This document shows, in pieces, positions 1 to 64,000 of a stretch of 64,000 nt of DNA. Origin of the DNA: Candidatus Latescibacterota bacterium (GTDB lineage: Bacteria; Latescibacterota; UBA2968; UBA8231). The stretch's first letter is position 1, and every line of letters begins with the position of its first letter. The translations under genes and the position numbers were made by a program. The stretch is from the NCBI GenBank assembly GCA_965248265.1, contig CBDFJF010000001.1:1344001-1408000 (forward strand), given 5' to 3'. The notes below the pieces were generated by a model. The model saw only the letters and a list, made by a program, of their open reading frames with translations, did no database searches and was not told the origin of the DNA.

Positions 1-1490
1 GGATTCCGGCGCTCATCTACTGGCTGTCCTTCATCACCGCCGTGTACCTGGCCATGATCTCCATCACCGTCATCCTGCGCAAGCAGTGGATCGAGCACGA
101 GCGCCTCGTTTATCCCCTGGTGCAGCTGCCCATTTCCATGATTCAGAACGACCCGGACGACAGTGGACGGCCGTCCATCATCAGCCCTTTCTTCAAGAAT
201 CCGCTGATGTGGGTGGGCTTCGCCATTCCGGCCATTCTCCAGACCTTGACCGGCCTCCACCACTACGATCCCAGCATCCCCGCGGTATCGCTGTACGGTG
301 CCTCGATTCCGCTGTTCCGCGGCACCGTGCACGTGCCCCTAAACCTGAGCTTCCAGATGCTCGGGTTCTCCTACTTCATCAGCCGCGAGGTCGCCTTCGG
401 ACTCTGTTTCTTCTACTTGCTCAATACCGTCGAACAAGGTGTCCTCAATGTCCTCGGCGTCGAGCAATTTGATCCGCTGCTGGGCGGTTACAGCACCTAC
501 ACCGGCACCATAGTAGTGCACCAGGGATTCGGCGCGATCATCATGCTCGTCCTCTTCGGCCTGTGGACGGCGCGCGGCCATCTGCGCCAGGTGTTCAGAA
601 AGGCCTTCCTTAGCGACACCAAGGTAAATGACGACGACGAGATACTATCCTATCGAGCAGCCGTGCTGCTGCTTGTCGGGAGTCTGGTTTTCGTCGGCGT
701 CTGGTTGTGGCAGTCGGGATTGCCCGGTTGGATCACGCCGATCTACATGTTCTTCGCCTTCGTCCTCTTCATCGGCATCACCCGCGTCGTTGCCGAAGGT
801 GGACTCGCTTTCATCTTCGCCCCCATGATCGCCTCTGATTTCATCACCGCCGGCTTCGGCACCCGGGCCCTGGGCGCCTCCGGCATCGTGGCTTTCGCCT
901 TCACCTACATCTGGGCCTCCGATATTCTGACCTTCGTCATGGCCTCTTCAGCCAATGCCCTGAAATTGGCTGCCGAGACCATACGAAGAGGTGTGCGCCT
1001 GATCTTCTGGGCCATGCTCGTGGCCATCGTCGTGGCCCTGTGCAGCTCGGTGTGGGCTATTCTCGAATTGGCCTACCAATACGGCGGCATCAACGCCGAT
1101 CAGTTCTTTTTCAGGAGCTCGGGCTACCCCTTCAAAATTGCCGCAGCCCGCCTCGCCTCCATCGAGGGCCCCCATTGGCAGAACTGGCTCTACACGGGTA
1201 TCGGCGCCAGCATCATGGGCTTGCTGATGCTGGCACGCCAGCGGTTCTCGTGGTGGCCCATCCACCCATTGGGCTTTCCCACCAGCGCTGTGTTCGGCTT
1301 CATGTTCATCAGCGTCTTCGTGGCATGGCTGATCAAGTCGATGGTCATCAGGTACGGTGGGCCCCAGCTCTACAGGCGCAGCCGTCCCTTTTTTCTGGGG
1401 CTGATCCTGGGTCAGTTCGTTACCGCCGGTGTTTGGTACGGCATCGATTACCTGGTGGGGGGAAGCTATAACCAGGTGATGACGTTCTGA
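1..1490 (+). CDS. DUF6785/DUF6784-type polytopic membrane protein (putative OPT-like peptide transporter), 5'-truncated by the window edge
   Basis: Frame is open from the window start. Many TM segments; motifs RKQWIEHERLVYPL, WWPIHPLGF and RYGG..LYRR..PFFLGLILG are typical of this family. Confidence 0.75.
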   Translation, partial: IPALIYWLSFITAVYLAMISITVILRKQWIEHERLVYPLVQLPISMIQNDPDDSGRPSIISPFFKNPLMWVGFAIPAILQTLTGLHHYDPSIPAVSLYGASIPLFRGTVHVPLNLSFQMLGFSYFISREVAFGLCFFYLLNTVEQGVLNVLGVEQFDPLLGGYSTYTGTIVVHQGFGAIIMLVLFGLWTARGHLRQVFRKAFLSDTKVNDDDEILSYRAAVLLLVGSLVFVGVWLWQSGLPGWITPIYMFFAFVLFIGITRVVAEGGLAFIFAPMIASDFITAGFGTRALGASGIVAFAFTYIWASDILTFVMASSANALKLAAETIRRGVRLIFWAMLVAIVVALCSSVWAILELAYQYGGINADQFFFRSSGYPFKIAAARLASIEGPHWQNWLYTGIGASIMGLLMLARQRFSWWPIHPLGFPTSAVFGFMFISVFVAWLIKSMVIRYGGPQLYRRSRPFFLGLILGQFVTAGVWYGIDYLVGGSYNQVMTF

Positions 1491-1492
1491 CG

Positions 1493-4081
1493 TCAGCGAA
1501 CGACGGCTTCACGCGATGTCAGTAGCTCTTCGGGATGGCGGGCCAGGTACGGGGGTATACCGCGCAATTGGACGATGGCGCGGGGACTTCGGCTGATGGT
1601 GAAAGCCCAGATCCCGTCGTCGGCTCCAGCAGGGACCGTTACCGGGACATCCACGGGTACGGAGAGGTCTGAGCCCGTCACCAGTTTCAGATGCTCGGCG
1701 ACGAGCTTGCCATCCGGTCCATAGAAACGGACGTCGCTTTCGTGACTGGTGTTTGCGTGAATCCGCACCACGAACGTCCCGGTATCCCGCGGCACGAAGA
1801 AATAAAGCGGCTGGTCCAGGGTCGGAGTGCCCGGGTACAGCGCCATGAACTCGCTCTCCGGGGACGCCTCCACTACCTGCGGCCGCCGGTCGAATTCGAG
1901 TCGTCCTCCTCTCTGATAGTCGGTTCCCGGGTCGAGCATGTAGAGACCCTTGCGCTGAATCTGCAGCCGCAGCTGTGCGCTCTCATCCTGCTGCCTGCGG
2001 ATGTCCCCTTCTTCTACGACTTCACCCGTTTCCGCGTTCGCGAGCGTCCAGTGACCATCCAGGGTGTGATCCGGGTAGACGACGAAGGGAAGGATCAGCA
2101 CTTCGCCGGCCTCGGCGGGGAAATAGTAGCGGGCCTGCTCAAAAAAGAATGGCGATTCCGTGTGCTCACCGAGCAGCTCCAGCAACGACTCTGAGGCCTG
2201 GATCGCGACTGGAACCAGATCCCGAGACCATTGCGTTGGCAGCGCCTCCAGCACAACCCTGTCACCGTAAAGTTCAAGCCCTTCATCAAACAGCCGGGCG
2301 ACCTCTTCGTGAGCGGGGATGTCGGTCCTATCCGTTTTCCAACTCTCCACCATCTCGTCGGTCACGCCCTCCAACTCGGTGACTTTCTCGTAGCCGTGGA
2401 CACCGCGCTGCCTCTTGTAGTAATCCCAACCGAGGACGATTGCCTGGGAGTGGATGAGTCCCGTGTCCATGATTCGGCGGGCGAATTGGATCAGCTCGCG
2501 ACCTACCGCCAGGATCACTTGCGGATCCTCTACCCTCGCGAACTCGTGCTTGAGACGCAGCCAGTGCAGGTACATCATCAGATGATCCAGGCGCCCTTCG
2601 ACGCCTGGGGTCGCCACCAGCTCTCGTGCTGCCGCCAGATCCCGGTAGGCGAGCACGAGGGTGCGCTCGCTCATCTCGTTGCTGTCCTGCCAGCGTTCGT
2701 AGAACCGCCGCACCGGGACTGCGGCTTCGGCGAATGCCGTGGCGTAGAAGTCATCGACAATGCCATCGACGTCGGCGTCGACATTCCACGTCAGCTGCGT
2801 CGTCAGATAGTAGCCGAGACCGTTGGGGGCCCAGTTGCACCCTGATTGTCCGTCCAGAGTAGTGGCACCAAGGCGGTGAAAATGCGGGATGTTCTCTCGT
2901 AGATACGCGACGTTGCCCCCCTTGGCTTTGCCCGGCATGCTGCCGTCCCACTCGTGCAGCGAGAAGTAATCGTAGATGCCAAAGGCGCTGGCCTTGTCGG
3001 ACCAGGCCTCGATCTGCTCCTCCCAGGTCATCTTCGTCCGGCGCAGACCTCGCGTGAGTTGCACGTAGACATTCGGGTGCAGCCTGAACGATGGCGGGTC
3101 GGTGTGCCATGCGTAGGACAACAGTCCAAGGTATTTGTCGGGGAATTGGGCAGTGAGGCCTTCAGCAACCGTGTTCGCAAAGTGAAAGACGCGATCGCTG
3201 ATGGTGCCCTGTGCCAGGCAGCGGTCGTCTTCGCAGAACTCGCCGTTGTCATTCGGATCGAAGGGCGCCATGTTGCGCTGCGGCTCCTTCTCGAACGTCC
3301 TGATCACGTGGTCGGTCGCGAGCTGGATCACATCCGGATGGGTCGTACAGGGTTGATGGCCAACCCGGGTGCCGCCCTTGAGGGCGAAGTACTCCGGGTT
3401 CTCTTCGAAGAGGCTACCCGGGGCGAACTGGGCCCAGGCGTGGCTGCAAGCGATGCCGAACCACCCGGGAAAGCGGTTGTGCCGGTTCCACGCGCCGTAG
3501 TCGGCGGCGAGCTTTGGGGTGCGAGCGCCCCAGCCGTACCAGATGCGCCGGTAGTCGAAGTCCGGACTGTCAATGGTACTTACGTCGACGTGCAGACTGC
3601 GCTGTTCCGGGATAATGGTCCAGGCTTCGTGCGGAAAGAACCAGCGACAACCGAGCTCTCGCAGGAGGGTGAAGATCCCCACCTGCACGCCCAGATCGCT
3701 GTTGCCGACGATGTAGAGCCGGTCAGTAGTGCTGTGCAGGACGAATGCTTCCGGTCCCAAACCTTGCAGGTCCCCGACACGCGGCGCGTCGGGAAACTCG
3801 GACGCCGTGCCCACGCAGAGCGCACGGCCTTCCCCTGCCTCAGTTTCGATAATCGGCAGGTGGCCGCTCATCTGCTCGATGAGCTGGGCGAGCTCCTCGG
3901 CGTTCGTCCGCGTGAGGTCGGACACGCTCGCCGCGATCAGGACAGGGGCCGCTCCCGACTCGGGATCAACGATCGTGAAGGGCGCTGAGGTTGCCACAGC
4001 GTTTGTCGCTCCCAGCCAGATGGATGACAGCAAAACCAAAAACTGGCTGCTGATTTTGATGAGATTGATACTCTCGTTCAA
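1493..4081 (-). CDS. Secreted DUF4838-domain protein (glycoside-hydrolase-like)
   Basis: Signal peptide; GH20/GH67-like N-domain (EAFVLHST..LYIVG..LRELGCRWFFP); PEYFAL and PND..FCE..RC motifs; GAGGAGG RBS before TTG. Confidence 0.75.
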   Translation of the reverse strand: MNESINLIKISSQFLVLLSSIWLGATNAVATSAPFTIVDPESGAAPVLIAASVSDLTRTNAEELAQLIEQMSGHLPIIETEAGEGRALCVGTASEFPDAPRVGDLQGLGPEAFVLHSTTDRLYIVGNSDLGVQVGIFTLLRELGCRWFFPHEAWTIIPEQRSLHVDVSTIDSPDFDYRRIWYGWGARTPKLAADYGAWNRHNRFPGWFGIACSHAWAQFAPGSLFEENPEYFALKGGTRVGHQPCTTHPDVIQLATDHVIRTFEKEPQRNMAPFDPNDNGEFCEDDRCLAQGTISDRVFHFANTVAEGLTAQFPDKYLGLLSYAWHTDPPSFRLHPNVYVQLTRGLRRTKMTWEEQIEAWSDKASAFGIYDYFSLHEWDGSMPGKAKGGNVAYLRENIPHFHRLGATTLDGQSGCNWAPNGLGYYLTTQLTWNVDADVDGIVDDFYATAFAEAAVPVRRFYERWQDSNEMSERTLVLAYRDLAAARELVATPGVEGRLDHLMMYLHWLRLKHEFARVEDPQVILAVGRELIQFARRIMDTGLIHSQAIVLGWDYYKRQRGVHGYEKVTELEGVTDEMVESWKTDRTDIPAHEEVARLFDEGLELYGDRVVLEALPTQWSRDLVPVAIQASESLLELLGEHTESPFFFEQARYYFPAEAGEVLILPFVVYPDHTLDGHWTLANAETGEVVEEGDIRRQQDESAQLRLQIQRKGLYMLDPGTDYQRGGRLEFDRRPQVVEASPESEFMALYPGTPTLDQPLYFFVPRDTGTFVVRIHANTSHESDVRFYGPDGKLVAEHLKLVTGSDLSVPVDVPVTVPAGADDGIWAFTISRSPRAIVQLRGIPPYLARHPEELLTSREAVVR

Positions 4082-4142
4082 CGTCTTGCCTCCTCATGTC
4101 GATGTGTCCGCGATATGTGGCCTATCGCGGCAACGGGACCAC

Positions 4143-6749
4143 CTAGCCATCCACCACCACCTCCCTTGGCGCCAGGAGCTCGTCCGGGTGCCGGGCCACA
4201 TAGGGAGGCACCCCCAGCAGCGTGATTCGCGGACGCACGCTGTCGATGCCGAAGGCCCAGATCCGGTTGTCTGATCCAGGCGGCACGACCACGGAGATAT
4301 CCACGCCAAAGGTCAATGGCGTGTGCCCCCTTCCGCTCCAGTCGCGGCCGGCCAGGTCGCGGCCAGACACGATCCCGGTGTAATCGGAGACCACCTGTCC
4401 GTCGGGGCCATAGATGCGGATGTTGCTCTCGAGACTGCCGGCGCTGTGAACGCGCAAAACAAAAGACTCCGTGCCCCGCGGCACGAAGAAGCACAGGGGT
4501 GCCGCCATCGCACTGCGCGCGGGTGCGAAGGTACTGGCGCGAGAGGCTTCCAGCACTACACGCCGCTGGCCGAATCCCAGGCGTCCGGCCTTCCTGTAAC
4601 CCGTGTCAGGGTTCAGGGCGTAGAGGCCACGGTGCGGAATTTTCAAGCGGATCTGAGCACTCTCGTTCGGCTGCGTATGGAGATCGCCCTCCTCGACGAC
4701 CTCACCCGTTTCCATACTCCTGAGTGTCCAGTAACTATCCAGGGTGTCATCCAATGCAACCAGCGCTACCGTGAGCTCGCCGGGTTCAGCGTGAAAACGG
4801 TACAGACACTCTTCACACTCGGATGATTCGTCGCGGTCTCCGAGCCTTGCCAGCAAGGCATTCGACGCGCCCACGTCGACGGGAACCAAATCCTGCGACC
4901 AATCGCTCGGCGCCACCTCCACCGCGGTGCGGTCGCCATAGGCATGTAGCCCTTCATCGAATAGCTCAGCGACTTCGGCGTGAGTGGGGACGTCGGTCCG
5001 CTCCGTCTTCCAGGTCTCGATCATCTCACCGGTCACGCCGTCCAGGTCGACCAGCTTCCGGAAACCGTGATCGATACCGACCATGTCGAACCAGTCCCAG
5101 CTATGGAGCATCGCGTAGGAGTGGATGAGTCCGGTGTCCATGATCCGGCGTGAAAAATGAATGAGCTCGCGACCGAGAGAGAGAATCGCCTCCGGATCCT
5201 GCTCCCTCTCGAACTCCCACCGCAGGCGCAGCCAATGCCCGTACATCAACAAGTGGTCCAGGCGTCCTACGACACCGGGGTCCACCGCCAGCTTGCGCGC
5301 TTCGTCCAGATCCCGATAGGACAGAATCAGCGTCCTCTCGTTCAACTCGTATGATTCTGGTCGAGTATTCGGCACCTGCCAGCGTTCGTAGTAGCGCCGG
5401 ACTGGTTCTGCGGCTTCTCCGAATGCCACGGCGTAAAAGTCGTCGATGATGGCATCGGCATCAGCCTGGACATCCCAGAATAACTGGGCTGCAAGGTAGT
5501 ATCCGGGACCGTTGGCCCCCCAGTTGATGTTCGACTCCGGGACGAAGGTGTTGGCGCCGAGGCTGTGGTAATAGGGTATCACCGTGCGCAGGTAGTCCAG
5601 GTCGCCCCCATTGGCCTTGCCCGGCAGGCCCCAGTCCCACTGGTAGATCGAGAAATAGTCATAAATTCCGAAGTTGCTCGCCTTCTCGGAAAAACCGGCT
5701 ATCTGTTGCTCGAAAGTCATTTCGGTCCGGCGCATGCTGGTCGTGAGCTGGACGTAGACGTTCGGATGCAGCTTGAATGAAGGCGGCTCCGCGTGATGGG
5801 CATACGCCAGCAGCCCCACGTACTTGTCGGGGAATTTCCGGGTCACGCCTTCCGCAACCTGATTGGCGAACAGGAAAACACGGTCGCTGATCGAACCCAC
5901 GGCGCGGCAGCGGTCGCCTTCGCAGAACCCGCCGCCGTCATTCGGCTCGACCGACACCATGATGGCCTCCGGATTGTCGATACTCCGTTCGAACGAACTC
6001 AACGCGTAGTCTATCGCCAGCTGGAGGACCTCTGGGTCAGTCGTGCAGATCTGGTTGCCGCCCCGTTTGCCGTCTACGAGGGCAAAGTACTCGGGGTGCA
6101 CCTCGAACAGGTCGCGCGGGACTAACCTGGAGTAGTTGTGTCCGCTGGCCGTGTTGAACCAGCCACGCTGTCTGTTATGCCGGTACCAGGCCTGGAAGTC
6201 GTCATGAAGCTTGTCGGTATGCGACCCGTAGGCGTACCAGATGTAGCGGTAGTCGTAGTCCGGGCTGTCAATCGTACTGACGTCGACATGCAGCTTTCGC
6301 TGCTTCGGGATAATGGTCCAGGCGTCGTGGGGAAAAAACCAGCGGCAGCCCAACTGCCGCAGCAACGTAAAGATCCCCTGCTGCGCGCCGACATCGCTGT
6401 TGCCGATGATGTAAAGCCGGTCGGCGGTGCTGTGCAGGACGAAGGCTTCCGGATTCTCGTATTGTAGTTCACCGACACGTGGCGCATTCGGAAACTCGGT
6501 CACCGTTCCGACGACGATAGAGCGACCCGCCGGGACCATCGTAACAGCCGGGTGACTGCCGCACATCTGCCCGACAATCTGCGCGAGTACTCCCGAATAT
6601 TTCTGCGTCAACTCAGACGCACTGGGTGCGATCACGACGCTTGCGGCGCCGGACTCGGGATCGGCAATGGTGAATGGTTCGGAAGTCGCTGCAGCGGGGA
6701 CGCTCAGTATAACCCCCAGCGCAAAGAAGAGTCCTGCGTTTTTCACCAT
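4143..6749 (-). CDS. Secreted DUF4838-domain protein, tandem paralog of 1493..4081
   Basis: Colinear similarity over the full length; signal peptide; AGGAGG RBS. Confidence 0.75.
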   Translation of the reverse strand: MVKNAGLFFALGVILSVPAAATSEPFTIADPESGAASVVIAPSASELTQKYSGVLAQIVGQMCGSHPAVTMVPAGRSIVVGTVTEFPNAPRVGELQYENPEAFVLHSTADRLYIIGNSDVGAQQGIFTLLRQLGCRWFFPHDAWTIIPKQRKLHVDVSTIDSPDYDYRYIWYAYGSHTDKLHDDFQAWYRHNRQRGWFNTASGHNYSRLVPRDLFEVHPEYFALVDGKRGGNQICTTDPEVLQLAIDYALSSFERSIDNPEAIMVSVEPNDGGGFCEGDRCRAVGSISDRVFLFANQVAEGVTRKFPDKYVGLLAYAHHAEPPSFKLHPNVYVQLTTSMRRTEMTFEQQIAGFSEKASNFGIYDYFSIYQWDWGLPGKANGGDLDYLRTVIPYYHSLGANTFVPESNINWGANGPGYYLAAQLFWDVQADADAIIDDFYAVAFGEAAEPVRRYYERWQVPNTRPESYELNERTLILSYRDLDEARKLAVDPGVVGRLDHLLMYGHWLRLRWEFEREQDPEAILSLGRELIHFSRRIMDTGLIHSYAMLHSWDWFDMVGIDHGFRKLVDLDGVTGEMIETWKTERTDVPTHAEVAELFDEGLHAYGDRTAVEVAPSDWSQDLVPVDVGASNALLARLGDRDESSECEECLYRFHAEPGELTVALVALDDTLDSYWTLRSMETGEVVEEGDLHTQPNESAQIRLKIPHRGLYALNPDTGYRKAGRLGFGQRRVVLEASRASTFAPARSAMAAPLCFFVPRGTESFVLRVHSAGSLESNIRIYGPDGQVVSDYTGIVSGRDLAGRDWSGRGHTPLTFGVDISVVVPPGSDNRIWAFGIDSVRPRITLLGVPPYVARHPDELLAPREVVVDG

Positions 6750-6776
6750 TGTGGTCGCGAATCCTTCCTCCCTACG

Positions 6777-7874
6777 CTACGGCCCATCCCCACCGATGTT
6801 CAGCTTGGCCAGGTAAATATCCGCTTTGGAATCGCGAGCCGCGCTGGTCTCCCCGTATGTGTGCCCGGAGTAGTATACCAAAAAAACACCATCCTCAGTC
6901 GAGACAAACCCCGCATAACCCAAATCCGCGAACGCCGGCTTGGGTAGGAAGGCGATCTGCTCAAACGTGGCGCTGTGATACACTTCAGCCGGCTCATCAT
7001 ACTTCCAGAGCGACGTCGCTATTTTTCCATAAGCGATCACGGACGGTCCGACGAAACGGCCGGCGGCGTACACGTCCTTACCGATGCGGATCATCGCCGG
7101 CCCGGCGATCCCGCCCCCGTCTATGCCCAAAGTCCAATTGGTCCAATCTGAGTACGGCGGATAGGCGCGAGAGAGGACGTTCTGGCGGGTCAGCGCCCAC
7201 AATTCCCCGTCGGGCCAGAAGACCAGCTCCGTCTCTGTCACATGCCACGGGTAGTACCCCCTGGGCCCCTCCGACTGCTCGACGATGGTGCTGACCTTCT
7301 CCCAGGCCAACCCGTCCTCCGAGCGCAGGAGATCGACACGCGAAAAGCTGGTGTCGCTGGCCACGTAGATCACCCCGTCGTGGACCCTGGGCCGCCAGAA
7401 GTTGTGCTGTGGCTCATGCACGCGCTGCGGTTCGGACCAGCTCTTGCCGTCTTCGGTGTAGACGACCCGGCTCTCCACGTAGCTGCTGTCCCGGCCAAGA
7501 TCCCAGTACAGGTAGTAGAGCATGAGCCGGTCGGGAAGGGCCAGAAGCTTGCAGTCCACCGCTGTACTGGATGTCGTGTAGATCAGATTCCAGTCCTGCA
7601 AATCCGACGAGCGCAAGACGATCCCCGGACCGTCCTCTCCGGGGTGGACCTTGCCCTGATTGACGGCGACGTAGTAGTCGCCCCGCCAGTGGGCGATGTC
7701 GGGAGTCCCGTTCCAGGCGCCGTCCGCATAGACGGTTCGCACCCATTCGACGACGCCCTGCGGGTCGGGCTGCTCGATCGTCGGACCATCTGCAGAGCTG
7801 GTATTGGCTGTGGCCAACGCCGAACCCAGCGCCAGACAAAACGTTGCGATCCAATACGAATTGCGGAACCTCAT
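6777..7874 (-). CDS. Secreted Asp-box (BNR) beta-propeller protein, sialidase-like
   Basis: Signal peptide; TEDGKSWS and SEDGLAWE Asp boxes; DLGYAG..VYYS C-terminal motif. Confidence 0.65.
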   Translation of the reverse strand: MRFRNSYWIATFCLALGSALATANTSSADGPTIEQPDPQGVVEWVRTVYADGAWNGTPDIAHWRGDYYVAVNQGKVHPGEDGPGIVLRSSDLQDWNLIYTTSSTAVDCKLLALPDRLMLYYLYWDLGRDSSYVESRVVYTEDGKSWSEPQRVHEPQHNFWRPRVHDGVIYVASDTSFSRVDLLRSEDGLAWEKVSTIVEQSEGPRGYYPWHVTETELVFWPDGELWALTRQNVLSRAYPPYSDWTNWTLGIDGGGIAGPAMIRIGKDVYAAGRFVGPSVIAYGKIATSLWKYDEPAEVYHSATFEQIAFLPKPAFADLGYAGFVSTEDGVFLVYYSGHTYGETSAARDSKADIYLAKLNIGGDGP

Positions 7875-7942
7875 TATGTCTCAGCGTCTCTCCTGACAGA
7901 ATCTATTGCGTCGCAGACTCAGACCGCCAGGCTGAGGCGATC

Positions 7943-9703
7943 TCAACCGTCCCACGGAAAGGCAAACGTCGGCTGCCTGGCGTAGCGCTTCATCTCGATC
8001 TCGAGAACGCTGCCGGCTCCCGGGGCCAGTCGCACCCGGAAGGTGGAGCCGTCCAGCTCAACTCGGTCATCCCCAATGGTGGCGCGGACAAATTCGTGCT
8101 CGCCGTAAGCCCCGCCCTGCACGACGAGTGCACGCTCTTCCGACTGGTTGAGGTTGATCAGATGTAACGTCATCGAGTCAGGACCGAGCTTTTCAACCAG
8201 GGCGCAGACGTCTTCGGGCAATCCTGCCCGCTGTCGGGCCGGGTCGAAATAGCGCACGCGGCAGTGCAGCGGGCCGCTGTGCTCCGTCGGCAGGCCGCCG
8301 AGCATCAGGTGAACGAGGTTGGTCACGGTGGCGGGATTGAACTTATTCGGGTTATCGGAAAGCCGCGTGTCCGTCGTCATGGTGTCGTTGAGCACCCAGT
8401 CCATCTTGCGCCGCACCGTTTCGAAGTCCTCCCCCAGAGCCGTTTCGGGAAAACTCGGGTTATTGCCCTCGAGGTATCCGGTCCAACCCGATGTCGTCGA
8501 CAGCCGCGACAGGTCGGCCCTGTCCATGGACCAGTAGTAGATGTCCAACGCCCCGGGCGAGTAGGGCTGCGGCGAAAACTCGTACCAGCCGTCATCGCCG
8601 TACATGCGCGGGTACATCTCCTGGCCATCCACGATTTTCTTGTTCGAATTGACCGAGTCGAGCATGCCGCGCCAGACATCGACGTAGCGCTGATCTCCGG
8701 TCAGCAGCAGGGCGTTGCCGAATCCGGTGATGCTGCGGAAGACGGAGCTGCGGCTGCTCGGTTGGTAGGACGGGGGCACGGTGATGGTGAAGCTCCAACC
8801 GTAGCAGCCCCCGTACCACTTGCCGTCGCAGGCGCCGCCGATGGTCCCGTCCAGTCCGATATTGGACGGCAGGATGCCGTCGTTCTGGCGCGCCCGCTCG
8901 CACCAGGCGTCGACGTACTCCAGCACCCAGTCCCGGTACTTGGCCTCGCCGGTCAGGGCGTAGGCGTTGAAACCGAGCGCAGTCGCGACCAGATTCGAGG
9001 GGTGATCGCCGATGACGTCGGTGTAGTCGGCGAAATGTTCGAGCATCTCCTCCCAGTTCCGCTCGCCGTGGACGGCGACGAAGCGCCCCTCCACCTGGTC
9101 CATAGGATCTCCGGCCCAATCGATGGCCGTTGCCTTGCGCAGCAGCGGTCCACGGCTGCCGTTGAACAGACTACGGATGATCTTGTGCTCCGGATCGTAG
9201 TTGGGCGCGTCCGGGTCTTCGTTCATGTAGAAGCCGGCGAAGCGGCGGACACGATCGTGAAAGCTGCGCTCGTACGGATCGAAGAGGCCGTGGTGGTTGA
9301 ACGTGGTCAGGCCTTCGGCGTTGTGGACCCAGTCGAACATGACCGGGAATTCCTTGTAGTACATGCCGTCCCGGGCGAAGGGAACTTCCGTCGTCTTGGC
9401 CTCCGTGTACTGCCGCACATGGCCCTCCCAGGCCAGCTTGCACATCTCCATGATGGAATCCGAGCCACCCAGGACATACAGGGTCGGCCAGTGCCAGAGA
9501 TTCTCGATAGCGTCGTCGGGGCCGTCATTGCCACCCCAGCGAGGGATGCATTTTAGATAGCCGCGCTCGTCGAAATACTTGGCGAAAAAAGTCTCACAGG
9601 CCCGGGTCTGGGCGCGTATCAGCTCGCGCTCCATCAGCGCCCAGCCAGGCGGCGTGGCAGGGGTATCGATTACGAGATCGGCGTGATTCAGATTCAGCGG
9701 CAT
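7943..9703 (-). CDS. Conserved hypothetical protein (586 aa), possibly an alpha/alpha-toroid enzyme
   Basis: Long ORF with AAGGAG RBS; aromatic/acid-rich motifs (WGGNDGPDD, DWVHNAEG, WYGGCYGW); in operon with an enolase-superfamily gene. Confidence 0.6.
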   Translation of the reverse strand: MPLNLNHADLVIDTPATPPGWALMERELIRAQTRACETFFAKYFDERGYLKCIPRWGGNDGPDDAIENLWHWPTLYVLGGSDSIMEMCKLAWEGHVRQYTEAKTTEVPFARDGMYYKEFPVMFDWVHNAEGLTTFNHHGLFDPYERSFHDRVRRFAGFYMNEDPDAPNYDPEHKIIRSLFNGSRGPLLRKATAIDWAGDPMDQVEGRFVAVHGERNWEEMLEHFADYTDVIGDHPSNLVATALGFNAYALTGEAKYRDWVLEYVDAWCERARQNDGILPSNIGLDGTIGGACDGKWYGGCYGWSFTITVPPSYQPSSRSSVFRSITGFGNALLLTGDQRYVDVWRGMLDSVNSNKKIVDGQEMYPRMYGDDGWYEFSPQPYSPGALDIYYWSMDRADLSRLSTTSGWTGYLEGNNPSFPETALGEDFETVRRKMDWVLNDTMTTDTRLSDNPNKFNPATVTNLVHLMLGGLPTEHSGPLHCRVRYFDPARQRAGLPEDVCALVEKLGPDSMTLHLINLNQSEERALVVQGGAYGEHEFVRATIGDDRVELDGSTFRVRLAPGAGSVLEIEMKRYARQPTFAFPWDG

Positions 9704-9767
9704 GTGCGACTCCTTGGGGGTGAGATCTCAGGCAGCGGGGAGCCGGTGAGCTCGACCCGAGGTGCAG

Positions 9768-11060
9768 TCAGCGGCGTTCGTAGCGCTCGCGAACTGGATG
9801 GACCTTGGCGCGCTCGAACAGACTCGACCACTCCTTCGAACCGTCATCGGACCATAGTTCAAGCCGGGTCCCCTCGATCTGGGCCGGCCCATTGCGGAAT
9901 TCCATGAAGTAGTAGTACCCCTGATGTGCGCTGGCCATATGGATGCATCCTCCGTCCGGATACACGACGGTATTGATGATGCGGGGCTCGGGATGGTTGT
10001 AGGGCTTGCCCTCTTCTCGAAAGGGCTTGAGGTCTGACTCGGGCACACGGCAAGCCTCAACTGCATCCTCGTCGACTTCAACACCGAGCCCCGGAGCGGT
10101 GGGCACCTGGTGATAGCCGCCCACCACGTCGATGGGTTCTTTTATCAGGGTCTGAGTGTAGAGGTTGATACAATTGATGGCCGGCCAGGTGGCGTGTGTG
10201 AGAACGGCCCCCAGGTGGGCGGCCCAGGTCGTCGTCAGCCCGTTGCCGACCAGTTGTAGCCAGAACGGCATCTTGGCCTCAGCGGCGAGTGTACCCTGCC
10301 GCATGAGGGCGGATTTGCCGGCGCACAGCACGTACCCGTCGCAGACCTCTTCGCGCACGACCGTTATGTAGGGCGGCGACCCGAAATGCATGGCGATGGG
10401 GCGGTTGATGGCCTGCCGTATCTGCCGGTTGCCCAGAACATCATCCCGGGGGATTGGCTCCTCGAACATGGCGACGATGTCGTAGCGTTCCAGTTTCTTG
10501 ATGATGGGGATGGCCGCCGCGGGGGTCTGGAAGGTCCCATTGGGATCCAGGTCCAACTTGAACTGGCGGGGCACGACCTGGTCGATGGCGTTCACCTGCT
10601 CCACGATATCCCACCAGGGTCGCGGCTTGAGTTTGAAGCTGGTATAGCCGTTGGCGACTGCCTCCTGCGCCTCGGCAGCCCATTGCTCCGGGGACGCGTC
10701 GATCGACCACCAGGAGATCGGCACCCAGTCCCTGACCTTGGCGCCCAACAACTCGTAGACGGGCACTTCGAGAATCTTGCCGACCACGTCGAACAGGGCG
10801 ATCTGCAGGCCGCATCCCAGCGAGTCGTCGTGCATCATGCGGGCCGGACTCTTGCCCGTGACCTTTTCTACGGATTCATCGGTTACGCGGCTCCAGGTGT
10901 AGTGGACGACCGTCTCCCCCCAGCCGACGTGCCCGGTGTCGGTCTCAACCCTGCACAGTTCGAGGATGTTCCAGTTGTAAACCTCTCGAGCCGTGATCTC
11001 CTGCTGGCGCGGCGTGAAGGGCACGACCACAGTGATGCGTTGGACATCGACGATTTTCAT
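9768..11060 (-). CDS. Mandelate racemase/muconate lactonizing enzyme family (enolase superfamily)
   Basis: GWGE N-domain, DVVGK...PVYELLG, KLK, metal ligands in DPN and EEP, PGLGVEVD. Confidence 0.85.
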   Translation of the reverse strand: MKIVDVQRITVVVPFTPRQQEITAREVYNWNILELCRVETDTGHVGWGETVVHYTWSRVTDESVEKVTGKSPARMMHDDSLGCGLQIALFDVVGKILEVPVYELLGAKVRDWVPISWWSIDASPEQWAAEAQEAVANGYTSFKLKPRPWWDIVEQVNAIDQVVPRQFKLDLDPNGTFQTPAAAIPIIKKLERYDIVAMFEEPIPRDDVLGNRQIRQAINRPIAMHFGSPPYITVVREEVCDGYVLCAGKSALMRQGTLAAEAKMPFWLQLVGNGLTTTWAAHLGAVLTHATWPAINCINLYTQTLIKEPIDVVGGYHQVPTAPGLGVEVDEDAVEACRVPESDLKPFREEGKPYNHPEPRIINTVVYPDGGCIHMASAHQGYYYFMEFRNGPAQIEGTRLELWSDDGSKEWSSLFERAKVHPVRERYERR

Positions 11061-11086
11061 CCGTTTTCAGCTCCAGAGGTAGAAGG

Positions 11087-11953
11087 TCACTGTCTCAGCT
11101 GCCATATGCGCCCCGCGTTGTCGCCCAGAATCTTCGCCCGGTCACTCTCGGATAGCCAGTCGAAGGCCTCACGCACGATCCGCAGCTCTCCGTCCAGCGA
11201 CGGCCAGTTGTACTTGGCGCGCACGGGACCCGGGTAGCCCGTTCCCCACAGACAACGATCGGCGCCAAAGGCATCCGTCGCTCTCCTGACGACCTCATGC
11301 ATATCTCGATGTGGGAAGTCCTCGTTGGAACGACCGTGCACGTCAGAGATCTTCATGTAGACATTCGGATGCTGCGCCAAAGCCAGCACCTGATTGTACG
11401 GCGCCCAGTCCTCGGCTGCCCACTCCGGTTGCGGGTACATCATGTGGTCGATCAGCCACGTGATGCCGGGAAAGCGACCGGCGGCGTAGTCCAGCTGGTC
11501 GGCGTGATGGGCGCGACTGTGAATCTGGATTATTCCCCCACGCTCGGAGATCGCTTCGAACATTCGCTCGTTCTCCGGCCTCATCAAGATCTTGCCTTCC
11601 GCCGGATCGTCGACCTCGTAATACAAAGGATGAAAGCGAAAGCCGACCATGCCGCGCTCATCCATCCAGTAGGCAGCCGTGGTAGCGTTATCCGGATCCA
11701 GGGGGTCGACCATGCCGTGTGCCAGGAACCGGTCCGGATATTTTTGAGCGCTGTCCGCGATGTAGCCGTTGTCCCAGGTAGAGGCGGATGTCTGCACGAC
11801 GACGGACCAGTCCACGCCGTTGGCATCCATGTCTTCCACCAGCAGTTCAGCCGGGGCCGGCTCGGTCAACACTCCGGATTGTCTGGGTGCCGTGGGTCCC
11901 ACCGGGGCGATCGGCGGCAACTCCCATATGTGCACGTGTGTGTCTACGATCAT
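11087..11953 (-). CDS. Amidohydrolase_2 family metallo-hydrolase/lactonase
   Basis: IVDTHVH, IDHM, PNVYMKIS, WGTGYP, ILGDNA motifs. The start may be slightly further upstream. Confidence 0.85.
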   Translation of the reverse strand: MIVDTHVHIWELPPIAPVGPTAPRQSGVLTEPAPAELLVEDMDANGVDWSVVVQTSASTWDNGYIADSAQKYPDRFLAHGMVDPLDPDNATTAAYWMDERGMVGFRFHPLYYEVDDPAEGKILMRPENERMFEAISERGGIIQIHSRAHHADQLDYAAGRFPGITWLIDHMMYPQPEWAAEDWAPYNQVLALAQHPNVYMKISDVHGRSNEDFPHRDMHEVVRRATDAFGADRCLWGTGYPGPVRAKYNWPSLDGELRIVREAFDWLSESDRAKILGDNAGRIWQLRQ

Positions 11954-12170
11954 TCGATATCTCCTGGCCATTTTACTGATCACACTCGTCACCTACCGCC
12001 GGCGTAGTGCATGTAATCATAGTTTCTTAGGTTAGTCAAGTTAGCCGCGCGGCATGAGTGCGGTCCGATTTGCAGGTGAAGCACAAGGCACCCAACGAAG
12101 AGTCGAAGGCCGCACTGAAGGCTCCAGCATCTGTCTCATACGCCGACTATCGCCCGAGAATACGGTATTA

Positions 12171-12509
12171 ATGAATCCGACTGAACCCCACATCGACATG
12201 AGCACGATTCGTGCTATTGCTCAGCTGATCACCGAGCGCTTCGACCCGGAGCAGGTGACACTCTTCGGCAGCTATGCACGTGGAGACGCAAGCGACAACA
12301 GTGATGTGGACCTGCTTGTAGTACTTCGGGATACCAACCCGCGACGTGGCAATCCGGTCCGTATGGCGATTGCCGAGCGGTTCGTACTGCCGGTTGATGT
12401 GGTCATCCGCACTCCGGAAGCAGTGGAGCAGTACCGCGACGATCCGTTTTCGCTGATCCATCGGGTGCTGAAGGAGGGTGTGGTGCTTTATGAGCGCCGT
12501 GCGGCCTGA
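12171..12509 (+). CDS. Minimal nucleotidyltransferase (MNT) antitoxin-type protein
   Basis: LFGSYARG..SDVDLLVV, PVDVVI and EGVVLYE motifs. Confidence 0.85.
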   Translation: MNPTEPHIDMSTIRAIAQLITERFDPEQVTLFGSYARGDASDNSDVDLLVVLRDTNPRRGNPVRMAIAERFVLPVDVVIRTPEAVEQYRDDPFSLIHRVLKEGVVLYERRAA

Positions 12510-12645
12510 TCGAGACTGGTTCGATCGAGCAGCGGTTCGGTATCCGATGGAGGGGCGACAGGAGCCCGATGGAGAGGCGGCCGCAGAGGCTATCCTCCTG
12601 GCGGAGCAGGTTGCCACTTTCATACTCGATCGGTCGGCCATCTGA
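12490..12645 (+). pseudogene. Internally deleted HEPN-domain gene remnant (51 aa)
   Basis: Overlaps the MNT 3' end. Manual translation MSAVRPDRDWFDRA-AVRYPMEGRQEPDGEAAAEAILLAEQVATFILDRSAI* resembles a HEPN first helix joined directly to the RYP/last helix. Confidence 0.6.
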
Positions 12646-12683
12646 ATGCTTGTGGAACTTGGCGATCTCAGGAGTTGCAGGGG

Positions 12684-13484
12684 ATGAGCGAACGATTGAA
12701 AGACAAGGTGGCGATCGTCACCGGTGCAGGCAGCTCGGGACCCGGCTGGGGCAACGGCAAGGCGACGGCGGTATTGTTCGCGCGCGAGGGAGCGAAGGTG
12801 TTCGCCGTCGACGTCAATCCTGCCGCTGCGGAAGAGACTGACCAGATCATCGATCGGGAAGGCGGCGTCTGTACTGTCCACCAGACGGACCTGACGCATG
12901 CGGATCAAGTTGAGACCATGGTCGAGCGCTGTATCGAGACCTACGGCCGCGTCGACGTTCTGCACAACAATGTCGGCATCCTAGAAGTAGGCGGACCGGT
13001 AGAGGCCAGCGAGGAAAGCTGGGACCGCGTCGTGGCGGTCAACCTCAAGAGCATGTTTCTCACCTGCAAATACGTCCTGCCGCACATGGTGACCCAGGGC
13101 GGCGGTGTCATCGTCAATATCTCGTCCATCGTCGGCATCCGTTATCTGGGAGTGCCCTACGTCTCCTACAGCGCCACCAAGGCCGCCATACTCCAGCTCA
13201 CGCAGACGGTCGCCCTCGAGTACGCCGAAAGGAACATCCGCGCTAACTCTATTCTGCCGGGCTTGATGAACACCCCCATGATCGTCGAACCGCTGAAGGA
13301 TGTGTACGGAGATGGCGATGTGGAGAAGATGATCGAGGTCCGAAACAATCAGGTCCCCATGAAGAGGATGGGCGATGCCTGGGACGTGGCGCATGCTGCC
13401 CTGTTTCTGGCCTCGGACGAAGCGCAATACATCACCGGAGCTCAACTCGTCGTAGACGGCGGTTTGACCTGTAAGACGTCGTAG
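12684..13484 (+). CDS. SDR family NAD(P)-dependent oxidoreductase
   Basis: TGAGS..G.G, NNVG, YSATK catalytic motif, VDGG. Confidence 0.92.
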   Translation: MSERLKDKVAIVTGAGSSGPGWGNGKATAVLFAREGAKVFAVDVNPAAAEETDQIIDREGGVCTVHQTDLTHADQVETMVERCIETYGRVDVLHNNVGILEVGGPVEASEESWDRVVAVNLKSMFLTCKYVLPHMVTQGGGVIVNISSIVGIRYLGVPYVSYSATKAAILQLTQTVALEYAERNIRANSILPGLMNTPMIVEPLKDVYGDGDVEKMIEVRNNQVPMKRMGDAWDVAHAALFLASDEAQYITGAQLVVDGGLTCKTS

Positions 13485-13519
13485 TTGTTCATCGGAGCAA
13501 TTTCCAGGAGACGGAGAGC

Positions 13520-15196
13520 ATGCAGCGTCATTACGAAGTCGAAATGCGTCTGGACGTCAAAACGCCGATGCGCGACGGGGTGGAGCTTTCCTCCGATCTG
13601 TACCTCCCCGTGGCTGCCGGCGAGTCCTTCCCCACCATCTTGATGCGCACGCCCTATAACAACAACCTCGACCGCTTCATCTCCAAAGCCCGCCGCCTGG
13701 CCAACGACGGCTACGCCTGCGTGCTGCAGGACGTGCGTGGACGCTGGGATTCGCAGGGCGAGTTCTATCCGTTCGTCGACGAACCTGAGGATGGCTTCGA
13801 CACGCAGCAGTGGATCGGCAGCCAGCCGTGGAGCAATGGCAAGATCGGCATGTTCGGGGCCTCCTACCTGGCCTGCGTACAGTGGATGAGTGCCCCGTTG
13901 CGTAGCGAATTCCTGACCTGCATGGCACCCCGTGTGATGTGCAACGATTACTTCAACGGCCTGTTGTACCCCGGTGGCGCCTTTCACCTGGGTGTCGCCA
14001 TCACCTGGGGAATGCGCACCCGCGCCCGCACCGCGCAGACCATCGATTACCAGAACTGGACGGAAGCCTTCCACGCCCTGCCACTTGCCGAGATGGCAAC
14101 GGACGCCGGCGACGACGTCGGATTCTGGAGGGATTGGATCGAGCACTCGACCGACGACGAGTACTGGGACGCCATGAACATCGAGCGCAAATTCCACGAG
14201 ATCGCCGTGCCGGCTCTGGAAATGGGCGGCTGGTTCGACCTCTACGCCCCGCGAACCTTCGATAACTGGAACGGCCTTCGGGAACGCGGCATGACGCCCG
14301 AAGCACGGCAGAGCAGGTTGATCGTCGGTCCCTGGCCGCACCATCTCAGTCTCAGCACCCACACCGGCGACGTCGATTTCGGCGCCAAATCGATGATCGA
14401 CCTGGACGCCCTGGAACAGCGCTGGTTCGACTACTGGTTGAAGGGCATCGACACCGGCATCGTCGACGAACCGCCGTTGCGGCTGTTCATCATGGGTATC
14501 AATGAGTGGCGTGATGAGCACGAGTGGCCATTGGCGCGCACCGACTGGCAGGACTGGCATCTTCATTCGGACGGCAACGCCAACACCGCCATGGGCAACG
14601 GCACCCTGGCTCTGGAATCCCCCGACGACGAACCGCCGGACCAGTACGTCTACAACCCGGAGTTTCCGGTGCAGTCGCTCGGGGGCAACAACTGCTGCTC
14701 ACCCGAAATCGTTCCCTGGGGGCCCCACGATCAACGGCCCGTAGAAATGCGCGGCGACGTGCTCTGTTACACCAGCCAACCACTGAAAGCCGACACCGAA
14801 ATCACGGGGCCGATCCAGATGACCCTCTTCGCTGCCAGTGACGCCCCGGACACCGACTGGACGGCGAAGCTGGTCGATGTCTCGCCCACCGGCTACGCCA
14901 TGAATCTGTGCGACGGCATCCTCCGCGCGCGCTACCGCGAAAGCCTCAGCGAAACGAAGTTGATCGAACCCGGAGCGATCTACGAGTACGCGATCGAAGT
15001 CGGCGTCACCGCCAACGTCTTTCGCCGCGGCCACCGGATCCGTCTCGAGATTTCCTCCTCGAACTTCCCGCGTTTCGATCGCAATCCGAACACCGGCCAT
15101 GCCATCGGCATGGATGCCGAGATGCGGCCGGCGCAACAGACCATCTATCACTCGCGGGAGTATCCGTCGCGGATCCGGCTGCCCGTGATCCCCTGA
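13520..15196 (+). CDS. CocE/NonD family hydrolase (peptidase S15)
   Basis: MRDGVEL, RTPY, QDVRGR, GASY nucleophile, GWFD, GPWPH and a PepX_C-like C-terminus. Confidence 0.92.
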   Translation: MQRHYEVEMRLDVKTPMRDGVELSSDLYLPVAAGESFPTILMRTPYNNNLDRFISKARRLANDGYACVLQDVRGRWDSQGEFYPFVDEPEDGFDTQQWIGSQPWSNGKIGMFGASYLACVQWMSAPLRSEFLTCMAPRVMCNDYFNGLLYPGGAFHLGVAITWGMRTRARTAQTIDYQNWTEAFHALPLAEMATDAGDDVGFWRDWIEHSTDDEYWDAMNIERKFHEIAVPALEMGGWFDLYAPRTFDNWNGLRERGMTPEARQSRLIVGPWPHHLSLSTHTGDVDFGAKSMIDLDALEQRWFDYWLKGIDTGIVDEPPLRLFIMGINEWRDEHEWPLARTDWQDWHLHSDGNANTAMGNGTLALESPDDEPPDQYVYNPEFPVQSLGGNNCCSPEIVPWGPHDQRPVEMRGDVLCYTSQPLKADTEITGPIQMTLFAASDAPDTDWTAKLVDVSPTGYAMNLCDGILRARYRESLSETKLIEPGAIYEYAIEVGVTANVFRRGHRIRLEISSSNFPRFDRNPNTGHAIGMDAEMRPAQQTIYHSREYPSRIRLPVIP

Positions 15197-15220
15197 CGCA
15201 CTTACTGGTGCGGATCGAAC

Positions 15221-15769
15221 CTATTGGTTCGGATCGAAGTTCTCCAGATCAGGTTCGATCACCAGTCCCTGCTGCATGTCGAACTCAACCTCGACCGAGT
15301 GCTCGTGGTAGTCGGCGTCGCCTCGTATGGTCGTGTACAGCTCTGCGCCGTCGACGGACATCGGCATCGTGTGCCACACGCCCAAATGCAGGCACACACC
15401 CACCTTACCCTCACCGTAAAAAGCTCGCATCTCCTCGGGACGGAGCGGCTCTCCAACACCGCCGACGATGTACACGGACGGCTTGCCGTTTTCGGGGAAG
15501 AAGGATTGTCCCGCATCGGTGTGGAAGGCGAAATGGGCTCTCTTCAAGCCTTCTGACAGTGGAGTCCTGTTGTCGTCGGCCTCGTACCACTGTGGATCAT
15601 CCTTCCGATCGTCGGGAGTTATCTCCGAGTAGGAGTGCTTTTCATAGGAACTGTAGTTGCCCTTTACAATGTCCGGCTTGCGCTCCTCCAGGCTGTTGAT
15701 CAGATGCCCGTAAGGCGCGAAGTATTCGGGCTTCAGACGTTCGACTTTTATCTTCACCGACTTGTACAT
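15221..15769 (-). CDS. Ureidoglycolate lyase (AllA)-like cupin
   Basis: L.PE.FAPYG, H...GQSFFP, GVWH motifs. Confidence 0.6.
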   Translation of the reverse strand: MYKSVKIKVERLKPEYFAPYGHLINSLEERKPDIVKGNYSSYEKHSYSEITPDDRKDDPQWYEADDNRTPLSEGLKRAHFAFHTDAGQSFFPENGKPSVYIVGGVGEPLRPEEMRAFYGEGKVGVCLHLGVWHTMPMSVDGAELYTTIRGDADYHEHSVEVEFDMQQGLVIEPDLENFDPNQ

Positions 15770-15802
15770 TTTCGTCTCCCTCCTGTGTGTAACCCTGCGC
15801 GT

Positions 15803-16615
15803 TCAACCTAGCAGTTTGCGGAAGTAGTCGCGAAAGGCAACCGTGTCGGTCACGTTGTTGCCGCCGTACTCCAGCTCGATCCAACCCCGGTAGCCGGTTT
15901 TGTCCATCACCCTGAATACACGCTTCCAGTCGAGGGTGTTGTCTTCCAGACTTCCCGTACCGCTGTGTTCGTTAACTCCACGGGCGTGGAAATGGCTGCT
16001 GTATTGAATCAGTTGCTCTATTTGAGACTCGGAATAACCCCGCGGGTACATGTGCGCATAGTCGAGGGTCAGGGTCAAGCCCGGCACATCCTGTACCAGC
16101 TTTTGTGCCCGCTTTGGTGTGTCTGCGAATGACCCGATGTGAGGCTCAATAGCGAATTTGATCCGATACTCCCGCGCCCTCTCCACCCTCCAGGCCAACT
16201 CGTCGGCCGCCCTGGCCAGCGAGTCACGCCGGCTTTCTTCTTTGAAGTGAGCTCCGGGCAGCGTCGTCAGATGCCTGCACTTGCATTCGGCTGTGTAGTC
16301 CAGCGCTTTGAGAAACGCTTCTCGGGCCTGGCGACGGCGCCGTGGACTGGGATGATTGAGAGCGCGGGATTCGTAGTCCAGGGCCAACTGCAGAAATATG
16401 TCGGCGGCGACCAGTCCGTGGCTGTCCAGTCGCTTTTTAAGCTTGCGCGCTGAGCTCCGCACGTTCTTGAACTCACTCGCGGGCCGCAGATGCGAGCGAT
16501 CCTCGAAGAGCCCAATATCGACGCCCTTGATGCCCAACATCGAGATCAGCTGCAAGGCCTGTTGGTGGGGTAAATCAGGATAAGTAAAATCGGAGCAGGC
16601 CAGCTTGAGCTTCAT
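15803..16615 (-). CDS. Sugar-phosphate isomerase/epimerase (xylose-isomerase-like TIM barrel)
   Basis: IEPH, LDYAH, HFHAR, IELEY metal-binding motifs. Confidence 0.85.
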   Translation of the reverse strand: MKLKLACSDFTYPDLPHQQALQLISMLGIKGVDIGLFEDRSHLRPASEFKNVRSSARKLKKRLDSHGLVAADIFLQLALDYESRALNHPSPRRRRQAREAFLKALDYTAECKCRHLTTLPGAHFKEESRRDSLARAADELAWRVERAREYRIKFAIEPHIGSFADTPKRAQKLVQDVPGLTLTLDYAHMYPRGYSESQIEQLIQYSSHFHARGVNEHSGTGSLEDNTLDWKRVFRVMDKTGYRGWIELEYGGNNVTDTVAFRDYFRKLLG

Positions 16616-16617
16616 GA

Positions 16618-17856
16618 TTACCCAACACCGAGGGCGGCGTCGATCTCGGCCTGGTACTCGTAGACCTCGCAGCTTTCCACTTCGCTCATTTTCACCGCCC
16701 TGCCCGCGACCGCCGACTCGAACACCGCGTAGAGAGCGGCCACGTCTTTAAGTCCGCAGGCCCCGTCTACCTCCACCGGTCGCCCGTTGAGGACCGCCTC
16801 CCCCATCTCGTGCAGTTCGTAGGCGATCAGTTTGATGTCCACCTTGGGATCCGTGTCGGTGACACCGGTGGGGAACAGGTGCTGCGTCAGCGGATCCAGA
16901 ACCAGATCCGGATGGGCGGCCAGCAGATCCTCCTGTTCCATCTTCTTCTCACCCCGGCGCTCCAGGCTGACGCGGCTGCCCCTGTTACCGAATCCGTCGA
17001 TCGTGCCGCGGTCGCCGAGGATGAGGTTGCCGGTACTGGTGCCGTGACCGCTGACGGCGACGATGAAGTTGAGGACGACGCCGCTCTCCATCTTGAACAG
17101 GGCTTGCGTGGTGTCTTCGGCCGAGGCTTCGATTTCCTCATCCATGGCCGCGAACCGCTTTTTGTAGAATTGGTAGCCCAGGGACATCGACTCTGACTTG
17201 CGGCGCACCGGCTCTACCATTCTCGCATCTCCGTACACCTCGGCGATGTCACCCAACTGATGGCGGATCATGTGGGTGAAGTGCACCGCCAGATCCAGAA
17301 TGAAGCCGCCGCGCTCCTTGTGATGGCGCCAGGGCGTGATGAAAATTTTGTCTCCAGCTTCCAGGCTGTGGCACAGGGCCATGTACACCTTGCCGATCTC
17401 ACCCGTCTCCAGCAGATGGCGCACCATCCGCGCGGATGGGTCCCGGCGGAAGTTCTCCGCCACCGAGACAATCCGGTCGTTGCGCTCGGCCGCGTCCACT
17501 ATCATCTGGCAGGTGCGCACGGTGATGGCCATCGGTTTTTCGACCAGGACATGCAGCCCCAGATCCAGGGCCTGGCAGACCACTTCGTGATGCACCGACG
17601 GGTCGGTCACCACATCCACGGCCGCCAGGTTGTCGGTTTCCCGGGCCATTTCTTCCAGGTCAGTAAATACCTGTGGCCGGACACCCAGCAACTCCTCAGC
17701 CTCTTTGGCCGCCATCTCCACGTTTTCGCGTCGGATATCACACAGCGCGGCCAGCTCCACGTTGGCGAACGGAGACTCGGTCAATTCTTTCAATCCGTGG
17801 AGGTGCCGCGTGCCCATGCCACCGCACCCCACCAGTCCCAGACGAAGCTTTTCCAT
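16618..17856 (-). CDS. Gfo/Idh/MocA family oxidoreductase
   Basis: GLVGCGGMG, HVLVEKPMA, GGFILDLAVH. Confidence 0.9.
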   Translation of the reverse strand: MEKLRLGLVGCGGMGTRHLHGLKELTESPFANVELAALCDIRRENVEMAAKEAEELLGVRPQVFTDLEEMARETDNLAAVDVVTDPSVHHEVVCQALDLGLHVLVEKPMAITVRTCQMIVDAAERNDRIVSVAENFRRDPSARMVRHLLETGEIGKVYMALCHSLEAGDKIFITPWRHHKERGGFILDLAVHFTHMIRHQLGDIAEVYGDARMVEPVRRKSESMSLGYQFYKKRFAAMDEEIEASAEDTTQALFKMESGVVLNFIVAVSGHGTSTGNLILGDRGTIDGFGNRGSRVSLERRGEKKMEQEDLLAAHPDLVLDPLTQHLFPTGVTDTDPKVDIKLIAYELHEMGEAVLNGRPVEVDGACGLKDVAALYAVFESAVAGRAVKMSEVESCEVYEYQAEIDAALGVG

Positions 17857-17860
17857 GTCG

Positions 17861-18379
17861 TCAGCCCTGCCAGCCCGGATGGTTGTCCATGTCCGGCTCG
17901 AGGGCCAGGCCTCGGTCCTCGTCGAAGTGCACGTCTATCGAGTGGGCGTCGTACTCCTGGTCACCACGGGCGGTCATGTAGACCTCGTCCCCTTTCAAGC
18001 AAACGGGCATGGTGTGCCAGACTCCCAGGTCCATGCAGATGCCCAGACTTCCATCGGTATAGAACGCGCGCAGGTCTTCCGGCTCGATCATGGGCTGAAC
18101 CGGCGCCACCCAGAACACGGTCGGACAGTGCCGGCTCGGATAGAACGACTGTCCTGCGTCGTCGTGGCAGGCGAAGTGGGCTCGCAAACGGCCCTCACTC
18201 AGCAATAGCTTCGCTGGCAGCGGATCGGGAATATCACCGGTGACTTCGTAAGCGTTCTCCAGCAGGGCACCCACCACCACTTCGGGCTTGGCCTCGTCGA
18301 AGGTGGCGATCGCCTTGCCGAAGGGCGCGAAGGATTCCCTGGTGAGTTCCTCGACCTTGACCTTGAGAACTTTCAGCAT
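17861..18379 (-). CDS. Ureidoglycolate lyase-like cupin, paralog of 15221..15769
   Basis: FAPFG, RAHFACHDDAGQSFYP, GVWHTMP. Confidence 0.6.
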   Translation of the reverse strand: MLKVLKVKVEELTRESFAPFGKAIATFDEAKPEVVVGALLENAYEVTGDIPDPLPAKLLLSEGRLRAHFACHDDAGQSFYPSRHCPTVFWVAPVQPMIEPEDLRAFYTDGSLGICMDLGVWHTMPVCLKGDEVYMTARGDQEYDAHSIDVHFDEDRGLALEPDMDNHPGWQG

Positions 18380-18410
18380 GCCTGGCTCCCTGATTTTCCT
18401 CGTGATTTTG

Positions 18411-19472
18411 CTATGGTTTATTGCCCCGGCGGTTATCCATTGTCCGCGGGGTCAGATCGAAGAGCGTATCATGGCCGTTGAAGAAGCGCTCGAACTCATC
18501 GACCATGAGTTTGAACATCTGCGTGTAGCTGGAGGCCAGGACGCCCGCGATGTGCGGGCTCAGAAACACATTTTCCAACCGGGTGATCTCGTGGTCGCCG
18601 ACGGGCTCGGGATTGAAAACGTCCAATCCGGCGACCAGGCCGCCGCGTTTGAGCCGCGCCACGAGTGCGTCCGAGTCCACCACCGTACCCCGCGACACGT
18701 TGACTAAGACCCGGCCATCCGGGATCATGTCGAGCTCCCGCCGACCGATCATGCCGTCGGTGGCGGGAGTCTGTGGCACCAGCAAGACGATCACGTCGCA
18801 CTGGGTCAAAACGTTATCGAGCGAGGTCTTGAGAAAACCGACCGCGTCGGCCATCTCCGATCCCAGGTAGGGATCGTGGACCCAGACTTCCGTGTCGAAG
18901 GGTCGCAGCATCTGGATGAGCCGCCGGCCGATGTGACCGCAGCCGATCAGGCCGACCCGTTTGCCCGTCAATTCCCCATCCAAATAGCCCCGGTCGGTCC
19001 TGTCCGTGTACGACTCCATCCTGCCGGAGATGAGGCGGCGAAAATGCTGTCCCGCGTTGCGCAACGAAATGATGATGAGCGCCAACGCCCATTCCGCCAC
19101 CGGATAGGAGGAGCCGTTGGTCGTATCCACTGTGCGGATGCCCCGCTCCCAGGCCGCTTCCACGTCGATGCGGTTGGCGAAGCGATCACCCTCGAGCTCG
19201 CCGATGATTTTCAAACCGGGAGCCAGGTCCATCAGTCCGCTGTCGACGGGGGGAACACCGGAGGAAACGATCAGCCCGTTCAAATCGGGGAGACGCTCAC
19301 CGAGCCGGGCCACATCCTCGTCCTCTTGAACTTCGTAGATACCCCCCACCTCACACTCAAACAGATCCAGGTCGACGAAGCCCTTCAGACGCTCCAGTTC
19401 CCCAGCGTCCAGGTACTTCTCACGCACCTCGGCGTTTGAGGCTATCAGAACTTTGGGTCGGGCATCCCCCAT
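18411..19472 (-). CDS. D-isomer-specific 2-hydroxyacid dehydrogenase
   Basis: GLIGCGHIG, NVSRG, LDVF.PEP, SPHIAG. Confidence 0.9.
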   Translation of the reverse strand: MGDARPKVLIASNAEVREKYLDAGELERLKGFVDLDLFECEVGGIYEVQEDEDVARLGERLPDLNGLIVSSGVPPVDSGLMDLAPGLKIIGELEGDRFANRIDVEAAWERGIRTVDTTNGSSYPVAEWALALIIISLRNAGQHFRRLISGRMESYTDRTDRGYLDGELTGKRVGLIGCGHIGRRLIQMLRPFDTEVWVHDPYLGSEMADAVGFLKTSLDNVLTQCDVIVLLVPQTPATDGMIGRRELDMIPDGRVLVNVSRGTVVDSDALVARLKRGGLVAGLDVFNPEPVGDHEITRLENVFLSPHIAGVLASSYTQMFKLMVDEFERFFNGHDTLFDLTPRTMDNRRGNKP

Positions 19473-19622
19473 AGCGGTCTATATGGCCTATACATAATTG
19501 ATTAGGCGGCGATGCTGTTGGTGTTGATCTGATCTTCGGTGATCTATACAACTCTATTCATGACCTGGGCGCAATCCGTGCTCGACACGCCGGCTTCCCA
19601 TTCTCGGGCCTTAGCTCCAGGC

Positions 19623-21563
19623 TCAAGGGTTTTGCTGGAACCGCAGGAGCTTGCCACCGCCGGCCACCAGGTTTATCTGGGCCCGCGCCCCGTCGGCAAC
19701 CGGCTGCCACTGCCGTGCCTGAGGGTCGAACTCTTCCAATGCTGCCGCGCCGACTACCGTCGTCGTGATCGGCTGCCCGTGGTCCATGTTCACGACCAGG
19801 GCGTGTGAAACCTCGTCGGTGGAACCGAAGTAGCCCCACAGGACACCCTTGTCCTGCTCTGGATTGAAGGGAGGATCCACCCTGAACGGAGCCTCGGCCG
19901 GCAGTACATCTATATGCCATCCCGCGACCCCGCGACCCGATAGGTACACGGCAAGGGAAGTCAGGGGCTGGAGCTGCTCGGCGACGGCGACGAACTCGGG
20001 ATGGATCTGACGCATCGCCTCACCCAGCGGGGTCAGCGGCGCCGCCACGTCAGCCTCGGCGCGCTCCGGCGTCCACTCGATGTCGTCGAACCCGGATACG
20101 CCGCCAAAAAAATCGGAGTAAGCCCAGTAGACGAAATGCATGATGCCCTGGCCGCCGTAGGCCAGGGTGGTATAGCCCAGGAACCTGCTCTCGTCGCCGT
20201 TGGGTATGCGGTGGGACGGACTCACGGAAGCAGCCTGTATGACGTTGATGAAGGGAATGCCTCCGTAGAGTGCCGCCTCGCGCACCAGGTGCAGGTTCAT
20301 GAAGTACTGATTGCCGTCGTCGTTGGTGTAGAGACCGTAGTGGTCGTAGCTGATCAGGTCCGGCTTGACGATGTCGACGTACTGACGCAGATGCTCCCGG
20401 TAGGCCTCGTCGGTACCGCCGGAGGTGCCGAGCGCGCCGGCGCCGGCGTAGGTAGGAAACAGGTTGATGTGGGCCAGGTGAATTGGATCGCGCTCTCGGA
20501 TGTAGGCCACCATCCTTGCGAACTCCGGGAAGCGGACGGCGCTCGGCTCGTCGGTGATGGCGTAGGAATACATGGCGGGATGATCCTTCACAGCGTCGAT
20601 GACCGCGTCGATCCTGGCCTTGGCTGCAGGGTCGTCCAGGTTGCTGGGCTCCCTCATATCCCAGACCAGCAGGTCCATCCGCAACCCGTGGGCATGGGCG
20701 ACGTCGAGGTCTTCGACCGTGGTTCCCCAGGCCAGGGTGAACCCTCCATCGACCAGCTTCTGGGCCATCCCGGGCGTGAATGGACCCCATCTGCCACCTC
20801 CACCCCCCGGACCGTGGTAGTAGCCGACGATGGGCGTGCCCATCTGCCAGATACTTTCACGGTTCTCGGGTTGTACGATAAAATCGATCACCGAGTCACC
20901 CTGAATCACGAGGCCGTCCTGTTCATAAGGCAGCAACCCTGGTCCGGTAATACTCACTCGATAGGTCGGCAGAACTTCCTGGAAGAACACCTTGCCTGCG
21001 GCTACCCCTGGTGTGGAACGTCCCATGGTCCCGTCGTTGAGAACCATCTTTCTGGATTGTTCACCAGAGCCGGCTGAAGTGAGTTTGTAGATGTATACGC
21101 CCGCCGCACTCCCCTGGCCTGAGTCGTCCAGGCCGTCCCAGGTGATCGAATGGGACCCCGCTTCCCGCCACGAATCGACCAGAGTGCGCACCTGCTGACC
21201 CAGACTGTTGTAAACTTCAACCCTTGCGTAACCGGCATCCGGGAGACTGTAAGTGATGACGGTGGATGAGTTGAACGGATTGGGATAATTCTGATGCAAC
21301 TCGAAGGACGAGGGCGTCGTTTCGTCCGCTATCACCGTGGGAATCAGAAGATCAATCCGATATCCACCCTCATCATCAGTAACATCACTGTGCCAATCAA
21401 AGGAATCGTTTTCGTTCGTGAAGGTGATCTCGGCCCCGGCGACCGGTTCGTCACGGGCGGTTTTGACGGTGCCCGAGACTACCATCGCGGCGTGCGCAGG
21501 AAGGACGTGCGAAGCCAGGACTAACAGCACGACCGCCAATCGGTTGCTGCGGATTACTCTCAT
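19623..21563 (-). CDS. Secreted protein: carboxypeptidase-regulatory-like domain with inserted FlgD-Ig domain, plus TIM-barrel glycosidase-like domain (family copy 1)
   Basis: GGAGG RBS then MRVIRSNR signal peptide; QNYPNPFN..WDG; WQMGTPIVGYYHGPG, DEPS, DLISYDHY. Confidence 0.7.
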   Translation of the reverse strand: MRVIRSNRLAVVLLVLASHVLPAHAAMVVSGTVKTARDEPVAGAEITFTNENDSFDWHSDVTDDEGGYRIDLLIPTVIADETTPSSFELHQNYPNPFNSSTVITYSLPDAGYARVEVYNSLGQQVRTLVDSWREAGSHSITWDGLDDSGQGSAAGVYIYKLTSAGSGEQSRKMVLNDGTMGRSTPGVAAGKVFFQEVLPTYRVSITGPGLLPYEQDGLVIQGDSVIDFIVQPENRESIWQMGTPIVGYYHGPGGGGGRWGPFTPGMAQKLVDGGFTLAWGTTVEDLDVAHAHGLRMDLLVWDMREPSNLDDPAAKARIDAVIDAVKDHPAMYSYAITDEPSAVRFPEFARMVAYIRERDPIHLAHINLFPTYAGAGALGTSGGTDEAYREHLRQYVDIVKPDLISYDHYGLYTNDDGNQYFMNLHLVREAALYGGIPFINVIQAASVSPSHRIPNGDESRFLGYTTLAYGGQGIMHFVYWAYSDFFGGVSGFDDIEWTPERAEADVAAPLTPLGEAMRQIHPEFVAVAEQLQPLTSLAVYLSGRGVAGWHIDVLPAEAPFRVDPPFNPEQDKGVLWGYFGSTDEVSHALVVNMDHGQPITTTVVGAAALEEFDPQARQWQPVADGARAQINLVAGGGKLLRFQQNP

Positions 21564-21646
21564 TGATTCCTCCAGTGTTCTTGCCTGCCGGCAACATGCC
21601 GCTGGGTTTCGATGTTTCGTTGCGGCCTCATCGATATGCGTGTGCA

Positions 21647-23653
21647 TCAACGCGCGGCCTGCAGGCGCAGCAACCTGCCACCGCCGGCCACCAGAGTCAC
21701 TTCCGCCCGCGACCCGTCCGAGACCGGGCGCCACTGCCGCGCCTGGGGATCGAACTCCTCCATGACTCCCGGGCCGACTATCGTCCTCGTGATCTCCTTC
21801 CCGTACTCCAGATTCACGACCAGCACGTGTGTGACCTCGTCCATAGACGAGTCCTCGTCCGTGAACGAGACCTCGCCGGTGGACGGGGAGAAGTAGCCCC
21901 AGAGGAGACCTTTTCTCCTGGTGCCAACCGTGAAAGGGGGATCGACCGTAAACGCAGCGTCGTCTGGCAGTTCATCGACAAACCCACCCGCTGGCTTTTG
22001 ACCTGTATGGTACACGGCGAGGGATGTCAGCGGCTGCAGCTGCTCGGCGACGGCGACGAACTCGGCGTGGTTTTGGCCCACCGCCTCGCCCAACGGAGTC
22101 AACGGCGCTGCCGCATCGGCTGCGGCACGCTCCTCCGTCCATTCGATGTCTTCGAATTCGGATATGCCTCCGTGGAAATCGGCGTAAGCCCAGTAGGTAA
22201 AATGCATGATGCCCTGACCGCCGTAGGCCAGCGTGGTGTAGCCCAGGTACCTGCTCTCGTCGCCTGTGGGCACGCGGTGGGTCTCGCTCAATGAAGCCGC
22301 TTGAATGACGTTGATGAAGGGAATGCCGCCGTAGAGAGCGGCCTCGCGTACCAGCGCCAGGTTCGTGAAGTACTGATTGCCGTCGTTGGTCGTGCGCAGG
22401 TTGTAGTGGTCATAGCTGATCAGGTCCGGCTTGACGATATCCACGAACTGACGCAGGTGCTCCCGGTAGGCTTCGATGAGGTCTCCGGACGTGCCCAGCG
22501 CCTCAGCACTGGCGTACGTCGGGAACAGGTTTATGTGCGATAAATGGGCGGGATCGCGCTCGCGGATGTACTCCACCAGCCTGGAGAACTCCGGAAATCT
22601 GACTGCGCTGGGCTCGTCGACGATTCTGTAGGAGTACAGGGCGGGATGGTCCTTCACCCTGTCGATGGCCGCGTCCATCGTCGCCTTGCGGTCCGGGTCG
22701 TCGAGGTAGCTGGGCTCTCTCAGGGCGTAATCGATCAAGTCCAGGCGTAATCCGTGCGCGTGGGCGACGTCGAGGTCTTCGACCGTGCTTCCCCAGGCCA
22801 GGGTAAACCCCCCGTCGACGAGCTTCTGGGCCATCCCGTGCGTCAGTGGACCCCATCGACCCCCTGCACCTCCGGGACCGTGGTAGTAGCCGACGATGGG
22901 AGTACCCAGCTGCCATTTGCGCTGCACGGTGAAATCGAGGACCGCGACTTCCCCCAGCACCAGGCCGCGCTGTTCGAATGGCACAATCCCCGGCTCGGTG
23001 ATGCTCACCCGATAGGTGGGCAGATCTTGCTGGACGACCACTTTGCCCATGGCTGTACCTGCTGGACCTGGTGCAGAAGGTCCTGCAGCCCCATCGCTGA
23101 GAACCATTTTTCTGGTTTTTTCACCAGAGCCGGCTGAAGTGAGTTTGTAGATGTATACGCCCGCCGCACTCCCCTGGCCAGAGTTATCCAGGCCGTCCCA
23201 GGTGATCGAATGAGACCCGGATTCCTGCCAGCCATCGACCAGGGTGCGCAACCGCTGTCCCAGATTGTTGTAGATCTCAACCCTGGTGTAACCGGGATCC
23301 GGGAGACTGTAGGTGATGACGGTGGAGGGGTTGAACGGATTCGGATAGTTCTGGTGCAACTGGAAAGACGAGGGCGTCGTTTCGTCTTCTGCTATCACTG
23401 TGGGAATTGGAGAATCAATCCGGTATCCACCCTCGTTGTCCGTGACATCACGGTACGCCTCAAATGGATCATCCTCGTTCGTGAAGGTGATCTCGGCCCC
23501 GGCAACGGGTTCATTGCCGGCCGTTTCCACGGTGCCCGAGACGACGATCCCGCCCCATACCGGAAGGCTGACCAGCCATACCAGAGCCTGGGACAGGAGA
23601 AATGGGCGGCAACATGGTTTTACCGAACGGTTATTGCAGATTGTCGTTCGCAT
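21647..23653 (-). CDS. Tandem paralog of 19623..21563 (family copy 2)
   Basis: Same architecture; 23120..23179 is identical to 21060..21119. Confidence 0.7.
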   Translation of the reverse strand: MRTTICNNRSVKPCCRPFLLSQALVWLVSLPVWGGIVVSGTVETAGNEPVAGAEITFTNEDDPFEAYRDVTDNEGGYRIDSPIPTVIAEDETTPSSFQLHQNYPNPFNPSTVITYSLPDPGYTRVEIYNNLGQRLRTLVDGWQESGSHSITWDGLDNSGQGSAAGVYIYKLTSAGSGEKTRKMVLSDGAAGPSAPGPAGTAMGKVVVQQDLPTYRVSITEPGIVPFEQRGLVLGEVAVLDFTVQRKWQLGTPIVGYYHGPGGAGGRWGPLTHGMAQKLVDGGFTLAWGSTVEDLDVAHAHGLRLDLIDYALREPSYLDDPDRKATMDAAIDRVKDHPALYSYRIVDEPSAVRFPEFSRLVEYIRERDPAHLSHINLFPTYASAEALGTSGDLIEAYREHLRQFVDIVKPDLISYDHYNLRTTNDGNQYFTNLALVREAALYGGIPFINVIQAASLSETHRVPTGDESRYLGYTTLAYGGQGIMHFTYWAYADFHGGISEFEDIEWTEERAAADAAAPLTPLGEAVGQNHAEFVAVAEQLQPLTSLAVYHTGQKPAGGFVDELPDDAAFTVDPPFTVGTRRKGLLWGYFSPSTGEVSFTDEDSSMDEVTHVLVVNLEYGKEITRTIVGPGVMEEFDPQARQWRPVSDGSRAEVTLVAGGGRLLRLQAAR

Positions 23654-23670
23654 GAATTCTCTAATCTATA

Positions 23671-23699
23671 CCAATCCGAGCTGATGCCCTATCATGTCA
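23671..23699. repeat. 29-bp intergenic element, copy A
   Basis: ccaatccgagctgatgccctatcatgtca; matches 26939..26967 at 27/29 positions. Confidence 0.8.
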
Positions 23700-23745
23700 G
23701 ACGACTTGCCGGTTCATACACCCACCATATCAGGAGGAATAACCG

Positions 23746-24123
23746 ATGGCTAATCCATTCTGTCACATGGAACTCCAAACCGATGACGTCGACAAAGCGC
23801 GCGGCTTTTACAGCGAACTGTTCGATTGGGAGGTCGAAGAGCTGCCGATGGGCGAATTCACCTACACCATGATGAAACCAAACGTCGGTGACCCGCAGGT
23901 CATGGGCGGGATCACGCCGAAACAGGCCCCTGACGCGCCCAACCACTGGCTCTCCTACATCGCCGTTGAAGACGTTGACGCAACCCTGGCCAAGGCCAGA
24001 GATCTCGGCGGCAACGTGCTCGCCGACAAGATGGAGATCCCCGAGAACGGCTGGATGGGTGTCGTGCAGGATCCGACCGGCGCCGTGTTCGGCCTCTGGC
24101 AGGCGATGGAAGACGCCAGCTGA
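23746..24123 (+). CDS. VOC/glyoxalase family protein
   Basis: HMEL, FYSELFDW, WLSYIAVEDVD, DPTGAVFGLWQ; AGGAGG RBS. Confidence 0.9.
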   Translation: MANPFCHMELQTDDVDKARGFYSELFDWEVEELPMGEFTYTMMKPNVGDPQVMGGITPKQAPDAPNHWLSYIAVEDVDATLAKARDLGGNVLADKMEIPENGWMGVVQDPTGAVFGLWQAMEDAS

Positions 24124-24140
24124 TTGTTTCAAACACACAC

Positions 24141-24170
24141 GCCCCGGGGTGCCGCCAGCCCCGGGGCTTC
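24141..24170 (+). terminator. GC-rich hairpin, possible terminator
   Basis: gccccgggg-N9-ccccggggc just after the VOC stop; the U-tract is weak. Confidence 0.4.
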
Positions 24171-24349
24171 CCAATGTACAGGTGTCACAGGGGGCGCCCG
24201 CATCCCGAAAAGACGTGGTTCTTACGGGTCGATGACGAAATCGTGACAAAGCGAGCGGCGAAACAGGCATCTCACTGCCACTGGTGGCTCACGTGAAGCG
24301 CTGCAATCGCCAGACAAGCACGCATGCGAATGACTGATCGCCGCTGCTG

Positions 24350-25969
24350 ATGCCCGTCATCGTCGACATCGGCAGCCGCCGACAGCTTCTCCTGGACGAC
24401 CACGTGATAGAGCGAACGGAGGGGGCGCAGCGCCGATTGCACCGACCAAGGCGCTACGGCCATGTGCCTCTGCTCGAGGCCGACCGGCCGTGGGAGCAGG
24501 GCGGTAACGGCGTGTCGCTGCTGGGCGGGACGGTGCTGTACGACGAGGAGGAGTGCACGTTCAGGATGTGGTACCGCAATTCCCGCGTCGTAAGGACCAA
24601 CGCGGGCTACGAGACCCCACACACCAGAGGTTACACCTCGTGCTACGCCGTCTCAGAGGACGGTCTGAACTGGGAGAAGCCCGACATCGGTCAGGTCGAT
24701 TTCGAGGGCTCGACACGCAACAACATCCTACCTCCTGGCATCGGGGGCAGCGCATTCATCAGACGCCCCAACCTGATCGTCGACTACGAGGACTCCGACC
24801 CCGGCAGACGCTACAAGATGGCCTACATGGACGAGGTCGGCGGCCGCTGGGCGCTCTCCCAGGGCTACTCCGCCGACGGCATACGATGGCAGATGAACGC
24901 GGGGACACCCACATACTTCCAGCCGCCCATCATTCCCAACGGGGTGCTGTTCGGTTGGGACCCCAACTGCCAGCGCCATGTCTTCTTTCACCGGACCTTC
25001 ACACGGGTGCCGGCCGACGTCGACGGGCGCACCGTACGGCGCGACGGGGCGCTCGTGCGCTCCACCAGTGTGGACTTCGATGGGTGGGGGGACACACAAC
25101 AGATCATCGGCAGGTCCGATACAGACCCGCCCGGTTGGGAGCCCGGTCACCTCGGCGTGCTTGCCGCGCTCGCGTACACCGAGGAGATTTACGTCGGCTT
25201 CCTGGACGTCTGCACCGCCTACCATGTGGAGGACGTGCCGGAAGAGCTGTGGAGCACGGTCTACCAGGACGAGCATGCCGAGCATCACACGGAGCTGCTG
25301 GTCAGCCGCGACGGACTGCGATGGGATCGGGTAGCGCCCCAATGGGAGTTCCTGCGGCCCGGACTGTCGGGCACATGGGACGACACGATCGTCGCCGTGG
25401 CCAAACCCGTCGTATGGAAGGACGAGATCCTGCTGTACTACACCGGTCGGAACCTGCCCTGCGGGGCCCAACTGCCCGATCATCCGCAAAGCGGCCTGTT
25501 GAACAAGGTCATCGACGGCCGCCGCATGGGTTACGCGATCGGTCTGGCGCGGATGCGCCTCGACGGCTTCGCGTCGATCGAGGCCTACGAGGATGGCGGG
25601 ACCATGACGACCAGGCCCATGCGCTTCACTGGCGACCGGCTGTACATCAACGCGCGAGCGCCGCAGCGACCGTTCGGCGCCGCGGCATCACCCTCGGATC
25701 CGTGGGGCAGCGTCAGGGTAGAACTCCTGGATGTCGATGAGCGACCGGTAGATTCCTACGGCTGTTCCGAGTGCGAACCCTGGACGGGTGACGAGGTGCG
25801 CGACGAGATCACGTGGATGAGCCGTCCCGATCTGAGACGTTTGAGCGGCCAGCCGGTGCGCCTGAGGTTTCACCTGCGCAACGCCGCGTTGTATTCGTTC
25901 CAGTTTGCCGACGCGAGGCCGTCGCCCGTGAGTATCCCAGCACCCGGTAGCCGCGGTGGTGGCGCCTGA
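24350..25969 (+). CDS. Five-bladed beta-propeller glycosidase-like protein (GH32/43-like)
   Basis: RQLLLDD, PWE, FRMWY, YAVSEDGLNWEKP, SRDGLRW, LARMRLDGFAS. Confidence 0.7.
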   Translation: MPVIVDIGSRRQLLLDDHVIERTEGAQRRLHRPRRYGHVPLLEADRPWEQGGNGVSLLGGTVLYDEEECTFRMWYRNSRVVRTNAGYETPHTRGYTSCYAVSEDGLNWEKPDIGQVDFEGSTRNNILPPGIGGSAFIRRPNLIVDYEDSDPGRRYKMAYMDEVGGRWALSQGYSADGIRWQMNAGTPTYFQPPIIPNGVLFGWDPNCQRHVFFHRTFTRVPADVDGRTVRRDGALVRSTSVDFDGWGDTQQIIGRSDTDPPGWEPGHLGVLAALAYTEEIYVGFLDVCTAYHVEDVPEELWSTVYQDEHAEHHTELLVSRDGLRWDRVAPQWEFLRPGLSGTWDDTIVAVAKPVVWKDEILLYYTGRNLPCGAQLPDHPQSGLLNKVIDGRRMGYAIGLARMRLDGFASIEAYEDGGTMTTRPMRFTGDRLYINARAPQRPFGAAASPSDPWGSVRVELLDVDERPVDSYGCSECEPWTGDEVRDEITWMSRPDLRRLSGQPVRLRFHLRNAALYSFQFADARPSPVSIPAPGSRGGGA

Positions 25970-25997
25970 CTGAAGAGAATTGGACTTTGAGGATTAT

Positions 25998-26849
25998 ATG
26001 GCGGAGAAAAAAATTGATATGGTGACGGAAGAGCAAATCAGATTCTTCGATGAAGAAGGTTATCTAAACTATGGCAGGGTCTTTGAGCAACGCGAAGTCG
26101 AAGGGCTCCTCGATGCCATGGATCGGATCGTTCGTATCGAGCTGGAGGGAGGAGATGACTCTTCGTGTGAGTTCCAAACGGGACATCGGCGCACGATCAA
26201 AGAGGCCCATGAGGAGGTCCGCACGCTTACCCAATACGTCAACGTTTGGAAGCGGGACAAGGCATACGACCGAGCGATTCGCAGTCCCCTGATCACCGGA
26301 ATTGTCAAGGCTCTGCTGAAGACGCGGGAGGTTCGTCTATGGCACGACCACATCATCTCCAAGCCCCCACAGGACAACGCCCATTTCAAGTTCCACCAGG
26401 ATTTTTACAATTGGCCTCTATCCGAACCGAACATCTTGAGCTGCTGGATCGCCCTGGATGACGCCACCGTCGACAACGGCTGCATGCATGTGATCCCCGG
26501 CAGCCACCGCGACCCGCGTTTCTCTCCCGCGGCCAAGAACAAGGAGCTCAAGGCGTTGGAGCGTGATCCCAATCTCAGGACGGAGAGGATGGAGATGCAG
26601 GAAAGCCCAGCCAGCGCCGGAGTACCGGTCGAGTTGAAGTCGGGGGAGTGCATGTTCCACCACTGTCTCAACTTTCACGCGACCCCACAGAACACGACCG
26701 ATCGCCAGCGTCGAGCCTTCGTGATCATCTACGTAGGCAAAGGGGTCGCATTCTCTTTGGCCCAGGCAGCAGGCCATGTCCTGGTGCCGACTATCCCGGT
26801 TCAAGAAGGAGAACCCCTCGAGGGTGAAGGTTTTCCACTAGTGGCCTGA
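25998..26849 (+). CDS. Phytanoyl-CoA dioxygenase (PhyH) family Fe(II)/2OG enzyme
   Basis: HQD, WIALDDAT..NGC..IPGSH, distal His and R.R motifs. Confidence 0.9.
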   Translation: MAEKKIDMVTEEQIRFFDEEGYLNYGRVFEQREVEGLLDAMDRIVRIELEGGDDSSCEFQTGHRRTIKEAHEEVRTLTQYVNVWKRDKAYDRAIRSPLITGIVKALLKTREVRLWHDHIISKPPQDNAHFKFHQDFYNWPLSEPNILSCWIALDDATVDNGCMHVIPGSHRDPRFSPAAKNKELKALERDPNLRTERMEMQESPASAGVPVELKSGECMFHHCLNFHATPQNTTDRQRRAFVIIYVGKGVAFSLAQAAGHVLVPTIPVQEGEPLEGEGFPLVA

Positions 26850-26938
26850 GACCTCGCTATCCCACGCAATGTCCGTCGTCATTGTTGTCCTCGTTCGAGT
26901 GGACGGCGAGACGCTCGCATGAGTTCTCTCCGCGATTT

Positions 26939-26967
26939 CCAATCCGGGCTGATGCCCTATCGTGTCA
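26939..26967. repeat. 29-bp intergenic element, copy B
   Basis: ccaatccgggctgatgccctatcgtgtca. Confidence 0.8.
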
Positions 26968-27057
26968 TCCAACAAGTCACATGGCTACCAAGCTGACGTT
27001 TGTCGATGTTTTGAGCTTGAACTTGAGCAATAAAGCCGAGTTGGCATTGGAGATTCC

Positions 27058-28356
27058 ATGATCAGCAAAACGACGACAGGAGCGCTGGCGATTGCGCTGG
27101 CCGCGACCATGGCAGTGGCCGACGAATGGCCGCAGTGGCGGGGCCCGGCAGGCGACGGCGTGTGGCATGAAAGCGGAATCGTCACCGAGCTGCCCCAACC
27201 TGCCATACCCCTCCGGTGGCGAGCGAAAATCTCGAGCGGTTACAGCGGGCCCACGGTGGCAGACGGCCGCGTCTTTGTCATGGACCGCGTCACCAGCCCG
27301 AGCCAGATCGAGCGCGTTCACTGCTTCGCATGGCAGACCGGAGAGCTGCTGTGGTCGCACCAATACGAGCGCGAGTATCGGAATGTCGACTTCATCGCCG
27401 GCCCTCGCGCTTGTGTGGCCATTCACGACGGACTGGCCTACGCCCTCGGCACGATGGGCGATCTTCACTGCCTCGATGCCGAATCGGGTAAGGTCGTCTG
27501 GCGCAAAGACCTGTTGGAAGAATACGGGATCCGCATGCCGATCTGGGGCATTGCTGCCTCGCCGATCGTTTTCGGAGACCTGGTAATCGTGCAGATCGGC
27601 GGCACCTCTGCCTGTCTCGTCGCCTTCGATCGCCGTACCGGCAAGGAAATGTGGAAAGCACTCGATGATCGGGCCTCCTACTCCACCCCACTGATCGTCG
27701 AGCAGAATGGCGAAACAATCCTGGTGTGCTGGACGGGCGACTACGTTGTCGGCCTCGATCCCCGCAGCGGGCAAACACACTGGAAGTACCCGAATCCCCC
27801 GAAGGAAATAGTCATCTCGATCGCGTCACCCGTCATCGATGGCGACAGGCTCTTCGTCACGAATTTCTACGACGGCTCGCTGATGCTGCGACTGCTATCC
27901 GATCGTCTGGCCGTGGAAAAAACCTGGCGCCGCGCAGGCTCCTCGGAACTGCAGACCGACGCTCTCCACTCGACCATCACCACACCTCTCATCATCGGCG
28001 ACCTCATCTACGGAATCGACAGCTACGGAGAGTTCCGGGGACTGGACGCCGCCACCGGCGAGCGCGTGTGGGAGAGTTCGGAGATCGTGCCGAGGGCGCG
28101 GTGGGCAACGGCTCATCTGGTGCGCAACGACGAACGGGTGTGGATCCTCAACGAGCGCGGCAAGCTGTTGATCACCAGCCTCACACCACAAGGCGCTCTA
28201 ATCCACAGCGCTGCGCATCTGATAAAACCGACCCGCGATCAGCTCAATCAGCGGGATGGCGTGGTGTGGTCGCAGCCGGCCTTCGCCTATCGTCACGTCT
28301 TCGCCCGCAACGACGAGGAGCTGGTCTGCGCCGACCTGAGAGCTGGCTCACAGTAA
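27058..28356 (+). CDS. PQQ-like (BamB-type) beta-propeller protein, secreted
   Basis: Signal peptide; WPQWRGP; repeated CLDA.SGKVVW. Confidence 0.85.
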   Translation: MISKTTTGALAIALAATMAVADEWPQWRGPAGDGVWHESGIVTELPQPAIPLRWRAKISSGYSGPTVADGRVFVMDRVTSPSQIERVHCFAWQTGELLWSHQYEREYRNVDFIAGPRACVAIHDGLAYALGTMGDLHCLDAESGKVVWRKDLLEEYGIRMPIWGIAASPIVFGDLVIVQIGGTSACLVAFDRRTGKEMWKALDDRASYSTPLIVEQNGETILVCWTGDYVVGLDPRSGQTHWKYPNPPKEIVISIASPVIDGDRLFVTNFYDGSLMLRLLSDRLAVEKTWRRAGSSELQTDALHSTITTPLIIGDLIYGIDSYGEFRGLDAATGERVWESSEIVPRARWATAHLVRNDERVWILNERGKLLITSLTPQGALIHSAAHLIKPTRDQLNQRDGVVWSQPAFAYRHVFARNDEELVCADLRAGSQ

Positions 28357-28416
28357 CATCGCACAGTGCGCCGGGCGCATCCCAGCGCGACGCAAATCAT
28401 CAGAGGAGACAATCGC

Positions 28417-29316
28417 GTGACGCAGGCCATTCCAACCGCAGTGCTGGGCCGCACCGGACTGAAAGTCACCCGGCTCGGGTTCGGCACCGCCATCAGAGGC
28501 AATCCCGACGACGAGCACTGGAACAAAGTGCTGAACTCGGTGCTGGACGCGGGGATCAACTTCATAGACACCGCCAACGACTATGGCGTTAACAAAGGAA
28601 ACCCGGCCGAAGAGCAGATCGGAAAACAGATCTCCGGACGCCGGTCGGAGTTCTACCTCGCTACCAAGTGTGGATGCCCTCCCGGGGGCGGCGAGCACAT
28701 CTGGACGCGGGAGAACGCCTTCCGGGGATTACACGAGAGCCTGGAGCGGATGCAGACCGACTACGTGGACGTGATGCAGTACCACAATCCCTCAGTTGAG
28801 GAATGCGAGGCTGGTGACTTGGTGGCCGTGCTCGAGGATATGCGCAAGCAGGGCAAGGTGCGCTGGATAGGCGTCTCGACGACGCTGCCACACCTGGCGA
28901 CGTTCCTCGAGTGGGGGGTGTTCGACGTCTTCCAGATCCCCTACTCCGCCCTGGAGCGGGAGCACGAAGAGTGGATCACCAGGTCCGCACAAGCGGGAAC
29001 CGGCATTGTCGTCCGCGGCGGGGTGGCCCAGGGCGAACCTGATGCCGCCGCGGGAGAGGGGCAGGTGAACAGGTGGAAGATGTTCGAGGCGAATCTCGAC
29101 GAGCTGGTCGATGAAGGGGAGAGCCGTACCACGTTCATGCTGCGGTATACCCTGACGCATCCCCACTGCGATACAACCATCGTGGGCACTACCCGCATCG
29201 ATCACCTCGAAGAGAACCTGGCTGGTGTCATGAAAGGACCACTCTCTCCCGACACCTACGCCGAGGCCAAGCGCCGCCTGGACGCCGCCGGTGAGAAACC
29301 CGAGGCGGTTGCGTAA
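28417..29316 (+). CDS. Aldo/keto reductase
   Basis: LGRTGLKVTRLGFG, GINFIDTANDY, ATK, GKVRWIGVS; GAGGAG RBS before GTG. Confidence 0.9.
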   Translation: MTQAIPTAVLGRTGLKVTRLGFGTAIRGNPDDEHWNKVLNSVLDAGINFIDTANDYGVNKGNPAEEQIGKQISGRRSEFYLATKCGCPPGGGEHIWTRENAFRGLHESLERMQTDYVDVMQYHNPSVEECEAGDLVAVLEDMRKQGKVRWIGVSTTLPHLATFLEWGVFDVFQIPYSALEREHEEWITRSAQAGTGIVVRGGVAQGEPDAAAGEGQVNRWKMFEANLDELVDEGESRTTFMLRYTLTHPHCDTTIVGTTRIDHLEENLAGVMKGPLSPDTYAEAKRRLDAAGEKPEAVA

Positions 29317-29337
29317 TCCTTCCCACTGGCGGGAACC

Positions 29338-31269
29338 CTACGGCGCAAATACCTGAAACCGCCCACCTTCACTTCCCCCGTCGACGACGTGGATCCGGCC
29401 TTGCGAGTCGACGACCATGTCGATAGCGGTCGGTGGTGAGACCTGGAATTCTCCCGGCGCGTCGCCGAATCTTCCCCATTTGGTGACAAAGCGTCGTTCC
29501 GTGTCTTGTGACCTGGCATCAAAGACCTGTAGCAGGCCGCGCGCCTCCATGACCATCAGTCTCGTGCTAGACGCGTCGAAGGCGATGACGAGGGGGTCGA
29601 GGGTTTCGCCGCTGTCGGGCCCGACGCCGTCGTCGAAGGTGCTGTCATTACCCCCGTAAATGGTGTCCGTGACCTTCGTCTTGGCGATGATGTGGTTGCG
29701 TTCGCGATCGGGGACGCTGAAGAAGAACTGGTCGTTGCCGCTGCCTGCCCCAGCCTCGGGCGCCCGGACGACGTGCTGAACTGGTATGCCCTGATCGGCG
29801 ATGAGCGTCTTCCGAATGAGATCGAGCGGACCCTCCACGTTCCCCTCGCTGTCACTGCGATACATGAACCCCTCGTAGTCTATCATCACAATTGACCCGT
29901 CCTCGTCTTCGTAGAGGCCGGCCGGAAATGCGCCGTCCGTATCGATCAGGCGGAACCACAGCTCCCGCCGATCGGTGTCGATGGCACCGAGGACGACGCT
30001 TTTGCTTACCGTGTCTGAAACAGCGGTGTAGACACGTCCGCCCGTATCGACTGCAAGCCGCACCGGGGAAAGGCGGTGAGGTATCAGGCTGTTGCCTTCC
30101 AGTCTCGAAAAGTAGGGTCGATACCCGTCACCCCCCGGAAACATGACCTGAACGCCCGCCTGCATCGCTCTGGCAGTGGTGGTCGAGATCGCCGACATGG
30201 CGATGTAGATATCATCCATCCCGTCCAGGGCAGCGCCGATCGCCTGCGCCTCGGAGTTGCTGATAGACTGGAGTTCCCGCGTCTCCACGAGCGGATAGAA
30301 AATGCCGCTTCGCTCTGGACTGGCGCTCGATATACCACCCTCCCATTCCGTGTGCACGACGACGCGGTAGAGGTACTCCGTGTTGCCGTCGAGGACGGTA
30401 TCCGTGTACGAGGTGATGGTCTGGGTTTCAAGTAGCTCCACGGGCACATTCAGCCCGCCTTCGACGCGCCGGTGCACCTCGTAGGCTTGGAACCTGGGCC
30501 CATCGTATTGTGACCACGCCAATTCGGCCGTGGCGGTTTCACTGCTCAATAAAAGGCTTTCGATGCGCACTGCTGGAATCTCATAGGAGATTTCGGCGCG
30601 GGCGCTCTCGAAGCCGGCGCCAAAGACGATGGTGTTGACCCAGTAGAAGTAGTCGGCGCCGGGGCGGGCGGTCGTGTCCGTCCAGGCGCTGGTCTCGACC
30701 TCAGGTATCGAGTCCAGCCGTGCTGTATCTTCGCCGAATGCACGGCGCCAAATCTCGTACCCGTCAAAACCCGGACCGATGTACGGGTCCCAGGTCAGCA
30801 CGATGTGCCCTGTTGCCGGGGAGTCAGCGATGGAGGTCAACTCGACACCGGTGACGGTAAACGACTGCACGGAAAGCGGTTCGCTGGGCACGCCAAAGCC
30901 CGCCGTGTTCACTACTTCGATCCAGTAGATGTAGTCCCGGTCCGGCCTGATTGACGTGTCGGCATACGCTGTCTGTGCTTGTTCGCCTAGGTGTGCGAGG
31001 GTATCAATCTCAACGAGTGTCTTCTCGCGGCGCATTACCAGGTACATGTGGAAATCGGTTTGCCCTTCGTACGGTGCCCATTCGATGAGCGCCACACCAG
31101 TGGAATCGCTGATCTGCGCGCGGACATCCTCGACTGGAGGCGTGAGCGCGGAGTCGAAGGGGTTTTCTCGCGAGGCGTCGTGGCACGATGCGAAGAGGCA
31201 TGCGACGATCATGAACGCGCTCGCGCGGACAGCGAAGTGCTGTCCCGTATGTGTCTGACCTGAGATCAT
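29338..31269 (-). CDS. Lipoprotein with three FN3-like repeats and an NHL-type beta-propeller
   Basis: Lipobox LFASC followed by RENPFD; three W..Y.G..F..Y...R..DT...Y.Y repeats; WGRFG...GEF..P....VDSQGRIHVVD. Confidence 0.7.
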   Translation of the reverse strand: MISGQTHTGQHFAVRASAFMIVACLFASCHDASRENPFDSALTPPVEDVRAQISDSTGVALIEWAPYEGQTDFHMYLVMRREKTLVEIDTLAHLGEQAQTAYADTSIRPDRDYIYWIEVVNTAGFGVPSEPLSVQSFTVTGVELTSIADSPATGHIVLTWDPYIGPGFDGYEIWRRAFGEDTARLDSIPEVETSAWTDTTARPGADYFYWVNTIVFGAGFESARAEISYEIPAVRIESLLLSSETATAELAWSQYDGPRFQAYEVHRRVEGGLNVPVELLETQTITSYTDTVLDGNTEYLYRVVVHTEWEGGISSASPERSGIFYPLVETRELQSISNSEAQAIGAALDGMDDIYIAMSAISTTTARAMQAGVQVMFPGGDGYRPYFSRLEGNSLIPHRLSPVRLAVDTGGRVYTAVSDTVSKSVVLGAIDTDRRELWFRLIDTDGAFPAGLYEDEDGSIVMIDYEGFMYRSDSEGNVEGPLDLIRKTLIADQGIPVQHVVRAPEAGAGSGNDQFFFSVPDRERNHIIAKTKVTDTIYGGNDSTFDDGVGPDSGETLDPLVIAFDASSTRLMVMEARGLLQVFDARSQDTERRFVTKWGRFGDAPGEFQVSPPTAIDMVVDSQGRIHVVDGGSEGGRFQVFAP

Positions 31270-31368
31270 TTGTTGGATACGGTATCGTTATGCGGAAGGA
31301 ATCATAAGTTCTCCGGCAATTGCCCGAGAAGCATACTGCCGTCGTCGTCGCCTGACAACACAACACCG

Positions 31369-31383
31369 GCAAACGACGTGCCA
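31369..31383 (-). promoter_or_regulatory. Sigma54 -24/-12 promoter for the FN3/NHL lipoprotein
   Basis: Minus strand TGGCACG-TCGT-TTGC matches the consensus, 100 bp upstream of the start at 31269. Confidence 0.85.
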
Positions 31384-31548
31384 GAGTCGGATTGATGCCC
31401 GTTCGCTGCCGCAGGCACGGGCGTTCGGCCACACGTCAATCTGCGGTCTGTTGAACCCAAATTCGTAAATTCGGTCGGAATTTATCACTATATTTTCTCC
31501 GTCGGGATTCGCTGGACTACAACGGGTGATTGGCGCGCTCTACAACGC

Positions 31549-33609
31549 ATGGCGAGAAACCCTTACCTGAACCGTTCCATGATCCGATCCGTCGATCAGT
31601 TCTTCGGCAGGAGCCGGGAAGTGGAACGCATAATGTCGCGCCTGGGCGCCGAACCACCGCAGTCGGTTTCGATCGTCGGGGCTCGCCGTGCGGGCAAGTC
31701 GTCCCTGCTTTGGCACATTGCCCAGAATGAGGTCTATGCCCGCTATCTGGACAAGCCTGAGCGCTACGCGTTCATATTTTTTGACTTTCAGGGACAACAA
31801 CATCTGGGTCAATCCGGTTTTTGCCGGGTCTTCGGCGAACATCTGAGTGCTGCCTGTGGAGACCGTTTTACAGTTCCAGCTCTTGACGATTTCGAGGGCA
31901 TGGAAGCAACCGTGCGCGATCTCAGCGCGCGGGGTCTTCAACTGGTATGTCTGTTCGACGAATTCGAAGCAGTAACCCGCAACCCCGGGTTTGGAGAGGA
32001 GTTCTTTGGTCTGCTGAGGGCGCTGGCCAACGCGCATTCGGTTGCCTTTGTAACCACTTCCCACCTCACGTTGCAGTCTCTGTGCCATACCAGTCAGATC
32101 TCCGAATCACCCTTCTTCAATATTTTCGCTGAATTAAAAATCGGACCGTTCAACGAAGCGGAGGTCAAGGAGCTCGTTGCCAAACCCTCAGCCAGTGCGG
32201 GGACGCCACTCTCGACCCACGAAGAAACGCTCGTGGATCTCAGCGGCCATCTGCCCCTATTCCTCCAGATTGCCTGTGCGGCCGCGTTCGAGTGTTTGAA
32301 TGAGAACCAGGACCATGAGCTGATCCACTCTCTCCTTGAGCAGCGCTTCATGGAGGAGGCAGTCTCTCACTTTCGATATATATGGGATCATTTCGATGAA
32401 GCTGAGCGGGAAACCGCTGTAATCCTGGCCGTCAATTCCACGCCCACGGCTGCCCTTTCTACGGTGCGCTCCCTCCTGGGAGACGGTTTCGTGCGCAATG
32501 TGCAGGGCCGGACCCGGCTTTTTTCGGCCTCGTTTTCCGCTTTCGCTAGAGAGCAGATGCCGGAGGTGCCGAAGGCGACCGCGGGCAGTATTCCATCGCC
32601 CCCATCCAGCCTCGAACCGCCCATGAGATCGGCGATCGACCCGGTAGCCGAAGAAGAAGATCCATTTCCGCAAATCGTGGGCCGCAGCATCGCCATCCGT
32701 CGCGTATTCGCCTTGATGCAAAAGGCCGTCGTCGCAGACGATACCGTCCTGCTCACGGGCGAGACCGGCACCGGCAAGGAACTGGTCGCCCGCTGTATTC
32801 ACGAGAGCAGCCGGCGCGGCAGCGGTCCTTTCGTTGCGGTGAACTGCGGCGCAATCGCCGAACACTTGCAGGAGAGCGAGTTGTTCGGTCATAAGAAGGG
32901 TGCATTCACCGATGCGGCCGCCGATCGCGAGGGATTGTTCGAAGCCGCTCATGAGGGCACGCTTTTTCTAGACGAGATCGGCGAGGTGGGCAGTGCCACC
33001 CAGGTCAAACTTCTGCGCGTTTTGCAGGAGGGGGAGATCCGCCGCGTGGGCGAGAATCACGCCCGCCAGGTGGATATCCGCCTCATTTGCGCCACCAACC
33101 GGAACCTTGAAGAAGAAGTAGAGGCGGGCCGATTCCGCCAGGATCTCTACTATCGCCTCTACGTAATCGCGCTCGAGCTTCCGGCCCTGCGCGATCGCAC
33201 GTCAGATATCCGCCTGTTGGTGGACAGCTTTCTGGCGGAGTATCCGGCGGGCACAACCGAGGATGCAGTGACCCATCTAAATGGTTACTCTTGGCCTGGA
33301 AACATTCGCGAGCTGGAAAATCAGCTTGCCAGCGCCCGCGCGATGGCAGGGGGCGATGCGATCCGTCCCCAACATCTGTGGCCCCGATTGCAGCTGGCCG
33401 CTGCCGAAGATGTCAACGTTGGTGGCTTCCGCACCGAGCTGACCAATTCCCTCTCCTTCAAAGAGGCTCGGGAGCAATTCGAAAGAGACTTGATCCAGTC
33501 ACGGCTGGAGAGACATGATTGGGAGATCGGCGCGGCGGCCGAGGCGCTGGATATCTCGCGGAGTCGACTATACGAGCTCGTGAAGCGCCACGGATTGAAG
33601 CGAGAGTGA
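31549..33609 (+). CDS. STAND-like ATPase fused to a sigma54 enhancer-binding AAA+ domain and Fis HTH
   Basis: N-terminal NPY..FFGR, GARRAGKS, LFDEFE; C-terminal GETGTGKE, ESELFGHKKGAFTDA, LFLDEIGE, FRQDLYYRL, WPGNIRELEN, HTH. Confidence 0.9.
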   Translation: MARNPYLNRSMIRSVDQFFGRSREVERIMSRLGAEPPQSVSIVGARRAGKSSLLWHIAQNEVYARYLDKPERYAFIFFDFQGQQHLGQSGFCRVFGEHLSAACGDRFTVPALDDFEGMEATVRDLSARGLQLVCLFDEFEAVTRNPGFGEEFFGLLRALANAHSVAFVTTSHLTLQSLCHTSQISESPFFNIFAELKIGPFNEAEVKELVAKPSASAGTPLSTHEETLVDLSGHLPLFLQIACAAAFECLNENQDHELIHSLLEQRFMEEAVSHFRYIWDHFDEAERETAVILAVNSTPTAALSTVRSLLGDGFVRNVQGRTRLFSASFSAFAREQMPEVPKATAGSIPSPPSSLEPPMRSAIDPVAEEEDPFPQIVGRSIAIRRVFALMQKAVVADDTVLLTGETGTGKELVARCIHESSRRGSGPFVAVNCGAIAEHLQESELFGHKKGAFTDAAADREGLFEAAHEGTLFLDEIGEVGSATQVKLLRVLQEGEIRRVGENHARQVDIRLICATNRNLEEEVEAGRFRQDLYYRLYVIALELPALRDRTSDIRLLVDSFLAEYPAGTTEDAVTHLNGYSWPGNIRELENQLASARAMAGGDAIRPQHLWPRLQLAAAEDVNVGGFRTELTNSLSFKEAREQFERDLIQSRLERHDWEIGAAAEALDISRSRLYELVKRHGLKRE

Positions 33610-33776
33610 TATCCGCTCTGCGTCACGCGTCCGGAAAACAGGATTTCCGACCTGAATCCGTCTTGAATCCCGGACAGCTGAACTGACCCTCGCCGATTTT
33701 CCCGTCCATCCATTTTTCTCTAAGTTACAATGAAAATTCGACGTTACGTATCATGGGCGTCTTTCGGGACTTGCGG

Positions 33777-33791
33777 TGGCACGGCCATTGC
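33777..33791 (+). promoter_or_regulatory. Sigma54 -24/-12 promoter for the ATPase-PEGA operon
   Basis: TGGCACG-GCCA-TTGC matches the consensus; an AT-rich tract lies upstream. Confidence 0.88.
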
Positions 33792-33865
33792 GATAGAGAA
33801 CCCGGAGGCAGTCCGTTGATGCCAGATTGGACTCCAAACTTGAAAAAACTTCACTGAAGTGGAAT

Positions 33866-36208
33866 ATGGCACCCTCTCAACAAACCGGTGAGTTCAGTCC
33901 CATTTCGCCGAACCCGTTTATTACGGGCAATCCAGTACGTGATCCCAGCCTCTTCTTCGGGCGGGAGGACGATTTCGCCCACGTGCGCCAACGCCTCATC
34001 GCCGAGTCGGAAGGCATCGTGATGCTGTTCGTCGGCGAGCGGCGCAGCGGCAAGACCTCCATCATGTTCCAGATCCTGGATGGTCGCCTGGGCGAGGAGT
34101 TCCTGCCGATCTTCATCGACATGCAACAGATCGCCGGTATTACGGGGGACAACGACCTGCTGGGACGCATCGCCGAGTTCACCATCGAGCAGATCGATGA
34201 CCAGCGGCTGGTAGTTGAGTACTACGACTTTGCTCAAGGGAATCCCGTACTCACGTTCGACCGGTTGCTGGACGATATCCGCCAGATCTTCCCAGACAAG
34301 CGCCTGGTTTTTCTGGTAGACGAGGCGGAGATCCTGCAAGCCAAGGAAATGCGTGAGGAGATCACCAGCGCCGCCGTGATGTACCTCTCCAATATCCTCG
34401 AGAGTCGGAATGTGTCGTTCTGCTTCACCGGTTCCAGCGGTCTGGCCGACTCAGGCAGTACGGGCTGGCGTCGCTTGATCAGCAAGGGGGAAGCACGGGA
34501 GATCACCTTCCTGAGCAAGACCGATACCCTGCGTCTGATACAGCATCCCGTTGAGGGGCGCGTACACTACGGAGAGGGGGTGGTCGACTCGATTTACGAC
34601 CTCACTTTCGGCCATCCGTTCTACACCCAGGTGATTTGCACCAACGTCGTGGACTATCTCAATGAAGCGCAGAAAAACGATTTGAGTGTGGAAGGTCTGC
34701 AGGACGTCGTGCGCACGATCATCGACAACCCACCCCCGCAGATGGTGTACGCCTGGGACGAATTGAGTGACACGGACAGGCTTTCTCTTTCGCTGTTGAG
34801 CGAGGAGAGCGACGAGGCCGTTCTGGTAAAGCCGCAGGAACTCTTTGAGAAAATTAGTGAAAACAATTATCCACTGCAGCTGAAGTCGGATGCGTTGCAC
34901 AAGTCGCTGGAGGATCTTTACGCACACAAGGTGCTGGAACGGGACGACGAAGGAGGATATCGGTTCAGGGTCGATCTCTTTCGCCAGTGGATCCGGCGGG
35001 CCCGCTCCATCTGGAGCCTGGTAGAAGAGCAAGCCCCGCACAAGGGTCGGCAGGCGGTCTGGGCCGGCGCTGGTGTCGTCGCTTTCGCACTCGCAGCTAC
35101 GCTGGGATACTGGCTTTCCGGATCAACGGATAGTGAAACTTCAGCTGGAGTTACCCCGCCTGCGCTGGAGAAGGGCCGCATGTGGGTCGAATCGGACCTG
35201 CGCGAGGTGCAGGTTCTCGTAAACGGCGTGGAACGAGCCTCGAGAGCGCCTGTAATGATTTCCGATCTGCAACCGGGGAATTACAAAGTCGAGGTGAAGA
35301 AACCGAAGTTTCACACCTGGAGTCGTGAGGTAGCCATCCATGCGGGGCAAACCGACAGTCTTCAGGTCGATCTGGTGCGCCAGACCGGATCCCTCAGCGT
35401 GCGCTCCCAACCGGCAGGGGTGTTGGTACAGATCGAAGGCGAGCTCGACACCAGCGCAGTCACTCCCATCGAAGAACTGGCTCTGCCAACAGGGGGTTAC
35501 CAGGTTTTGATGAGACAGCAAGGATACGTCGAACAACGCCGCACAGTGGTTATCGACGATGGCGCCCCCGTGGAGGTGCAGTTCCAGCTGCGCGCCCGGG
35601 TGGGCAACATCTATGTCGAATCACAACCACGAGGTGCCCTGATCCTGCTCGATGGCAAGTCTACCGGCTTGAAGTCGCCTGCGCTTCTGCAAGGCCAACC
35701 GGTAGGTCGCCACAACGTCGGACTGCGGCTTGCCGACTATCAAACCACCGACAAACAAATCGACGTCGCTCTGGGGCAGACGGACACGGTGCGTTGGAGT
35801 TTGACGTTAAACCCCGCCCAAATCCAGATAACCAGTGTCCCCCCGGGCGCGGATATCCTCATCGATGGAAAAACGCATGGCCAGACGCCGGCCGGAATTC
35901 AACTCGAGCCGGGCCGATATCGGTTGCAGCTCGTACTGGAAGGTTACGAGCCCCACGAATTAGAGCAGGAGCTTCAGCCGGGCCAGTCCTACGAACCGCG
36001 GATCACTCTTGTGCCCCAGTACGGTTGGTTGCGAATCGTGAAACCCCTCTTCGGCACGGTGGTCATCAATGGCTCCGACGAACACACGGTGCCACCGGGT
36101 GATATACAGCTGCAAGTAGGCGCCTATAGCATCGCGAGCAAAGGGAATACCCAATCCACGAAGGTTACCGTCACCAAGGGTGATACAGTAAAGGTCTCAT
36201 TGCCATGA
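33866..36208 (+). CDS. STAND-like ATPase + TM helix + 4-5 PEGA repeats
   Basis: NPFITGNPV..FFGRE, GERRSGKTS, LVDEAE, GHPFYTQ; TM AVWAGAGVVAFALAATLGYWL; PEGA repeats (V.SQP.GA.I.LDG). Start could be TTG at 33827. Confidence 0.85.
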   Translation: MAPSQQTGEFSPISPNPFITGNPVRDPSLFFGREDDFAHVRQRLIAESEGIVMLFVGERRSGKTSIMFQILDGRLGEEFLPIFIDMQQIAGITGDNDLLGRIAEFTIEQIDDQRLVVEYYDFAQGNPVLTFDRLLDDIRQIFPDKRLVFLVDEAEILQAKEMREEITSAAVMYLSNILESRNVSFCFTGSSGLADSGSTGWRRLISKGEAREITFLSKTDTLRLIQHPVEGRVHYGEGVVDSIYDLTFGHPFYTQVICTNVVDYLNEAQKNDLSVEGLQDVVRTIIDNPPPQMVYAWDELSDTDRLSLSLLSEESDEAVLVKPQELFEKISENNYPLQLKSDALHKSLEDLYAHKVLERDDEGGYRFRVDLFRQWIRRARSIWSLVEEQAPHKGRQAVWAGAGVVAFALAATLGYWLSGSTDSETSAGVTPPALEKGRMWVESDLREVQVLVNGVERASRAPVMISDLQPGNYKVEVKKPKFHTWSREVAIHAGQTDSLQVDLVRQTGSLSVRSQPAGVLVQIEGELDTSAVTPIEELALPTGGYQVLMRQQGYVEQRRTVVIDDGAPVEVQFQLRARVGNIYVESQPRGALILLDGKSTGLKSPALLQGQPVGRHNVGLRLADYQTTDKQIDVALGQTDTVRWSLTLNPAQIQITSVPPGADILIDGKTHGQTPAGIQLEPGRYRLQLVLEGYEPHELEQELQPGQSYEPRITLVPQYGWLRIVKPLFGTVVINGSDEHTVPPGDIQLQVGAYSIASKGNTQSTKVTVTKGDTVKVSLP

Positions 36209-37002
36209 AAAATTCTCGAAGGGTGGGTACAGTTGTCGCAGCCGTGGTAATGGTCGCCACTCCGCTTTTGAGCCAGGATTCGCCGTTGCAAAAAGCGATT
36301 GCTCAATTTTACGAGGGGGAATGGGAAGGATCGATTGGCGCGATGAACGTGTTGCTTGCGGATGACTCGATGGCGCTCGACGAACAATCGATGGCACGAA
36401 AATTCGTCGCCCTTGGTTACATACTCCTGGGACGGGACGCGGAAGCCGTGTCAGTCTACAAACAGATCGTTCGCGATGATCCGTCTTTTGACATGGACGC
36501 ATTGTCCATAGAGGGAGGGGAGACCCCGGAGGCAGCAGTCCGTTTCTTTGGCCAGGCGATATTGGAGGTGCGTCAGGAAGACATGCGGACTCGGGAAGCT
36601 CAGCTGGCGCGGACCTCGCGCCGAAGCGCGCTGCTGCGTTCCGCCCTGCTACCTGGATGGGGCCAACGCTATCAGGGGTACCGGGGCCGCAGTTTTGTGA
36701 TGATGGGGGGCATGGCGGCGGCGGCCATTTACGCCGTCTCCACGGAGCGCGCCTACCGGACGGCCAAAGATGACTACGAAATGGCGCGTCCTGGTGCCGA
36801 TTTCGAAAACCTGTTCGACGAGTACACCCGCAAGGCAGACCAGTCCGATGTGGCCATCGGCATTCTTGGGGCGGTCTGGCTGTACAATGTGCTGGATACG
36901 GTTTTTCAGGGGCCGAATATCGAACGTCCCAGCGGCGGCTTATTCCTGTGGAACGGGCCCGGTGAACAGGGCCTGCGCATGAGTTACAGAGTGAGATTCT
37001 AA
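36205..37002 (+). CDS. Secreted TPR-like + DUF5683-type envelope protein
   Basis: Signal peptide; helical TPR-like N-terminus; SALLPGWGQRY motif; C-terminal Phe; ATGA overlap with the upstream gene. Confidence 0.65.
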   Translation: MKNSRRVGTVVAAVVMVATPLLSQDSPLQKAIAQFYEGEWEGSIGAMNVLLADDSMALDEQSMARKFVALGYILLGRDAEAVSVYKQIVRDDPSFDMDALSIEGGETPEAAVRFFGQAILEVRQEDMRTREAQLARTSRRSALLRSALLPGWGQRYQGYRGRSFVMMGGMAAAAIYAVSTERAYRTAKDDYEMARPGADFENLFDEYTRKADQSDVAIGILGAVWLYNVLDTVFQGPNIERPSGGLFLWNGPGEQGLRMSYRVRF

Positions 37003-37020
37003 GGAGAAAGCGGGTCGAAC

Positions 37021-38046
37021 GTGGAAAACCCATACGTACACACTCGTCCCATCGAGGGCAACAATGAATTCTACAACCGCACGTCCGAGATCATGCGGAT
37101 CTCCTCTCGGGTGGCGGCGGACCGGCCACAGTCGGTCTCCATCGTTGGTGAACCGGGCATCGGTAAGACCTCACTACTGAACTGGCTGTGCGATCCGACC
37201 TCCCAAGCAGAGTATCTCGACGAGCCCGACTCGTACGTGATGCTGCTACTCAGCCTCGAGAAAAATTCTCCCGAGAATCCCGAAGCGTTCTTTGGCCTCG
37301 TGCAAACCGCTCTCGACGCGGCCGATCGCGGATCGATGAAGCCCAACTACGACGGATTCAACGATCTGGTGAAACGGTTGATGCAGGAAAAGAAAAAGCT
37401 GGTTCTGTTCTGCGATGACTTCGGAGCCGTAACCCAGCACCAGGATTTTCCACTGGACTTCTTCTCCTTCATGCGCTCCTTGGCCAACAGCCACGATGTT
37501 GGATATGTGACCACTTCTTCGGGACCCTTGCAGAAGTTGTGTCACACCCAGGATATCGAGGAGTCGCCCTTCTTCAACATCTTCACCACCGTTAATCTCG
37601 AGGCTTTCAAGGCCGAAGAAGCCCGGCGCCTCGTGGAGGAACCAGCCCGGGCGGCGGGTCGACCGTTCGAGCAGGAGACCGAATGGGTGCTGGATCTGGG
37701 GGGCAACCTCCCTTACCTGTTGCAGGCCACGGCCAGCATCGCCTTCGATGTTCGCATCAACGGATCTATTGAGCAAGAAGACCTGCGCGACGCCGCCGCC
37801 AGGGAGGTGAAGGGATACCTCGAAGCCCTGTGGGAAGATGCGTTTACCGAGGCGGAGCAGGAGGTCCTGCGCCGCCTCTCTGGTGGCAAACCGGTGGAAC
37901 GCCGCCTGGAGTTTGCCGCCGAGGCATTGGAACGCAGTGGTCATCTGCGTAGAGCCGGCTCCGACTACGAGATCGCCGCGGGTCTGCTTGCCCGCTTTGT
38001 CAAGGATCACAGCAGCGGCGGTTTTCTGAAACGGTTGTTCGGCTGA
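37021..38046 (+). CDS. Stand-alone STAND-like ATPase with amphipathic C-terminal tail
   Basis: NPY, GEPGIGKTS, LFCDDF, SPFFNIF; ends in GGFLKRLFG. Confidence 0.8.
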   Translation: MENPYVHTRPIEGNNEFYNRTSEIMRISSRVAADRPQSVSIVGEPGIGKTSLLNWLCDPTSQAEYLDEPDSYVMLLLSLEKNSPENPEAFFGLVQTALDAADRGSMKPNYDGFNDLVKRLMQEKKKLVLFCDDFGAVTQHQDFPLDFFSFMRSLANSHDVGYVTTSSGPLQKLCHTQDIEESPFFNIFTTVNLEAFKAEEARRLVEEPARAAGRPFEQETEWVLDLGGNLPYLLQATASIAFDVRINGSIEQEDLRDAAAREVKGYLEALWEDAFTEAEQEVLRRLSGGKPVERRLEFAAEALERSGHLRRAGSDYEIAAGLLARFVKDHSSGGFLKRLFG

Positions 38047-38055
38047 GGGATCCAT

Positions 38056-39846
38056 TTGAAAATCCCGCGCAATCCCTATCTAAACCGCTCGATGATCCGT
38101 GCGCCCAGCATGTTCTACGGGCGTCGCAAGGAAGTGATGCGTCTGGCGTCGCGCATCGGGGCGGATCCACCCCAGTCGGTGGCGATCGTCGGGGACCGCC
38201 GCATTGGCAAGTCTTCCCTGTTGTCCTACATCGCTCATCCAGACATCGTTGCGGATTATCTGGACGATCCCGACAAGGCACTGTTTCTGTTCATGGATTT
38301 TCAGGAGGAGCTGCGCCTGAGCATTGCGGGATTCATCGAATCAGTGTTTCGCCATCTGCAAGGCCAACTGCCGGTATTGATCCCGCAGGATCCGACCCCA
38401 GACCATCTGCGGGAGCTGGTGGCACAACTCCATCGGGATGGCTACCGGCTCATCCTGCTTCTGGATGAGTTCGATCGCTTAACGCGCAGCTCGAACTTCG
38501 ATGCCGACTTCTTCGCCCATCTGCGCTCACTCTCTGGGCATTTCAACATCGCCTTCGTCACTTCCACCAGCCGCGATCTGCAGAAGCTCTGTCGCACTCA
38601 AGAGATCTCCGATTCACCTTTTTTCAACATCTTTTCCACCGTTTATCTAGGACCGCTGGAATCCGACGAGGCGGTCGCCCTCATTCGCGAGCCGTCTGGA
38701 TCGACCCCGTTTCCGCTTGAACAATACATGGATATGATTCTCGAACTCGGTGGTCATTTCCCGTTCTTCCTCCAAATGGCTTGCTCCGCCGCCTTCGAGG
38801 TGTTGGTCGAAGAGGGTGAATGCATTCGCGAGCGCGTCGAGGCCCGATTTTTGGAAGAAGCCAGTCCTCATTTTCAATTTTACTGGGAGCAGATGGGAGC
38901 AGTGGACCGAGCACTTTGCAATCAGATGGCCATTGAAGGCGAAGTGGATATGGCGAGCTCGGAATGCCAGGAGCTGCAGCGTCGCGGCTTCGCCCTGGAG
39001 AAGGGGCGGCTCTTCTCCACCGCGTTTGCCAACTTCGTCCGGGAATCCTACGAGCGTGAAATCGGCGAGGTGCCCTTGGAAGTCCAGGCTGAGCGTGCAC
39101 GGAGCATGGAGGAGGAGCTTGACCGTGCGCGAGAGATGCAGATGGGACTTCTGCCCCAGAAAAGTCCTCAAACCGATGGGTTCGACCTGGCGGGACGGTG
39201 TGAACCGGCAACGCAGGTTGGGGGCGATTTCTACACCTACGTCTGGCTCGATGAGGCTCACACCAGGCTGGCCATCGTCGCCGTGGACGTCATGGGGCAC
39301 GGAATGCAGGGTGCCGTGACCGCGCTGCGATTCAGCGAAACACTTCGCTACGAAGTAAGGGAATGCGGCGATGCGGTGAAATTGCTGAGTGCTCTGAACC
39401 GGGCGCTATGCGGAACGCTCAAAAGTGGCGAGTTCGTCGGTTGCTGTGTCGCTGTCTTGGACGTGACCGAGCGCCGTCTCGACGTGGCGGTGGCTGGGTA
39501 CCATCCCCCCCTGCACTACGAGGCTGAAGCGGGAATGGTGAGGGAACTCGAGTTGGGCAATCTGCCCTTGGGAATCAAGGAGGATACCGACTACGTGGGC
39601 ACCTCGTTCAAGTTGAACAAGGATGACCGGTTGCTGTTCTACTCGGATGGGGTGATCGAGGCGCAGGACGACAGACAAGTGTTATACGGCGAGGAGCGCA
39701 TACAGGAACTGCTGTTGCAGAGTACGCGGGAAGGGTTGGACTCGGAGGCGCTGTTGGACCGACTGTACTGGGACGTGGGACGATTCTCGGCGAGCACGGG
39801 ACAGCAGGATGATACAACCTCGATCGCCGTGCGCGTGACGCGCTAG
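38056..39846 (+). CDS. STAND-like ATPase fused to a PP2C/SpoIIE (RsbU-type) phosphatase
   Basis: GDRRIGKSS, LLDEFD, SPFFNIF; GGDFY, DVMGHG, YSDGVIEA, QDDTT. Confidence 0.9.
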   Translation: MKIPRNPYLNRSMIRAPSMFYGRRKEVMRLASRIGADPPQSVAIVGDRRIGKSSLLSYIAHPDIVADYLDDPDKALFLFMDFQEELRLSIAGFIESVFRHLQGQLPVLIPQDPTPDHLRELVAQLHRDGYRLILLLDEFDRLTRSSNFDADFFAHLRSLSGHFNIAFVTSTSRDLQKLCRTQEISDSPFFNIFSTVYLGPLESDEAVALIREPSGSTPFPLEQYMDMILELGGHFPFFLQMACSAAFEVLVEEGECIRERVEARFLEEASPHFQFYWEQMGAVDRALCNQMAIEGEVDMASSECQELQRRGFALEKGRLFSTAFANFVRESYEREIGEVPLEVQAERARSMEEELDRAREMQMGLLPQKSPQTDGFDLAGRCEPATQVGGDFYTYVWLDEAHTRLAIVAVDVMGHGMQGAVTALRFSETLRYEVRECGDAVKLLSALNRALCGTLKSGEFVGCCVAVLDVTERRLDVAVAGYHPPLHYEAEAGMVRELELGNLPLGIKEDTDYVGTSFKLNKDDRLLFYSDGVIEAQDDRQVLYGEERIQELLLQSTREGLDSEALLDRLYWDVGRFSASTGQQDDTTSIAVRVTR

Positions 39847-39927
39847 GGGGCCGAATCATATGAGCGCTCGATGCCGACGCCATTGGACACTGAGCGCGGG
39901 CGGGTTTCTCTTGCCGTGCGGGGGTAG

Positions 39928-41304
39928 TTAGGGAGTCTCCTGCAGCCGCAGAAGCTTGCCGCCCCCGGCCACCAGGTTCAGCTCCACCCGCGACCCGTCC
40001 GAAGCCGGGCGCCACTGCCGTTCCTCGGTGTCGAACTCTTCCAGCGCTCCCGGGCCGACTACCGTCGTCGTGATCGCTTGTGAATGGTCCAGGTTCACGA
40101 CCAGGACGTGTGTTGTCTCGCCGGTTGATCCGAAGTAGCCCCAGAGGACGCCCTTCTCCTGCTGTGGATCGAAAGACGGATCCACGGAAAACTCCGCGTC
40201 GGCCGGAAGTGCATCCACGGTCCAGGCGCCCACGGGCGCTTGCCCGGAGTGATACACGGCGAGGGAAGTCAGCGGTTGCAGCTGTTGTGCTACGGCGACG
40301 AACTCGGGATGAATTTGACGCAGGGCCTCGCCAAGCGGGGTCAGTGGCGCCGCCACGTCGGCCGCGGCGCGTTCCGCGTTCCACTCGACGTCCTCGAACG
40401 CTGAAATGCCCCCGTAGAAGTCACTGTAGGCCCAGTAGGTGAACTGCATGATGCCCTGGCCGCCGTAGGCGAGCGTCGTGTAGGCCAGGTACCTGCTCTC
40501 ATCGCTGTTGGGCGCACGGTGGCGCTCACCCACTGAAACAGCCTCCACCACGTTGATGAAGGGAATGCCTCCGTTCAGGGCTGCCTCACGCACCAGCGCC
40601 AGGTTCATGAAGTAGGTGTTGCTCGCATGCAGGTTTGCACCTGCCTCGTCGTCCGTGTAGAGGCTGTAGTGATCGTAGCTGATCAGGTCCGGCTTCACCA
40701 CCTGGACGAACTGACGCAGGTGTTCTCTGTAGGCTGTTTCCGTATCGCCTGCGGTACCCAGCGCCGCGGCACTTGCGTACGTCGGGAACAGGTTTATGTG
40801 CGATACATGGGCGGGATCACGCTCGCGGATGTAGTCGACGATCCTGGCGAGCTCTGGAAACCTGACCGCGCTGGGTTCGTCGACGATTCTGTAGGAATAA
40901 AGAGCGGGATGGTCCTTCACGCTGTCGATGACCGAGTCGATCCGCGCCCTGGCTATCGGGTCGTCCAGGTTAGCGGGCTCTCTCAGGTCCTGGGCGATCA
41001 GGTCTAGCCGCAGCCCGTGTGCATGGGCGACGTCGAGGTCTTCGACCGTACTTCCCCAGGCCAGGGTGAACCCCCCGTCGACCAGTTTTCGGGCCATCCC
41101 GGGTGTCAGCGGGCCAAATCGAGTATCGATTCCGCCTCCGGGGCCGTGGTAATAGCCGACAATCGGTGTTCCGATCTCCCACACGCTGACCTCCGGTTGT
41201 TGCTGGCTCGCCTTGGTCAAGAAACCGGCACACCCCGGGGCAAAAAGGCAAAGAAGGCAGATCCCCCCCATACGAACGGCGCCTGCGATGCCGCGCGCGT
41301 TCAT
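39928..41304 (-). CDS. TIM-barrel glycosidase-like lipoprotein (family copy 3)
   Basis: ATGA-coupled to the upstream paralog; lipobox-like APGC; WEIGTPIVGYYHGPG, DEPS. Confidence 0.7.
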   Translation of the reverse strand: MNARGIAGAVRMGGICLLCLFAPGCAGFLTKASQQQPEVSVWEIGTPIVGYYHGPGGGIDTRFGPLTPGMARKLVDGGFTLAWGSTVEDLDVAHAHGLRLDLIAQDLREPANLDDPIARARIDSVIDSVKDHPALYSYRIVDEPSAVRFPELARIVDYIRERDPAHVSHINLFPTYASAAALGTAGDTETAYREHLRQFVQVVKPDLISYDHYSLYTDDEAGANLHASNTYFMNLALVREAALNGGIPFINVVEAVSVGERHRAPNSDESRYLAYTTLAYGGQGIMQFTYWAYSDFYGGISAFEDVEWNAERAAADVAAPLTPLGEALRQIHPEFVAVAQQLQPLTSLAVYHSGQAPVGAWTVDALPADAEFSVDPSFDPQQEKGVLWGYFGSTGETTHVLVVNLDHSQAITTTVVGPGALEEFDTEERQWRPASDGSRVELNLVAGGGKLLRLQETP

Positions 41305-42674
41305 TCGTTCACCTGCAGGCGCAGCAACATGCCGCCGCCCGCCACCAGATTCACCTGCGCCCGCGAACCATCTGAAACCGGTCGCCACTGCCGCACCCGG
41401 GCGTCGAATTGCTCCATGGTGCCCGGACCGACGACCGTCGTCGTGATTTCCCGCTCGAAATCCAGGTTCACGATCAGGACGTGGGAGGACGCGCCGGTCG
41501 ATCCGAAGTAGCCCCACAGGATTCCCTCGCCTTGCTCTGGATCGAGAGGGGGATCCTCCGAAAACACCGCAGCAGCGGGGAGTTCATCAATAGGCCACGT
41601 TCCCGCAGGCATGCGCCCGGAGTGATACACGGCAAGGGATGTCAGTGGCTGCAGCTGCTCGGCGACGGCGATGAACTCGGGGTGAATCTGACGGACCGCC
41701 TCGCCCAACGGGGTCAATGGCGCCGCCACGTCGGCGGCAGCGCGCTCTGTGTTCCACCCGACGTCTTCGAATGCTGTTATGCCTCCGTAGAAATCGCCAT
41801 AGGGCCAGTAGGTGAAATGGGAGATACCTTGACCGCCGTAGGCCAGGGTGGTGTAACCGAGGTACCGACTCTCAGCGCCGGTGGGAATGCGGTGGGACAC
41901 ACCGACTGAGACCGCCTGAATGACGTTGATGAAGGGAATGCCTCCGTAGAGCGAGGCCTCGCGCGCCAGCGCCAGATTCATGAAGTACTGATTGTCCTGG
42001 TGCAGGTTCGTGCCTTCCTCGTCATCCGTGTACAGGTTGTAGTGATCGTAGCTGATCAGGTCCGGCTTGACGACGTCGACGAACTGGCGCAGGTGTTCGC
42101 GGTAGGCCTCGACGGGGCCACCGGCGGTGCCCAGTGCCACAGCACTTGCGTAGGTCGGGAACAGATTCATGTGGGCCAAATGGGCGGGATCGCGCTCGCG
42201 CAGGTACTCGACGATCCTGGCGAATTCGGGAAATCTGATCGCGCTTGGCTCATCCGTAATCTGATACGAATACAGGGCAGGATGGTCCTTCACGCTTTCA
42301 ATCAGGGCGTCCATCCTCGCCCTGACCACCGGGTCGTCCAGGTTGCCTGGCTCTCTCAGATCCCAGGCGATCAGGTCTACTCGCAGTCCGTGCGCGTGGG
42401 CGACATCCAGGTCTTCAGCGGTGGTTCCCCAGGCCAGGTTGAACCCCCCGTCAACCAGCCGCCGGGCCATCCCGGGTGTCAGCGGACCAAATCGAGTATC
42501 GATTCCGCCTCCGGGGCCGTGATAGTAGCCGACAATCGGAGTGCCGATCTCCCACTGCTTGGCCTCAGCTAGCTTGGTCGCTTTGGCGAAGGGACCCGCG
42601 CAGCTCAAAAGAAGAAGGCAAAACACGCCTGTGCATGCCCTAACTACCCCGAATCCTCGCAATGCCGCGGTCAC
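41301..42674 (-). CDS. TIM-barrel glycosidase-like lipoprotein (family copy 4)
   Basis: LLLSC lipobox; same family motifs; the GTG start is approximate. Confidence 0.7.
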   Translation of the reverse strand: MTAALRGFGVVRACTGVFCLLLLSCAGPFAKATKLAEAKQWEIGTPIVGYYHGPGGGIDTRFGPLTPGMARRLVDGGFNLAWGTTAEDLDVAHAHGLRVDLIAWDLREPGNLDDPVVRARMDALIESVKDHPALYSYQITDEPSAIRFPEFARIVEYLRERDPAHLAHMNLFPTYASAVALGTAGGPVEAYREHLRQFVDVVKPDLISYDHYNLYTDDEEGTNLHQDNQYFMNLALAREASLYGGIPFINVIQAVSVGVSHRIPTGAESRYLGYTTLAYGGQGISHFTYWPYGDFYGGITAFEDVGWNTERAAADVAAPLTPLGEAVRQIHPEFIAVAEQLQPLTSLAVYHSGRMPAGTWPIDELPAAAVFSEDPPLDPEQGEGILWGYFGSTGASSHVLIVNLDFEREITTTVVGPGTMEQFDARVRQWRPVSDGSRAQVNLVAGGGMLLRLQVNE

Positions 42675-42795
42675 TGAGACGACCCTTCGACTCTGCCGGC
42701 CGCGCGGAGATCTGTTGAAATGAAACTCGGAATCATTGCCGGACCTTTCATGGTTTCTTGCATGAATACCGCAACGGGGTCGCCTGGGAAGCAGC

Positions 42796-43944
42796 TTACT
42801 TCTCCGCGACAATGGCCCCCTCGATGCCGCGATGATTGTCGGTGTAGTGATGCCAGTAGACGACGAGGACCCGTCCGTCATTGAGCTCCACCGACCATGG
42901 ATAGCCGCAATCGTGGCTGAACGCGTCGCTCTGGATGACGATGTCCGGCGTCGTCTCCAGATCCGGCGCCCTGTTGTAGATGGGTGCCGTCTCCAGCTCG
43001 GTGCCCTCGGGGTCCAGAACTCTGGCCAGACAGCCCGATTGCCCATCCCAGCGGGTGCCGACGGTCAAGAAAATGCGCCCGTCTCGCAACCCAAGCATGT
43101 GGGCGGGGTAGCCGTGCACGGAACGCTTCCACGGCGTCCAGGTCTCCCCTTCATCGTCGGATATGACCAGGGCCTGAAAGCGGCTGTCGTACTGGCGATC
43201 TCGCAGGGGTATGCTCTCGTCCTGATCCTGCGAGGTGTTGGCATGGCAGCGAAAGATCACCAGGATGCGGCCACTCGGCGTTCGGTGAATGGCCGGCTCG
43301 CTGAAGTGGGCGACGGGGTCCTCGGCGATTCGTCCGCCGTACTCCCAGGTCTCGCCCATGTCGCGGGAGACACGCAACATGCCGAAGTAGGTATGCTCGC
43401 CCTCAGGCCGTTCGGTCGCCTTGCTCGGCATCAGCAGACGTCCATCCGGAAGCTCGATCAGGCCGCTCCTGCAGACCCCCGAGTGCTCGACCTCATGACC
43501 CCAGCCCGCATCCGGCACGGGGGGAAAGCGCACTGGGTTGGTCCAGGTGTGGCCGTCGTCCCGCGAACGGATCCAGAAAGGCGTGCCATACCGCGAGACC
43601 CACTCGGTCCCATGCGCCTCGGACCCCTCTGCGGGCACCAGCTCCGTGCACGAGCAGTGTATGAAGATGCTCCCGTCCGAAAGGGTGTGGACACCGCGGT
43701 CGATGATCCCTCCCAGGGGATCGGAGGCTATCAGCGTGGCCTCGCTCCATGTCTGTCCCTCGTCTTGCGAGCGGCAGGCCTGTAGATTGAACAGCGGATG
43801 GCCGTGGTGGGGGTGACCCAGATGCGGTGCCCGTTGGAAGAACGCCATCAGATCACCGGATGGCGTGCGAACCACATTCGGACACAGGGCGTACATTCCC
43901 TCTTCGTGATATATCGTCACGCGGTCGACGACTTCCCAGCCCAT
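42796..43944 (-). CDS. Asp-box (BNR) sialidase-like beta-propeller
   Basis: SQDEGQTW, SRDDGHTW, SRDMGETW, SDDEGETW; DCGYPWSV. Confidence 0.8.
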   Translation of the reverse strand: MGWEVVDRVTIYHEEGMYALCPNVVRTPSGDLMAFFQRAPHLGHPHHGHPLFNLQACRSQDEGQTWSEATLIASDPLGGIIDRGVHTLSDGSIFIHCSCTELVPAEGSEAHGTEWVSRYGTPFWIRSRDDGHTWTNPVRFPPVPDAGWGHEVEHSGVCRSGLIELPDGRLLMPSKATERPEGEHTYFGMLRVSRDMGETWEYGGRIAEDPVAHFSEPAIHRTPSGRILVIFRCHANTSQDQDESIPLRDRQYDSRFQALVISDDEGETWTPWKRSVHGYPAHMLGLRDGRIFLTVGTRWDGQSGCLARVLDPEGTELETAPIYNRAPDLETTPDIVIQSDAFSHDCGYPWSVELNDGRVLVVYWHHYTDNHRGIEGAIVAEK

Positions 43945-44034
43945 ATGTTCCTTCCCGTTGGAATGTGAATCGAGCTACCAAGGTATCCACGAACGGATTG
44001 GGGCACAATCGGCGCTTGATAGGAGTAGTCATGA

Positions 44035-45102
44035 ATGGATGCTGAGTCGGTAACGCTGCCTGGCGGTGAAGAGCTCGTGGTGAGAATCATGCTCCCACCG
44101 TTGCTCGAATACGCCGATCGCGTGGACTGCTGGGCCGATGTCAGAGAGGAGGTCCTCACAGGACAACTGTCATCCTGGCTCTTCACCCCCTATTTCGTCG
44201 GTGAGATAGAGGGTGAGGTCGCCGGCAGCATGTCCTACTTCACTTCAGCAGATGCCAGTGACGTCGGCGTCGTGGAATTCGTCACCACCGGGGACAAGTA
44301 TCGTCGCAAGGGAGTCGCGTCCGTCCTGCTCGACCGCCTGGTGACCCATTTCCGCGCGCGCGGCGGCCAGGCCCTCTACCTGTGCACGACGAACCCGGTC
44401 GCCGGCACGCTGTACGAGAAGCTCGGTTTCCGCTACTACGTCGGCGATGGCATGCGCTATGTGGCGGGCAACCCGGCGGAATTCGACGCAACCTATTTGG
44501 GACACTGCGGGCGGGCTCACGTCAGCGATGCCACGTGGGCGGATCTGGCTCGCGCTTCCGTGCTGTTCAACCACCCCGCGCCCGGGTGGCTGATCAAGGA
44601 TCACCTGACTCGGTGTTTTCGCCATACCCGCTTCGAGAGCCACTTCGTCTATTGGATGAAACAGACCGCCGACCGCAAGGGTGTGACAATGACATTGGTG
44701 AATCCGGTCGGGCGTCTTGTAGGAGCTGCTGCGGTGGTCCGGGAAAACACCTACTTCGAACAACACGTGGCTGCCTTGAGCTTCCGCGTCTGTCCGGCCT
44801 ACATGAATCAGGGGCCCGAACTGATCGACGCGGCGGCGGCGAAAGCCGAGGAACTGGGCATCGGCATTCTGCAGGTACGGGTAGCCGATTGCGACGAGGA
44901 CCAGAAGGAGCTCGTGCGCACGGCTGGCTTTCGGGAAGAGGCGCGACTGCGGCGGCAACTGCGCGATGGAGACCAATGGCTGGATCTGCTCGTCTACAGC
45001 CGCCAGGTAGCCAGTGATCCCGCACCCTGTTCGAGTGAAGAGGAGTACTACGGCAGCAGGAAGGCGTGGCAGTCAGAAAGGCTGTCTACCCCATTTCCGT
45101 GA
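44035..45102 (+). CDS. Tandem GNAT N-acetyltransferase
   Basis: YRRKGVAS motif A and LYEKLGF; second RimJ-like domain GFREEARLR. Confidence 0.8.
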   Translation: MDAESVTLPGGEELVVRIMLPPLLEYADRVDCWADVREEVLTGQLSSWLFTPYFVGEIEGEVAGSMSYFTSADASDVGVVEFVTTGDKYRRKGVASVLLDRLVTHFRARGGQALYLCTTNPVAGTLYEKLGFRYYVGDGMRYVAGNPAEFDATYLGHCGRAHVSDATWADLARASVLFNHPAPGWLIKDHLTRCFRHTRFESHFVYWMKQTADRKGVTMTLVNPVGRLVGAAAVVRENTYFEQHVAALSFRVCPAYMNQGPELIDAAAAKAEELGIGILQVRVADCDEDQKELVRTAGFREEARLRRQLRDGDQWLDLLVYSRQVASDPAPCSSEEEYYGSRKAWQSERLSTPFP

Positions 45103-45112
45103 GCCCAAAAAC

Positions 45113-46564
45113 TCACTCCTGTCGCAGCCGCAGCAGTACTCCACCGCCTTTCATCAGATCGACTTTGGCCCGCGGCCCGTTTGATGCCGAACGCCATTCG
45201 CCCGCAGACGGGTCGAACGCATCCATGGCCCCCGGGCCGACCACCGTCGTCGTCAGCTCCTGTGTGTAGTCGAGGTTGACGACCAGCACGTGGCTGGTTT
45301 TCCCCTCGAGCCCGAAGTAACCCAGCAGGATCCCCCTCTTCTGCTGTGCAGGCACGGCCGGATCGACGGCAAACGCGGCCGTGGCCGGCAAGCCCACCCC
45401 TCCCTGCGGAATCACACCCAGATGATAGACGCCCAACGACTTTAAAGACTGCAGTTCCTCGGCTATGGCGACAAACCGGGGGTGGATCTCGCGCAGCGCC
45501 TCTCCCAGCGGGGTAAATGGCGCCGCTGCGTCTTTTGCTGCTCGTTTCTCGTCAAATTCGTCATCATCGAATCCGGAAATACCCCCTCTGAATTCGCTGT
45601 AGGGCCAGTAGGTGAAGTGCGATATGCCCTGGCCGCCGTAAGCCAGCGTCGTGTAGGCCTGGAACCTGCCCTCTCCGGGTTTGGGCACGCGGCTGGTCTC
45701 ACTGAGGGCGACGGCCTGCACGACGTTGATGAAGGGCACCCCACTGTTGAGGGACGCCTCGCGAATGAGAGCCAGGTTCAGGAAGTAGTCACCGCTGTCG
45801 TGGGTCTTGCGGAAGGGGTAGTGGTCCCAGCTGATCAGGTCCGGTTTGACGATCTCGATGTACTGACGCAGGTGTTCTCTGTAGGCCGTTTCGGTGTCGC
45901 CGGCGGTGCCCAACGCCTTGGCGCTTGCGTACGTGGGGAACAGGTTTATGTGGCATGGATGCGCGGGATCGTTCTCGCGGATATAGGCTACCACCCTGGC
46001 CAGTGTCGGGAACACGGTGGCGCTGCGCTCGTCGGCGACGACGTAGTCGTACAGCGCCGGATGGTCCTTCACGCGCTCGATGAGGGAGTCGATTCGCGCG
46101 CTCTTCACCGGATCGTCCAACGCGCCGGGTTCGCCCACACTCCGCCAATTCACCGCTTCCGAATGCAGGGTCACCCGCAACCCGTGGGCGTGAGCGACAT
46201 CGAGGTCCTCGATACTGCTACCCCAGACGAGGCTGAACCCCGCATCGACCAGCCGCTCGGCCATCCCGTCCGTCAAAGGCCCCCACCTGCCACCACCGCC
46301 CCCCGGGCCGTGATAGTAGCCGACGATCGGAGTGCCGATCTGCCACCGGTCGGCTTCCTCTTGAGCCTGAACTACCGTCTGTGGACCGCCTCCAACAAGC
46401 GCACATCCGGACAGCGAGAAAGTCCAGGTCGCGCAAAGTGATACGCAGCCCAGTGCCCGAAACGCAGCTGACCTCGAGATTCTGCATCTGTCTGTCTTGA
46501 CAGCGACGGTGCCCGGCAAATGGCCAGATGCAGCGACACTTGCGTCGGGTATGGTGGATTCCAT
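45113..46564 (-). CDS. TIM-barrel glycosidase-like lipoprotein (family copy 5)
   Basis: AGGAG RBS; LSGC lipobox; WQIGTPIVGYYHGPG, DERS, DLISWDHY. Confidence 0.7.
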   Translation of the reverse strand: MESTIPDASVAASGHLPGTVAVKTDRCRISRSAAFRALGCVSLCATWTFSLSGCALVGGGPQTVVQAQEEADRWQIGTPIVGYYHGPGGGGGRWGPLTDGMAERLVDAGFSLVWGSSIEDLDVAHAHGLRVTLHSEAVNWRSVGEPGALDDPVKSARIDSLIERVKDHPALYDYVVADERSATVFPTLARVVAYIRENDPAHPCHINLFPTYASAKALGTAGDTETAYREHLRQYIEIVKPDLISWDHYPFRKTHDSGDYFLNLALIREASLNSGVPFINVVQAVALSETSRVPKPGEGRFQAYTTLAYGGQGISHFTYWPYSEFRGGISGFDDDEFDEKRAAKDAAAPFTPLGEALREIHPRFVAIAEELQSLKSLGVYHLGVIPQGGVGLPATAAFAVDPAVPAQQKRGILLGYFGLEGKTSHVLVVNLDYTQELTTTVVGPGAMDAFDPSAGEWRSASNGPRAKVDLMKGGGVLLRLRQE

Positions 46565-46688
46565 GGCTGGAGTCTCCTGGTTGATGCATCGCGTCCGCGC
46601 GCAACACTCGCGCGCTACCCCCCTCCCACGGCGCGGACCGCCGGTTCCGTTGCGGATGGCGGTTCCACCCTCCCACGACACGACCGCT

Positions 46689-48230
46689 CTATTTCGGCTG
46701 CACCCAGATGTGTACCTCGTCGATGACGAGATCGGTGTCCGCCTGTGGGTCCGCCCTCGTCAGCGTAATCGTCAGTTTGTTGTCCCCGTACGCCACCGCG
46801 GCCGGGGACACCAGGAACCAGCGGACATCGGGAACCATTTCGTCGAATATCGCATTCGGCTGACCCAGCGGCCCCGGGGCCATGGGCACTCCATTGAGGA
46901 GGACCTCCAGTTGATCGTGCCCGGTGAGGCTGCCACGCAACATCAAGGTCGCCTGCTGGACTCGGTCCATGCGCTCGTACAGGCGAAAAGGGTACTCCCC
47001 CGACGGCTTCGCTGCTGTGCGGTCGAGGACGACGCGGAAGGCCTTTACGACTCCGGTCGAGCAGCGATCCTGGCCGAAGGCGCTCTCCCCCTCCCAGGTG
47101 GGATCGAAGACATAGTACCTGTCGCCGCTGGCAACTCTATCCGGGTCGCGCAGTTCGTGGAGGACCTGCAGTGACTGAGGGAAGAACGGCGGCGACCGCA
47201 TGAACCCGGCCACCGGCGCGTAGATCGTCAACCCGTCGGCGCCGGCGCCGTAGAAGGTCTGCGCCAGCGCTCTGCAGTTGGACGGAGTCATGCCACCCCC
47301 GCTCATCCTCATGCGGCGACTCGTCCACTGATTCAGTGTAGGGTAGTACATACAGTTGGCATCGCGCGCCAGGTCGCCGAACTCTTGCCATTCGGCATTG
47401 AAGTCGCAGAACATGACGTCCATCGGACTGACGTAATCCAGCAGCCCTTCGGTCATCCACGTCGGCGCATCCAGTCCCATATCCAGACACTCGTCAAGCG
47501 TGGAGAACACCCTGGCCCCCAGCTGAATCCGCCGGCCCCGGGTCTTGCTGAACTCGTCCAACATGTCCCGCAGGCGACGCACCAGACTGGTCATCAGGTG
47601 GGCGCGGTCCCTACCCTCGGGAAACGGGAAGTAGATGGGATCGCGAAAGGTCATCTCGATGCCGTCCACATCGAAGCGGCTGACGACCTCCTGCATCACA
47701 CGAAAGACGTAGTCGCGGACCTCATCGAAGGTGAAATCGAGGGGAAATCCCTCGTGATAGCCCCCGCCCTCACGGCTTTCCTGGAATTGCCACTCGGGAT
47801 GGGACTCGACCCAGTCAGCGCGAACGGGGAAATGTTCGCCTCCGTGGGTGTCGTTCATGCGAAACCCGGCGCTGAATGCCATGCCGCGGCTGTGGCTGTG
47901 GTCGAGGAGCACTTGCAGGGGCTGCGTGCCCGCCTCCAGCATCGGCAGAAACCGCTTGTGCTGCTCGCGCCCGTCGTACTGAAACTCGTCCGACTGCCAA
48001 TAGGCTGTGCATCCCTTGTTGTAGCAATCCTGCTGGTAGGAGTCGGCGCCGCTGTCGGCTATCATGTCCACCAGCCGTCGCAGATCTTCTTCTTCCACCG
48101 GGTCCGGCAGTACGTTCATCGTTATGCTGGAGGGATCGCTGATGAAGTGGACCCGCCGGGTACCGCGGGGAGCGATCGACCCACCGGTGTCTTCAACCTG
48201 GCTGCTCTCATCATGGTTGCTGCGCGTCAT
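46689..48230 (-). CDS. GHL10-like (family 10 glycosylhydrolase-like) protein
   Basis: FRMNDTH, HPEW, LDFTFDEVR, DVDGIE, GADG. Confidence 0.7.
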   Translation of the reverse strand: MTRSNHDESSQVEDTGGSIAPRGTRRVHFISDPSSITMNVLPDPVEEEDLRRLVDMIADSGADSYQQDCYNKGCTAYWQSDEFQYDGREQHKRFLPMLEAGTQPLQVLLDHSHSRGMAFSAGFRMNDTHGGEHFPVRADWVESHPEWQFQESREGGGYHEGFPLDFTFDEVRDYVFRVMQEVVSRFDVDGIEMTFRDPIYFPFPEGRDRAHLMTSLVRRLRDMLDEFSKTRGRRIQLGARVFSTLDECLDMGLDAPTWMTEGLLDYVSPMDVMFCDFNAEWQEFGDLARDANCMYYPTLNQWTSRRMRMSGGGMTPSNCRALAQTFYGAGADGLTIYAPVAGFMRSPPFFPQSLQVLHELRDPDRVASGDRYYVFDPTWEGESAFGQDRCSTGVVKAFRVVLDRTAAKPSGEYPFRLYERMDRVQQATLMLRGSLTGHDQLEVLLNGVPMAPGPLGQPNAIFDEMVPDVRWFLVSPAAVAYGDNKLTITLTRADPQADTDLVIDEVHIWVQPK

Positions 48231-48306
48231 CGTGGCTCCTTCCCATCGGGTACCGTTATAGATAGACTACAGCCGGCACATTGATCAACCTCAAACGGAG
48301 AATGAG

Positions 48307-49392
48307 ATGGCCAGGATCCTGAGGCAAGTCACCGTCGTGCGCGACGGCAATCACAATGCCTTTACCGATGTTCAGTACTGGCAGGGCTGCTACTGGGTGA
48401 CCTACCGCAAGGGCGCCGCGCACGTGGCGATGGATGGGGCGGTGACCCTTTCGGTGTCCGCGGATCGCACTCGATTTCGCGAGGTGGCGCACACGCACGC
48501 GCCCGGCGACAATCGCGATCCCAAGCTTCTGCCCGTGAGCGAGGACCGGATGGCCTGGTATTTCCCCAGTTGGGTGCGCGGTTTCGAAGCCAGGGAACTT
48601 CAGCAATACATAACATTTTCCAATGACGGCTACCATTGGGAGGAGCCGGCTCCCATCCTTCCCCCCGGCAATTGGCTCTGGCGCGTCCGGCGACACGACG
48701 ATCGCTACTACGGACTGATCCAGAACCTGACCGAGGCACGGGAGCACGAGGACACGGTCCAGCTCGACCTGGCGGTCAGCGACGACCTGTTCGAATGGGA
48801 GATCATCGCCCGGGTCGGCGACGAGTTCGGGCTGAACGAAAGCGACATCCACTGGCGGGATGACGGCGAGGCCTGGATCGTCTCCCGCAGCATAGTCAAG
48901 CACTTCGGTAGCTGCTTCTGTTGGGCGCAACCCCCCTACACTGACTGGCAGGTCACCGAGATGGCGCCGATGGTGCATGCCCCCGTGTTCGTGGAATGGC
49001 AGGGAGGGCTCTACGTGGCGGGCCGCAACATGCCCATTGTCGAAGGCGACCTCACCTTCCCGTTCAATTCTGCCGGCGTCGGCGTGTGGCGGGTCAAACG
49101 CGGGGAGCTCGAGCCCCTCCTGCGCATTCCTGCTACTGGTGATTGTTCCTACCCTGGCATGACCGTGGACCCGGAGGGTCGGGTATGTCTGAGCTACCAC
49201 TCACAGCATGCCTACCACATGGGGGTGCTGCCACCGCCATCGCGCATCCTGCCGCATCCCGACAACCAGGCAACCCTGCTGGAGGCCGTTGACGTGTACT
49301 TCGCTGAGCTCGAGCTGGCACACGACGAAGATTGGTGGACGCTCACGCATCCCGATCCAGCCGTGGAGTTAGGACGCCGAGACGATGAATGA
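48307..49392 (+). CDS. Sialidase-like beta-propeller, related to 6777..7874
   Basis: HNAFTD, DNRDPKL, SNDGYHW, WLWRV, GDCSYPG. Confidence 0.65.
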   Translation: MARILRQVTVVRDGNHNAFTDVQYWQGCYWVTYRKGAAHVAMDGAVTLSVSADRTRFREVAHTHAPGDNRDPKLLPVSEDRMAWYFPSWVRGFEARELQQYITFSNDGYHWEEPAPILPPGNWLWRVRRHDDRYYGLIQNLTEAREHEDTVQLDLAVSDDLFEWEIIARVGDEFGLNESDIHWRDDGEAWIVSRSIVKHFGSCFCWAQPPYTDWQVTEMAPMVHAPVFVEWQGGLYVAGRNMPIVEGDLTFPFNSAGVGVWRVKRGELEPLLRIPATGDCSYPGMTVDPEGRVCLSYHSQHAYHMGVLPPPSRILPHPDNQATLLEAVDVYFAELELAHDEDWWTLTHPDPAVELGRRDDE

Positions 49393-50353
49393 AACCAAGG
49401 AAGGTGGCATCGCCATGACGGTTACCGGCGAAGTGCCGGTTGCCGAATTGGGGATCACCTTGCCGCATGAACACATCATTCATCGGCTCAGCATCCATTC
49501 GGGCAACCCGGACAACACCTTCGTGGATGTCAGTCTCGTGGCTGAGGAGTTGAGCCATTTTCGCTCGTCCGGGGGTTCTACAGTGTGCGACGTGACCCCT
49601 GTTGGCGTCGGACGCGATCCAGGCGCTTTGCGCGAGGTCTCCCGCATCAGTGGGGTCAACGTCATTTCCGGCATGGGCGTCTACCAACGCGACGTCTGGC
49701 CGAGTGAACTGGCGGCCATGTCGGAAACGGCCCTGGCGGACTTCCTGGTTCGCGAAGCGCTTGGGGAAAGCACGGGAATCGCCGCCGGCCTGCTGGGAGA
49801 AATCGCCTGTCACAACGAAGACCACTCCGATTGGCGGAAGTACCAGTTGCTCGAAGAAGAGAAGATGCTTTTTCGTGCCGTCGCCGACGCCCATCGCCGT
49901 ACGGGGCTGACGATTTCGACCCACGCCAGTCTCGGTCGCGCCGGCGTCGCTCAAGTTCAGCTCTTGCTTGCCGCCGACGCTGATCCCGGGCGCATCGTCA
50001 TCGGCCACTGTGCAGCGCAAGGTCATGGCGATCCGGCGCTCGATTTCGATTACTACCACACGCTGCTTGCCGAGGGTGTGTTTATAGAATTCGACCTGTT
50101 CGGTTGGCAGGACTTGCTACCTGACGCCCAGCGTTGTCAGCGGATAGCAGGCCTGGTCGACGAAGGCTTTGCCGATCGCATACTGCTGTCAACGGACACC
50201 TGCCGCCTCTCGCAGTTGCATCGCCACGGCGGCCGCGGCTTCGACTATCTCTTTACCAATGTTCTGCCCGGTCTGCGCGACCACGGTGTCAGCGACGAAG
50301 ATATTCACACCATGACGGTTACCAATCCGGCACGGATATTCACCTCCAATTGA
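49385..50353 (+). CDS. Phosphotriesterase/Php family metallohydrolase
   Basis: TLPHEH, GRD, GEIA, STHA, IGHC, LLSTD, NPARIF. Confidence 0.88.
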   Translation: MNETKEGGIAMTVTGEVPVAELGITLPHEHIIHRLSIHSGNPDNTFVDVSLVAEELSHFRSSGGSTVCDVTPVGVGRDPGALREVSRISGVNVISGMGVYQRDVWPSELAAMSETALADFLVREALGESTGIAAGLLGEIACHNEDHSDWRKYQLLEEEKMLFRAVADAHRRTGLTISTHASLGRAGVAQVQLLLAADADPGRIVIGHCAAQGHGDPALDFDYYHTLLAEGVFIEFDLFGWQDLLPDAQRCQRIAGLVDEGFADRILLSTDTCRLSQLHRHGGRGFDYLFTNVLPGLRDHGVSDEDIHTMTVTNPARIFTSN

Positions 50354-50376
50354 CTGTAAGAAGGGGATCGTGAATC

Positions 50377-51600
50377 ATGCTCCAACCCAAACACCCCGGC
50401 CGCATCAGCGACAAGGCCCTGGAGTATCTACGCGAGGTTACCGAGTACGGTTTCGGCAATTCTTCCGGCCCGGACCTGACCGGCCAATTTGAGCGCGCCT
50501 TCGCCAAGCGCTTCGGCGACGGATACGCCATCGCCCACTGCAACGGCACCGCCACCATGCACAGCTGCCTGGGCGCCGTGGACGTCAAACCCGGCGACGA
50601 AGTGATCGTGCCACCGCTGACCGCTGCCGCGACCGCGTTTGCGGTACTGCACCAGGGTGCGATTCCCGTTTTCGCCGACGTCGACCCGCGCACCTTCAAC
50701 ATCGATCCCGAGTCCATTCGGCAACGCGTCACCTCACTGACCCGCGCCATAATTCCCGTGAACCTGTACGGGCTGAGCGCCGACATGGATCCGATCATGG
50801 AGATCGCCAATGAACATGATCTGACCGTAATCGAGGACAGCGCCCAGTGTTTCCTCGGCTACTACAAGGGCCGCGTGGCCGGCACCACCGGACACATGGC
50901 CAGCTTCAGCTTGCAGGCTTCCAAGCACATCACCACTGGCGATGGCGGCGTCGTCACCACTGACGACGAGGAGCTTGCCACCGCAGTGCGCAGATTTGCC
51001 TGCTTTGGCTATCACACCCTGTCGGCCGGCTCCACCGGCACCATGGACAAAAAGGATCGCGGCCAACCGGGCTCGATTCGCCACGATTTCCTGGGTTGGA
51101 ATTACCGCATGAGCCAGCTGCAGGGTGCCGTGGCCCTGGAGCAAACCGAACGCCTGGACGAACTGGTCGAACGGCACACGAGCGTAGGTCAGTTCTTCCT
51201 CGAAGCAGTCGGCGACTGCCCCTGGTTCGTGCCGCAACAGACCCCCGATGGCTACGTCAATAGCTACTGGAGCTTCGCCTGTCGTTTCGAAGCCGATCAG
51301 GCGGGCGTTTCCTGGCACCAGTTTCGCGAGCGCTTCTACGAATTGGGAGGCGATTTCGTTTACGGTGCCTGGCGACTGTGCTATGACGAACCCGTCTTCC
51401 AGGATCGACGCTTCCTCGGCGACTTCCCGGTCGATTCGGAGATTTACAAGGGCGACTATCGCGACTACACTCCCGGGCTCTGCCCCGTTGCCGAGAGCCT
51501 CCAACCCAAGCTGTTTCAGTTCAAGGCCAACTACATGGACATGGACTACGCCCAGGACCAGGCCAATATTCTGCGCCGGACCATCGACAGTATCACCTAG
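50377..51600 (+). CDS. DegT/DnrJ/EryC1/StrS PLP aminotransferase
   Basis: NGTA, GDEVIVP, IEDSAQ, FSLQASKHITTGDGG, GWNYRM. Confidence 0.92.
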   Translation: MLQPKHPGRISDKALEYLREVTEYGFGNSSGPDLTGQFERAFAKRFGDGYAIAHCNGTATMHSCLGAVDVKPGDEVIVPPLTAAATAFAVLHQGAIPVFADVDPRTFNIDPESIRQRVTSLTRAIIPVNLYGLSADMDPIMEIANEHDLTVIEDSAQCFLGYYKGRVAGTTGHMASFSLQASKHITTGDGGVVTTDDEELATAVRRFACFGYHTLSAGSTGTMDKKDRGQPGSIRHDFLGWNYRMSQLQGAVALEQTERLDELVERHTSVGQFFLEAVGDCPWFVPQQTPDGYVNSYWSFACRFEADQAGVSWHQFRERFYELGGDFVYGAWRLCYDEPVFQDRRFLGDFPVDSEIYKGDYRDYTPGLCPVAESLQPKLFQFKANYMDMDYAQDQANILRRTIDSIT

Positions 51601-51623
51601 CAGATCGGAGTAAGCGGATCGAA

Positions 51624-52583
51624 ATGCTCAAATCAGTGCACTATCAAGAGGTGGATCCCGGAGTCGGGTGGATCAAGGACGCGGACCTCGCCATCGATTC
51701 CAACGGCCCCCTCGACTCCGAGCGGGCGCTCACCCCGAACGTCGTCAAGATGCAGGGCGGCTACCGGATGTACTACCACGGTTTTGGGCCGCAACGCCCG
51801 AACCCGGACTCGAAGGGTTACATCTTGAGCGCGTTCTCCAGCGACGCCGAAAAATGGGAGAAAGAACCCGGAATCCGGATGGATGCAGGCGGCGAGGGGG
51901 CAGAGCACTACATCTGGAGCCCGGACGTGATCCCTCTGGAGGATGGTGGGTATCGCATGTACTATGAGGGGAAAACGGAGCAGGCCGGTGGCAAGGAGGT
52001 CACCAGCGCTGTTGTCAGCGCCGTATCCCCTGACGGTCTCGTCTGGGAAAAGGAAGCGGGCGTTCGCCTGGGAGCTGAGAACGCCTCCTATGGCGCCCCG
52101 CGATGCCTGTATATCGACCCGAGTTCTGACCAGCACAGCCCCCGCTACCGTCTTTACGCCAGCGCCTTCCACGATCACCAGATTGTCAGTGCCGTGTCTG
52201 ATGATGGCCTACAGTTTGATCTGGAACCGGGCGTTTGCATTGCTCGCGAAAAGGAGTTCGAATCATATGAGGTCTATGCCCCCGAGGTCCTGCGCCTGGG
52301 CACCGGCGGCTACCGCATGTACTATGCGGGCTGGGTGGCAGCGCCGGAGGTTCGCGCTGGATCGAAATTCCACGGCAGAATCTTCGGTGCGTACTCGGAT
52401 GACGGCCTGCATTGGGTCAAGGACGATGAAGTCTGTATCGACAACGGCGGGCAGTGGGACGCCAACAAAGCATCGGAGCCCTGCGTGATCGACCTTGCCG
52501 ACGGTCGATTGCGGTTGTTCTATGAAGCCTGTGATCTGGAGGGGCAGTGGCGCATTGCCAGCGCCACGGCGGCACTCTCCTAA
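51624..52583 (+). CDS. Five-bladed beta-propeller glycosidase-like protein
   Basis: Repeated P.V....GGYRMYY...SA.S.DG..W.KE.G blades. Confidence 0.7.
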   Translation: MLKSVHYQEVDPGVGWIKDADLAIDSNGPLDSERALTPNVVKMQGGYRMYYHGFGPQRPNPDSKGYILSAFSSDAEKWEKEPGIRMDAGGEGAEHYIWSPDVIPLEDGGYRMYYEGKTEQAGGKEVTSAVVSAVSPDGLVWEKEAGVRLGAENASYGAPRCLYIDPSSDQHSPRYRLYASAFHDHQIVSAVSDDGLQFDLEPGVCIAREKEFESYEVYAPEVLRLGTGGYRMYYAGWVAAPEVRAGSKFHGRIFGAYSDDGLHWVKDDEVCIDNGGQWDANKASEPCVIDLADGRLRLFYEACDLEGQWRIASATAALS

Positions 52584-52598
52584 CTTGGAGATAACCAA

Positions 52599-53855
52599 AT
52601 GCAAACAGCGATTGCTGCGATCTTAATCATGGCTCTGAGCGGACTGGCCTTGTGGGCGACACCACCTCCGCCGGTAGAGATCGTCGAGCTCCGTCAGGAT
52701 CGAGTGTTCGTCAACGGCGAACCGTTCTTCCTCGTCGGTATAAGCCATGTCGCCCATGGCCACTACTCGCTGCCCGAAGCCAGCGAGATGGGGTACAACG
52801 CCGTCGTCACCCATGGCTCCCGGGAAGACCCGCAGTCGTTCCGCAAAGACATCGACGACGCCTATGCCCACGGGCTGTACTCATTGGTCTCGATCAGCAA
52901 CGGTATCTGGCAAGACCTGGAGACGACCGAGCAGATCATCCTGGCCTGTCGCGACGCCCCCGGCCTGCTGGTATGGGAGTTGGAGGATGAGCCCAACATC
53001 CGCACCGCTGGACCGGAGGGCACGCCTCATCTCGATCTCCCCTACAAGATGCCACCAGATGATTTCGTGCCGGTGTACGACCTGATCAAGCGGCTCGATC
53101 CCAATCACCTCGTGTGGATCAACCTGGCCTACGGGTACGAAAAAGACCATCGGGAATATCGGGACGTGGCGGATATCCACTCCGACGACGTCTACCCTGT
53201 TCCCGATTATCCTCTGACCCACGTTGCGCAAAATTCCGATGCCGTCGTCAACGGCGCCGCCGGCAAGCCGGGTTGGATGTACATCCAGATGTCGAGGCAG
53301 ACCGAAGCCTACGTGCGCGCTCCGACCATGGAGGAGGTCCGCAACATGACCTACCAGTCCATCGCGCACGGCATCGTCGGCGTCATCCATTTTGCCTATC
53401 ACGTCGCCGACTGGTGGCCCCGGGAATCGGAGCCGGCCTACTATGCCCAGTTCCTTGACCTGACGGCGGAATTGCGCGCGCTGACCCCCTATCTGCTGGC
53501 GAAGGAGGAGCCCGTCAACATCGAGGCCAAGATCATTGAAGGTTCGGCAGAGCCCTCCAACTTCGGGTATACCGCGTTGCACCTGTCGCTCCGCAAAGCC
53601 GAACGCGGTTACCTGCTGATCGCCGTCAACGGCTTCGATTCCCCGGTCAAAGCCCGCATCACGATTCCCGTTGACGGCATCGCTCCACGGGCCGCGGTTC
53701 GTTCCGAGTACCGGCTCGTCGATGTGACGGACGGAGTCCTCGAAGACTCCTTCGCGCCCTACGCAGTGCATCTGTACGACTTGCCGTTCAGCACTCCCGA
53801 TGATTTCGAACGTCGAAAAGTGAGCTGGCCGCAATGGCAGCGGCGGCCGCACTGA
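52599..53855 (+). CDS. Secreted TIM-barrel glycosidase-like protein
   Basis: Signal peptide; VNGEPFF, EDEPN, DDVYP, YQSIAHG. Confidence 0.6.
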   Translation: MQTAIAAILIMALSGLALWATPPPPVEIVELRQDRVFVNGEPFFLVGISHVAHGHYSLPEASEMGYNAVVTHGSREDPQSFRKDIDDAYAHGLYSLVSISNGIWQDLETTEQIILACRDAPGLLVWELEDEPNIRTAGPEGTPHLDLPYKMPPDDFVPVYDLIKRLDPNHLVWINLAYGYEKDHREYRDVADIHSDDVYPVPDYPLTHVAQNSDAVVNGAAGKPGWMYIQMSRQTEAYVRAPTMEEVRNMTYQSIAHGIVGVIHFAYHVADWWPRESEPAYYAQFLDLTAELRALTPYLLAKEEPVNIEAKIIEGSAEPSNFGYTALHLSLRKAERGYLLIAVNGFDSPVKARITIPVDGIAPRAAVRSEYRLVDVTDGVLEDSFAPYAVHLYDLPFSTPDDFERRKVSWPQWQRRPH

Positions 53856-53867
53856 GGAGGAACAGAT

Positions 53868-54785
53868 TTGTCGTCACGACAGGTGTACATCTCCGGAGAT
53901 CTGGTCGCTGAAGAGGACGCCAAGATCTCGATTTTCGATTCCGCAGTGACCCTGGGCGATACCGTCACCGAATCGACGCGCACCTTCGGCCACCGGCCCT
54001 TCAAGCTGGACCGCCACATCGAGCGGCTCTACTTGTCGCTGAAGGTGACGCGCATTGACCCGGGATGCGGGGCGGAGGAGATGAAGCAGATCACCCTGGA
54101 TCTGCTGGAGACCAACCTGTCACTGATCGGCCCCGAAGAAGACTACTGGATCGTCCACAACATCTCCCGGGGCCTCTACCGCCCGGGACCCGACCCCACC
54201 GTACAACGCAGTGGCGCTACGGTGATGATCAACAACAGCCCGATGGACCTGCGCGGGTGGGCGGCGTTCTACACAGCGGGCTGCCACGCCGTCACCCCCA
54301 TGAGCCGCATGCCGCCCTCACAGGCGATCGATGCCAGAATCAAGAACCGGAGTCGCCTGGCTTACACCCTCGCCGAGATGGAGGTGAAGCTCGTCGACAA
54401 GGATGCTCAGAGTATCATTCTGGATATTGACGGTAACGTGGCCGAAAACAAGGGCGGCAACATCTTCGCGGTGAGCGGGGGTGAAGTGCGGACGCCGACG
54501 ACTCGCAACTGCCTGGCCGGAGTCAGCCGCGAGACGATTCTGGAACTCGCGCGGGAGTTGGAGATCCCGGCCCGGGAGATGGAGCTGCAACCCTACGATC
54601 TCTACACCGCGGACGAGGTGTTCTTCACCAGCACGCCATACTGCATCATGCCGGCTACCCGGTTCAACGGCGTGGCGGTCGGAGACGGTAAGGTGGGCCC
54701 GGTAACCAAGCGGCTATTGAGCGCGTGGAGTGATCTGGTTGGCCTTGACATCGCCGGACAGGCGCAAAAGCAGCTGACGAGTTGA
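53868..54785 (+). CDS. Class IV (branched-chain/D-amino acid type) PLP aminotransferase
   Basis: ISIFD, HIERL, IKNRSR, E..GGNIF, LAGVSR, ADEVF, GPVT. Confidence 0.9.
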   Translation: MSSRQVYISGDLVAEEDAKISIFDSAVTLGDTVTESTRTFGHRPFKLDRHIERLYLSLKVTRIDPGCGAEEMKQITLDLLETNLSLIGPEEDYWIVHNISRGLYRPGPDPTVQRSGATVMINNSPMDLRGWAAFYTAGCHAVTPMSRMPPSQAIDARIKNRSRLAYTLAEMEVKLVDKDAQSIILDIDGNVAENKGGNIFAVSGGEVRTPTTRNCLAGVSRETILELARELEIPAREMELQPYDLYTADEVFFTSTPYCIMPATRFNGVAVGDGKVGPVTKRLLSAWSDLVGLDIAGQAQKQLTS

Positions 54786-54803
54786 GTTTGCGGCGCGAGG
54801 CCG

Positions 54804-55952
54804 CTACGTGAGCGACCACCGAATCGACATGATGCCTCCCGAATCTTCCACGTGGTTCAGGTAGACGAATTTGTCATCCCGCTTGGCGTATTTCTTGTTG
54901 AGATAGAAGACGGTCACCAGCTCCCCGGGCGCATGTTCCACGGTCACTGGATAACCGAAGTCATGCGGTACCGGAAGTTCGTATAACGTCATGAAGTGGT
55001 CGTGATCCCAGGTCTTACCCTCGTCATACGAAAGCATCGCCCTGATCGACAATGGATCCCGGCGATAGCCGTAGGAGCAGAGCAGCGCTCCTGAGTCTAA
55101 CACTAGCAAATGCGGCGGGCCTCCCCATGCGGGCAACCTTTCTGGTTCGGTCCAGGTGCGACCTGAATCGTATGAGTGCGACTGATAGTGAAACATATCG
55201 TCCCACTCGCACGCTTCGCTGCGAAACATGACGACCAGGTGTCCCGGACTCGTCTCCACCAGATGGTTTTCGATGATCAGCATTTCGCGCGGCATCTCTT
55301 TCGAACGCGGCACTTCGCTGATCTTCTCCCATGAATCCCCCTTGTCCGTCGACTCCCACACCGAGACCTTGACGTCGTACTTGGCATCGGTCGCTATGTC
55401 CTCCTCGCGCATCGGCCCGGTCCCCACGTAGATCAGGCGCCCATCACTGAGAGTGCCCGGACCGGCATGCTGACCGGTGGGTGTATCCACCGGGGGACCC
55501 CAGACATGCCCGCCATCTTCCGAACGGATCAGCCATCCCACCGAGGGCAACTCTTCGGTCAGTCCCATCCGTTCGATGCGCGCCTGCCATTGCGTCAACC
55601 AGCGCTCGGGCACCGGGCAGTCGCCCGGGTACACCCCCTTCCTTATGTACGGGACCCAATCAGTTGAACTGAATGACGTGAGAATGAGGGTCCCGTCGGG
55701 ATGGGTCCTCAAGCTGGCATCCCGATCGTCTGTCTCGCTGTTGAAGACTTCCTGCGGTAAGGACCAGGTCTTGCCACCGTCAGCCGAGCGCATGACGACG
55801 ACGCGGCCCAGCGGGCCCACATGGTGAATCCGCTCTGAAGCGGCAGCCACGATCACACCGTCTTTTGTACGGCATATCCCCGGCCACCCGTACATCTGAT
55901 CGGGACGCGAGGCTACGACTCCGTGCTCGATGTTGCTGGCGGTAAGTGGCAT
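54804..55952 (-). CDS. Asp-box sialidase-like beta-propeller
   Basis: SADGGKTW, DDRD, SEDGGHVW, STDKGDSW, SYDSGRTW, SYDEGKTW, DFGYP. Confidence 0.8.
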   Translation of the reverse strand: MPLTASNIEHGVVASRPDQMYGWPGICRTKDGVIVAAASERIHHVGPLGRVVVMRSADGGKTWSLPQEVFNSETDDRDASLRTHPDGTLILTSFSSTDWVPYIRKGVYPGDCPVPERWLTQWQARIERMGLTEELPSVGWLIRSEDGGHVWGPPVDTPTGQHAGPGTLSDGRLIYVGTGPMREEDIATDAKYDVKVSVWESTDKGDSWEKISEVPRSKEMPREMLIIENHLVETSPGHLVVMFRSEACEWDDMFHYQSHSYDSGRTWTEPERLPAWGGPPHLLVLDSGALLCSYGYRRDPLSIRAMLSYDEGKTWDHDHFMTLYELPVPHDFGYPVTVEHAPGELVTVFYLNKKYAKRDDKFVYLNHVEDSGGIMSIRWSLT

Positions 55953-56142
55953 TGAGCGTTCATCCAATCGTGAGTGTGATTTTTCGGGTATGATGTGTTC
56001 TGTTCGGGAGAGTAACTGTTGCAGGCGGTGAAGACCACTGCCACGCCATCTTCGCCTTGACGTCTCCCGGTTGTTGACCGAGGCTTCGCTGCACCAGCGC
56101 CCCACACGAACTCAGCCATATCGATTGGGAAAATCGCACCGA

Positions 56143-57240
56143 ATGATCGAGACGGATAGCTCCATCATCACACAGATCGATGAAGTCCGGCAGTACGATC
56201 CCCAGGGAGCCCTGCACTATGACCATGTGTCGATGGTGGACAGACAGCGGCTCAACCGCTGGGTGACTTGCTTCGAAGACACCAGCACCGGCACCATTTA
56301 CCTACACAACGGGACCGTTTCGACCGACGGTGGCCGAACCGTCCTCAAGCGCGACAAGATGAATTTCAATGAGGTACTGGCCGTGCCGGAAGGGGCCGTT
56401 TTCTGCGAGCCGGGGTTGTTCCTCGGGCTCGAATCTTTCGTGACCTACGAGGAGCCGGGGCGCTATATTGTCCGGGCATGGCGTGGCACGACTCCAGCCA
56501 GCGCCGGCGACGAGGAAGAGGTCACATTCAACATCCCCAATGGTCCCCGTCCCAAAGAGGATTTCCCCGATGAGTGGTATGGTCTCTACATCCACCGCAG
56601 CATCCTGCGCAGAGACGACGGCGCTCTGCTGTGCACGGTCGAGGGTAACATGGCGGAAGACACACTGACTCCCGCGGACAAATGGAGCCGCATCGAGGGA
56701 CGCTACCAGGGCCGATCGATCATCGTCATCTCGGTTGATGAGGGACGCACTTGGGATTATCTGTCGACCATAGCCGCACCCGAGGAGGGCGATCCGATCG
56801 GCGAAGGCTTCGGTGAGCCCACGATGATACAGCTGGATGACGGCCGGCTATTTTGCCTGATGCGGTCAGGGCACTACACCCCGATGTACGCGTGCTGGAG
56901 CGAGGATGGCGGCCAGAACTGGACGGTGCCGCTGTACACGGGCCTCGAGCGCGGTTGCGATCCCTGCCTTCTGAGGCTGCGCGACGGCCGCCTGGCAGTC
57001 AGTTACGGCAGGCGATATCCGGAAGGCTGGTCGCATGTCAGAGGCGATGGCGACCGCTTCAGGTACCCCGGACACGGCCTCATGCTGCTGGCGATCGACG
57101 AAGATGGAACCGGTGAATCCTGGAGGGTGGCGCAGATCGGGAGCGGGATGGGCTCCTGCTACTCCACCATCATCGAGGTCGAACCGAAGGTCCTGTTCTG
57201 CCAGGTCGATGGTTGGTACTGGCGTGTTCGCCTCGCATGA
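56143..57240 (+). CDS. Asp-box sialidase-like beta-propeller
   Basis: STDGGRT, SVDEGRTW, SEDGGQNW, SCYS. Confidence 0.75.
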   Translation: MIETDSSIITQIDEVRQYDPQGALHYDHVSMVDRQRLNRWVTCFEDTSTGTIYLHNGTVSTDGGRTVLKRDKMNFNEVLAVPEGAVFCEPGLFLGLESFVTYEEPGRYIVRAWRGTTPASAGDEEEVTFNIPNGPRPKEDFPDEWYGLYIHRSILRRDDGALLCTVEGNMAEDTLTPADKWSRIEGRYQGRSIIVISVDEGRTWDYLSTIAAPEEGDPIGEGFGEPTMIQLDDGRLFCLMRSGHYTPMYACWSEDGGQNWTVPLYTGLERGCDPCLLRLRDGRLAVSYGRRYPEGWSHVRGDGDRFRYPGHGLMLLAIDEDGTGESWRVAQIGSGMGSCYSTIIEVEPKVLFCQVDGWYWRVRLA

Positions 57241-57286
57241 CTGATCCCCCCTTTAACCGGCACCGCGGCGCCGAGAGGAGAGCCTT

Positions 57287-58432
57287 ATGAGCTGGAATGT
57301 AGTCGACCGCTTTACGATCTATCACGAAGAAGGCTTTTATGCCTTGGGCCCACACGTGACCCGGACTCCCGCCGGTCACTTGCTGGTAATGTTCCAGAGG
57401 GCCACTCATGTGGGGTCTGCCCAGCACGAGCATCCGCTGTGCAACGTACAGGCCTGCCGGTCTGAAGACGAGGGTCGGACCTGGAGTGAGGCGCGACTCG
57501 TGACGGTCAATCCCCGAGGCGGGGTCATGGACCACAGCGCTCACACCCTTCCCGACGGCAGCATCTTCCTGCACTGCTCCAGCACTGAGCTGGTGGCGGC
57601 GGCGGACGAGGGTGCCCATGCCAAAAATTGGGTCGTGCAGGCAGGCAAGCCCTTTTGGGTTCGATCTCGAGACGACGGCCACACCTGGACCAACCCCGTG
57701 CGCTTCCCGCCCATACCGGACGCCATCTGGGGTCACCCAGCCCAGCACTCCGGCGTCAGCCGAAGCCGCCTGCTCGCACACCCGGACGGACGTTTGCTCC
57801 TGCCGAGCAAGGCAACGAACATCACTGAAAAGTTTCGTTACTTCGGAATGCTGCGCGTCTCCCGGGACATGGGCGAGACCTGGGAATACGGAGGCCGGAT
57901 CGCCGAGGATCCGGTTGCCCACTTCAGCGAGCCGACCATTCACCTAACGCCGAGCGGACGCATTCTCGTCCTCTTCCGCTGCCATGCCAACACCTCACAG
58001 GATCAGGACGAGAGCATACCCCTGAGAGATCGCCAGTACAACAGCCGCTTTCAGGCCCTGGTCATGTCGGATGACGACGGCAAGACCTGGACGCCGTGGA
58101 AGCGCTCCGTGCACGGCTACCCCGCCCACATGCTCGGTCTGCGCGACGGGCGCATTTTCCTGACCGTCGGCACCCGCTGGGATGGACAATCGGGCTGTCT
58201 CGCCAGGGTCCTCGATCCCGAGGGCACCGAGCTGGAGACTGCGCCCATCTACACCAGGGCGCCGGATCTGGCAACGACGTCGGACATCGTCATCCAGAGC
58301 GACGCGTTCAGCCACGACTGCGGCTATCCCTGGTCGGTGGAGCTCAATGATGGCAGAGTCCTCGTCGTCTACTGGAATCACTTCGATGACGACCTCAGAG
58401 GGATCGCCGGCGCCATCGTCGCTGAGGACTAG
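57287..58432 (+). CDS. Asp-box sialidase-like beta-propeller, close paralog of 42796..43944
   Basis: C-terminal half nearly identical at protein level; GAGGAG RBS. Confidence 0.8.
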   Translation: MSWNVVDRFTIYHEEGFYALGPHVTRTPAGHLLVMFQRATHVGSAQHEHPLCNVQACRSEDEGRTWSEARLVTVNPRGGVMDHSAHTLPDGSIFLHCSSTELVAAADEGAHAKNWVVQAGKPFWVRSRDDGHTWTNPVRFPPIPDAIWGHPAQHSGVSRSRLLAHPDGRLLLPSKATNITEKFRYFGMLRVSRDMGETWEYGGRIAEDPVAHFSEPTIHLTPSGRILVLFRCHANTSQDQDESIPLRDRQYNSRFQALVMSDDDGKTWTPWKRSVHGYPAHMLGLRDGRIFLTVGTRWDGQSGCLARVLDPEGTELETAPIYTRAPDLATTSDIVIQSDAFSHDCGYPWSVELNDGRVLVVYWNHFDDDLRGIAGAIVAED

Positions 58433-58439
58433 TGTCCCT

Positions 58440-59933
58440 ATGAAGACTGCTCGGATCGTCTACAACAGTGATCCATCCACCATCGCTCGCCACGTCCTGC
58501 CCGACCCGGTGGAGGCCGACGACCTGCGCCACTGGACGGACATGCTCGCCGACAGCGGTGTCGATGTCTTCGTTCAGGATGCCGTCAACCAGGGGTTCAC
58601 CCTCTACTGGCGCTCGGATCGGTTCCAGTACGACCTGCGCCCGCAGCACCAGCGGTTCCTGCCTTTACTGGATGCGGGCACCCAACCCCTCCAGGTGCTC
58701 CGGGACCGCAGTCACGAGCGCGGCATGACATTCCTCGCCGGCATCCGCATGAATGACGGCCATGATTTTCCCGTCTTCGCTGAATTCATAGAGTCGCACC
58801 CCGAGTGGCAACTACCCAAGCGTTGGGATGTTCTGGGCATCCAGCGTCCGCCCGAAGCTTCGATCAACGTGGGCGGCAAACGACTCGACTACAGCTTCGA
58901 CGGAGTCCGGACCTTCTATTGTGAGATGATGGAAGACCTGCTGGACTGCGTCTCCGTTGACGGCCTCGAGCTGATTTTTCGGGAGTCTTATTTCCCGGTC
59001 CCTGATGCCCGGGATCACGCCCACCTGATGACGGACATGATGCGGCGTGTGCGCGTCATTCTCGACGAACGCAGTCGAATCACGGGTGCCTCACTGATCC
59101 TGGGAGCCAGAGTGTATGCCGACATAGAAGAGTGCCTGCTGATGGGACTCGATGTGCCGACGTGGATCGAGGAGGGGCTGATCGACTACTGCTGCCCCAT
59201 GGACAGCATGTTCTCCGACTTCAATGCCCAGTACGCTGAATTCGGCGCCCTGGTGCAGAACACGGAATGCGGGATGTACCCGGGGCTCCATCCGTGGACC
59301 AGTCACCGCATGCGGTTGAAGAGTGCAATGACCCCCGCCATGTGCCGCGCCCTGGCTCACACCTTCTACGCCGCTGGAGCCGACGGAGTCTCGGTCTTCA
59401 ATCACTTCGTCGGCCTCCTGTGGCACCCGCCGTACTATCCCCAGACGCTCCAGGTGTTCCACGACCTGCGCGACCCGCAGCGAGTCGCCCGTGGTGAACG
59501 GCACTACGTCTTCGATCCCACCTTGGGCGGAGTCCCCTGGATGGGCTGGGACCGTGGCGAATCCGGAATTATCAACGCACAACGAGTTGTCTTCGATCGC
59601 AGTGCAAACCGGCCGTCGGGGATTTTCCGCTTTCGCCTGTATGAACAGATGAACCGCGTGCTGGGCGCAACGCTGCTGCTTCGGGGCGCGACCCTGACGG
59701 CAGGGGACAAGCTCGAAATCGCCCTCAACGGCGTCCCACTCGCCCACGGACCCTTCGGCCGAGAGGACGCCAGAGCTGGCGACCAGTGCCCGGACACTCG
59801 CTGGTTCCCGCTTCCGGGGCATGCGCCCACGTACGGAGATAACCAGTTGAGTATCACGCTGGTTGAAAGCGATCCGGATGCCGAGGGTGATCTCATCGTC
59901 GACGAGGTCGAAGTCTTCGTACAGCCGAAATAG
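58440..59933 (+). CDS. GHL10-like protein, paralog of 46689..48230
   Basis: SDPS.I...VLPDPVE, IRMNDGH, HPEW, GADG, VQPK C-terminus. Confidence 0.7.
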   Translation: MKTARIVYNSDPSTIARHVLPDPVEADDLRHWTDMLADSGVDVFVQDAVNQGFTLYWRSDRFQYDLRPQHQRFLPLLDAGTQPLQVLRDRSHERGMTFLAGIRMNDGHDFPVFAEFIESHPEWQLPKRWDVLGIQRPPEASINVGGKRLDYSFDGVRTFYCEMMEDLLDCVSVDGLELIFRESYFPVPDARDHAHLMTDMMRRVRVILDERSRITGASLILGARVYADIEECLLMGLDVPTWIEEGLIDYCCPMDSMFSDFNAQYAEFGALVQNTECGMYPGLHPWTSHRMRLKSAMTPAMCRALAHTFYAAGADGVSVFNHFVGLLWHPPYYPQTLQVFHDLRDPQRVARGERHYVFDPTLGGVPWMGWDRGESGIINAQRVVFDRSANRPSGIFRFRLYEQMNRVLGATLLLRGATLTAGDKLEIALNGVPLAHGPFGREDARAGDQCPDTRWFPLPGHAPTYGDNQLSITLVESDPDAEGDLIVDEVEVFVQPK

Positions 59934-59959
59934 ATCTCCGGCAACGGGGTGCCGTCAGC

Positions 59960-60346
59960 CTACTGAGCCGCGGCCTGGTCTTCGGGAAAGAGTTCTTGAA
60001 CCGTGCCCTCCAGGACCTTGGCGGTCAAGGGCTTCCTCAGGGTAACGTCGGCGCCGGCCTCATCGGCGAGTGCGAGGCAATCCCGTCCCGCGATCGTGCC
60101 TCCGCCGGAAATGGCGAGAATCTTGACCTCGGGCAGTTCCCGCTTCAGCCGCCGGATGATGTCAAGTCCGTTGACTTTCGGCATGAAAATATCCACCACG
60201 AGCAGGTCTACCTCCTGCTCCCGAAGAATCCGCATGCCATCCCGGGGATCCGTGGCTACTGACGTCCTGTAATCCGACTGACCCAGCACCAGAGCCAGAA
60301 CCTGGGTGACGCGTTCCTCGTCGTCGAGGACCAGTATGTGCCGCAC
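59960..60346 (-). CDS. Single-domain response regulator (CheY-like receiver)
   Basis: ILVLDDE, DIFMP, AISGG, RKP; the start is approximate. Confidence 0.88.
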   Translation of the reverse strand: MRHILVLDDEERVTQVLALVLGQSDYRTSVATDPRDGMRILREQEVDLLVVDIFMPKVNGLDIIRRLKRELPEVKILAISGGGTIAGRDCLALADEAGADVTLRKPLTAKVLEGTVQELFPEDQAAAQ

Positions 60347-60426
60347 GTGCTTCCACTCCGTTATGAGACGGCTGTCTCGGGAACCAGACAGTATCAGAGT
60401 ACCGTCGTGGTCCAATCAGGACAGGA

Positions 60427-60454
60427 ACTATAACTGAGTACATTTCGCTGTCAA
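60427..60454 (-). promoter_or_regulatory. Sigma70-type promoter for the receiver gene
   Basis: Minus strand TTGACA-N16-TATAGT. Confidence 0.6.
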
Positions 60455-60553
60455 CAGTCCGAGCCGATACGGAGCAAGCTCCATCTTTTGAGGTTGCCAG
60501 CCCAGCGTCGCGGCGGTATAGTCCCCCAGGACCCAGGCAAGGAGGGAAGTGTT

Positions 60554-62005
60554 ATGCGCAAGGAGCTGTTCATCGACGATCGCTTCATCGCTGAAATGGA
60601 CGCCCTGACACGCCGGTTTCACCAGGCAGAGCCGCACACCGACAATCCGGTGATTCATGCGGATCGTCCCTGGGAGAGGGATGCCGCGTTCGTCGATACT
60701 GGCCTCGTAATCTTCGATGAAGACGAGGGGTTGTTCAGAGCGTGGTACCAGGGTGGCAACTGCTATGGGCCGGACGACCGATCCTGCATGTGCTACGCCG
60801 TGTCCGAGAATGGGGTCCTTTGGGAGAAACCGAATCTGGGTCTGATCGAATTCGAAGGCAGCACCGACAACAACATCGCACTGTTGGCGGATTGCATGAT
60901 GCATGATCCGGCGGTGATCATCGACCACAGAGATCAGGACCCGGCGCGCCGCTACAAGGCGACCTGGTGGGGCGGCCGCAGAGACTCCAGTCAACCGGAT
61001 GGTTGGCTGTTGGGGCACTGTGTCGGCTTTTCACCGGATGGTGTCGAGTGGATGGAGCATCCGGACAACCCGGTGTGGCCCAGCGATGCAGAGGTCGGGA
61101 CGCCCTTCGATCTGTCCCGCAGCGACGGCAAGCTGGTGATGTACAGCAGCGCCGACGGCCACGGCATACGGGTGGTGGGGCGCACCGAGTCCGACGACTT
61201 CGTCCAATGGGATCTGCCCCCCGATCTGGTGTTCGGTTATGACGAGGAGGATGAGCCCGGGACCGAATTCGGAGGGCTGGCCGCCGTCGACTATCACGGC
61301 ACCCACATCGGCATGCTTTGGGTAATCAGGAACCGCCCCGGTTTTTCGCGAGCGGAATGGAAGGAAATTGTCGATCGCAATATTCGTCAGGGTTTCCTGG
61401 GACCACCTATCCAGATGAATGCGGCTGCATGCCGCACGATTCACACTGAACTGGTCGTCAGCAGCGACGGCAAGAGTTGGCAGCGCGTTGATCGCGACTC
61501 CTTGTTCATCGACCTGGGCGCAGAGGCGACCTGGGACGAGTGTCACTCGCTCGCCGGTCGCCCGTTCGTGCACGACGACAGGATCTGGATTTACTACACC
61601 GGCTGTGGGCGCAACAGCCCGACGCCGGGAGCGACTGAGCCCGAGCAGATCGGTGAATGGAGCATCGATACGGGGTTGGCTACATTGCGGCTCGACGGCT
61701 TCGCGTCGCTGCATGCGGCCGGCGAGGGCGAGGTGCTGACTCAGCCGTTCGAGCTGCAAGACAGTAAGTTGACCGTGAACGCGGATGCGGCAGGCGGCGA
61801 AGTGCGGATGGCCCTGTTGGACGCCAGTGGGGAGACCCTGCCCGGATTTGGTCTCGTCGAAGCTCAGGCGATATGCGGTGACCATTTGCGGGCCCCGACA
61901 GTGTGGCAGGGCGAGTCTGACTTGAGTGGATTGCGCGGGCAGACGGTACAGCTGCGAATCTGCTTGAAGAATGCCGACCTTTATTCAATTTCTAACACGG
62001 AATAG
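60554..62005 (+). CDS. Five-bladed beta-propeller glycosidase-like protein, related to 24350..25969
   Basis: ELFIDD, DRPWE, YAVSENGVLWEKP, LATLRLDGFAS; GGAGG RBS. Confidence 0.7.
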   Translation: MRKELFIDDRFIAEMDALTRRFHQAEPHTDNPVIHADRPWERDAAFVDTGLVIFDEDEGLFRAWYQGGNCYGPDDRSCMCYAVSENGVLWEKPNLGLIEFEGSTDNNIALLADCMMHDPAVIIDHRDQDPARRYKATWWGGRRDSSQPDGWLLGHCVGFSPDGVEWMEHPDNPVWPSDAEVGTPFDLSRSDGKLVMYSSADGHGIRVVGRTESDDFVQWDLPPDLVFGYDEEDEPGTEFGGLAAVDYHGTHIGMLWVIRNRPGFSRAEWKEIVDRNIRQGFLGPPIQMNAAACRTIHTELVVSSDGKSWQRVDRDSLFIDLGAEATWDECHSLAGRPFVHDDRIWIYYTGCGRNSPTPGATEPEQIGEWSIDTGLATLRLDGFASLHAAGEGEVLTQPFELQDSKLTVNADAAGGEVRMALLDASGETLPGFGLVEAQAICGDHLRAPTVWQGESDLSGLRGQTVQLRICLKNADLYSISNTE

Positions 62006-62050
62006 AGCTAGTGCCGGTAACACGGCAATAGAAGTCGAAAGGAATCTCCG

Positions 62051-62977
62051 ATGTCAGATCAAAGCGATACCGCCACCGGGCTGACGAAGCAGGAACTCAT
62101 CGATGGCCTCCATGAGATCGGCCTGAAGCAGGGAGACGTCGTGCTCATTCACACCGCCATGCGCACCTTCGGCCACATCGATGGCGGTGCGACCACCGTC
62201 ATGGACGCGTTTCTCGAAGTCCTGGGACCGCGCGGGACGTTGGTCGCCCCGGCGTTCACGTTCTGCCACGAGGCAGAGGAGGATCCAATCATCGATCCGC
62301 GTCAGGACCCGTCGGAGATGGGGGCAATCACCGAAGCCGTGCGCCAGCATCCCGAGGCGTTGCGCAGCACGGCCTACCGCCACAGTTTTTCGGCCATCGG
62401 TCGGCGCGCTCGAGTGATTACCGAAGTGGACCCGGCGCTGTCGTCGTTCGACCTGCGTTCCAGTTTCGGTGTGATGCTGGCCCTCGACACACAGGTCATC
62501 CTCTGCGGCATGACCTACCAAAGCTCCACCAGTCATCACTTCGCGGAGATGGTCTGTGACGTGTCCTACCGCCAGACGATTCCGCTGACCGTCAAGGTGA
62601 GGCAGGCCGACGGCAGCCTCATCGACCAACCGATGACGGACTATCAACCCAAGAGCGAGGGCGGTTCCTACTACGGCTCCCGGCATCCGGACTTCATTCG
62701 CCTCGGACAGATGATGGAAGAGCGCGGCGTGGTCGGCAAAGCCTTCATCGGCAATGCCGCGGTCAGGCGCTTTCCGATGCGGGAACTGGTCGGTCTGGCC
62801 GAGGCCGAGGCGGCCGTGGACGAGAACATCTTTTGCGCACAGGAGGGGCAGGAAGGCACATCCCCTCTCACCTTCGGCACCAAAACCCAGAGTCCCGAGA
62901 TGATGGACGGGGCCGGCCGGGCGGTACGCTTCGAGTGGTGCGTCCGCGACGTCGACGAGCTGGTGTTACCTCAATAG
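62051..62977 (+). CDS. AAC(3)/YokD-family N-acetyltransferase
   Basis: GDVVLIH, GTLVAPAF, MGAITEAVR, RS...SFSAIG, TSHHFAE. Confidence 0.85.
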   Translation: MSDQSDTATGLTKQELIDGLHEIGLKQGDVVLIHTAMRTFGHIDGGATTVMDAFLEVLGPRGTLVAPAFTFCHEAEEDPIIDPRQDPSEMGAITEAVRQHPEALRSTAYRHSFSAIGRRARVITEVDPALSSFDLRSSFGVMLALDTQVILCGMTYQSSTSHHFAEMVCDVSYRQTIPLTVKVRQADGSLIDQPMTDYQPKSEGGSYYGSRHPDFIRLGQMMEERGVVGKAFIGNAAVRRFPMRELVGLAEAEAAVDENIFCAQEGQEGTSPLTFGTKTQSPEMMDGAGRAVRFEWCVRDVDELVLPQ

Positions 62978-62991
62978 GGCGGCAGAACGCT

Positions 62992-64000
62992 ATGTGGCAG
63001 ATCGGCACCCCCATCACCGGCTATTACCACGGACCCGGGGGTGGGACAGACAGATGGGGTCCATTGACCCACGGGATGGCGGAGAAACTGGTCGATGGCG
63101 GATTCAACCTGGCCTGGGGGTGCACGGTCGAGGACCTCGACATCGCCCACGAGCACGGGTTGCGGGTAGATCTGATCGGCCTGTACACGACCGACCCCAC
63201 GGTCTTGGACGACCCCGACGCAAAGTCGCGGATGGACTCCGTCATCGACAGTGTGAAGGACCATCCTGCCCTGTATTCCTACAACGTCAGCGATGAGCCC
63301 AGCGCCCTCAGGTTTCCGGAGTTTGCCAGGCTGTTGGATTACTTCCGCGAGCGTGATCCCGACCATCTATCGTACATAAACCTGTTCCCGACTTACGCCA
63401 GCGCCGAGGCGTTGGGGACCGAGGGCGATACCACCGACGCGTACAGAGAACACCTGCGTCAGTACATACAGATCGTCAGGCCCGACCTCATCAGCTATGA
63501 CCACTACCAACTTCGCGCGGACAGGGATGACGAGGAGTACTTCCTCAACCTGGGGCTCGTACGCGAGGAGTCATTGAACGCCGGCGTGCCCTTCATCAAC
63601 GTCGTGCAGGCCTGTTCATTGGGCCCGACTCACCGCGTCCCCACCGGCGACGAGGGCAGGTACCTGGCCTACACCACGCTCGCCTACGGCGGCCAGGGAC
63701 TGTCGCAGTTCGTCTACTGGATCCGTGTCCCGGATTTCATCGGAGGAGGCGTTGCCGAATACGCCGATGGTCCGTTCAACGCTGAACGTGCCGCTGCCGA
63801 TGCCGCGGCGCCACTGACCCCGCTGGGGGAGGCGCTGCGTCAGATCAATCCGGAGTTTATCGCCGTCGCTGAACAGCTGCAGCCGCTCAGCTCGCTTGGT
63901 GTGTATTGCTCAGGGCGGGCACCCGCGGCGGTACCGGCCTTGCCGGCCGACAGTTTGTTCGGCCTTGATCCGATCGATGCGGCGGGAGACGGGAGCATCC
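62992..64000 (+). CDS. TIM-barrel glycosidase-like protein (family copy 6), no signal peptide, 3'-truncated by the window edge
   Basis: Missing from the ORF track. Manual translation gives MWQIGTPITGYYHGPGGGTDRWGPL..DEPS..DLISYDHY..YTTLAYGGQG. Confidence 0.75.
   Translation, partial: MWQIGTPITGYYHGPGGGTDRWGPLTHGMAEKLVDGGFNLAWGCTVEDLDIAHEHGLRVDLIGLYTTDPTVLDDPDAKSRMDSVIDSVKDHPALYSYNVSDEPSALRFPEFARLLDYFRERDPDHLSYINLFPTYASAEALGTEGDTTDAYREHLRQYIQIVRPDLISYDHYQLRADRDDEEYFLNLGLVREESLNAGVPFINVVQACSLGPTHRVPTGDEGRYLAYTTLAYGGQGLSQFVYWIRVPDFIGGGVAEYADGPFNAERAAADAAAPLTPLGEALRQINPEFIAVAEQLQPLSSLGVYCSGRAPAAVPALPADSLFGLDPIDAAGDGSI

What the first reader, a model, noticed from the sequence alone, without database searches (positions are those of the whole stretch)
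29338..39846. Candidate novel signalling system: four STAND-like ATPase modules wired to sigma54, PEGA and PP2C outputs
Seen: four genes in one cluster begin with a related ~330-400 aa ATPase domain (NP[YF]..F.[GN]R, Walker A, Walker B; SPFFNIF in three of them). The C-termini differ: sigma54 activator+HTH, TM+PEGA ectodomain, nothing, and PP2C phosphatase. A TPR/DUF5683 envelope gene sits in the operon and an FN3/NHL lipoprotein is divergent. No His or Ser/Thr kinase is in the locus. Known: sigma54 activators usually take REC/GAF/PAS/FHA inputs, TM-PEGA ectodomains are often fused to Ser/Thr kinases, and STAND NTPases signal by oligomerising. Inference: the shared ATPase acts as a homotypic coupling module, relaying an envelope signal from the PEGA receptor to transcription and dephosphorylation in place of phosphotransfer. 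I know of no description of this combination.
Basis: partly seen in the sequence, partly recalled or inferred. Interest (0 to 1): 0.92.

Follow-up and report, generated by a model that had tools for sequence, protein, structure and literature searches.

The report
Membrane receptor ATPase wired to nSTAND2 outputs
A conserved bacterial gene cluster pairs a membrane receptor carrying a P-loop ATPase with three cytoplasmic proteins carrying a related ATPase fused to a gene activator, a phosphatase or nothing, and this receptor-plus-output pairing recurs widely, suggesting a little-known way for bacteria to pass signals across the membrane.

Summary
Three genes (31549-33609, 37021-38046, 38056-39846) carry Pfam nSTAND2 (PF20702) NTPase modules fused to a sigma54 activator+HTH, nothing, and a SpoIIE-type PP2C. 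The fourth (33866-36208) has a distant sister ATPase, here called P2ATPase (hhalign 99.8%, E 1e-29), then one TM helix and PEGA repeats.

The six-gene set, including DUF5683 and the FN3/NHL lipoprotein, recurs with permuted gene order in relatives and metagenome contigs.

The core is general. P2ATPase always sits across one TM helix from variable sensor domains. An nSTAND2 gene fused to an output lies next to it: 36 of 45 metagenome loci with enough flank and 11 of 12 Gemmatimonadota loci. Outputs counted were Ser/Thr kinase 33, sigma54 activator 6, cyclase 3, PP2C 2, caspase 1 of 62.

A complex model supports P2ATPase binding the stand-alone nSTAND2 (ipSAE 0.71, best control 0.07), with each family's signature motif in the interface. 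Conserved sigma54 promoters and a palindromic upstream site precede the receptor operon.

nSTAND2 and two-gene STAND operons are published (Kaur et al. 2021), but as conflict systems with other effectors. I rate this a new variant of a known kind. Function is untested.

The parts
29338..31269 (-). FN3 repeats + NHL-type C-terminal region, probable lipoprotein (P0006). It is a co-regulated member of the set.
   Evidence: Pfam fn3 1e-12, NHL borderline. Orthologues lie in or beside the cluster in L001, L018, L019, L037, L038, L044 and L046, in varying positions. A paralogue lies beside the other nSTAND2 gene of the same genome (L017).
31368..31383 (-). Sigma54-type -24/-12 element TGGCACGTCGTTTGCC, 99 nt upstream of the FN3/NHL start codon.
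   Evidence: one of only 3 sites with at most 1 mismatch in 64 kb. The sequence was read.
31549..33609 (+). nSTAND2 NTPase (about residues 1-340) + sigma54-interaction AAA+ domain (376-542) + AAA lid + Fis-type HTH (641-676): an enhancer-binding protein with a STAND-like input module (P0001).
   Evidence: GAFTDA loop variant, GETGTGK Walker A. Orthologues at 52-71% identity in L001, L018, L020, L021, L023.
33629..33644 (+). Candidate upstream activator site, half-palindromic GTCCGGAAAACAGGAT. A second related element, GAATCCCGGACAGC, lies at 33665-33678.
   Evidence: TGTCC-N7/8-GGACA-type palindromes sit at the same place upstream of the -24/-12 element in L001, L018, L019, L020/L042, L023, L041, L044 and, more degenerate, L040.
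33777..33792 (+). Sigma54-type -24/-12 element TGGCACGGCCATTGCG in front of the receptor operon.
   Evidence: An element in the same position was found in 11 of 17 sequences scanned (10 distinct).
33866..36208 (+). Receptor (P0002/P0158): cytoplasmic P2ATPase module (sister family of nSTAND2), one TM helix (P0002 residues 410-428), extracytoplasmic PEGA/CarboxypepD_reg repeats. The ORF is open from TTG 33827. The probable start is ATG 33866.
   Evidence: (database copy is 780 aa).
36205..37002 (+). Envelope protein with N-terminal signal-like segment, weak TPR, and DUF5683 (P0003). Its start overlaps the receptor's stop codon.
   Evidence: It is conserved directly after the PEGA gene in L001, L018-L020 and L037-L046.
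37021..38046 (+). Stand-alone nSTAND2 NTPase (P0004).
   Evidence: AF2 model pLDDT 93.8. AAA+ core + lid + winged helix, nearest PABY2304, SSO1545 and Orc1/Cdc6. Predicted to bind the receptor's ATPase.
38056..39846 (+). nSTAND2 NTPase + SpoIIE-type PP2C phosphatase (P0005).
   Evidence: Motifs DVMGHG, YSDG and DDTT are present. Orthologues in L001 (split frame), L018, L038, L044. Absent from L019.

Best explanation
The locus encodes a transmembrane signalling system built on paired P-loop NTPase modules.

The components:
- The receptor (33866-36208) exposes PEGA repeats outside the membrane and carries a cytoplasmic P2ATPase module that acts as a transmitter.
- Three cytoplasmic proteins carry the cognate nSTAND2 module, acting as a receiver. 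It is fused to a sigma54 enhancer-binding core plus HTH, to a PP2C phosphatase, or to nothing.

Proposed mechanism:
1. A cue at the envelope changes the nucleotide or oligomeric state of the receptor's ATPase.
2. The receptor's ATPase binds nSTAND2 modules through an AAA+-type inter-subunit surface. In the model the family-specific motifs lie in this surface: SPFFNIF and an invariant Arg in nSTAND2, and NPxPQ and the P-loop in P2ATPase.
3. Mixed oligomers then either assemble or release the fused outputs. All of these outputs are domains that, by established knowledge, work as dimers or oligomers.
4. The activator then drives the sigma54 promoters in front of the receptor operon (feedback) and of the FN3/NHL lipoprotein gene (output). 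The PP2C acts on an unidentified phosphoprotein. The stand-alone nSTAND2 acts as adaptor or competitor.

What is shown: homology, architecture, conserved linkage, promoter and palindrome conservation, and a control-passing complex model.
What is inferred: the cue, the direction (activation versus membrane sequestration of the activator), the role of ATP, and the PP2C target.
For: **Domains:** (Pfam; P2ATPase is homologous to nSTAND2; AAA+/lid/winged-helix fold).

**Receptor nature of P2ATPase**
- Relatives are fused to PEGA, Reg_prop/Y_Y_Y propellers with CarboxypepD_reg arrays, TPR, or a Cache-like domain.
- In 12 of 14 proteins examined (13 database proteins plus L002's), at least one hydrophobic segment lies between the variable part and the ATPase. 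P0212 had none, and P0215 had only an N-terminal one.

**Linkage**
- Gemmatimonadota: 11 of 12 nSTAND2 loci have a P2ATPase gene just upstream on the same strand. The twelfth is cut by the contig end.
- Metagenome loci seeded on P2ATPase: 55 of 80 hold nSTAND2.
- 36 of the 45 loci with at least 3 kb downstream have it within 3.5 kb on the same strand.
- 26 of 30 clusters at 70% identity have at least one such locus.

**Phyletic profiles**
- Own phylum: all 7 genomes with a strong P2ATPase hit also have nSTAND2, out of 168 genomes.
- Gemmatimonadota: 10 genomes have both, 1 has P2ATPase only, 2 have nSTAND2 only (both at contig ends), and 288 have neither.
- nSTAND2 is otherwise rare: 0 of 14 control genomes.

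**Outputs beside P2ATPase** (of 62 ORFs): Pkinase 33, Sigma54_activat 6, Guanylate_cyc 3, SpoIIE 2, caspase 1.

**The six-gene set** recurs with permuted order.

**Complex model**
- ipSAE 0.71 (runs 0.71, 0.72, 0.69) against a best control of 0.07.
- That mark was reached by 58 of 80 solved complexes and 2 of 110 mismatched pairs.
- Runs share at least 86% of contacts. Partner pLDDT is at least 83.
- The interface contains P0004 residues 183 and 185-192 (within invariant SPFFNIF 182-188) and 152-157 (invariant R152).
- It also contains P0158 residues 287-292 (N288 P289 P291 Q292 invariant or nearly so) and the P-loop residues 59-60 and 64.

**Regulon**
- rpoN is present in the genome.
- Of the three sites with at most 1 mismatch to the sigma54 promoter pattern in 64 kb, two flank the activator gene in the right orientation and one lies inside it.
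- The -24/-12 element before the PEGA gene or operon is conserved in 11 of 17 sequences scanned.
- A TGTCC-N7/8-GGACA palindrome is conserved upstream of it.
- The activator's GAFTDA loop is conserved.
Against: - No experiment and no expression data exist.
- The count of sigma54-like sites in the window is not above chance by itself: 3 found against 1.68 expected, and 25 of 100 shuffles reach 3. The case rests on position and conservation.
- The FN3 promoter has only a weak match to the palindrome.
- Seven P2ATPase loci with about 7.6-10 kb of downstream sequence lack nSTAND2.
- Several nSTAND2 genes lack a nearby P2ATPase (L017, L021, L022, L024, L025), and the own genome has only one P2ATPase. 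So nSTAND2 proteins can also stand alone or act in trans.
- Close nSTAND2 relatives are fused to TIR (5 of 74) and caspase (3 of 74), and the family was named in a conflict-system context.
- Distribution is patchy: 10 of 168 and 12 of 301 genomes.
- Only one pair, the receptor ATPase with the stand-alone nSTAND2, was modelled. My own alignments were used, so the calibration holds only roughly.
- A membrane-tethered partner of a DNA-binding activator fits sequestration as well as activation.
- Related genomes are not independent samples.
Confidence: 0.6

Rival explanations
1. It is a counter-invader (anti-phage or conflict) system of the kind in which nSTAND2 was first described. STAND-type NTPases sense an invader, oligomerise and fire effectors, and here the outputs happen to be regulatory.
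For: - The family was named in a predicted counter-invader two-gene operon (PMC8195603).
- Close relatives are fused to TIR_2 (5 of 74) and caspase (3 of 74), and 1 of 62 to caspase.
- Distribution is patchy.
- The neighbours flanking the cluster differ between genomes.
- The locus GC (0.58-0.59) is slightly below its flanks (0.60-0.64).
Against: - PADLOC gave no hit apart from generic sigma54-AAA models, one weak mad8 hit (E 4.9e-6) and one weak PDC-S27 hit (E 3.7e-4).
- No nuclease, TIR, caspase or toxin is present in this locus.
- The sensor parts are extracytoplasmic or sit across a TM helix, which suits envelope or environmental cues rather than cytoplasmic phage proteins.
- The activator feeds back on its own partners through conserved sigma54 promoters.
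- The dominant outputs are kinases, cyclases and sigma54 activators.
- All four NTPases keep Walker A and B, unlike the published operon with one eroded module.
Confidence: 0.15
2. The four NTPases are paralogues that each regulate their own fused domain independently, as in one-protein STAND regulators such as MalT or AfsR. The clustering reflects co-regulation only, not physical coupling.
For: - nSTAND2 proteins without a neighbouring P2ATPase exist (L017, L021, L022, L024, L025).
- Classic STAND proteins are self-contained (established knowledge, recalled).
Against: - The nSTAND2 output proteins lack any sensor domain of their own, while the sensor domains sit on the P2ATPase partner.
- Adjacency is conserved across phyla while the fused domains change.
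- The complex model passes its controls, with the signature motifs in the interface.
Confidence: 0.12
3. It is an envelope-assembly or surface-protein machinery. The ATPases would power or chaperone placement of the PEGA, DUF5683 and FN3/NHL proteins rather than transmit information.
For: - Three envelope proteins belong to the set.
- FN3/NHL and FG-GAP/ASPIC-like secreted proteins with sigma54-like promoters recur near the clusters.
- PEGA is said to associate with peptidoglycan (PMC7159879, passage read).
Against: - The fused domains are canonical signalling outputs: sigma54 activator, PP2C, Ser/Thr kinase and cyclase.
- The fold is of the Orc/Cdc6/STAND switch type, with a winged helix. It is not closest to unfoldase or translocase AAA+ proteins.
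Confidence: 0.05

Closest known systems
nSTAND2 two-gene operon of Kaur, Iyer, Burroughs and Aravind, eLife 2021 (PMC8195603; passages read, supplements not seen)
   Same: - Adjacent genes each encode a STAND-type NTPase module of the same superfamily.
- Variable domains are fused to a constant NTPase core.
- A hetero-multimer is predicted.
- Three of the four proteins here match the Pfam model derived from that work.
   Different: - The published operon has one module with eroded NTP-binding motifs fused mostly to GT4 or HEPN, and it is read as a mobile counter-invader system.
- Here all modules keep Walker A and B.
- One partner is a separate sister family on a transmembrane receptor.
- The outputs are a sigma54 activator, PP2C, Ser/Thr kinase and cyclase.
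- The activator has its own conserved promoters.
Classic one-protein STAND regulators and NLR-type proteins (MalT, AfsR, Apaf-1, plant NLRs, Avs; recalled except where cited)
   Same: - An NTPase switch with a winged helix.
- Activation of fused effector domains by nucleotide-dependent oligomerisation.
- Roq1, RPP1 and Avs3 appear among the structural matches at E of about 5e-7.
   Different: - Sensor and effector sit on different polypeptides, each with its own NTPase.
- The sensor is extracytoplasmic.
- The nearest folds are archaeal Walker ATPases and Orc1/Cdc6, not NLRs.
Two-component and other transmembrane signalling systems (His kinase/response regulator, Ser/Thr kinase receptors)
   Same: - The logic is modular: a variable sensor across a TM helix with a constant transmitter, and a constant receiver with variable outputs.
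- One receptor serves several outputs.
- NtrC-type sigma54 activators serve as outputs.
   Different: No HisKA, HATPase_c or REC domain occurs in any of the six proteins. Coupling would be through NTPase-NTPase contact rather than phosphotransfer, which is an inference.
Bacterial enhancer-binding proteins (NtrC, PspF, NorR families)
   Same: - A sigma54-interaction AAA+ core, lid and Fis-type HTH.
- rpoN is present in the genome.
- A -24/-12 promoter and an upstream palindrome are nearby.
   Different: - The N-terminal regulatory domain is an nSTAND2 NTPase instead of REC, GAF, PAS, V4R or CARF.
- The L1 loop reads GAFTDA rather than GAFTGA (the canonical motif is recalled).

Membership tests
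nSTAND2 (Pfam PF20702) | Match to the family HMM above the curated cut-off (24 bits) | tested here: met
   P0001 132.4 bits, P0004 123.7 bits, P0005 144.7 bits. P0002 has no match at E <= 0.01, so it is not a member by this test.
nSTAND2 (Pfam PF20702) | P-loop NTPase core with Walker A and B, followed by a helical lid and winged helix | tested here: met
   The motifs are in the alignment. AF2 model of P0004: pLDDT 93.8. Foldseek top hits are 2qen, 2fna and Orc1/Cdc6.
P2ATPase (provisional name for the receptor's module; no Pfam family) | Homology to nSTAND2 over the whole module but forming a separate family | tested here: met
   hhalign probability 99.8, E 9.9e-30, 327 columns, 16% identity. 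465 relatives at E <= 0.001 among 8000 scored candidates. Its own invariant motifs include DNPxPQ..Y.W.
Published nSTAND2 two-gene conflict operon (Kaur et al. 2021) | Two adjacent genes, each encoding a STAND NTPase module | tested here: met
   P2ATPase + nSTAND2 adjacency.
Published nSTAND2 two-gene conflict operon (Kaur et al. 2021) | One of the two modules has eroded NTP-binding motifs | tested here: not met
   All four proteins keep G....GK[ST] and D[DE]. G, K and D are invariant across 62 neighbours and across 22 P2ATPase proteins.
Published nSTAND2 two-gene conflict operon (Kaur et al. 2021) | The inactive module is fused to GT4 or HEPN effectors | tested here: not met
   Neither GT4 nor HEPN is in this locus. 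Neither appears among the 25 listed of 39 matching families, nor among the 24 families. The paper's source data (supplement) could not be read.
Bacterial enhancer-binding protein (sigma54 activator) | Sigma54-interaction AAA+ domain with a GAFTGA-type loop, plus a DNA-binding HTH | tested here: met
   PF00158 231.6 bits, HTH_8 32 bits. The loop is GAFTDA in 9 of 10 relatives plus P0001, GSFTDA in 1, and not found by the regex in 1. This is a variant of the recalled canonical motif.
Bacterial enhancer-binding protein (sigma54 activator) | Sigma54 in the genome and -24/-12 promoters to act on | tested here: met
   rpoN DNA-binding domain at E 3.2e-62. Promoter-like elements at 31368-31383 (minus strand) and 33777-33792 (plus strand), conserved in relatives. 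Their use was not tested.
PP2C/SpoIIE phosphatase | Family HMM match and metal-binding Asp motifs | tested here: met
   PF07228 141.1 bits. DVMGHG, YSDG and DDTT are present. The role of these motifs is recalled.
Two-component system | HisKA/HATPase_c kinase and REC receiver | tested here: not met
   None in the six proteins or in the ten flanking ORFs.
Known anti-phage defence systems (PADLOC-DB 2.0) | Match to a defence-system protein model | tested here: not met
   The only hits are generic RtcR/PspF AAA models on the sigma54 core, plus weak mad8 (4.9e-6) and PDC-S27 (3.7e-4) hits.

The most novel reading that the evidence does not exclude
P2ATPase and nSTAND2 together form a general, so far unrecognised class of bacterial transmembrane signalling. 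It would be a P-loop analogue of two-component systems.

- Receptors with diverse extracytoplasmic sensors (PEGA, Reg_prop propellers, Cache-like, TPR) carry a P2ATPase transmitter.
- That transmitter hetero-oligomerises with a cognate nSTAND2 receiver.
- The receiver is fused to Ser/Thr kinases, sigma54 activators, cyclases, PP2C phosphatases, or death effectors (TIR, caspase).
- Information would pass by nucleotide-dependent assembly instead of phosphotransfer.

The window holds a branched version with one receptor and three receivers.
Probability: 0.45. Interest if true: 0.9.

Novelty: new variant of a known kind. Interest (0 to 1): 0.8.

Why it matters
If the reading holds, many uncharacterised 'AAA ATPase' membrane proteins become receptors with identifiable partners. 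These occur in Latescibacterota, Gemmatimonadota and, by the names that sources give, Acidobacteriota and Desulfobacterales.

It would also show a sigma54 activator, Ser/Thr kinases, cyclases and PP2C phosphatases being controlled by a STAND-type NTPase supplied in trans.

It would link the STAND/NLR logic known from immunity to ordinary envelope sensing. It would also give a directly testable system: two signature motifs predicted to lie in the interface, a defined promoter and upstream site, and sigma54 reporters that are available in E. coli.

Tried and rejected
- **Homologue search, longer proteins.** The 'longer' search with P0004 gave only 2 hits and was uninformative. It was replaced by the exhaustive profile search.
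- **Sigma-70 promoter and terminator scan of the locus.** It found nothing above shuffles.
- **PDB sequence search.** Only 2fna at E 2.9e-7, so there is no solved close relative.
- **ESM Atlas.** For the P2ATPase part it gave only generic AAA_16, AAA_22, nSTAND1, nSTAND2 and NACHT neighbours. This is a lead consistent with STAND kinship and nothing more.
- **Sequencing runs.** No RNA holder was listed, so expression and transcript starts could not be examined.
- **FG-GAP/ASPIC homologue in the window.** I looked for a homologue of the FG-GAP/ASPIC-like gene that follows sigma54-like promoters in L001, L019, L037 and L038. None was found. Only the C-terminal sorting-like domain matches the genes at 19.6-23.7 kb.
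- **The third sigma54-like site.** The site at 32072-32087 (minus strand) lies inside the activator gene and was set aside as probable chance.
- **Literature.** Seven full-text searches found no description of a receptor-ATPase plus nSTAND2-output signalling pair. [quoted passage not shown]
- **Pfam census limits.** One search covered 74 of the 103 listed hits of at least 430 aa, because of a residue limit. The 46 shorter hits and the other 29 long ones were not scanned.
- **Complex model limits.** Only one pair was modelled. The modules of the activator and the phosphatase were not.

Full report
**1. What is there**

The region holds one minus-strand gene and five plus-strand genes.

| Protein | Coordinates | Pfam result |
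|---|---|---|
| P0006 | 29338-31269, minus | fn3 1e-12; borderline NHL |
| P0001 | 31549-33609 | nSTAND2 PF20702 E 2.6e-38; Sigma54_activat 5.6e-69; AAA_lid_14; HTH_8 |
| P0002 | ORF from 33827 to 36208 | PEGA 5.4e-50 (four stretches); only sub-threshold generic P-loop hits at the N-terminus |
| P0003 | 36205-37002 | DUF5683 2.1e-7; sub-threshold TPR |
| P0004 | 37021-38046 | nSTAND2 1.1e-35 only |
| P0005 | 38056-39846 | nSTAND2 4.5e-42; SpoIIE/PP2C 5.3e-41 |

- The plus-strand genes overlap or lie 9-18 nt apart, apart from the 217-nt gap after the activator gene.
- The database copy of P0002 is 780 aa (P0158). An ATG at 33866 aligns with the start in a relative, so I take 33866 as the start.
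- P0002 has one hydrophobic segment at residues 410-428. The ATPase is therefore cytoplasmic and the PEGA repeats lie outside.
- The four N-terminal modules align with shared NP[YF], F.GR, Walker A and Walker B.
- A profile comparison shows that P0002's module is a distant homologue of nSTAND2 over its whole length (99.8%, E 9.9e-30, 16% identity). I call it P2ATPase.
- None of the ten flanking ORFs scanned has a kinase domain.

**2. Fold**

- An AlphaFold2 model of P0004 built from 32 sequences is confident (pLDDT 93.8, pTM 0.90).
- Its nearest solved folds are the archaeal Walker ATPases PABY2304 (2qen, E 3.7e-13, TM 0.64) and SSO1545 (2fna), then archaeal Orc1/Cdc6 and ORC4.
- The NLRs Roq1 and RPP1 and the Avs3 protein follow at about 5e-7.
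- By sequence, only 2fna is detectable in the PDB.
- The module is an AAA+ core with lid and winged helix, of the Orc/Cdc6-STAND kind.

**3. The set is conserved**

- The genome (7.3 Mb, 2 contigs) has four nSTAND2 genes. Three are here, and one is an nSTAND2-TPR on the other contig.
- The closest named relative fetched is a Candidatus Latescibacterota MAG.
- In that phylum 10 of 168 genomes have nSTAND2, all in one family.
- The cluster is present at 38-77% protein identity in L001, L018, L019, L020 and L023. The last two are cut by contig ends.
- Metagenome contigs carry the same six genes in other orders:
  - L038: PP2C, PEGA, DUF5683, stand-alone nSTAND2, FN3/NHL, activator.
  - L044: PEGA, DUF5683, stand-alone nSTAND2, PP2C, FN3/NHL, activator.
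  - L037 and L046 differ again.
- Retention of the set through rearrangement argues for a functional unit that includes the FN3/NHL protein.
- L019 lacks the PP2C gene, and its PEGA gene is in pieces. In L001 the PP2C gene is split between two frames. Both may be assembly errors.

**4. The general core is a two-gene pair**

*P2ATPase is a receptor module.*
- P2ATPase relatives are many: 465 at E <= 0.001 among 8000 scored candidates.
- They are fused to PEGA, to Reg_prop/Y_Y_Y propellers with CarboxypepD_reg arrays, to TPR, or to a Cache-like domain.
- In 12 of 14 proteins examined, at least one hydrophobic segment separates the variable part from the ATPase, whichever end the ATPase is on. 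The 650-aa forms P0217 and P0259 show a TM1, roughly 200 aa, TM2, ATPase layout. P0212 had no such segment, and P0215 had only an N-terminal one.

*nSTAND2 is an output module.*
- An exhaustive profile search with nSTAND2 found 12,866 representatives at E <= 0.001 and 1,362 at E <= 1e-30.
- Among 74 long close relatives, the fused domains were Pkinase 34, Guanylate_cyc 10, SpoIIE 5, TIR_2 5, Sigma54_activat 3 and caspase 3.

*The two are linked.*
- In a Gemmatimonadota sample, 12 of 301 genomes have nSTAND2. In 11 of the 12 loci a TPR-TM-P2ATPase gene lies just upstream of a Ser/Thr-kinase-nSTAND2 gene. The twelfth locus ends at the contig edge.
- A metagenome scan seeded only on P2ATPase returned 80 loci, and 55 of them hold an nSTAND2 gene.
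- Of the 45 loci with at least 3 kb downstream, 36 have nSTAND2 within 3.5 kb on the same strand and 7 have none.
- After clustering the seeds at 70% identity, 26 of 30 clusters show the pairing.
- The 62 neighbouring nSTAND2 ORFs carry Pkinase 33, Sigma54_activat 6, Guanylate_cyc 3, SpoIIE 2 and caspase 1. About 17 show no listed output domain.
- Phyletic profiles agree. In the own phylum, all 7 genomes with a strong P2ATPase hit have nSTAND2, and 3 have nSTAND2 only.
- In Gemmatimonadota, 10 genomes have both, 1 has P2ATPase only, 2 have nSTAND2 only (at contig ends) and 288 have neither.
- Related genomes are not independent, so I give no test statistic.

**5. Physical coupling**

- The score was ipSAE 0.71 (runs 0.71, 0.72, 0.69), against a best control of 0.07.
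- That mark was reached by 58 of 80 solved complexes and 2 of 110 mismatched pairs.
- The runs share at least 86% of contacts, and the partner's pLDDT is at least 83.
- Because my own alignments were used, these counts hold only roughly. The model supports binding but does not show it.
- The interface includes P0004 residues 183 and 185-192, within the invariant SPFFNIF (182-188), and residues 152-157 with invariant R152.
- It also includes P0158 residues 287-292, within the near-invariant NPxPQ motif, and residues 59-60 and 64 of its P-loop.
- Each family's signature therefore lies in the predicted contact, which would explain why these motifs are conserved.
- I did not see coordinates, so I cannot say that R152 points at the partner's nucleotide site.

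**6. Regulon**

- The genome has rpoN.
- Only three sites in 64 kb match TGGCAC-N5-TTGCW with at most one mismatch, and all lie in this locus:
  - one 99 nt before the FN3/NHL start, on the minus strand;
  - one 74 nt before the receptor's ATG, on the plus strand;
  - one inside the activator gene.
- The count alone is not significant: 1.68 are expected, and 25 of 100 shuffles reach 3.
- An element in the same place before the PEGA gene, or before the first gene of its operon, occurs in 11 of 17 sequences scanned. L020 and L042 look like the same sequence, which leaves 10 distinct.
- About 100-150 nt upstream of it lies a conserved palindrome of the form TGTCCGGAAAAC(T/A)GGACA, sometimes in two copies. 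This is the expected layout of an enhancer-binding-protein site.
- The window's FN3 promoter has only a partial match to the palindrome.
- In L038 and L044 the FN3/NHL gene is inside the operon. In L044 and L017, FN3-type lipoprotein paralogues follow their own -24/-12 elements.
- The activator's L1 loop reads GAFTDA throughout this clade.

**7. Mechanism proposed**

1. The receptor senses something at the envelope through its PEGA repeats. The cue is unknown.
2. Its P2ATPase changes nucleotide or oligomeric state and engages nSTAND2 modules.
3. Mixed assemblies bring together, or release, the fused outputs.

All outputs seen (sigma54 AAA+ cores, PP2C of the SpoIIE/RsbU type, Ser/Thr kinases, class III cyclases, caspases, TIR) are domains known to act as dimers or oligomers. 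That is established knowledge, recalled here.

The activator would then turn on the receptor operon and the FN3/NHL gene. For a DNA-binding activator, sequestration at the membrane in the off state is equally possible. Sections 1-4 and 6 are shown in silico, section 5 is a supported model, and the rest is inference.

**8. Comparison and novelty**

- nSTAND2 was named by Kaur et al. 2021. I read passages of that paper.
- They describe a mobile two-gene operon whose two proteins share a STAND core and are predicted to form a toroidal hetero-multimer. One module has eroded NTP motifs and is fused mostly to GT4 or HEPN. They read it as a counter-invader system.
- The present system shares the two-STAND-gene idea but fails two defining features of that operon (section 1).
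- It adds receptor topology, signalling outputs and a sigma54 circuit.
- Kaur et al. 2020 mention PEGA only with iSTAND and GAP1 systems.
- PADLOC gives no membership in a known defence system.
- Seven literature searches found no description of this pairing. Supplements and subscription journals were not visible.
- I rate the finding a new variant of a known kind, with a substantial chance that it represents a general signalling class.

**9. Verdict**

- Confidence that P2ATPase and nSTAND2 form a functional pair is about 0.85.
- Confidence that they bind through their NTPase modules is about 0.65.
- Confidence in the full explanation as stated is 0.6.

Noticed in passing
L017 (own genome, other contig) 1-10546: This is the second nSTAND2 locus of the same genome. 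It holds an nSTAND2-TPR protein (894 aa), a 675-aa protein with no Pfam hit, an M6 peptidase with FlgD_ig, and an FN3/NHL paralogue. A sigma54-like element at 767-782 (minus strand) precedes a further FN3-like lipoprotein ORF. No P2ATPase is nearby.
   Followed up: partly
L001 18047-19289; L019 about 2085 downward (minus strand); L037 3935 onward; L038 2084 onward; L002 260-3370: Secreted FG-GAP/ASPIC-like proteins lie near the clusters. In L001, L019, L037 and L038 they follow sigma54-like -24/-12 elements, so they may be further regulon members. The window has no homologue.
   Followed up: partly
L001 12672-12965 (minus strand) and L019 about 6952-7344 (plus strand): Between the nSTAND2 genes and the FN3 gene lies a small minus-strand frame, which read by eye from the sequence looks like coiled coil plus a C-terminal hydrophobic tail. 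A sigma54-like element sits just upstream of it. The script picked a different frame, so the reading is unconfirmed.
   Followed up: no
L002 8243-8974 and the equivalent gaps in L026-L036: In Gemmatimonadota, a ThuA-like gene of about 240 aa (PF06283) sits between the TPR-P2ATPase gene and the kinase-nSTAND2 gene in L002. Gaps of about 0.7-1.3 kb occur at the same place in the other loci but were not annotated.
   Followed up: no
window 19623-23653 (minus strand): Two adjacent paralogous secreted proteins have CarboxypepD_reg and FlgD_ig domains, one with a weak Por_Secre_tail match. Their C-terminal roughly 100 aa resemble the C-termini of the FG-GAP proteins of L037 and L038. This may be a lineage-specific sorting domain.
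   Followed up: no
L019 9209-11575 and about 6833-7344; L001 11027-12672: In one relative the PEGA receptor gene matches in four pieces in different frames, and the PP2C gene is missing. In another relative the PP2C gene is split between two overlapping frames. This is either decay or long-read indel errors.
   Followed up: no
G082, G077, G088, G075, G092 (own phylum); G182, G168, G185 and others (Gemmatimonadota): A more distant P2ATPase-like module (21-26% identity, E 1e-11 to 1e-21) sits inside very large frames of 1,100-1,900 aa. In the own phylum these genomes have no PF20702 match. In Gemmatimonadota some do, such as G168, G182 and G185. This may be another branch with a different partner.
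   Followed up: no
window 28001-40000: GC content across the cluster is 0.58-0.59 against 0.60-0.64 in most flanking 2-kb windows.
   Followed up: no

Follow-up and report, generated by a model that had tools for sequence, protein, structure and literature searches.

A predicted sigma-54 activator with an nSTAND2-type STAND ATPase in its regulatory position, encoded beside a conserved operon of further STAND proteins

Activators of sigma-54 RNA polymerase are the textbook case of signal-controlled assembly of an AAA+ ring, and their usual regulatory domains are of the REC, GAF, PAS and V4R types. A gene at 31549..33609 (+) of the 64,000-nt stretch of DNA analyzed here (the window) raises the question of whether such a ring can instead be controlled by another ATPase. 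Its product (P0001), 686 amino acids followed by a stop codon, is on sequence grounds a predicted sigma-54 enhancer-binding protein (bEBP) in which an nSTAND2-type STAND ATPase occupies the regulatory position. This arrangement would add a new control principle, one oligomerizing ATPase gating another, and a STAND-sigma-54 fusion would tie NLR-type assembly switches to sigma-54 transcription.

The reading frame 31549-33609 (+) is open throughout and translates into 686 amino acids. The start is probably the ATG at 31549, because an N-terminal motif (N4, P5, R9, M11, I12, R13, F18, G20 and R21) is kept in relatives; the database gene call (P0002, 662 aa) begins 24 residues downstream of this codon. 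An earlier note on this DNA had described a whole STAND-like ATPase (GARRAGKS/DEFE), a Pro/Ser-rich linker, an intact bEBP AAA+ core with a GAFTDA motif and an HTH, in that order, and the domain searches bore out each of these parts. Residues 1-336 (31549..32556, +) form the nSTAND2 module, made up of a P-loop domain, a helical lid and a winged helix as judged by Pfam, AF2 and Foldseek; PF20702 itself matched residues 36-295 (E 2.6e-38; 132.4 bits against a gathering cut-off of 24). Its Walker A motif, GARRAGKS at residues 44-51 (31678..31701, +), and Walker B motif, VCLFDEFE at residues 133-140 (31945..31968, +), are intact, with coordinates verified. The linker, residues 338-375 (32560..32673, +), was recognized as flexible by its composition, 10 Pro and 5 Ser in 38 residues, and by a drop in AF2 pLDDT. 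It is followed by the sigma-54 AAA+ core and lid, residues 376-619 (32674..33405, +), where Pfam placed Sigma54_activat (PF00158) at residues 376-542 (E 5.6e-69) and AAA_lid_14 at residues 548-619, and by a Fis-type helix-turn-helix DNA-binding domain, HTH_8, at residues 641-676 (33469..33576, +; E 9.8e-8; 32 bits against a cut-off of 22). In the core, Walker A (GETGTGKE at 404), Walker B (DEIG at 475) and RQDLYYR (at 530) are all present, and the closest solved structure, ZraR 1ojl, aligned along the length of the AAA+ core with E 6.2e-68.

The AF2 model of residues 1-360 was of high confidence (pLDDT 93.4, pTM 0.88) and resolved an alpha/beta P-loop domain with strands and helices at 22-198, a helical lid at 203-294 and a winged helix at 303-335; pLDDT fell to 67 and then 52 in the final two 10-residue blocks. 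The nearest solved folds found by Foldseek were the archaeal Walker ATPases 2qen and 2fna (PF01637-type) and Orc1/Cdc6, with NLRC4, Sr35 and MalT (8bob) as further structural neighbors. The layout of P-loop NTPase, helical domain and winged helix that marks STAND proteins is therefore present in the N-terminus by AF2 and Foldseek. In the available part of PMC13581612, STAND modules are described as generally assembly switches, of a tripartite layout in which a sensor is typically included. Sensor repeats beside the NTPase are absent from the activator according to Pfam, which found no sensor or repeat domain in the N-terminal module and, on the C-terminal side, the sigma-54 core and HTH. Like other STAND proteins, the module may switch by nucleotide-dependent oligomerization.

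Conservation bears on whether this first ATPase works at all. In 70 nSTAND2 relatives, G44, G49 and K50 of Walker A and D137 of Walker B are invariant, E138 is nearly so, and R21, R157 and an SPFFNIF block are invariant or nearly so; the N-terminal domain is also 50-72% identical among the fusion proteins. Both observations argue against the suggestion that the N-terminal ATPase is inactive and serves only as a passive dimerization or docking domain. That suggestion can draw indirectly on a stand-alone paralogue in the same cluster, whose Walker B reads DD instead of DE and whose branch in the nSTAND2 tree is long, and we consider it scarcely credible.

The second ATPase departs from the GAFTGA consensus in the L1-loop motif that contacts sigma-54, which a motif check placed at residues 451-456 (32899..32916, +) as GAFTDA. 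The earlier note had raised the worry that this variant might be unable to activate sigma-54, a worry that is now largely removed. Among 36 members of the STAND-sigma-54 fusion family, the loop reads GAFTDA in 21, GSFTDA in 6, GAFTGA in 4, GSFTGA in 4 and GSFTGS in 1, so that position 5 is Asp in 27/36 and Gly in 9/36. Furthermore, DVU2106 of D. vulgaris is a GAFTDA activator with an assigned regulon, and GAFTDA is among the tolerated variants in the available text of PMC4641369; VfmH of Dickeya has the same change, whose effect is stated as unknown in the passage concerned (PMC10714721). A dead variant is thus unlikely, GAFTDA being the majority form in the fusion family and a known natural variant.

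The same fusion was found in 36 of the 93 non-self match clusters returned by a search with the N-terminal domain, mostly in MAGs of Latescibacterota and Gemmatimonadota, and in six genome loci from two phyla. Because the architecture recurs in this way, an assembly error, frameshift or gene-fusion artefact was ruled out: the two-NTPase protein is real, rarer than ordinary activators and not unique to the source genome. In a 50%-clustered library, at least P0050, P0062 (truncated), P0101, P0125, P0127 and P0103, the last with an AAA_35-type N-terminus, had both domains among the best 150 of 183,867 matches, a count that is a lower bound. On the nSTAND2 domain tree the fusion label needs three changes, and the starred branches force only one, a pattern that fits one origin of the fusion as well as several.

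Orthology to a named activator (NifA, NorR, RtcR, PrdR, AtoC and others) was rejected, all being under the NCBIfam cut-offs, with NifA the best at 318.5 against 528.85 bits. No NCBIfam equivalog cut-off was reached by the activator, every NCBIfam match starts at residue 359 or later, and the NtrC-type models cover it only from about residue 368 on. Pfam likewise gave no Response_reg match at E up to 1, so a receiver (REC) domain is absent.

Two exact TGGCAC-N5-TTGC sites lie in the window, against 0.10 expected and with two reached in 0/100 shuffles, and both of these -24/-12 sites flank the activator gene. One, at 33777..33791 (+), is conserved across loci and precedes an operon encoding a membrane receptor, a DUF5683 protein, a stand-alone nSTAND2 ATPase and an nSTAND2-PP2C fusion. 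It was found in the same place with no mismatch in the related loci L001, L002 and L008 and with one mismatch in L007 and L009, that is, upstream of the receptor gene in 5/5 related loci having that gene. The other, at 31369..31383 (-), lies about 100 nt upstream of the ATG at 31269 of a divergent fn3/NHL lipoprotein gene. Across 29200-40200, a sigma-70 scan was uninformative, with one promoter-like site against 3.3 expected, as was a terminator scan, with nine terminator-like sites against 9.2 expected; rpoN is absent from the 64,000-nt window. The AAA+ domain, the GAFTGA-type loop, the C-terminal HTH and the nearby -24/-12 promoters that characterize bEBPs are accordingly all found here. The activator is like members of the NtrC/ZraR family in its AAA+ core with Walker A/B, GAFTGA-type loop and RxDLxYR region, followed by a Fis-type HTH, and in the sigma-54 promoters and candidate upstream sites that adjoin its gene; it is unlike them in having no receiver, GAF, PAS or V4R domain, its N-terminus being a second P-loop ATPase, of the STAND class.

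Candidate binding sites for the activator came from comparing loci. Two imperfect palindromes, GTCyGG-N4-CnGGAC, at 33629-33644 and 33660-33675 (no strand assigned), fall in a conserved block aligned with L001 and L002, and in L001, L002, L008 and L009 the motif again precedes the promoter, at a distance of 100-150 nt; L007 has a single clear copy. The pattern is not enriched within the window, where 24 matches were counted at ≤2 mismatches against 18.8 expected. Upstream of the fn3 promoter there is only a poor copy of the motif, and an inverted-repeat search of the two intergenic regions returned a single palindrome, at 31309-31330 in the fn3 leader. The fn3/NHL gene (29338..31269, -) encodes a lipoprotein-like protein by Pfam and a lipobox-like LFASC; homologues occur at varying positions in L001, L002 and L008, and it is likely a member of the regulon.

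What could act on an activator with this N-terminus is suggested by the operon itself. Its first gene, at 33866..36208 (+), encodes a membrane receptor with a cytoplasmic STAND-like ATPase (GERRSGKT, LVDEAE), one TM helix and PEGA repeats, as assigned by Pfam, hhalign and a TM segment; hhalign matched its STAND to the nSTAND2 alignment of the window with a probability of 97% and E 6.5e-11. A TTG at 33827 provides an alternative start for this gene. The second gene (36205..37002, +) encodes a DUF5683 protein by Pfam, with an N-terminal signal-like segment and a C-terminal hydrophobic helix by hydrophobicity. The third (37021..38046, +) is the stand-alone nSTAND2 ATPase, which has no output domain (Pfam E 1.1e-35; GEPGIGKT and FCDDFG by alignment); it and the DUF5683 gene are each conserved in L001, L002, L007 and L008. 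The fourth (38056..39846, +), conserved in L002 and L008, fuses nSTAND2 (Pfam E 4.5e-42) to a PP2C phosphatase of the SpoIIE type (E 5.3e-41). The order activator, PEGA receptor, DUF5683 and nSTAND2 is kept in L001, L002, L007, L008 and, truncated, L009, and nSTAND2-PP2C and fn3 extend it where they are present. The receptor STAND and the two further nSTAND2 proteins, encoded in one sigma-54-driven operon, are therefore candidate partners of the activator.

Does this pairing extend beyond the operon? Among 80 related loci, the best 80 of 308 tblastn matches to the activator and hence a biased sample, a receptor-type STAND was found on the strand of the nSTAND2 gene in 59, within 1.5 kb in 48 of them. 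It was missing in 20, of which 7 had <3.5 kb of upstream sequence and 13 had ≥8 kb. A hydrophobic segment adjoins the STAND domain in 53/54 receptor ORFs, and 48 receptor-type STANDs show no variation in Walker A and B. When 13 of 61 receptor ORF pieces were scanned for sensor parts, PEGA was found in 4, Reg_prop with CarboxypepD_reg in 4, Peripla_BP_6 in 3 and none in 2. On the other side of the pair, 78 nSTAND2 ORFs had an extension of ≥120 aa: Ser/Thr kinase is the commonest fusion (Pkinase in 65, 3 of these also with a cyclase), followed by Sigma54 in 6, SpoIIE in 1 and a cyclase only in 1, the remaining 5 having no Pfam match. The nSTAND2 module is found fused on either side of kinases, and also to cyclases and phosphatases. 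STAND-class ATPases fused to classical signaling outputs are familiar from the actinobacterial STAND-linked Ser/Thr kinases and adenylate cyclases of the PknK and Rv0386 types, and the kinase as commonest fusion (65/78) is a likeness to them; those are single proteins with TPR or LuxR parts of their own, for which we know of no described paired membrane receptor STAND.

Domain identity, intact motifs, promoters, conserved gene order and the wide pairing of receptor STANDs with nSTAND2 proteins were computed directly; co-assembly, its activating direction, the signal and the binding sites are what we infer. The reading that we set first, and to which we give about an even chance of being right, is that the activator provides the transcriptional arm of a transmembrane module built from several STANDs, in which STAND co-oligomerization gates assembly of the AAA+ ring. 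The membrane receptor, with its cytoplasmic STAND, single TM helix and extracytoplasmic PEGA repeats, would sense an envelope or external cue. ATP-dependent STAND-STAND co-assembly would then recruit the cytoplasmic nSTAND2 partners, namely the activator, the PP2C phosphatase and the output-less nSTAND2. Clustering of the activator through its N-terminal module, on a flexible tether of 38 residues, would promote assembly of the AAA+ ring on the GTCyGG-N4-CnGGAC sites, and this ring would remodel sigma-54 RNA polymerase at the two flanking promoters. The outcome would be expression of the receptor operon itself, a positive feedback, and of the surface lipoprotein. The proposal of the earlier note that nucleotide- or partner-dependent oligomerization of the first ATPase gates the second fits the operon partners, the sensor-less N-terminus and the heteromer score described below, and since the outputs are signaling domains and the activator is without a sensor, the most economical assumption is that the sensor comes in trans. 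Against co-assembly stand locus L003, where the fusion has no receptor-type STAND within about 10 kb, and the 20/80 loci in which that STAND is missing; moreover, the ring size of a STAND assembly need not equal that of an AAA+ activator.

Complex prediction was applied to the receptor STAND and the activator nSTAND2 with two ATP. The score was 0.60 (runs 0.62, 0.60 and 0.58), weakly past the mark, with the best control at 0.00; the runs had ≥86% of contacts in common and partner pLDDT was ≥84. In the benchmark the mark was reached by 116/157 solved complexes and 2/215 mismatched pairs, and scores ≤0.60 were obtained for only 18 of the 157 solved complexes, together with both mismatched pairs that passed. 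The score may simply reflect a general likeness of ring contacts among paralogous AAA+/STAND proteins, as in ORC/Cdc6 heteromers. Gene order and this weak prediction suggest that receptor and activator could bind each other.

The same score argues, weakly, against a switch that needs no partner. The nSTAND2 module might self-oligomerize on ATP, perhaps with a small cytoplasmic ligand, and so assemble the AAA+ ring, as in MalT, the neighboring STANDs then being products of the regulon only. MalT multimerizes in response to ATP and inducer, and this behavior is the mechanistic model; with MalT and other STAND transcription activators (AfsR/SARP, GutR) the activator shares the coupling of a STAND ATPase to a DNA-binding transcription output, and MalT (8bob) is among its structural neighbors. 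Intact Walker motifs, the place of the activator gene upstream of the 33777 sigma-54 promoter and outside the operon controlled by it, and locus L003, where the fusion occurs without a receptor-type STAND within about 10 kb, are further points for it. MalT, AfsR/SARP and GutR, however, have C-terminal sensor repeats of their own, a LuxR or winged-helix DNA-binding domain and sigma-70 polymerase as their target, whereas the activator has no sensor and acts through a second ATPase motor, one dedicated to sigma-54. With no sensor or repeat domain detected by Pfam in a protein of a class that typically carries one (in the available text of PMC13581612), and with the pairing present in 59/80 best-matching loci from several phyla, we judge the self-sufficient switch unlikely.

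Similarly improbable in our estimate is control of the opposite sign, in which nSTAND2 keeps the AAA+ core inactive until ATP or a partner binds, so that the second ATPase would assemble by some route other than oligomerization of the first. The sign could indeed be negative rather than activating: the receiver domains of NtrC1 and DctD hold the AAA+ core inactive, and the long flexible linker would let the N-terminal module dock back on the core. Many sigma-54 activators are repressed intramolecularly. In NorR it is the GAF domain that does so (PMC2941729). Set against this is the general role of STAND modules as assembly switches (PMC13581612, in the part available). The fusion of nSTAND2 to either side of kinases, to cyclases and to phosphatases points the same way, since such variety of outputs argues for generic proximity or assembly and against a specific inhibitory surface on the AAA+ core.

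Co-assembly of STAND proteins has a precedent in the family itself. For the two STAND proteins encoded by nSTAND2 operons, Kaur et al. (2021) independently suggested assembly into a toroidal hetero-multimer (PMC8195603, available part). The nSTAND2 two-gene system of Kaur, Iyer, Burroughs and Aravind resembles the present cluster in its membership of PF20702, which the two nSTAND2 paralogues of the operon also match, in having STAND partners in the same operon and in the proposed heteromer. As described in the passages available, nSTAND2 was defined there in a mobile operon with a partner of eroded motifs fused to GT4 or HEPN effectors, and a counter-invader role was predicted. By that precedent the STAND pair here would sense an invader and the activator would turn on defence genes, which we regard as highly improbable. 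In contrast to the published system (PMC8195603, in the same passages), the four STAND modules of this cluster all retain Walker A and B, which are invariant in the partner STANDs, the partner is a membrane receptor, and the output side consists of kinases and cyclases, a phosphatase and a transcription activator, with no toxic effectors; no eroded-motif GT4/HEPN partner is found, the fusions being to PEGA, Reg_prop, PBP, kinase, cyclase, PP2C and sigma-54 domains. The variable parts of the partners are extracytoplasmic sensor domains beyond the TM helix, and the regulon consists of envelope proteins. In PADLOC-DB 2.0, the receptor, the DUF5683 protein, the stand-alone nSTAND2 and fn3 (4/6 cluster proteins) had no match, the PP2C protein had a single weak one (PDC-S27, E 3.7e-4), and a weak mad8 match (4.9e-6) was recorded among the six. 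The activator matched through its AAA+ core only, to RtcR/PspF-type models (E 1.1e-105; residues 368-683, AAA+ and HTH only). Its likeness to PspF-PspA and RtcR (CARF-AAA-HTH) would extend to control by a partner protein (PspA in the one case) or an unusual N-terminal module (CARF in the other); it differs in that its module is an ATPase, not CARF, and no PspA-like gene lies in the cluster.

Taken beyond this locus, co-assembly would make the cluster an example of an undescribed class of transmembrane signaling, in which receptor STANDs with a PEGA, beta-propeller or periplasmic-binding sensor and a TM helix co-oligomerize, driven by ATP, with nSTAND2 transducers bearing kinase, cyclase, PP2C or sigma-54 outputs, and in which the STAND ring templates the AAA+ ring that opens sigma-54 promoters. 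This generalization we offer tentatively, as possible and on balance rather doubtful. In a literature search of papers open without subscription, no description of a STAND-sigma-54 fusion or of receptor-STAND/nSTAND2 signaling was found; nSTAND, PF20702, AAA_16 and NACHT are absent from the text and 11 supplements of a 2025 survey of sigma-54 regulons (PMC12316311), and the available text of PMC8195603 holds no relevant passage on sigma-54, PEGA, PP2C or enhancer. If true, the scheme would bring inflammasome-like logic to the routine sensing of envelope cues, alongside two-component and Hanks-kinase systems, and the pairing with signaling outputs would call for revision of the view that the nSTAND2 family serves defence only. 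The locus is a compact and testable system: it combines two promoters and a candidate operator motif with four ATPase modules in which the residues to mutate are evident. The wider pairing, seen in MAGs labeled Acidobacteriota, Latescibacterota, Gemmatimonadota, Calditrichota and others, suggests a widespread signaling scheme, one that present catalogues of signal transduction in bacteria do not contain.

The open reading frame at 31549-33609 (+), in a window of about 60% G+C, encodes a protein of 686 aa (the activator) for which the earlier note had claimed an ATPase, a linker, an AAA+ core and an HTH. Pfam confirmed this architecture with four domains: nSTAND2 (PF20702) at residues 36-295 (E 2.6e-38), Sigma54_activat at residues 376-542 (E 5.6e-69), AAA_lid_14 at residues 548-619 and HTH_8 at residues 641-676. 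The motifs it had named were all found where expected, i.e., GARRAGKS (residues 44-51), VCLFDEFE (residues 133-140), a linker with 10 Pro and 5 Ser in 38 residues (residues 338-375) and GAFTDA (residues 451-456) in the AAA+ core, which also holds GETGTGKE, DEIG and RQDLYYR. The closest solved structure to this core is ZraR (1ojl, E 6.2e-68). Against the NCBIfam models of named activators (NifA, NorR, RtcR, AtoC, NtrC and others) every score was under cut-off, and these models aligned from residue 359 onward only, which indicates a generic sigma-54 activator core preceded by an N-terminus foreign to those families. The public gene call (P0002, 662 aa) begins at residue 25, with a GTG 24 codons downstream of the ATG at 31549, and this start removes the conserved N-terminal motif RNPYLNRSMIR...FxGR. 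Since the first 24 residues hold a motif kept in relatives, the ATG at 31549 is likely the true start.

Compared by sequence, the activator N-terminus gave no match to any solved structure. An AF2 model of residues 1-360, built from an alignment of 67 sequences, was confident (pLDDT 93.4, pTM 0.88) and comprised a P-loop alpha/beta domain, a helical lid and a winged helix, with the disordered linker after them. The nearest solved fold was the archaeal Walker ATPase 2qen (E 2e-11), with Orc1/Cdc6 (2qby), SSO1545 (2fna) and ORC subunits also among the nearest, and NLRC4, the plant NLR Sr35 and MalT ranked lower. The N-terminal module is a genuine NOD-type STAND ATPase. Transcription activators of the STAND class exist, MalT being an example, and sigma-54 activators bear many kinds of regulatory domain; the activator joins these two known kinds. 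An autonomous, MalT-like switch is one rival reading of such a protein, to be weighed with both the place of MalT among the fold neighbours and the finding that the module lacks the sensor domain which STANDs typically carry (PMC13581612).

Downstream of the activator lies an operon for four proteins. The first (the receptor, 33866-36208 (+), 780-793 aa) has a STAND-like ATPase in its N-terminal 400 residues, with GERRSGKT and LVDEAE intact, then one hydrophobic helix and four PEGA repeats. Pfam has no dedicated model for this ATPase domain, and assigned AAA_14 to 44, ATPase_2 to 42 and nSTAND2 to only 7 of 48 homologues; by profile alignment it is distantly related to the nSTAND2 domains of the window (hhalign probability 97%, E 6.5e-11). 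The second protein is a DUF5683 protein with a signal-like N-terminus, the third an nSTAND2 protein of 341 aa without an output domain, and the fourth an nSTAND2-SpoIIE/PP2C phosphatase (38056-39846 (+)). The product of the divergent gene (29338-31269 (-)) is lipoprotein-like, with fn3/NHL. Just upstream of the cluster, 19623-21734 (-) and 21647-23653 (-) encode two paralogues, each about 700 aa long and carrying CarboxypepD_reg and FlgD_ig domains; their FlgD_ig tail is shared with large surface proteins beside the activator of a related locus (L003), and they may be secreted cargo tied to the same regulon.

The 64 kb contain two exact copies of the sigma-54 consensus TGGCAC-N5-TTGC, against 0.10 expected, and the activator gene lies between them: one promoter is at 33777-33791 (+), 35-75 nt before the next gene, and the other at 31369-31383 (-), some 100 nt ahead of the divergent gene. 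When one genome per species was scanned, 308 loci were confirmed, and the full fusion of nSTAND2 and Sigma54_activat was present in six of the best 80: L001 and L002, Latescibacterota MAGs with 72% and 71% identity to the activator; L003, with 61% identity and a record labelled Gemmatimonas phototrophica; and L007, L008 and L009, from further Gemmatimonadota MAGs. L001, L002, L007 and L008 keep the gene order activator, PEGA receptor, DUF5683, nSTAND2, and the L009 contig stops within the receptor gene. The nSTAND2-PP2C gene comes next in L002 and L008 and is absent from L001; L001, L002 and L008 have the fn3 gene too, in varying position. The sigma-54 promoter ahead of the receptor gene was kept in all five of these loci (L001, L002, L007, L008 and L009), with no mismatch in three and one in two. 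About 100-150 nt upstream of it lies a candidate operator, the 16-bp imperfect palindrome GTCyGG-N4-CnGGAC, in two copies about 30 bp apart in the window (33629-33644 and 33660-33675), L001, L002, L008 and L009 and in a single clear copy in L007; a third L001 promoter also has the palindrome upstream. The palindrome is not enriched within the window (24 matches with up to 2 mismatches, 18.8 expected), so that its support is positional conservation only.

In L003, no receptor-type STAND (a relative of the receptor's ATPase domain) was found within about 10 kb of the fusion. Its neighbours encode large surface-type proteins, one PPC/cohesin/FlgD_ig and three FG-GAP/UnbV_ASPIC/FlgD_ig, and small coiled-coil membrane proteins. 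P0235, a coiled-coil protein of about 98 aa with repeats of an RFD motif and, at the C-terminus, a hydrophobic helix, has its gene between the STAND operon and the fn3 gene in L002 (18290-18586 (-), promoter 18679-18694 (-)) and L001 (16680-16964 (-), promoter 17057-17072 (-)), with homologues also in L003 and L004; a sigma-54-type promoter lies ahead of it in L001, L002 and L003. P0235 is probably a further regulon member in these relatives, and tblastn (E up to 1) found no homologue in the window. L001 is a complete-chromosome MAG in which frame changes appear to break the activator and PEGA receptor genes into several tblastn pieces (10001-14804 and 16666-17177); long-read indel errors are one possible cause, real decay another.

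Residues 1-360, searched against a collection of 5.8 billion proteins, gave 94 hit clusters, one being the window's own protein. The fusion was present in 36 of the 93 non-self clusters, and those with a named source came from Latescibacterota and Gemmatimonadota MAGs. The remaining clusters combined nSTAND2 with DUF4384, SpoIIE/PP2C, TPR, FliM/N, protein kinase, Trans_reg_C or CHAT, three were source-labelled adenylate cyclase, and others had C-terminal regions of no Pfam family. After clustering at 50%, only P0050, the truncated P0062, P0101, P0125 and P0127 among the best 150 representatives had both domains; P0103, counted beside the fusions, has an AAA_35-type N-terminus. High-scoring matches in the representative library also included proteins with two or three tandem Sigma54_activat domains per chain (P0098, P0099, P0102, P0104, P0105, P0107 and P0109, with FHA domains besides in P0099), either multi-ring activators or assembly chimeras. 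In a tree of the nSTAND2 domain, all 25 fusion rows fell inside one well-supported clade of 49 rows. A single origin of the fusion is possible and not more, because a non-fusion clade is nested among the fusion rows. The window's PP2C-fused and stand-alone nSTAND2 paralogues branch elsewhere, which makes them old paralogues rather than recent copies. The closest non-fusion relatives of this module (L004, L005, L006; P0012, P0017, P0020 and similar) have C-terminal regions of 200-560 aa that contain DUF4384 or TPR or match no Pfam family, and the L004, L005 and L006 type lacks a receptor STAND in the vicinity; L004 and L001 share a chromosome, at a distance of about 20-40 kb.

The motif of the AAA+ core reads GAFTDA in 21 of the 36 fusion clusters, GSFTDA in 6, GAFTGA in 4, GSFTGA in 4 and GSFTGS in 1, so that Asp and Gly at position 5 alternate between close relatives. 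A survey of activators in D. vulgaris counts GAFTDA with the variants that should retain activity, and gives DVU2106 both GAFTDA and an assigned regulon (PMC4641369); VfmH of Dickeya has the same change, of an effect called unknown by its authors (PMC10714721). Given this alternation, the D. vulgaris precedent and the sigma-54 promoters beside the gene, the GAFTDA of the activator is most likely functional.

Beyond this locus, the best 80 of the 308 loci, a set biased toward relatives of the activator, had a receptor-type STAND on the strand of the nSTAND2 gene in 59 cases, 48 of them within 1.5 kb; 20 had none (7 of these with less than 3.5 kb of upstream sequence), and L053 matched the AAA+ core only. 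In this set, 53 of the 54 receptor-type ORFs examined had a hydrophobic segment directly next to the STAND, dividing it from the remainder of the protein. Pfam, run on a sample of 13 of 61 receptor ORF pieces, identified the non-STAND part as PEGA in 4, Reg_prop propeller plus CarboxypepD_reg in 4 and a periplasmic binding protein domain in 3, with 2 unrecognised. The receptor-type STAND of L027 (5359-7545) is preceded by about ten hydrophobic segments and has no soluble sensor domain, which suggests a polytopic membrane sensor version. On the other side of the pair, 78 of 89 nSTAND2 ORFs had an extension of at least 120 aa, namely protein kinase in 65 (3 also with cyclase), sigma-54 core in 6, SpoIIE in 1, cyclase alone in 1 and no Pfam family in 5. 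In L019, L030 and L069 the pair is joined by a stand-alone nSTAND2. Despite the bias of the set, a clear pattern emerges: a STAND anchored in the membrane and equipped with an extracytoplasmic sensor is the neighbour of a cytoplasmic nSTAND2 that carries a signalling output. Walker A and B were invariant in 48 receptor-type STANDs and retained in all three window nSTAND2 paralogues. A rival, if unlikely, reading takes the N-terminal ATPase of the activator for a degenerate scaffold.

The activator has an assembly-type ATPase and no sensor, and the receptor a sensor and ATPase and no output. We infer, as the economical reading, that the classical tripartite STAND layout has been divided between two or more proteins, which signal to one another through STAND-STAND co-assembly. 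In the activator, co-assembly would bring the N-terminal modules together; this clustering, via the flexible linker, would favour an AAA+ ring on the upstream sites, and the ring would turn on the receptor operon, as positive feedback, and the lipoprotein gene. We folded the receptor STAND (392 aa, 48-row alignment) together with activator residues 1-340 (67-row alignment) and two ATP. The complex scored 0.60 (runs 0.62, 0.60 and 0.58; best control 0.00) and so passed the mark. Among the solved complexes, 116 of 157 reached this mark, and only 18 of the 157 had a score of 0.60 or less; 2 of 215 mismatched pairs also passed, both at 0.60 or less. The runs had at least 86% of contacts in common, with partner pLDDT of at least 84. 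This weakly suggests that the receptor STAND binds the activator nSTAND2, and because the chains are distant paralogues of ring-forming ATPases, passing may be a sign of family likeness rather than of specific binding. Repression within the activator chain, lifted by ATP or a partner, is a rival to co-assembly. The proposal of the earlier note, that the first ATPase gates the second, is plausible and now sharper.

A defence role is a further rival. The work that defined nSTAND2 describes the unvarying core of a mobile operon with two genes, both for STAND NTPases, one of which has eroded NTP-binding motifs and is fused to GT4 or HEPN effectors, and predicts that the pair is a toroidal hetero-multimer of a counter-invader system (Kaur et al., 2021; PMC8195603). 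The present cluster shares the paired-STAND core; unlike that system, it has no eroded motifs or GT4/HEPN-type effectors, with a membrane receptor as the partner and signalling domains as the outputs. PADLOC matched the generic AAA+ core of the activator, with one weak mad8 match on the N-terminus, gave one weak match on the PP2C protein and none on the other four cluster proteins. In the openly available literature, including PMC12316311 and its supplements, we came across no account of a sigma-54 activator bearing a STAND module, nor of signalling by a receptor-STAND/nSTAND2 pair, and the conserved multi-STAND module around the activator may be an unrecognised signalling scheme.

Elsewhere in the window, an orphan response regulator (59960-60415 (-), 151 aa, Response_reg alone) is flanked by ORFs without a Pfam match, and 62051-62977 (+) encodes an Antibiotic_NAT protein (aminoglycoside 3-N-acetyltransferase family, E 4.8e-40) in this environmental-type genome. 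Two DUF4838 proteins of about 865 aa, paralogues encoded in tandem (1493-4081 (-) and 4143-6749 (-)), adjoin a DUF6785/DUF6784 protein (42-1490 (+)) that runs past the window start.
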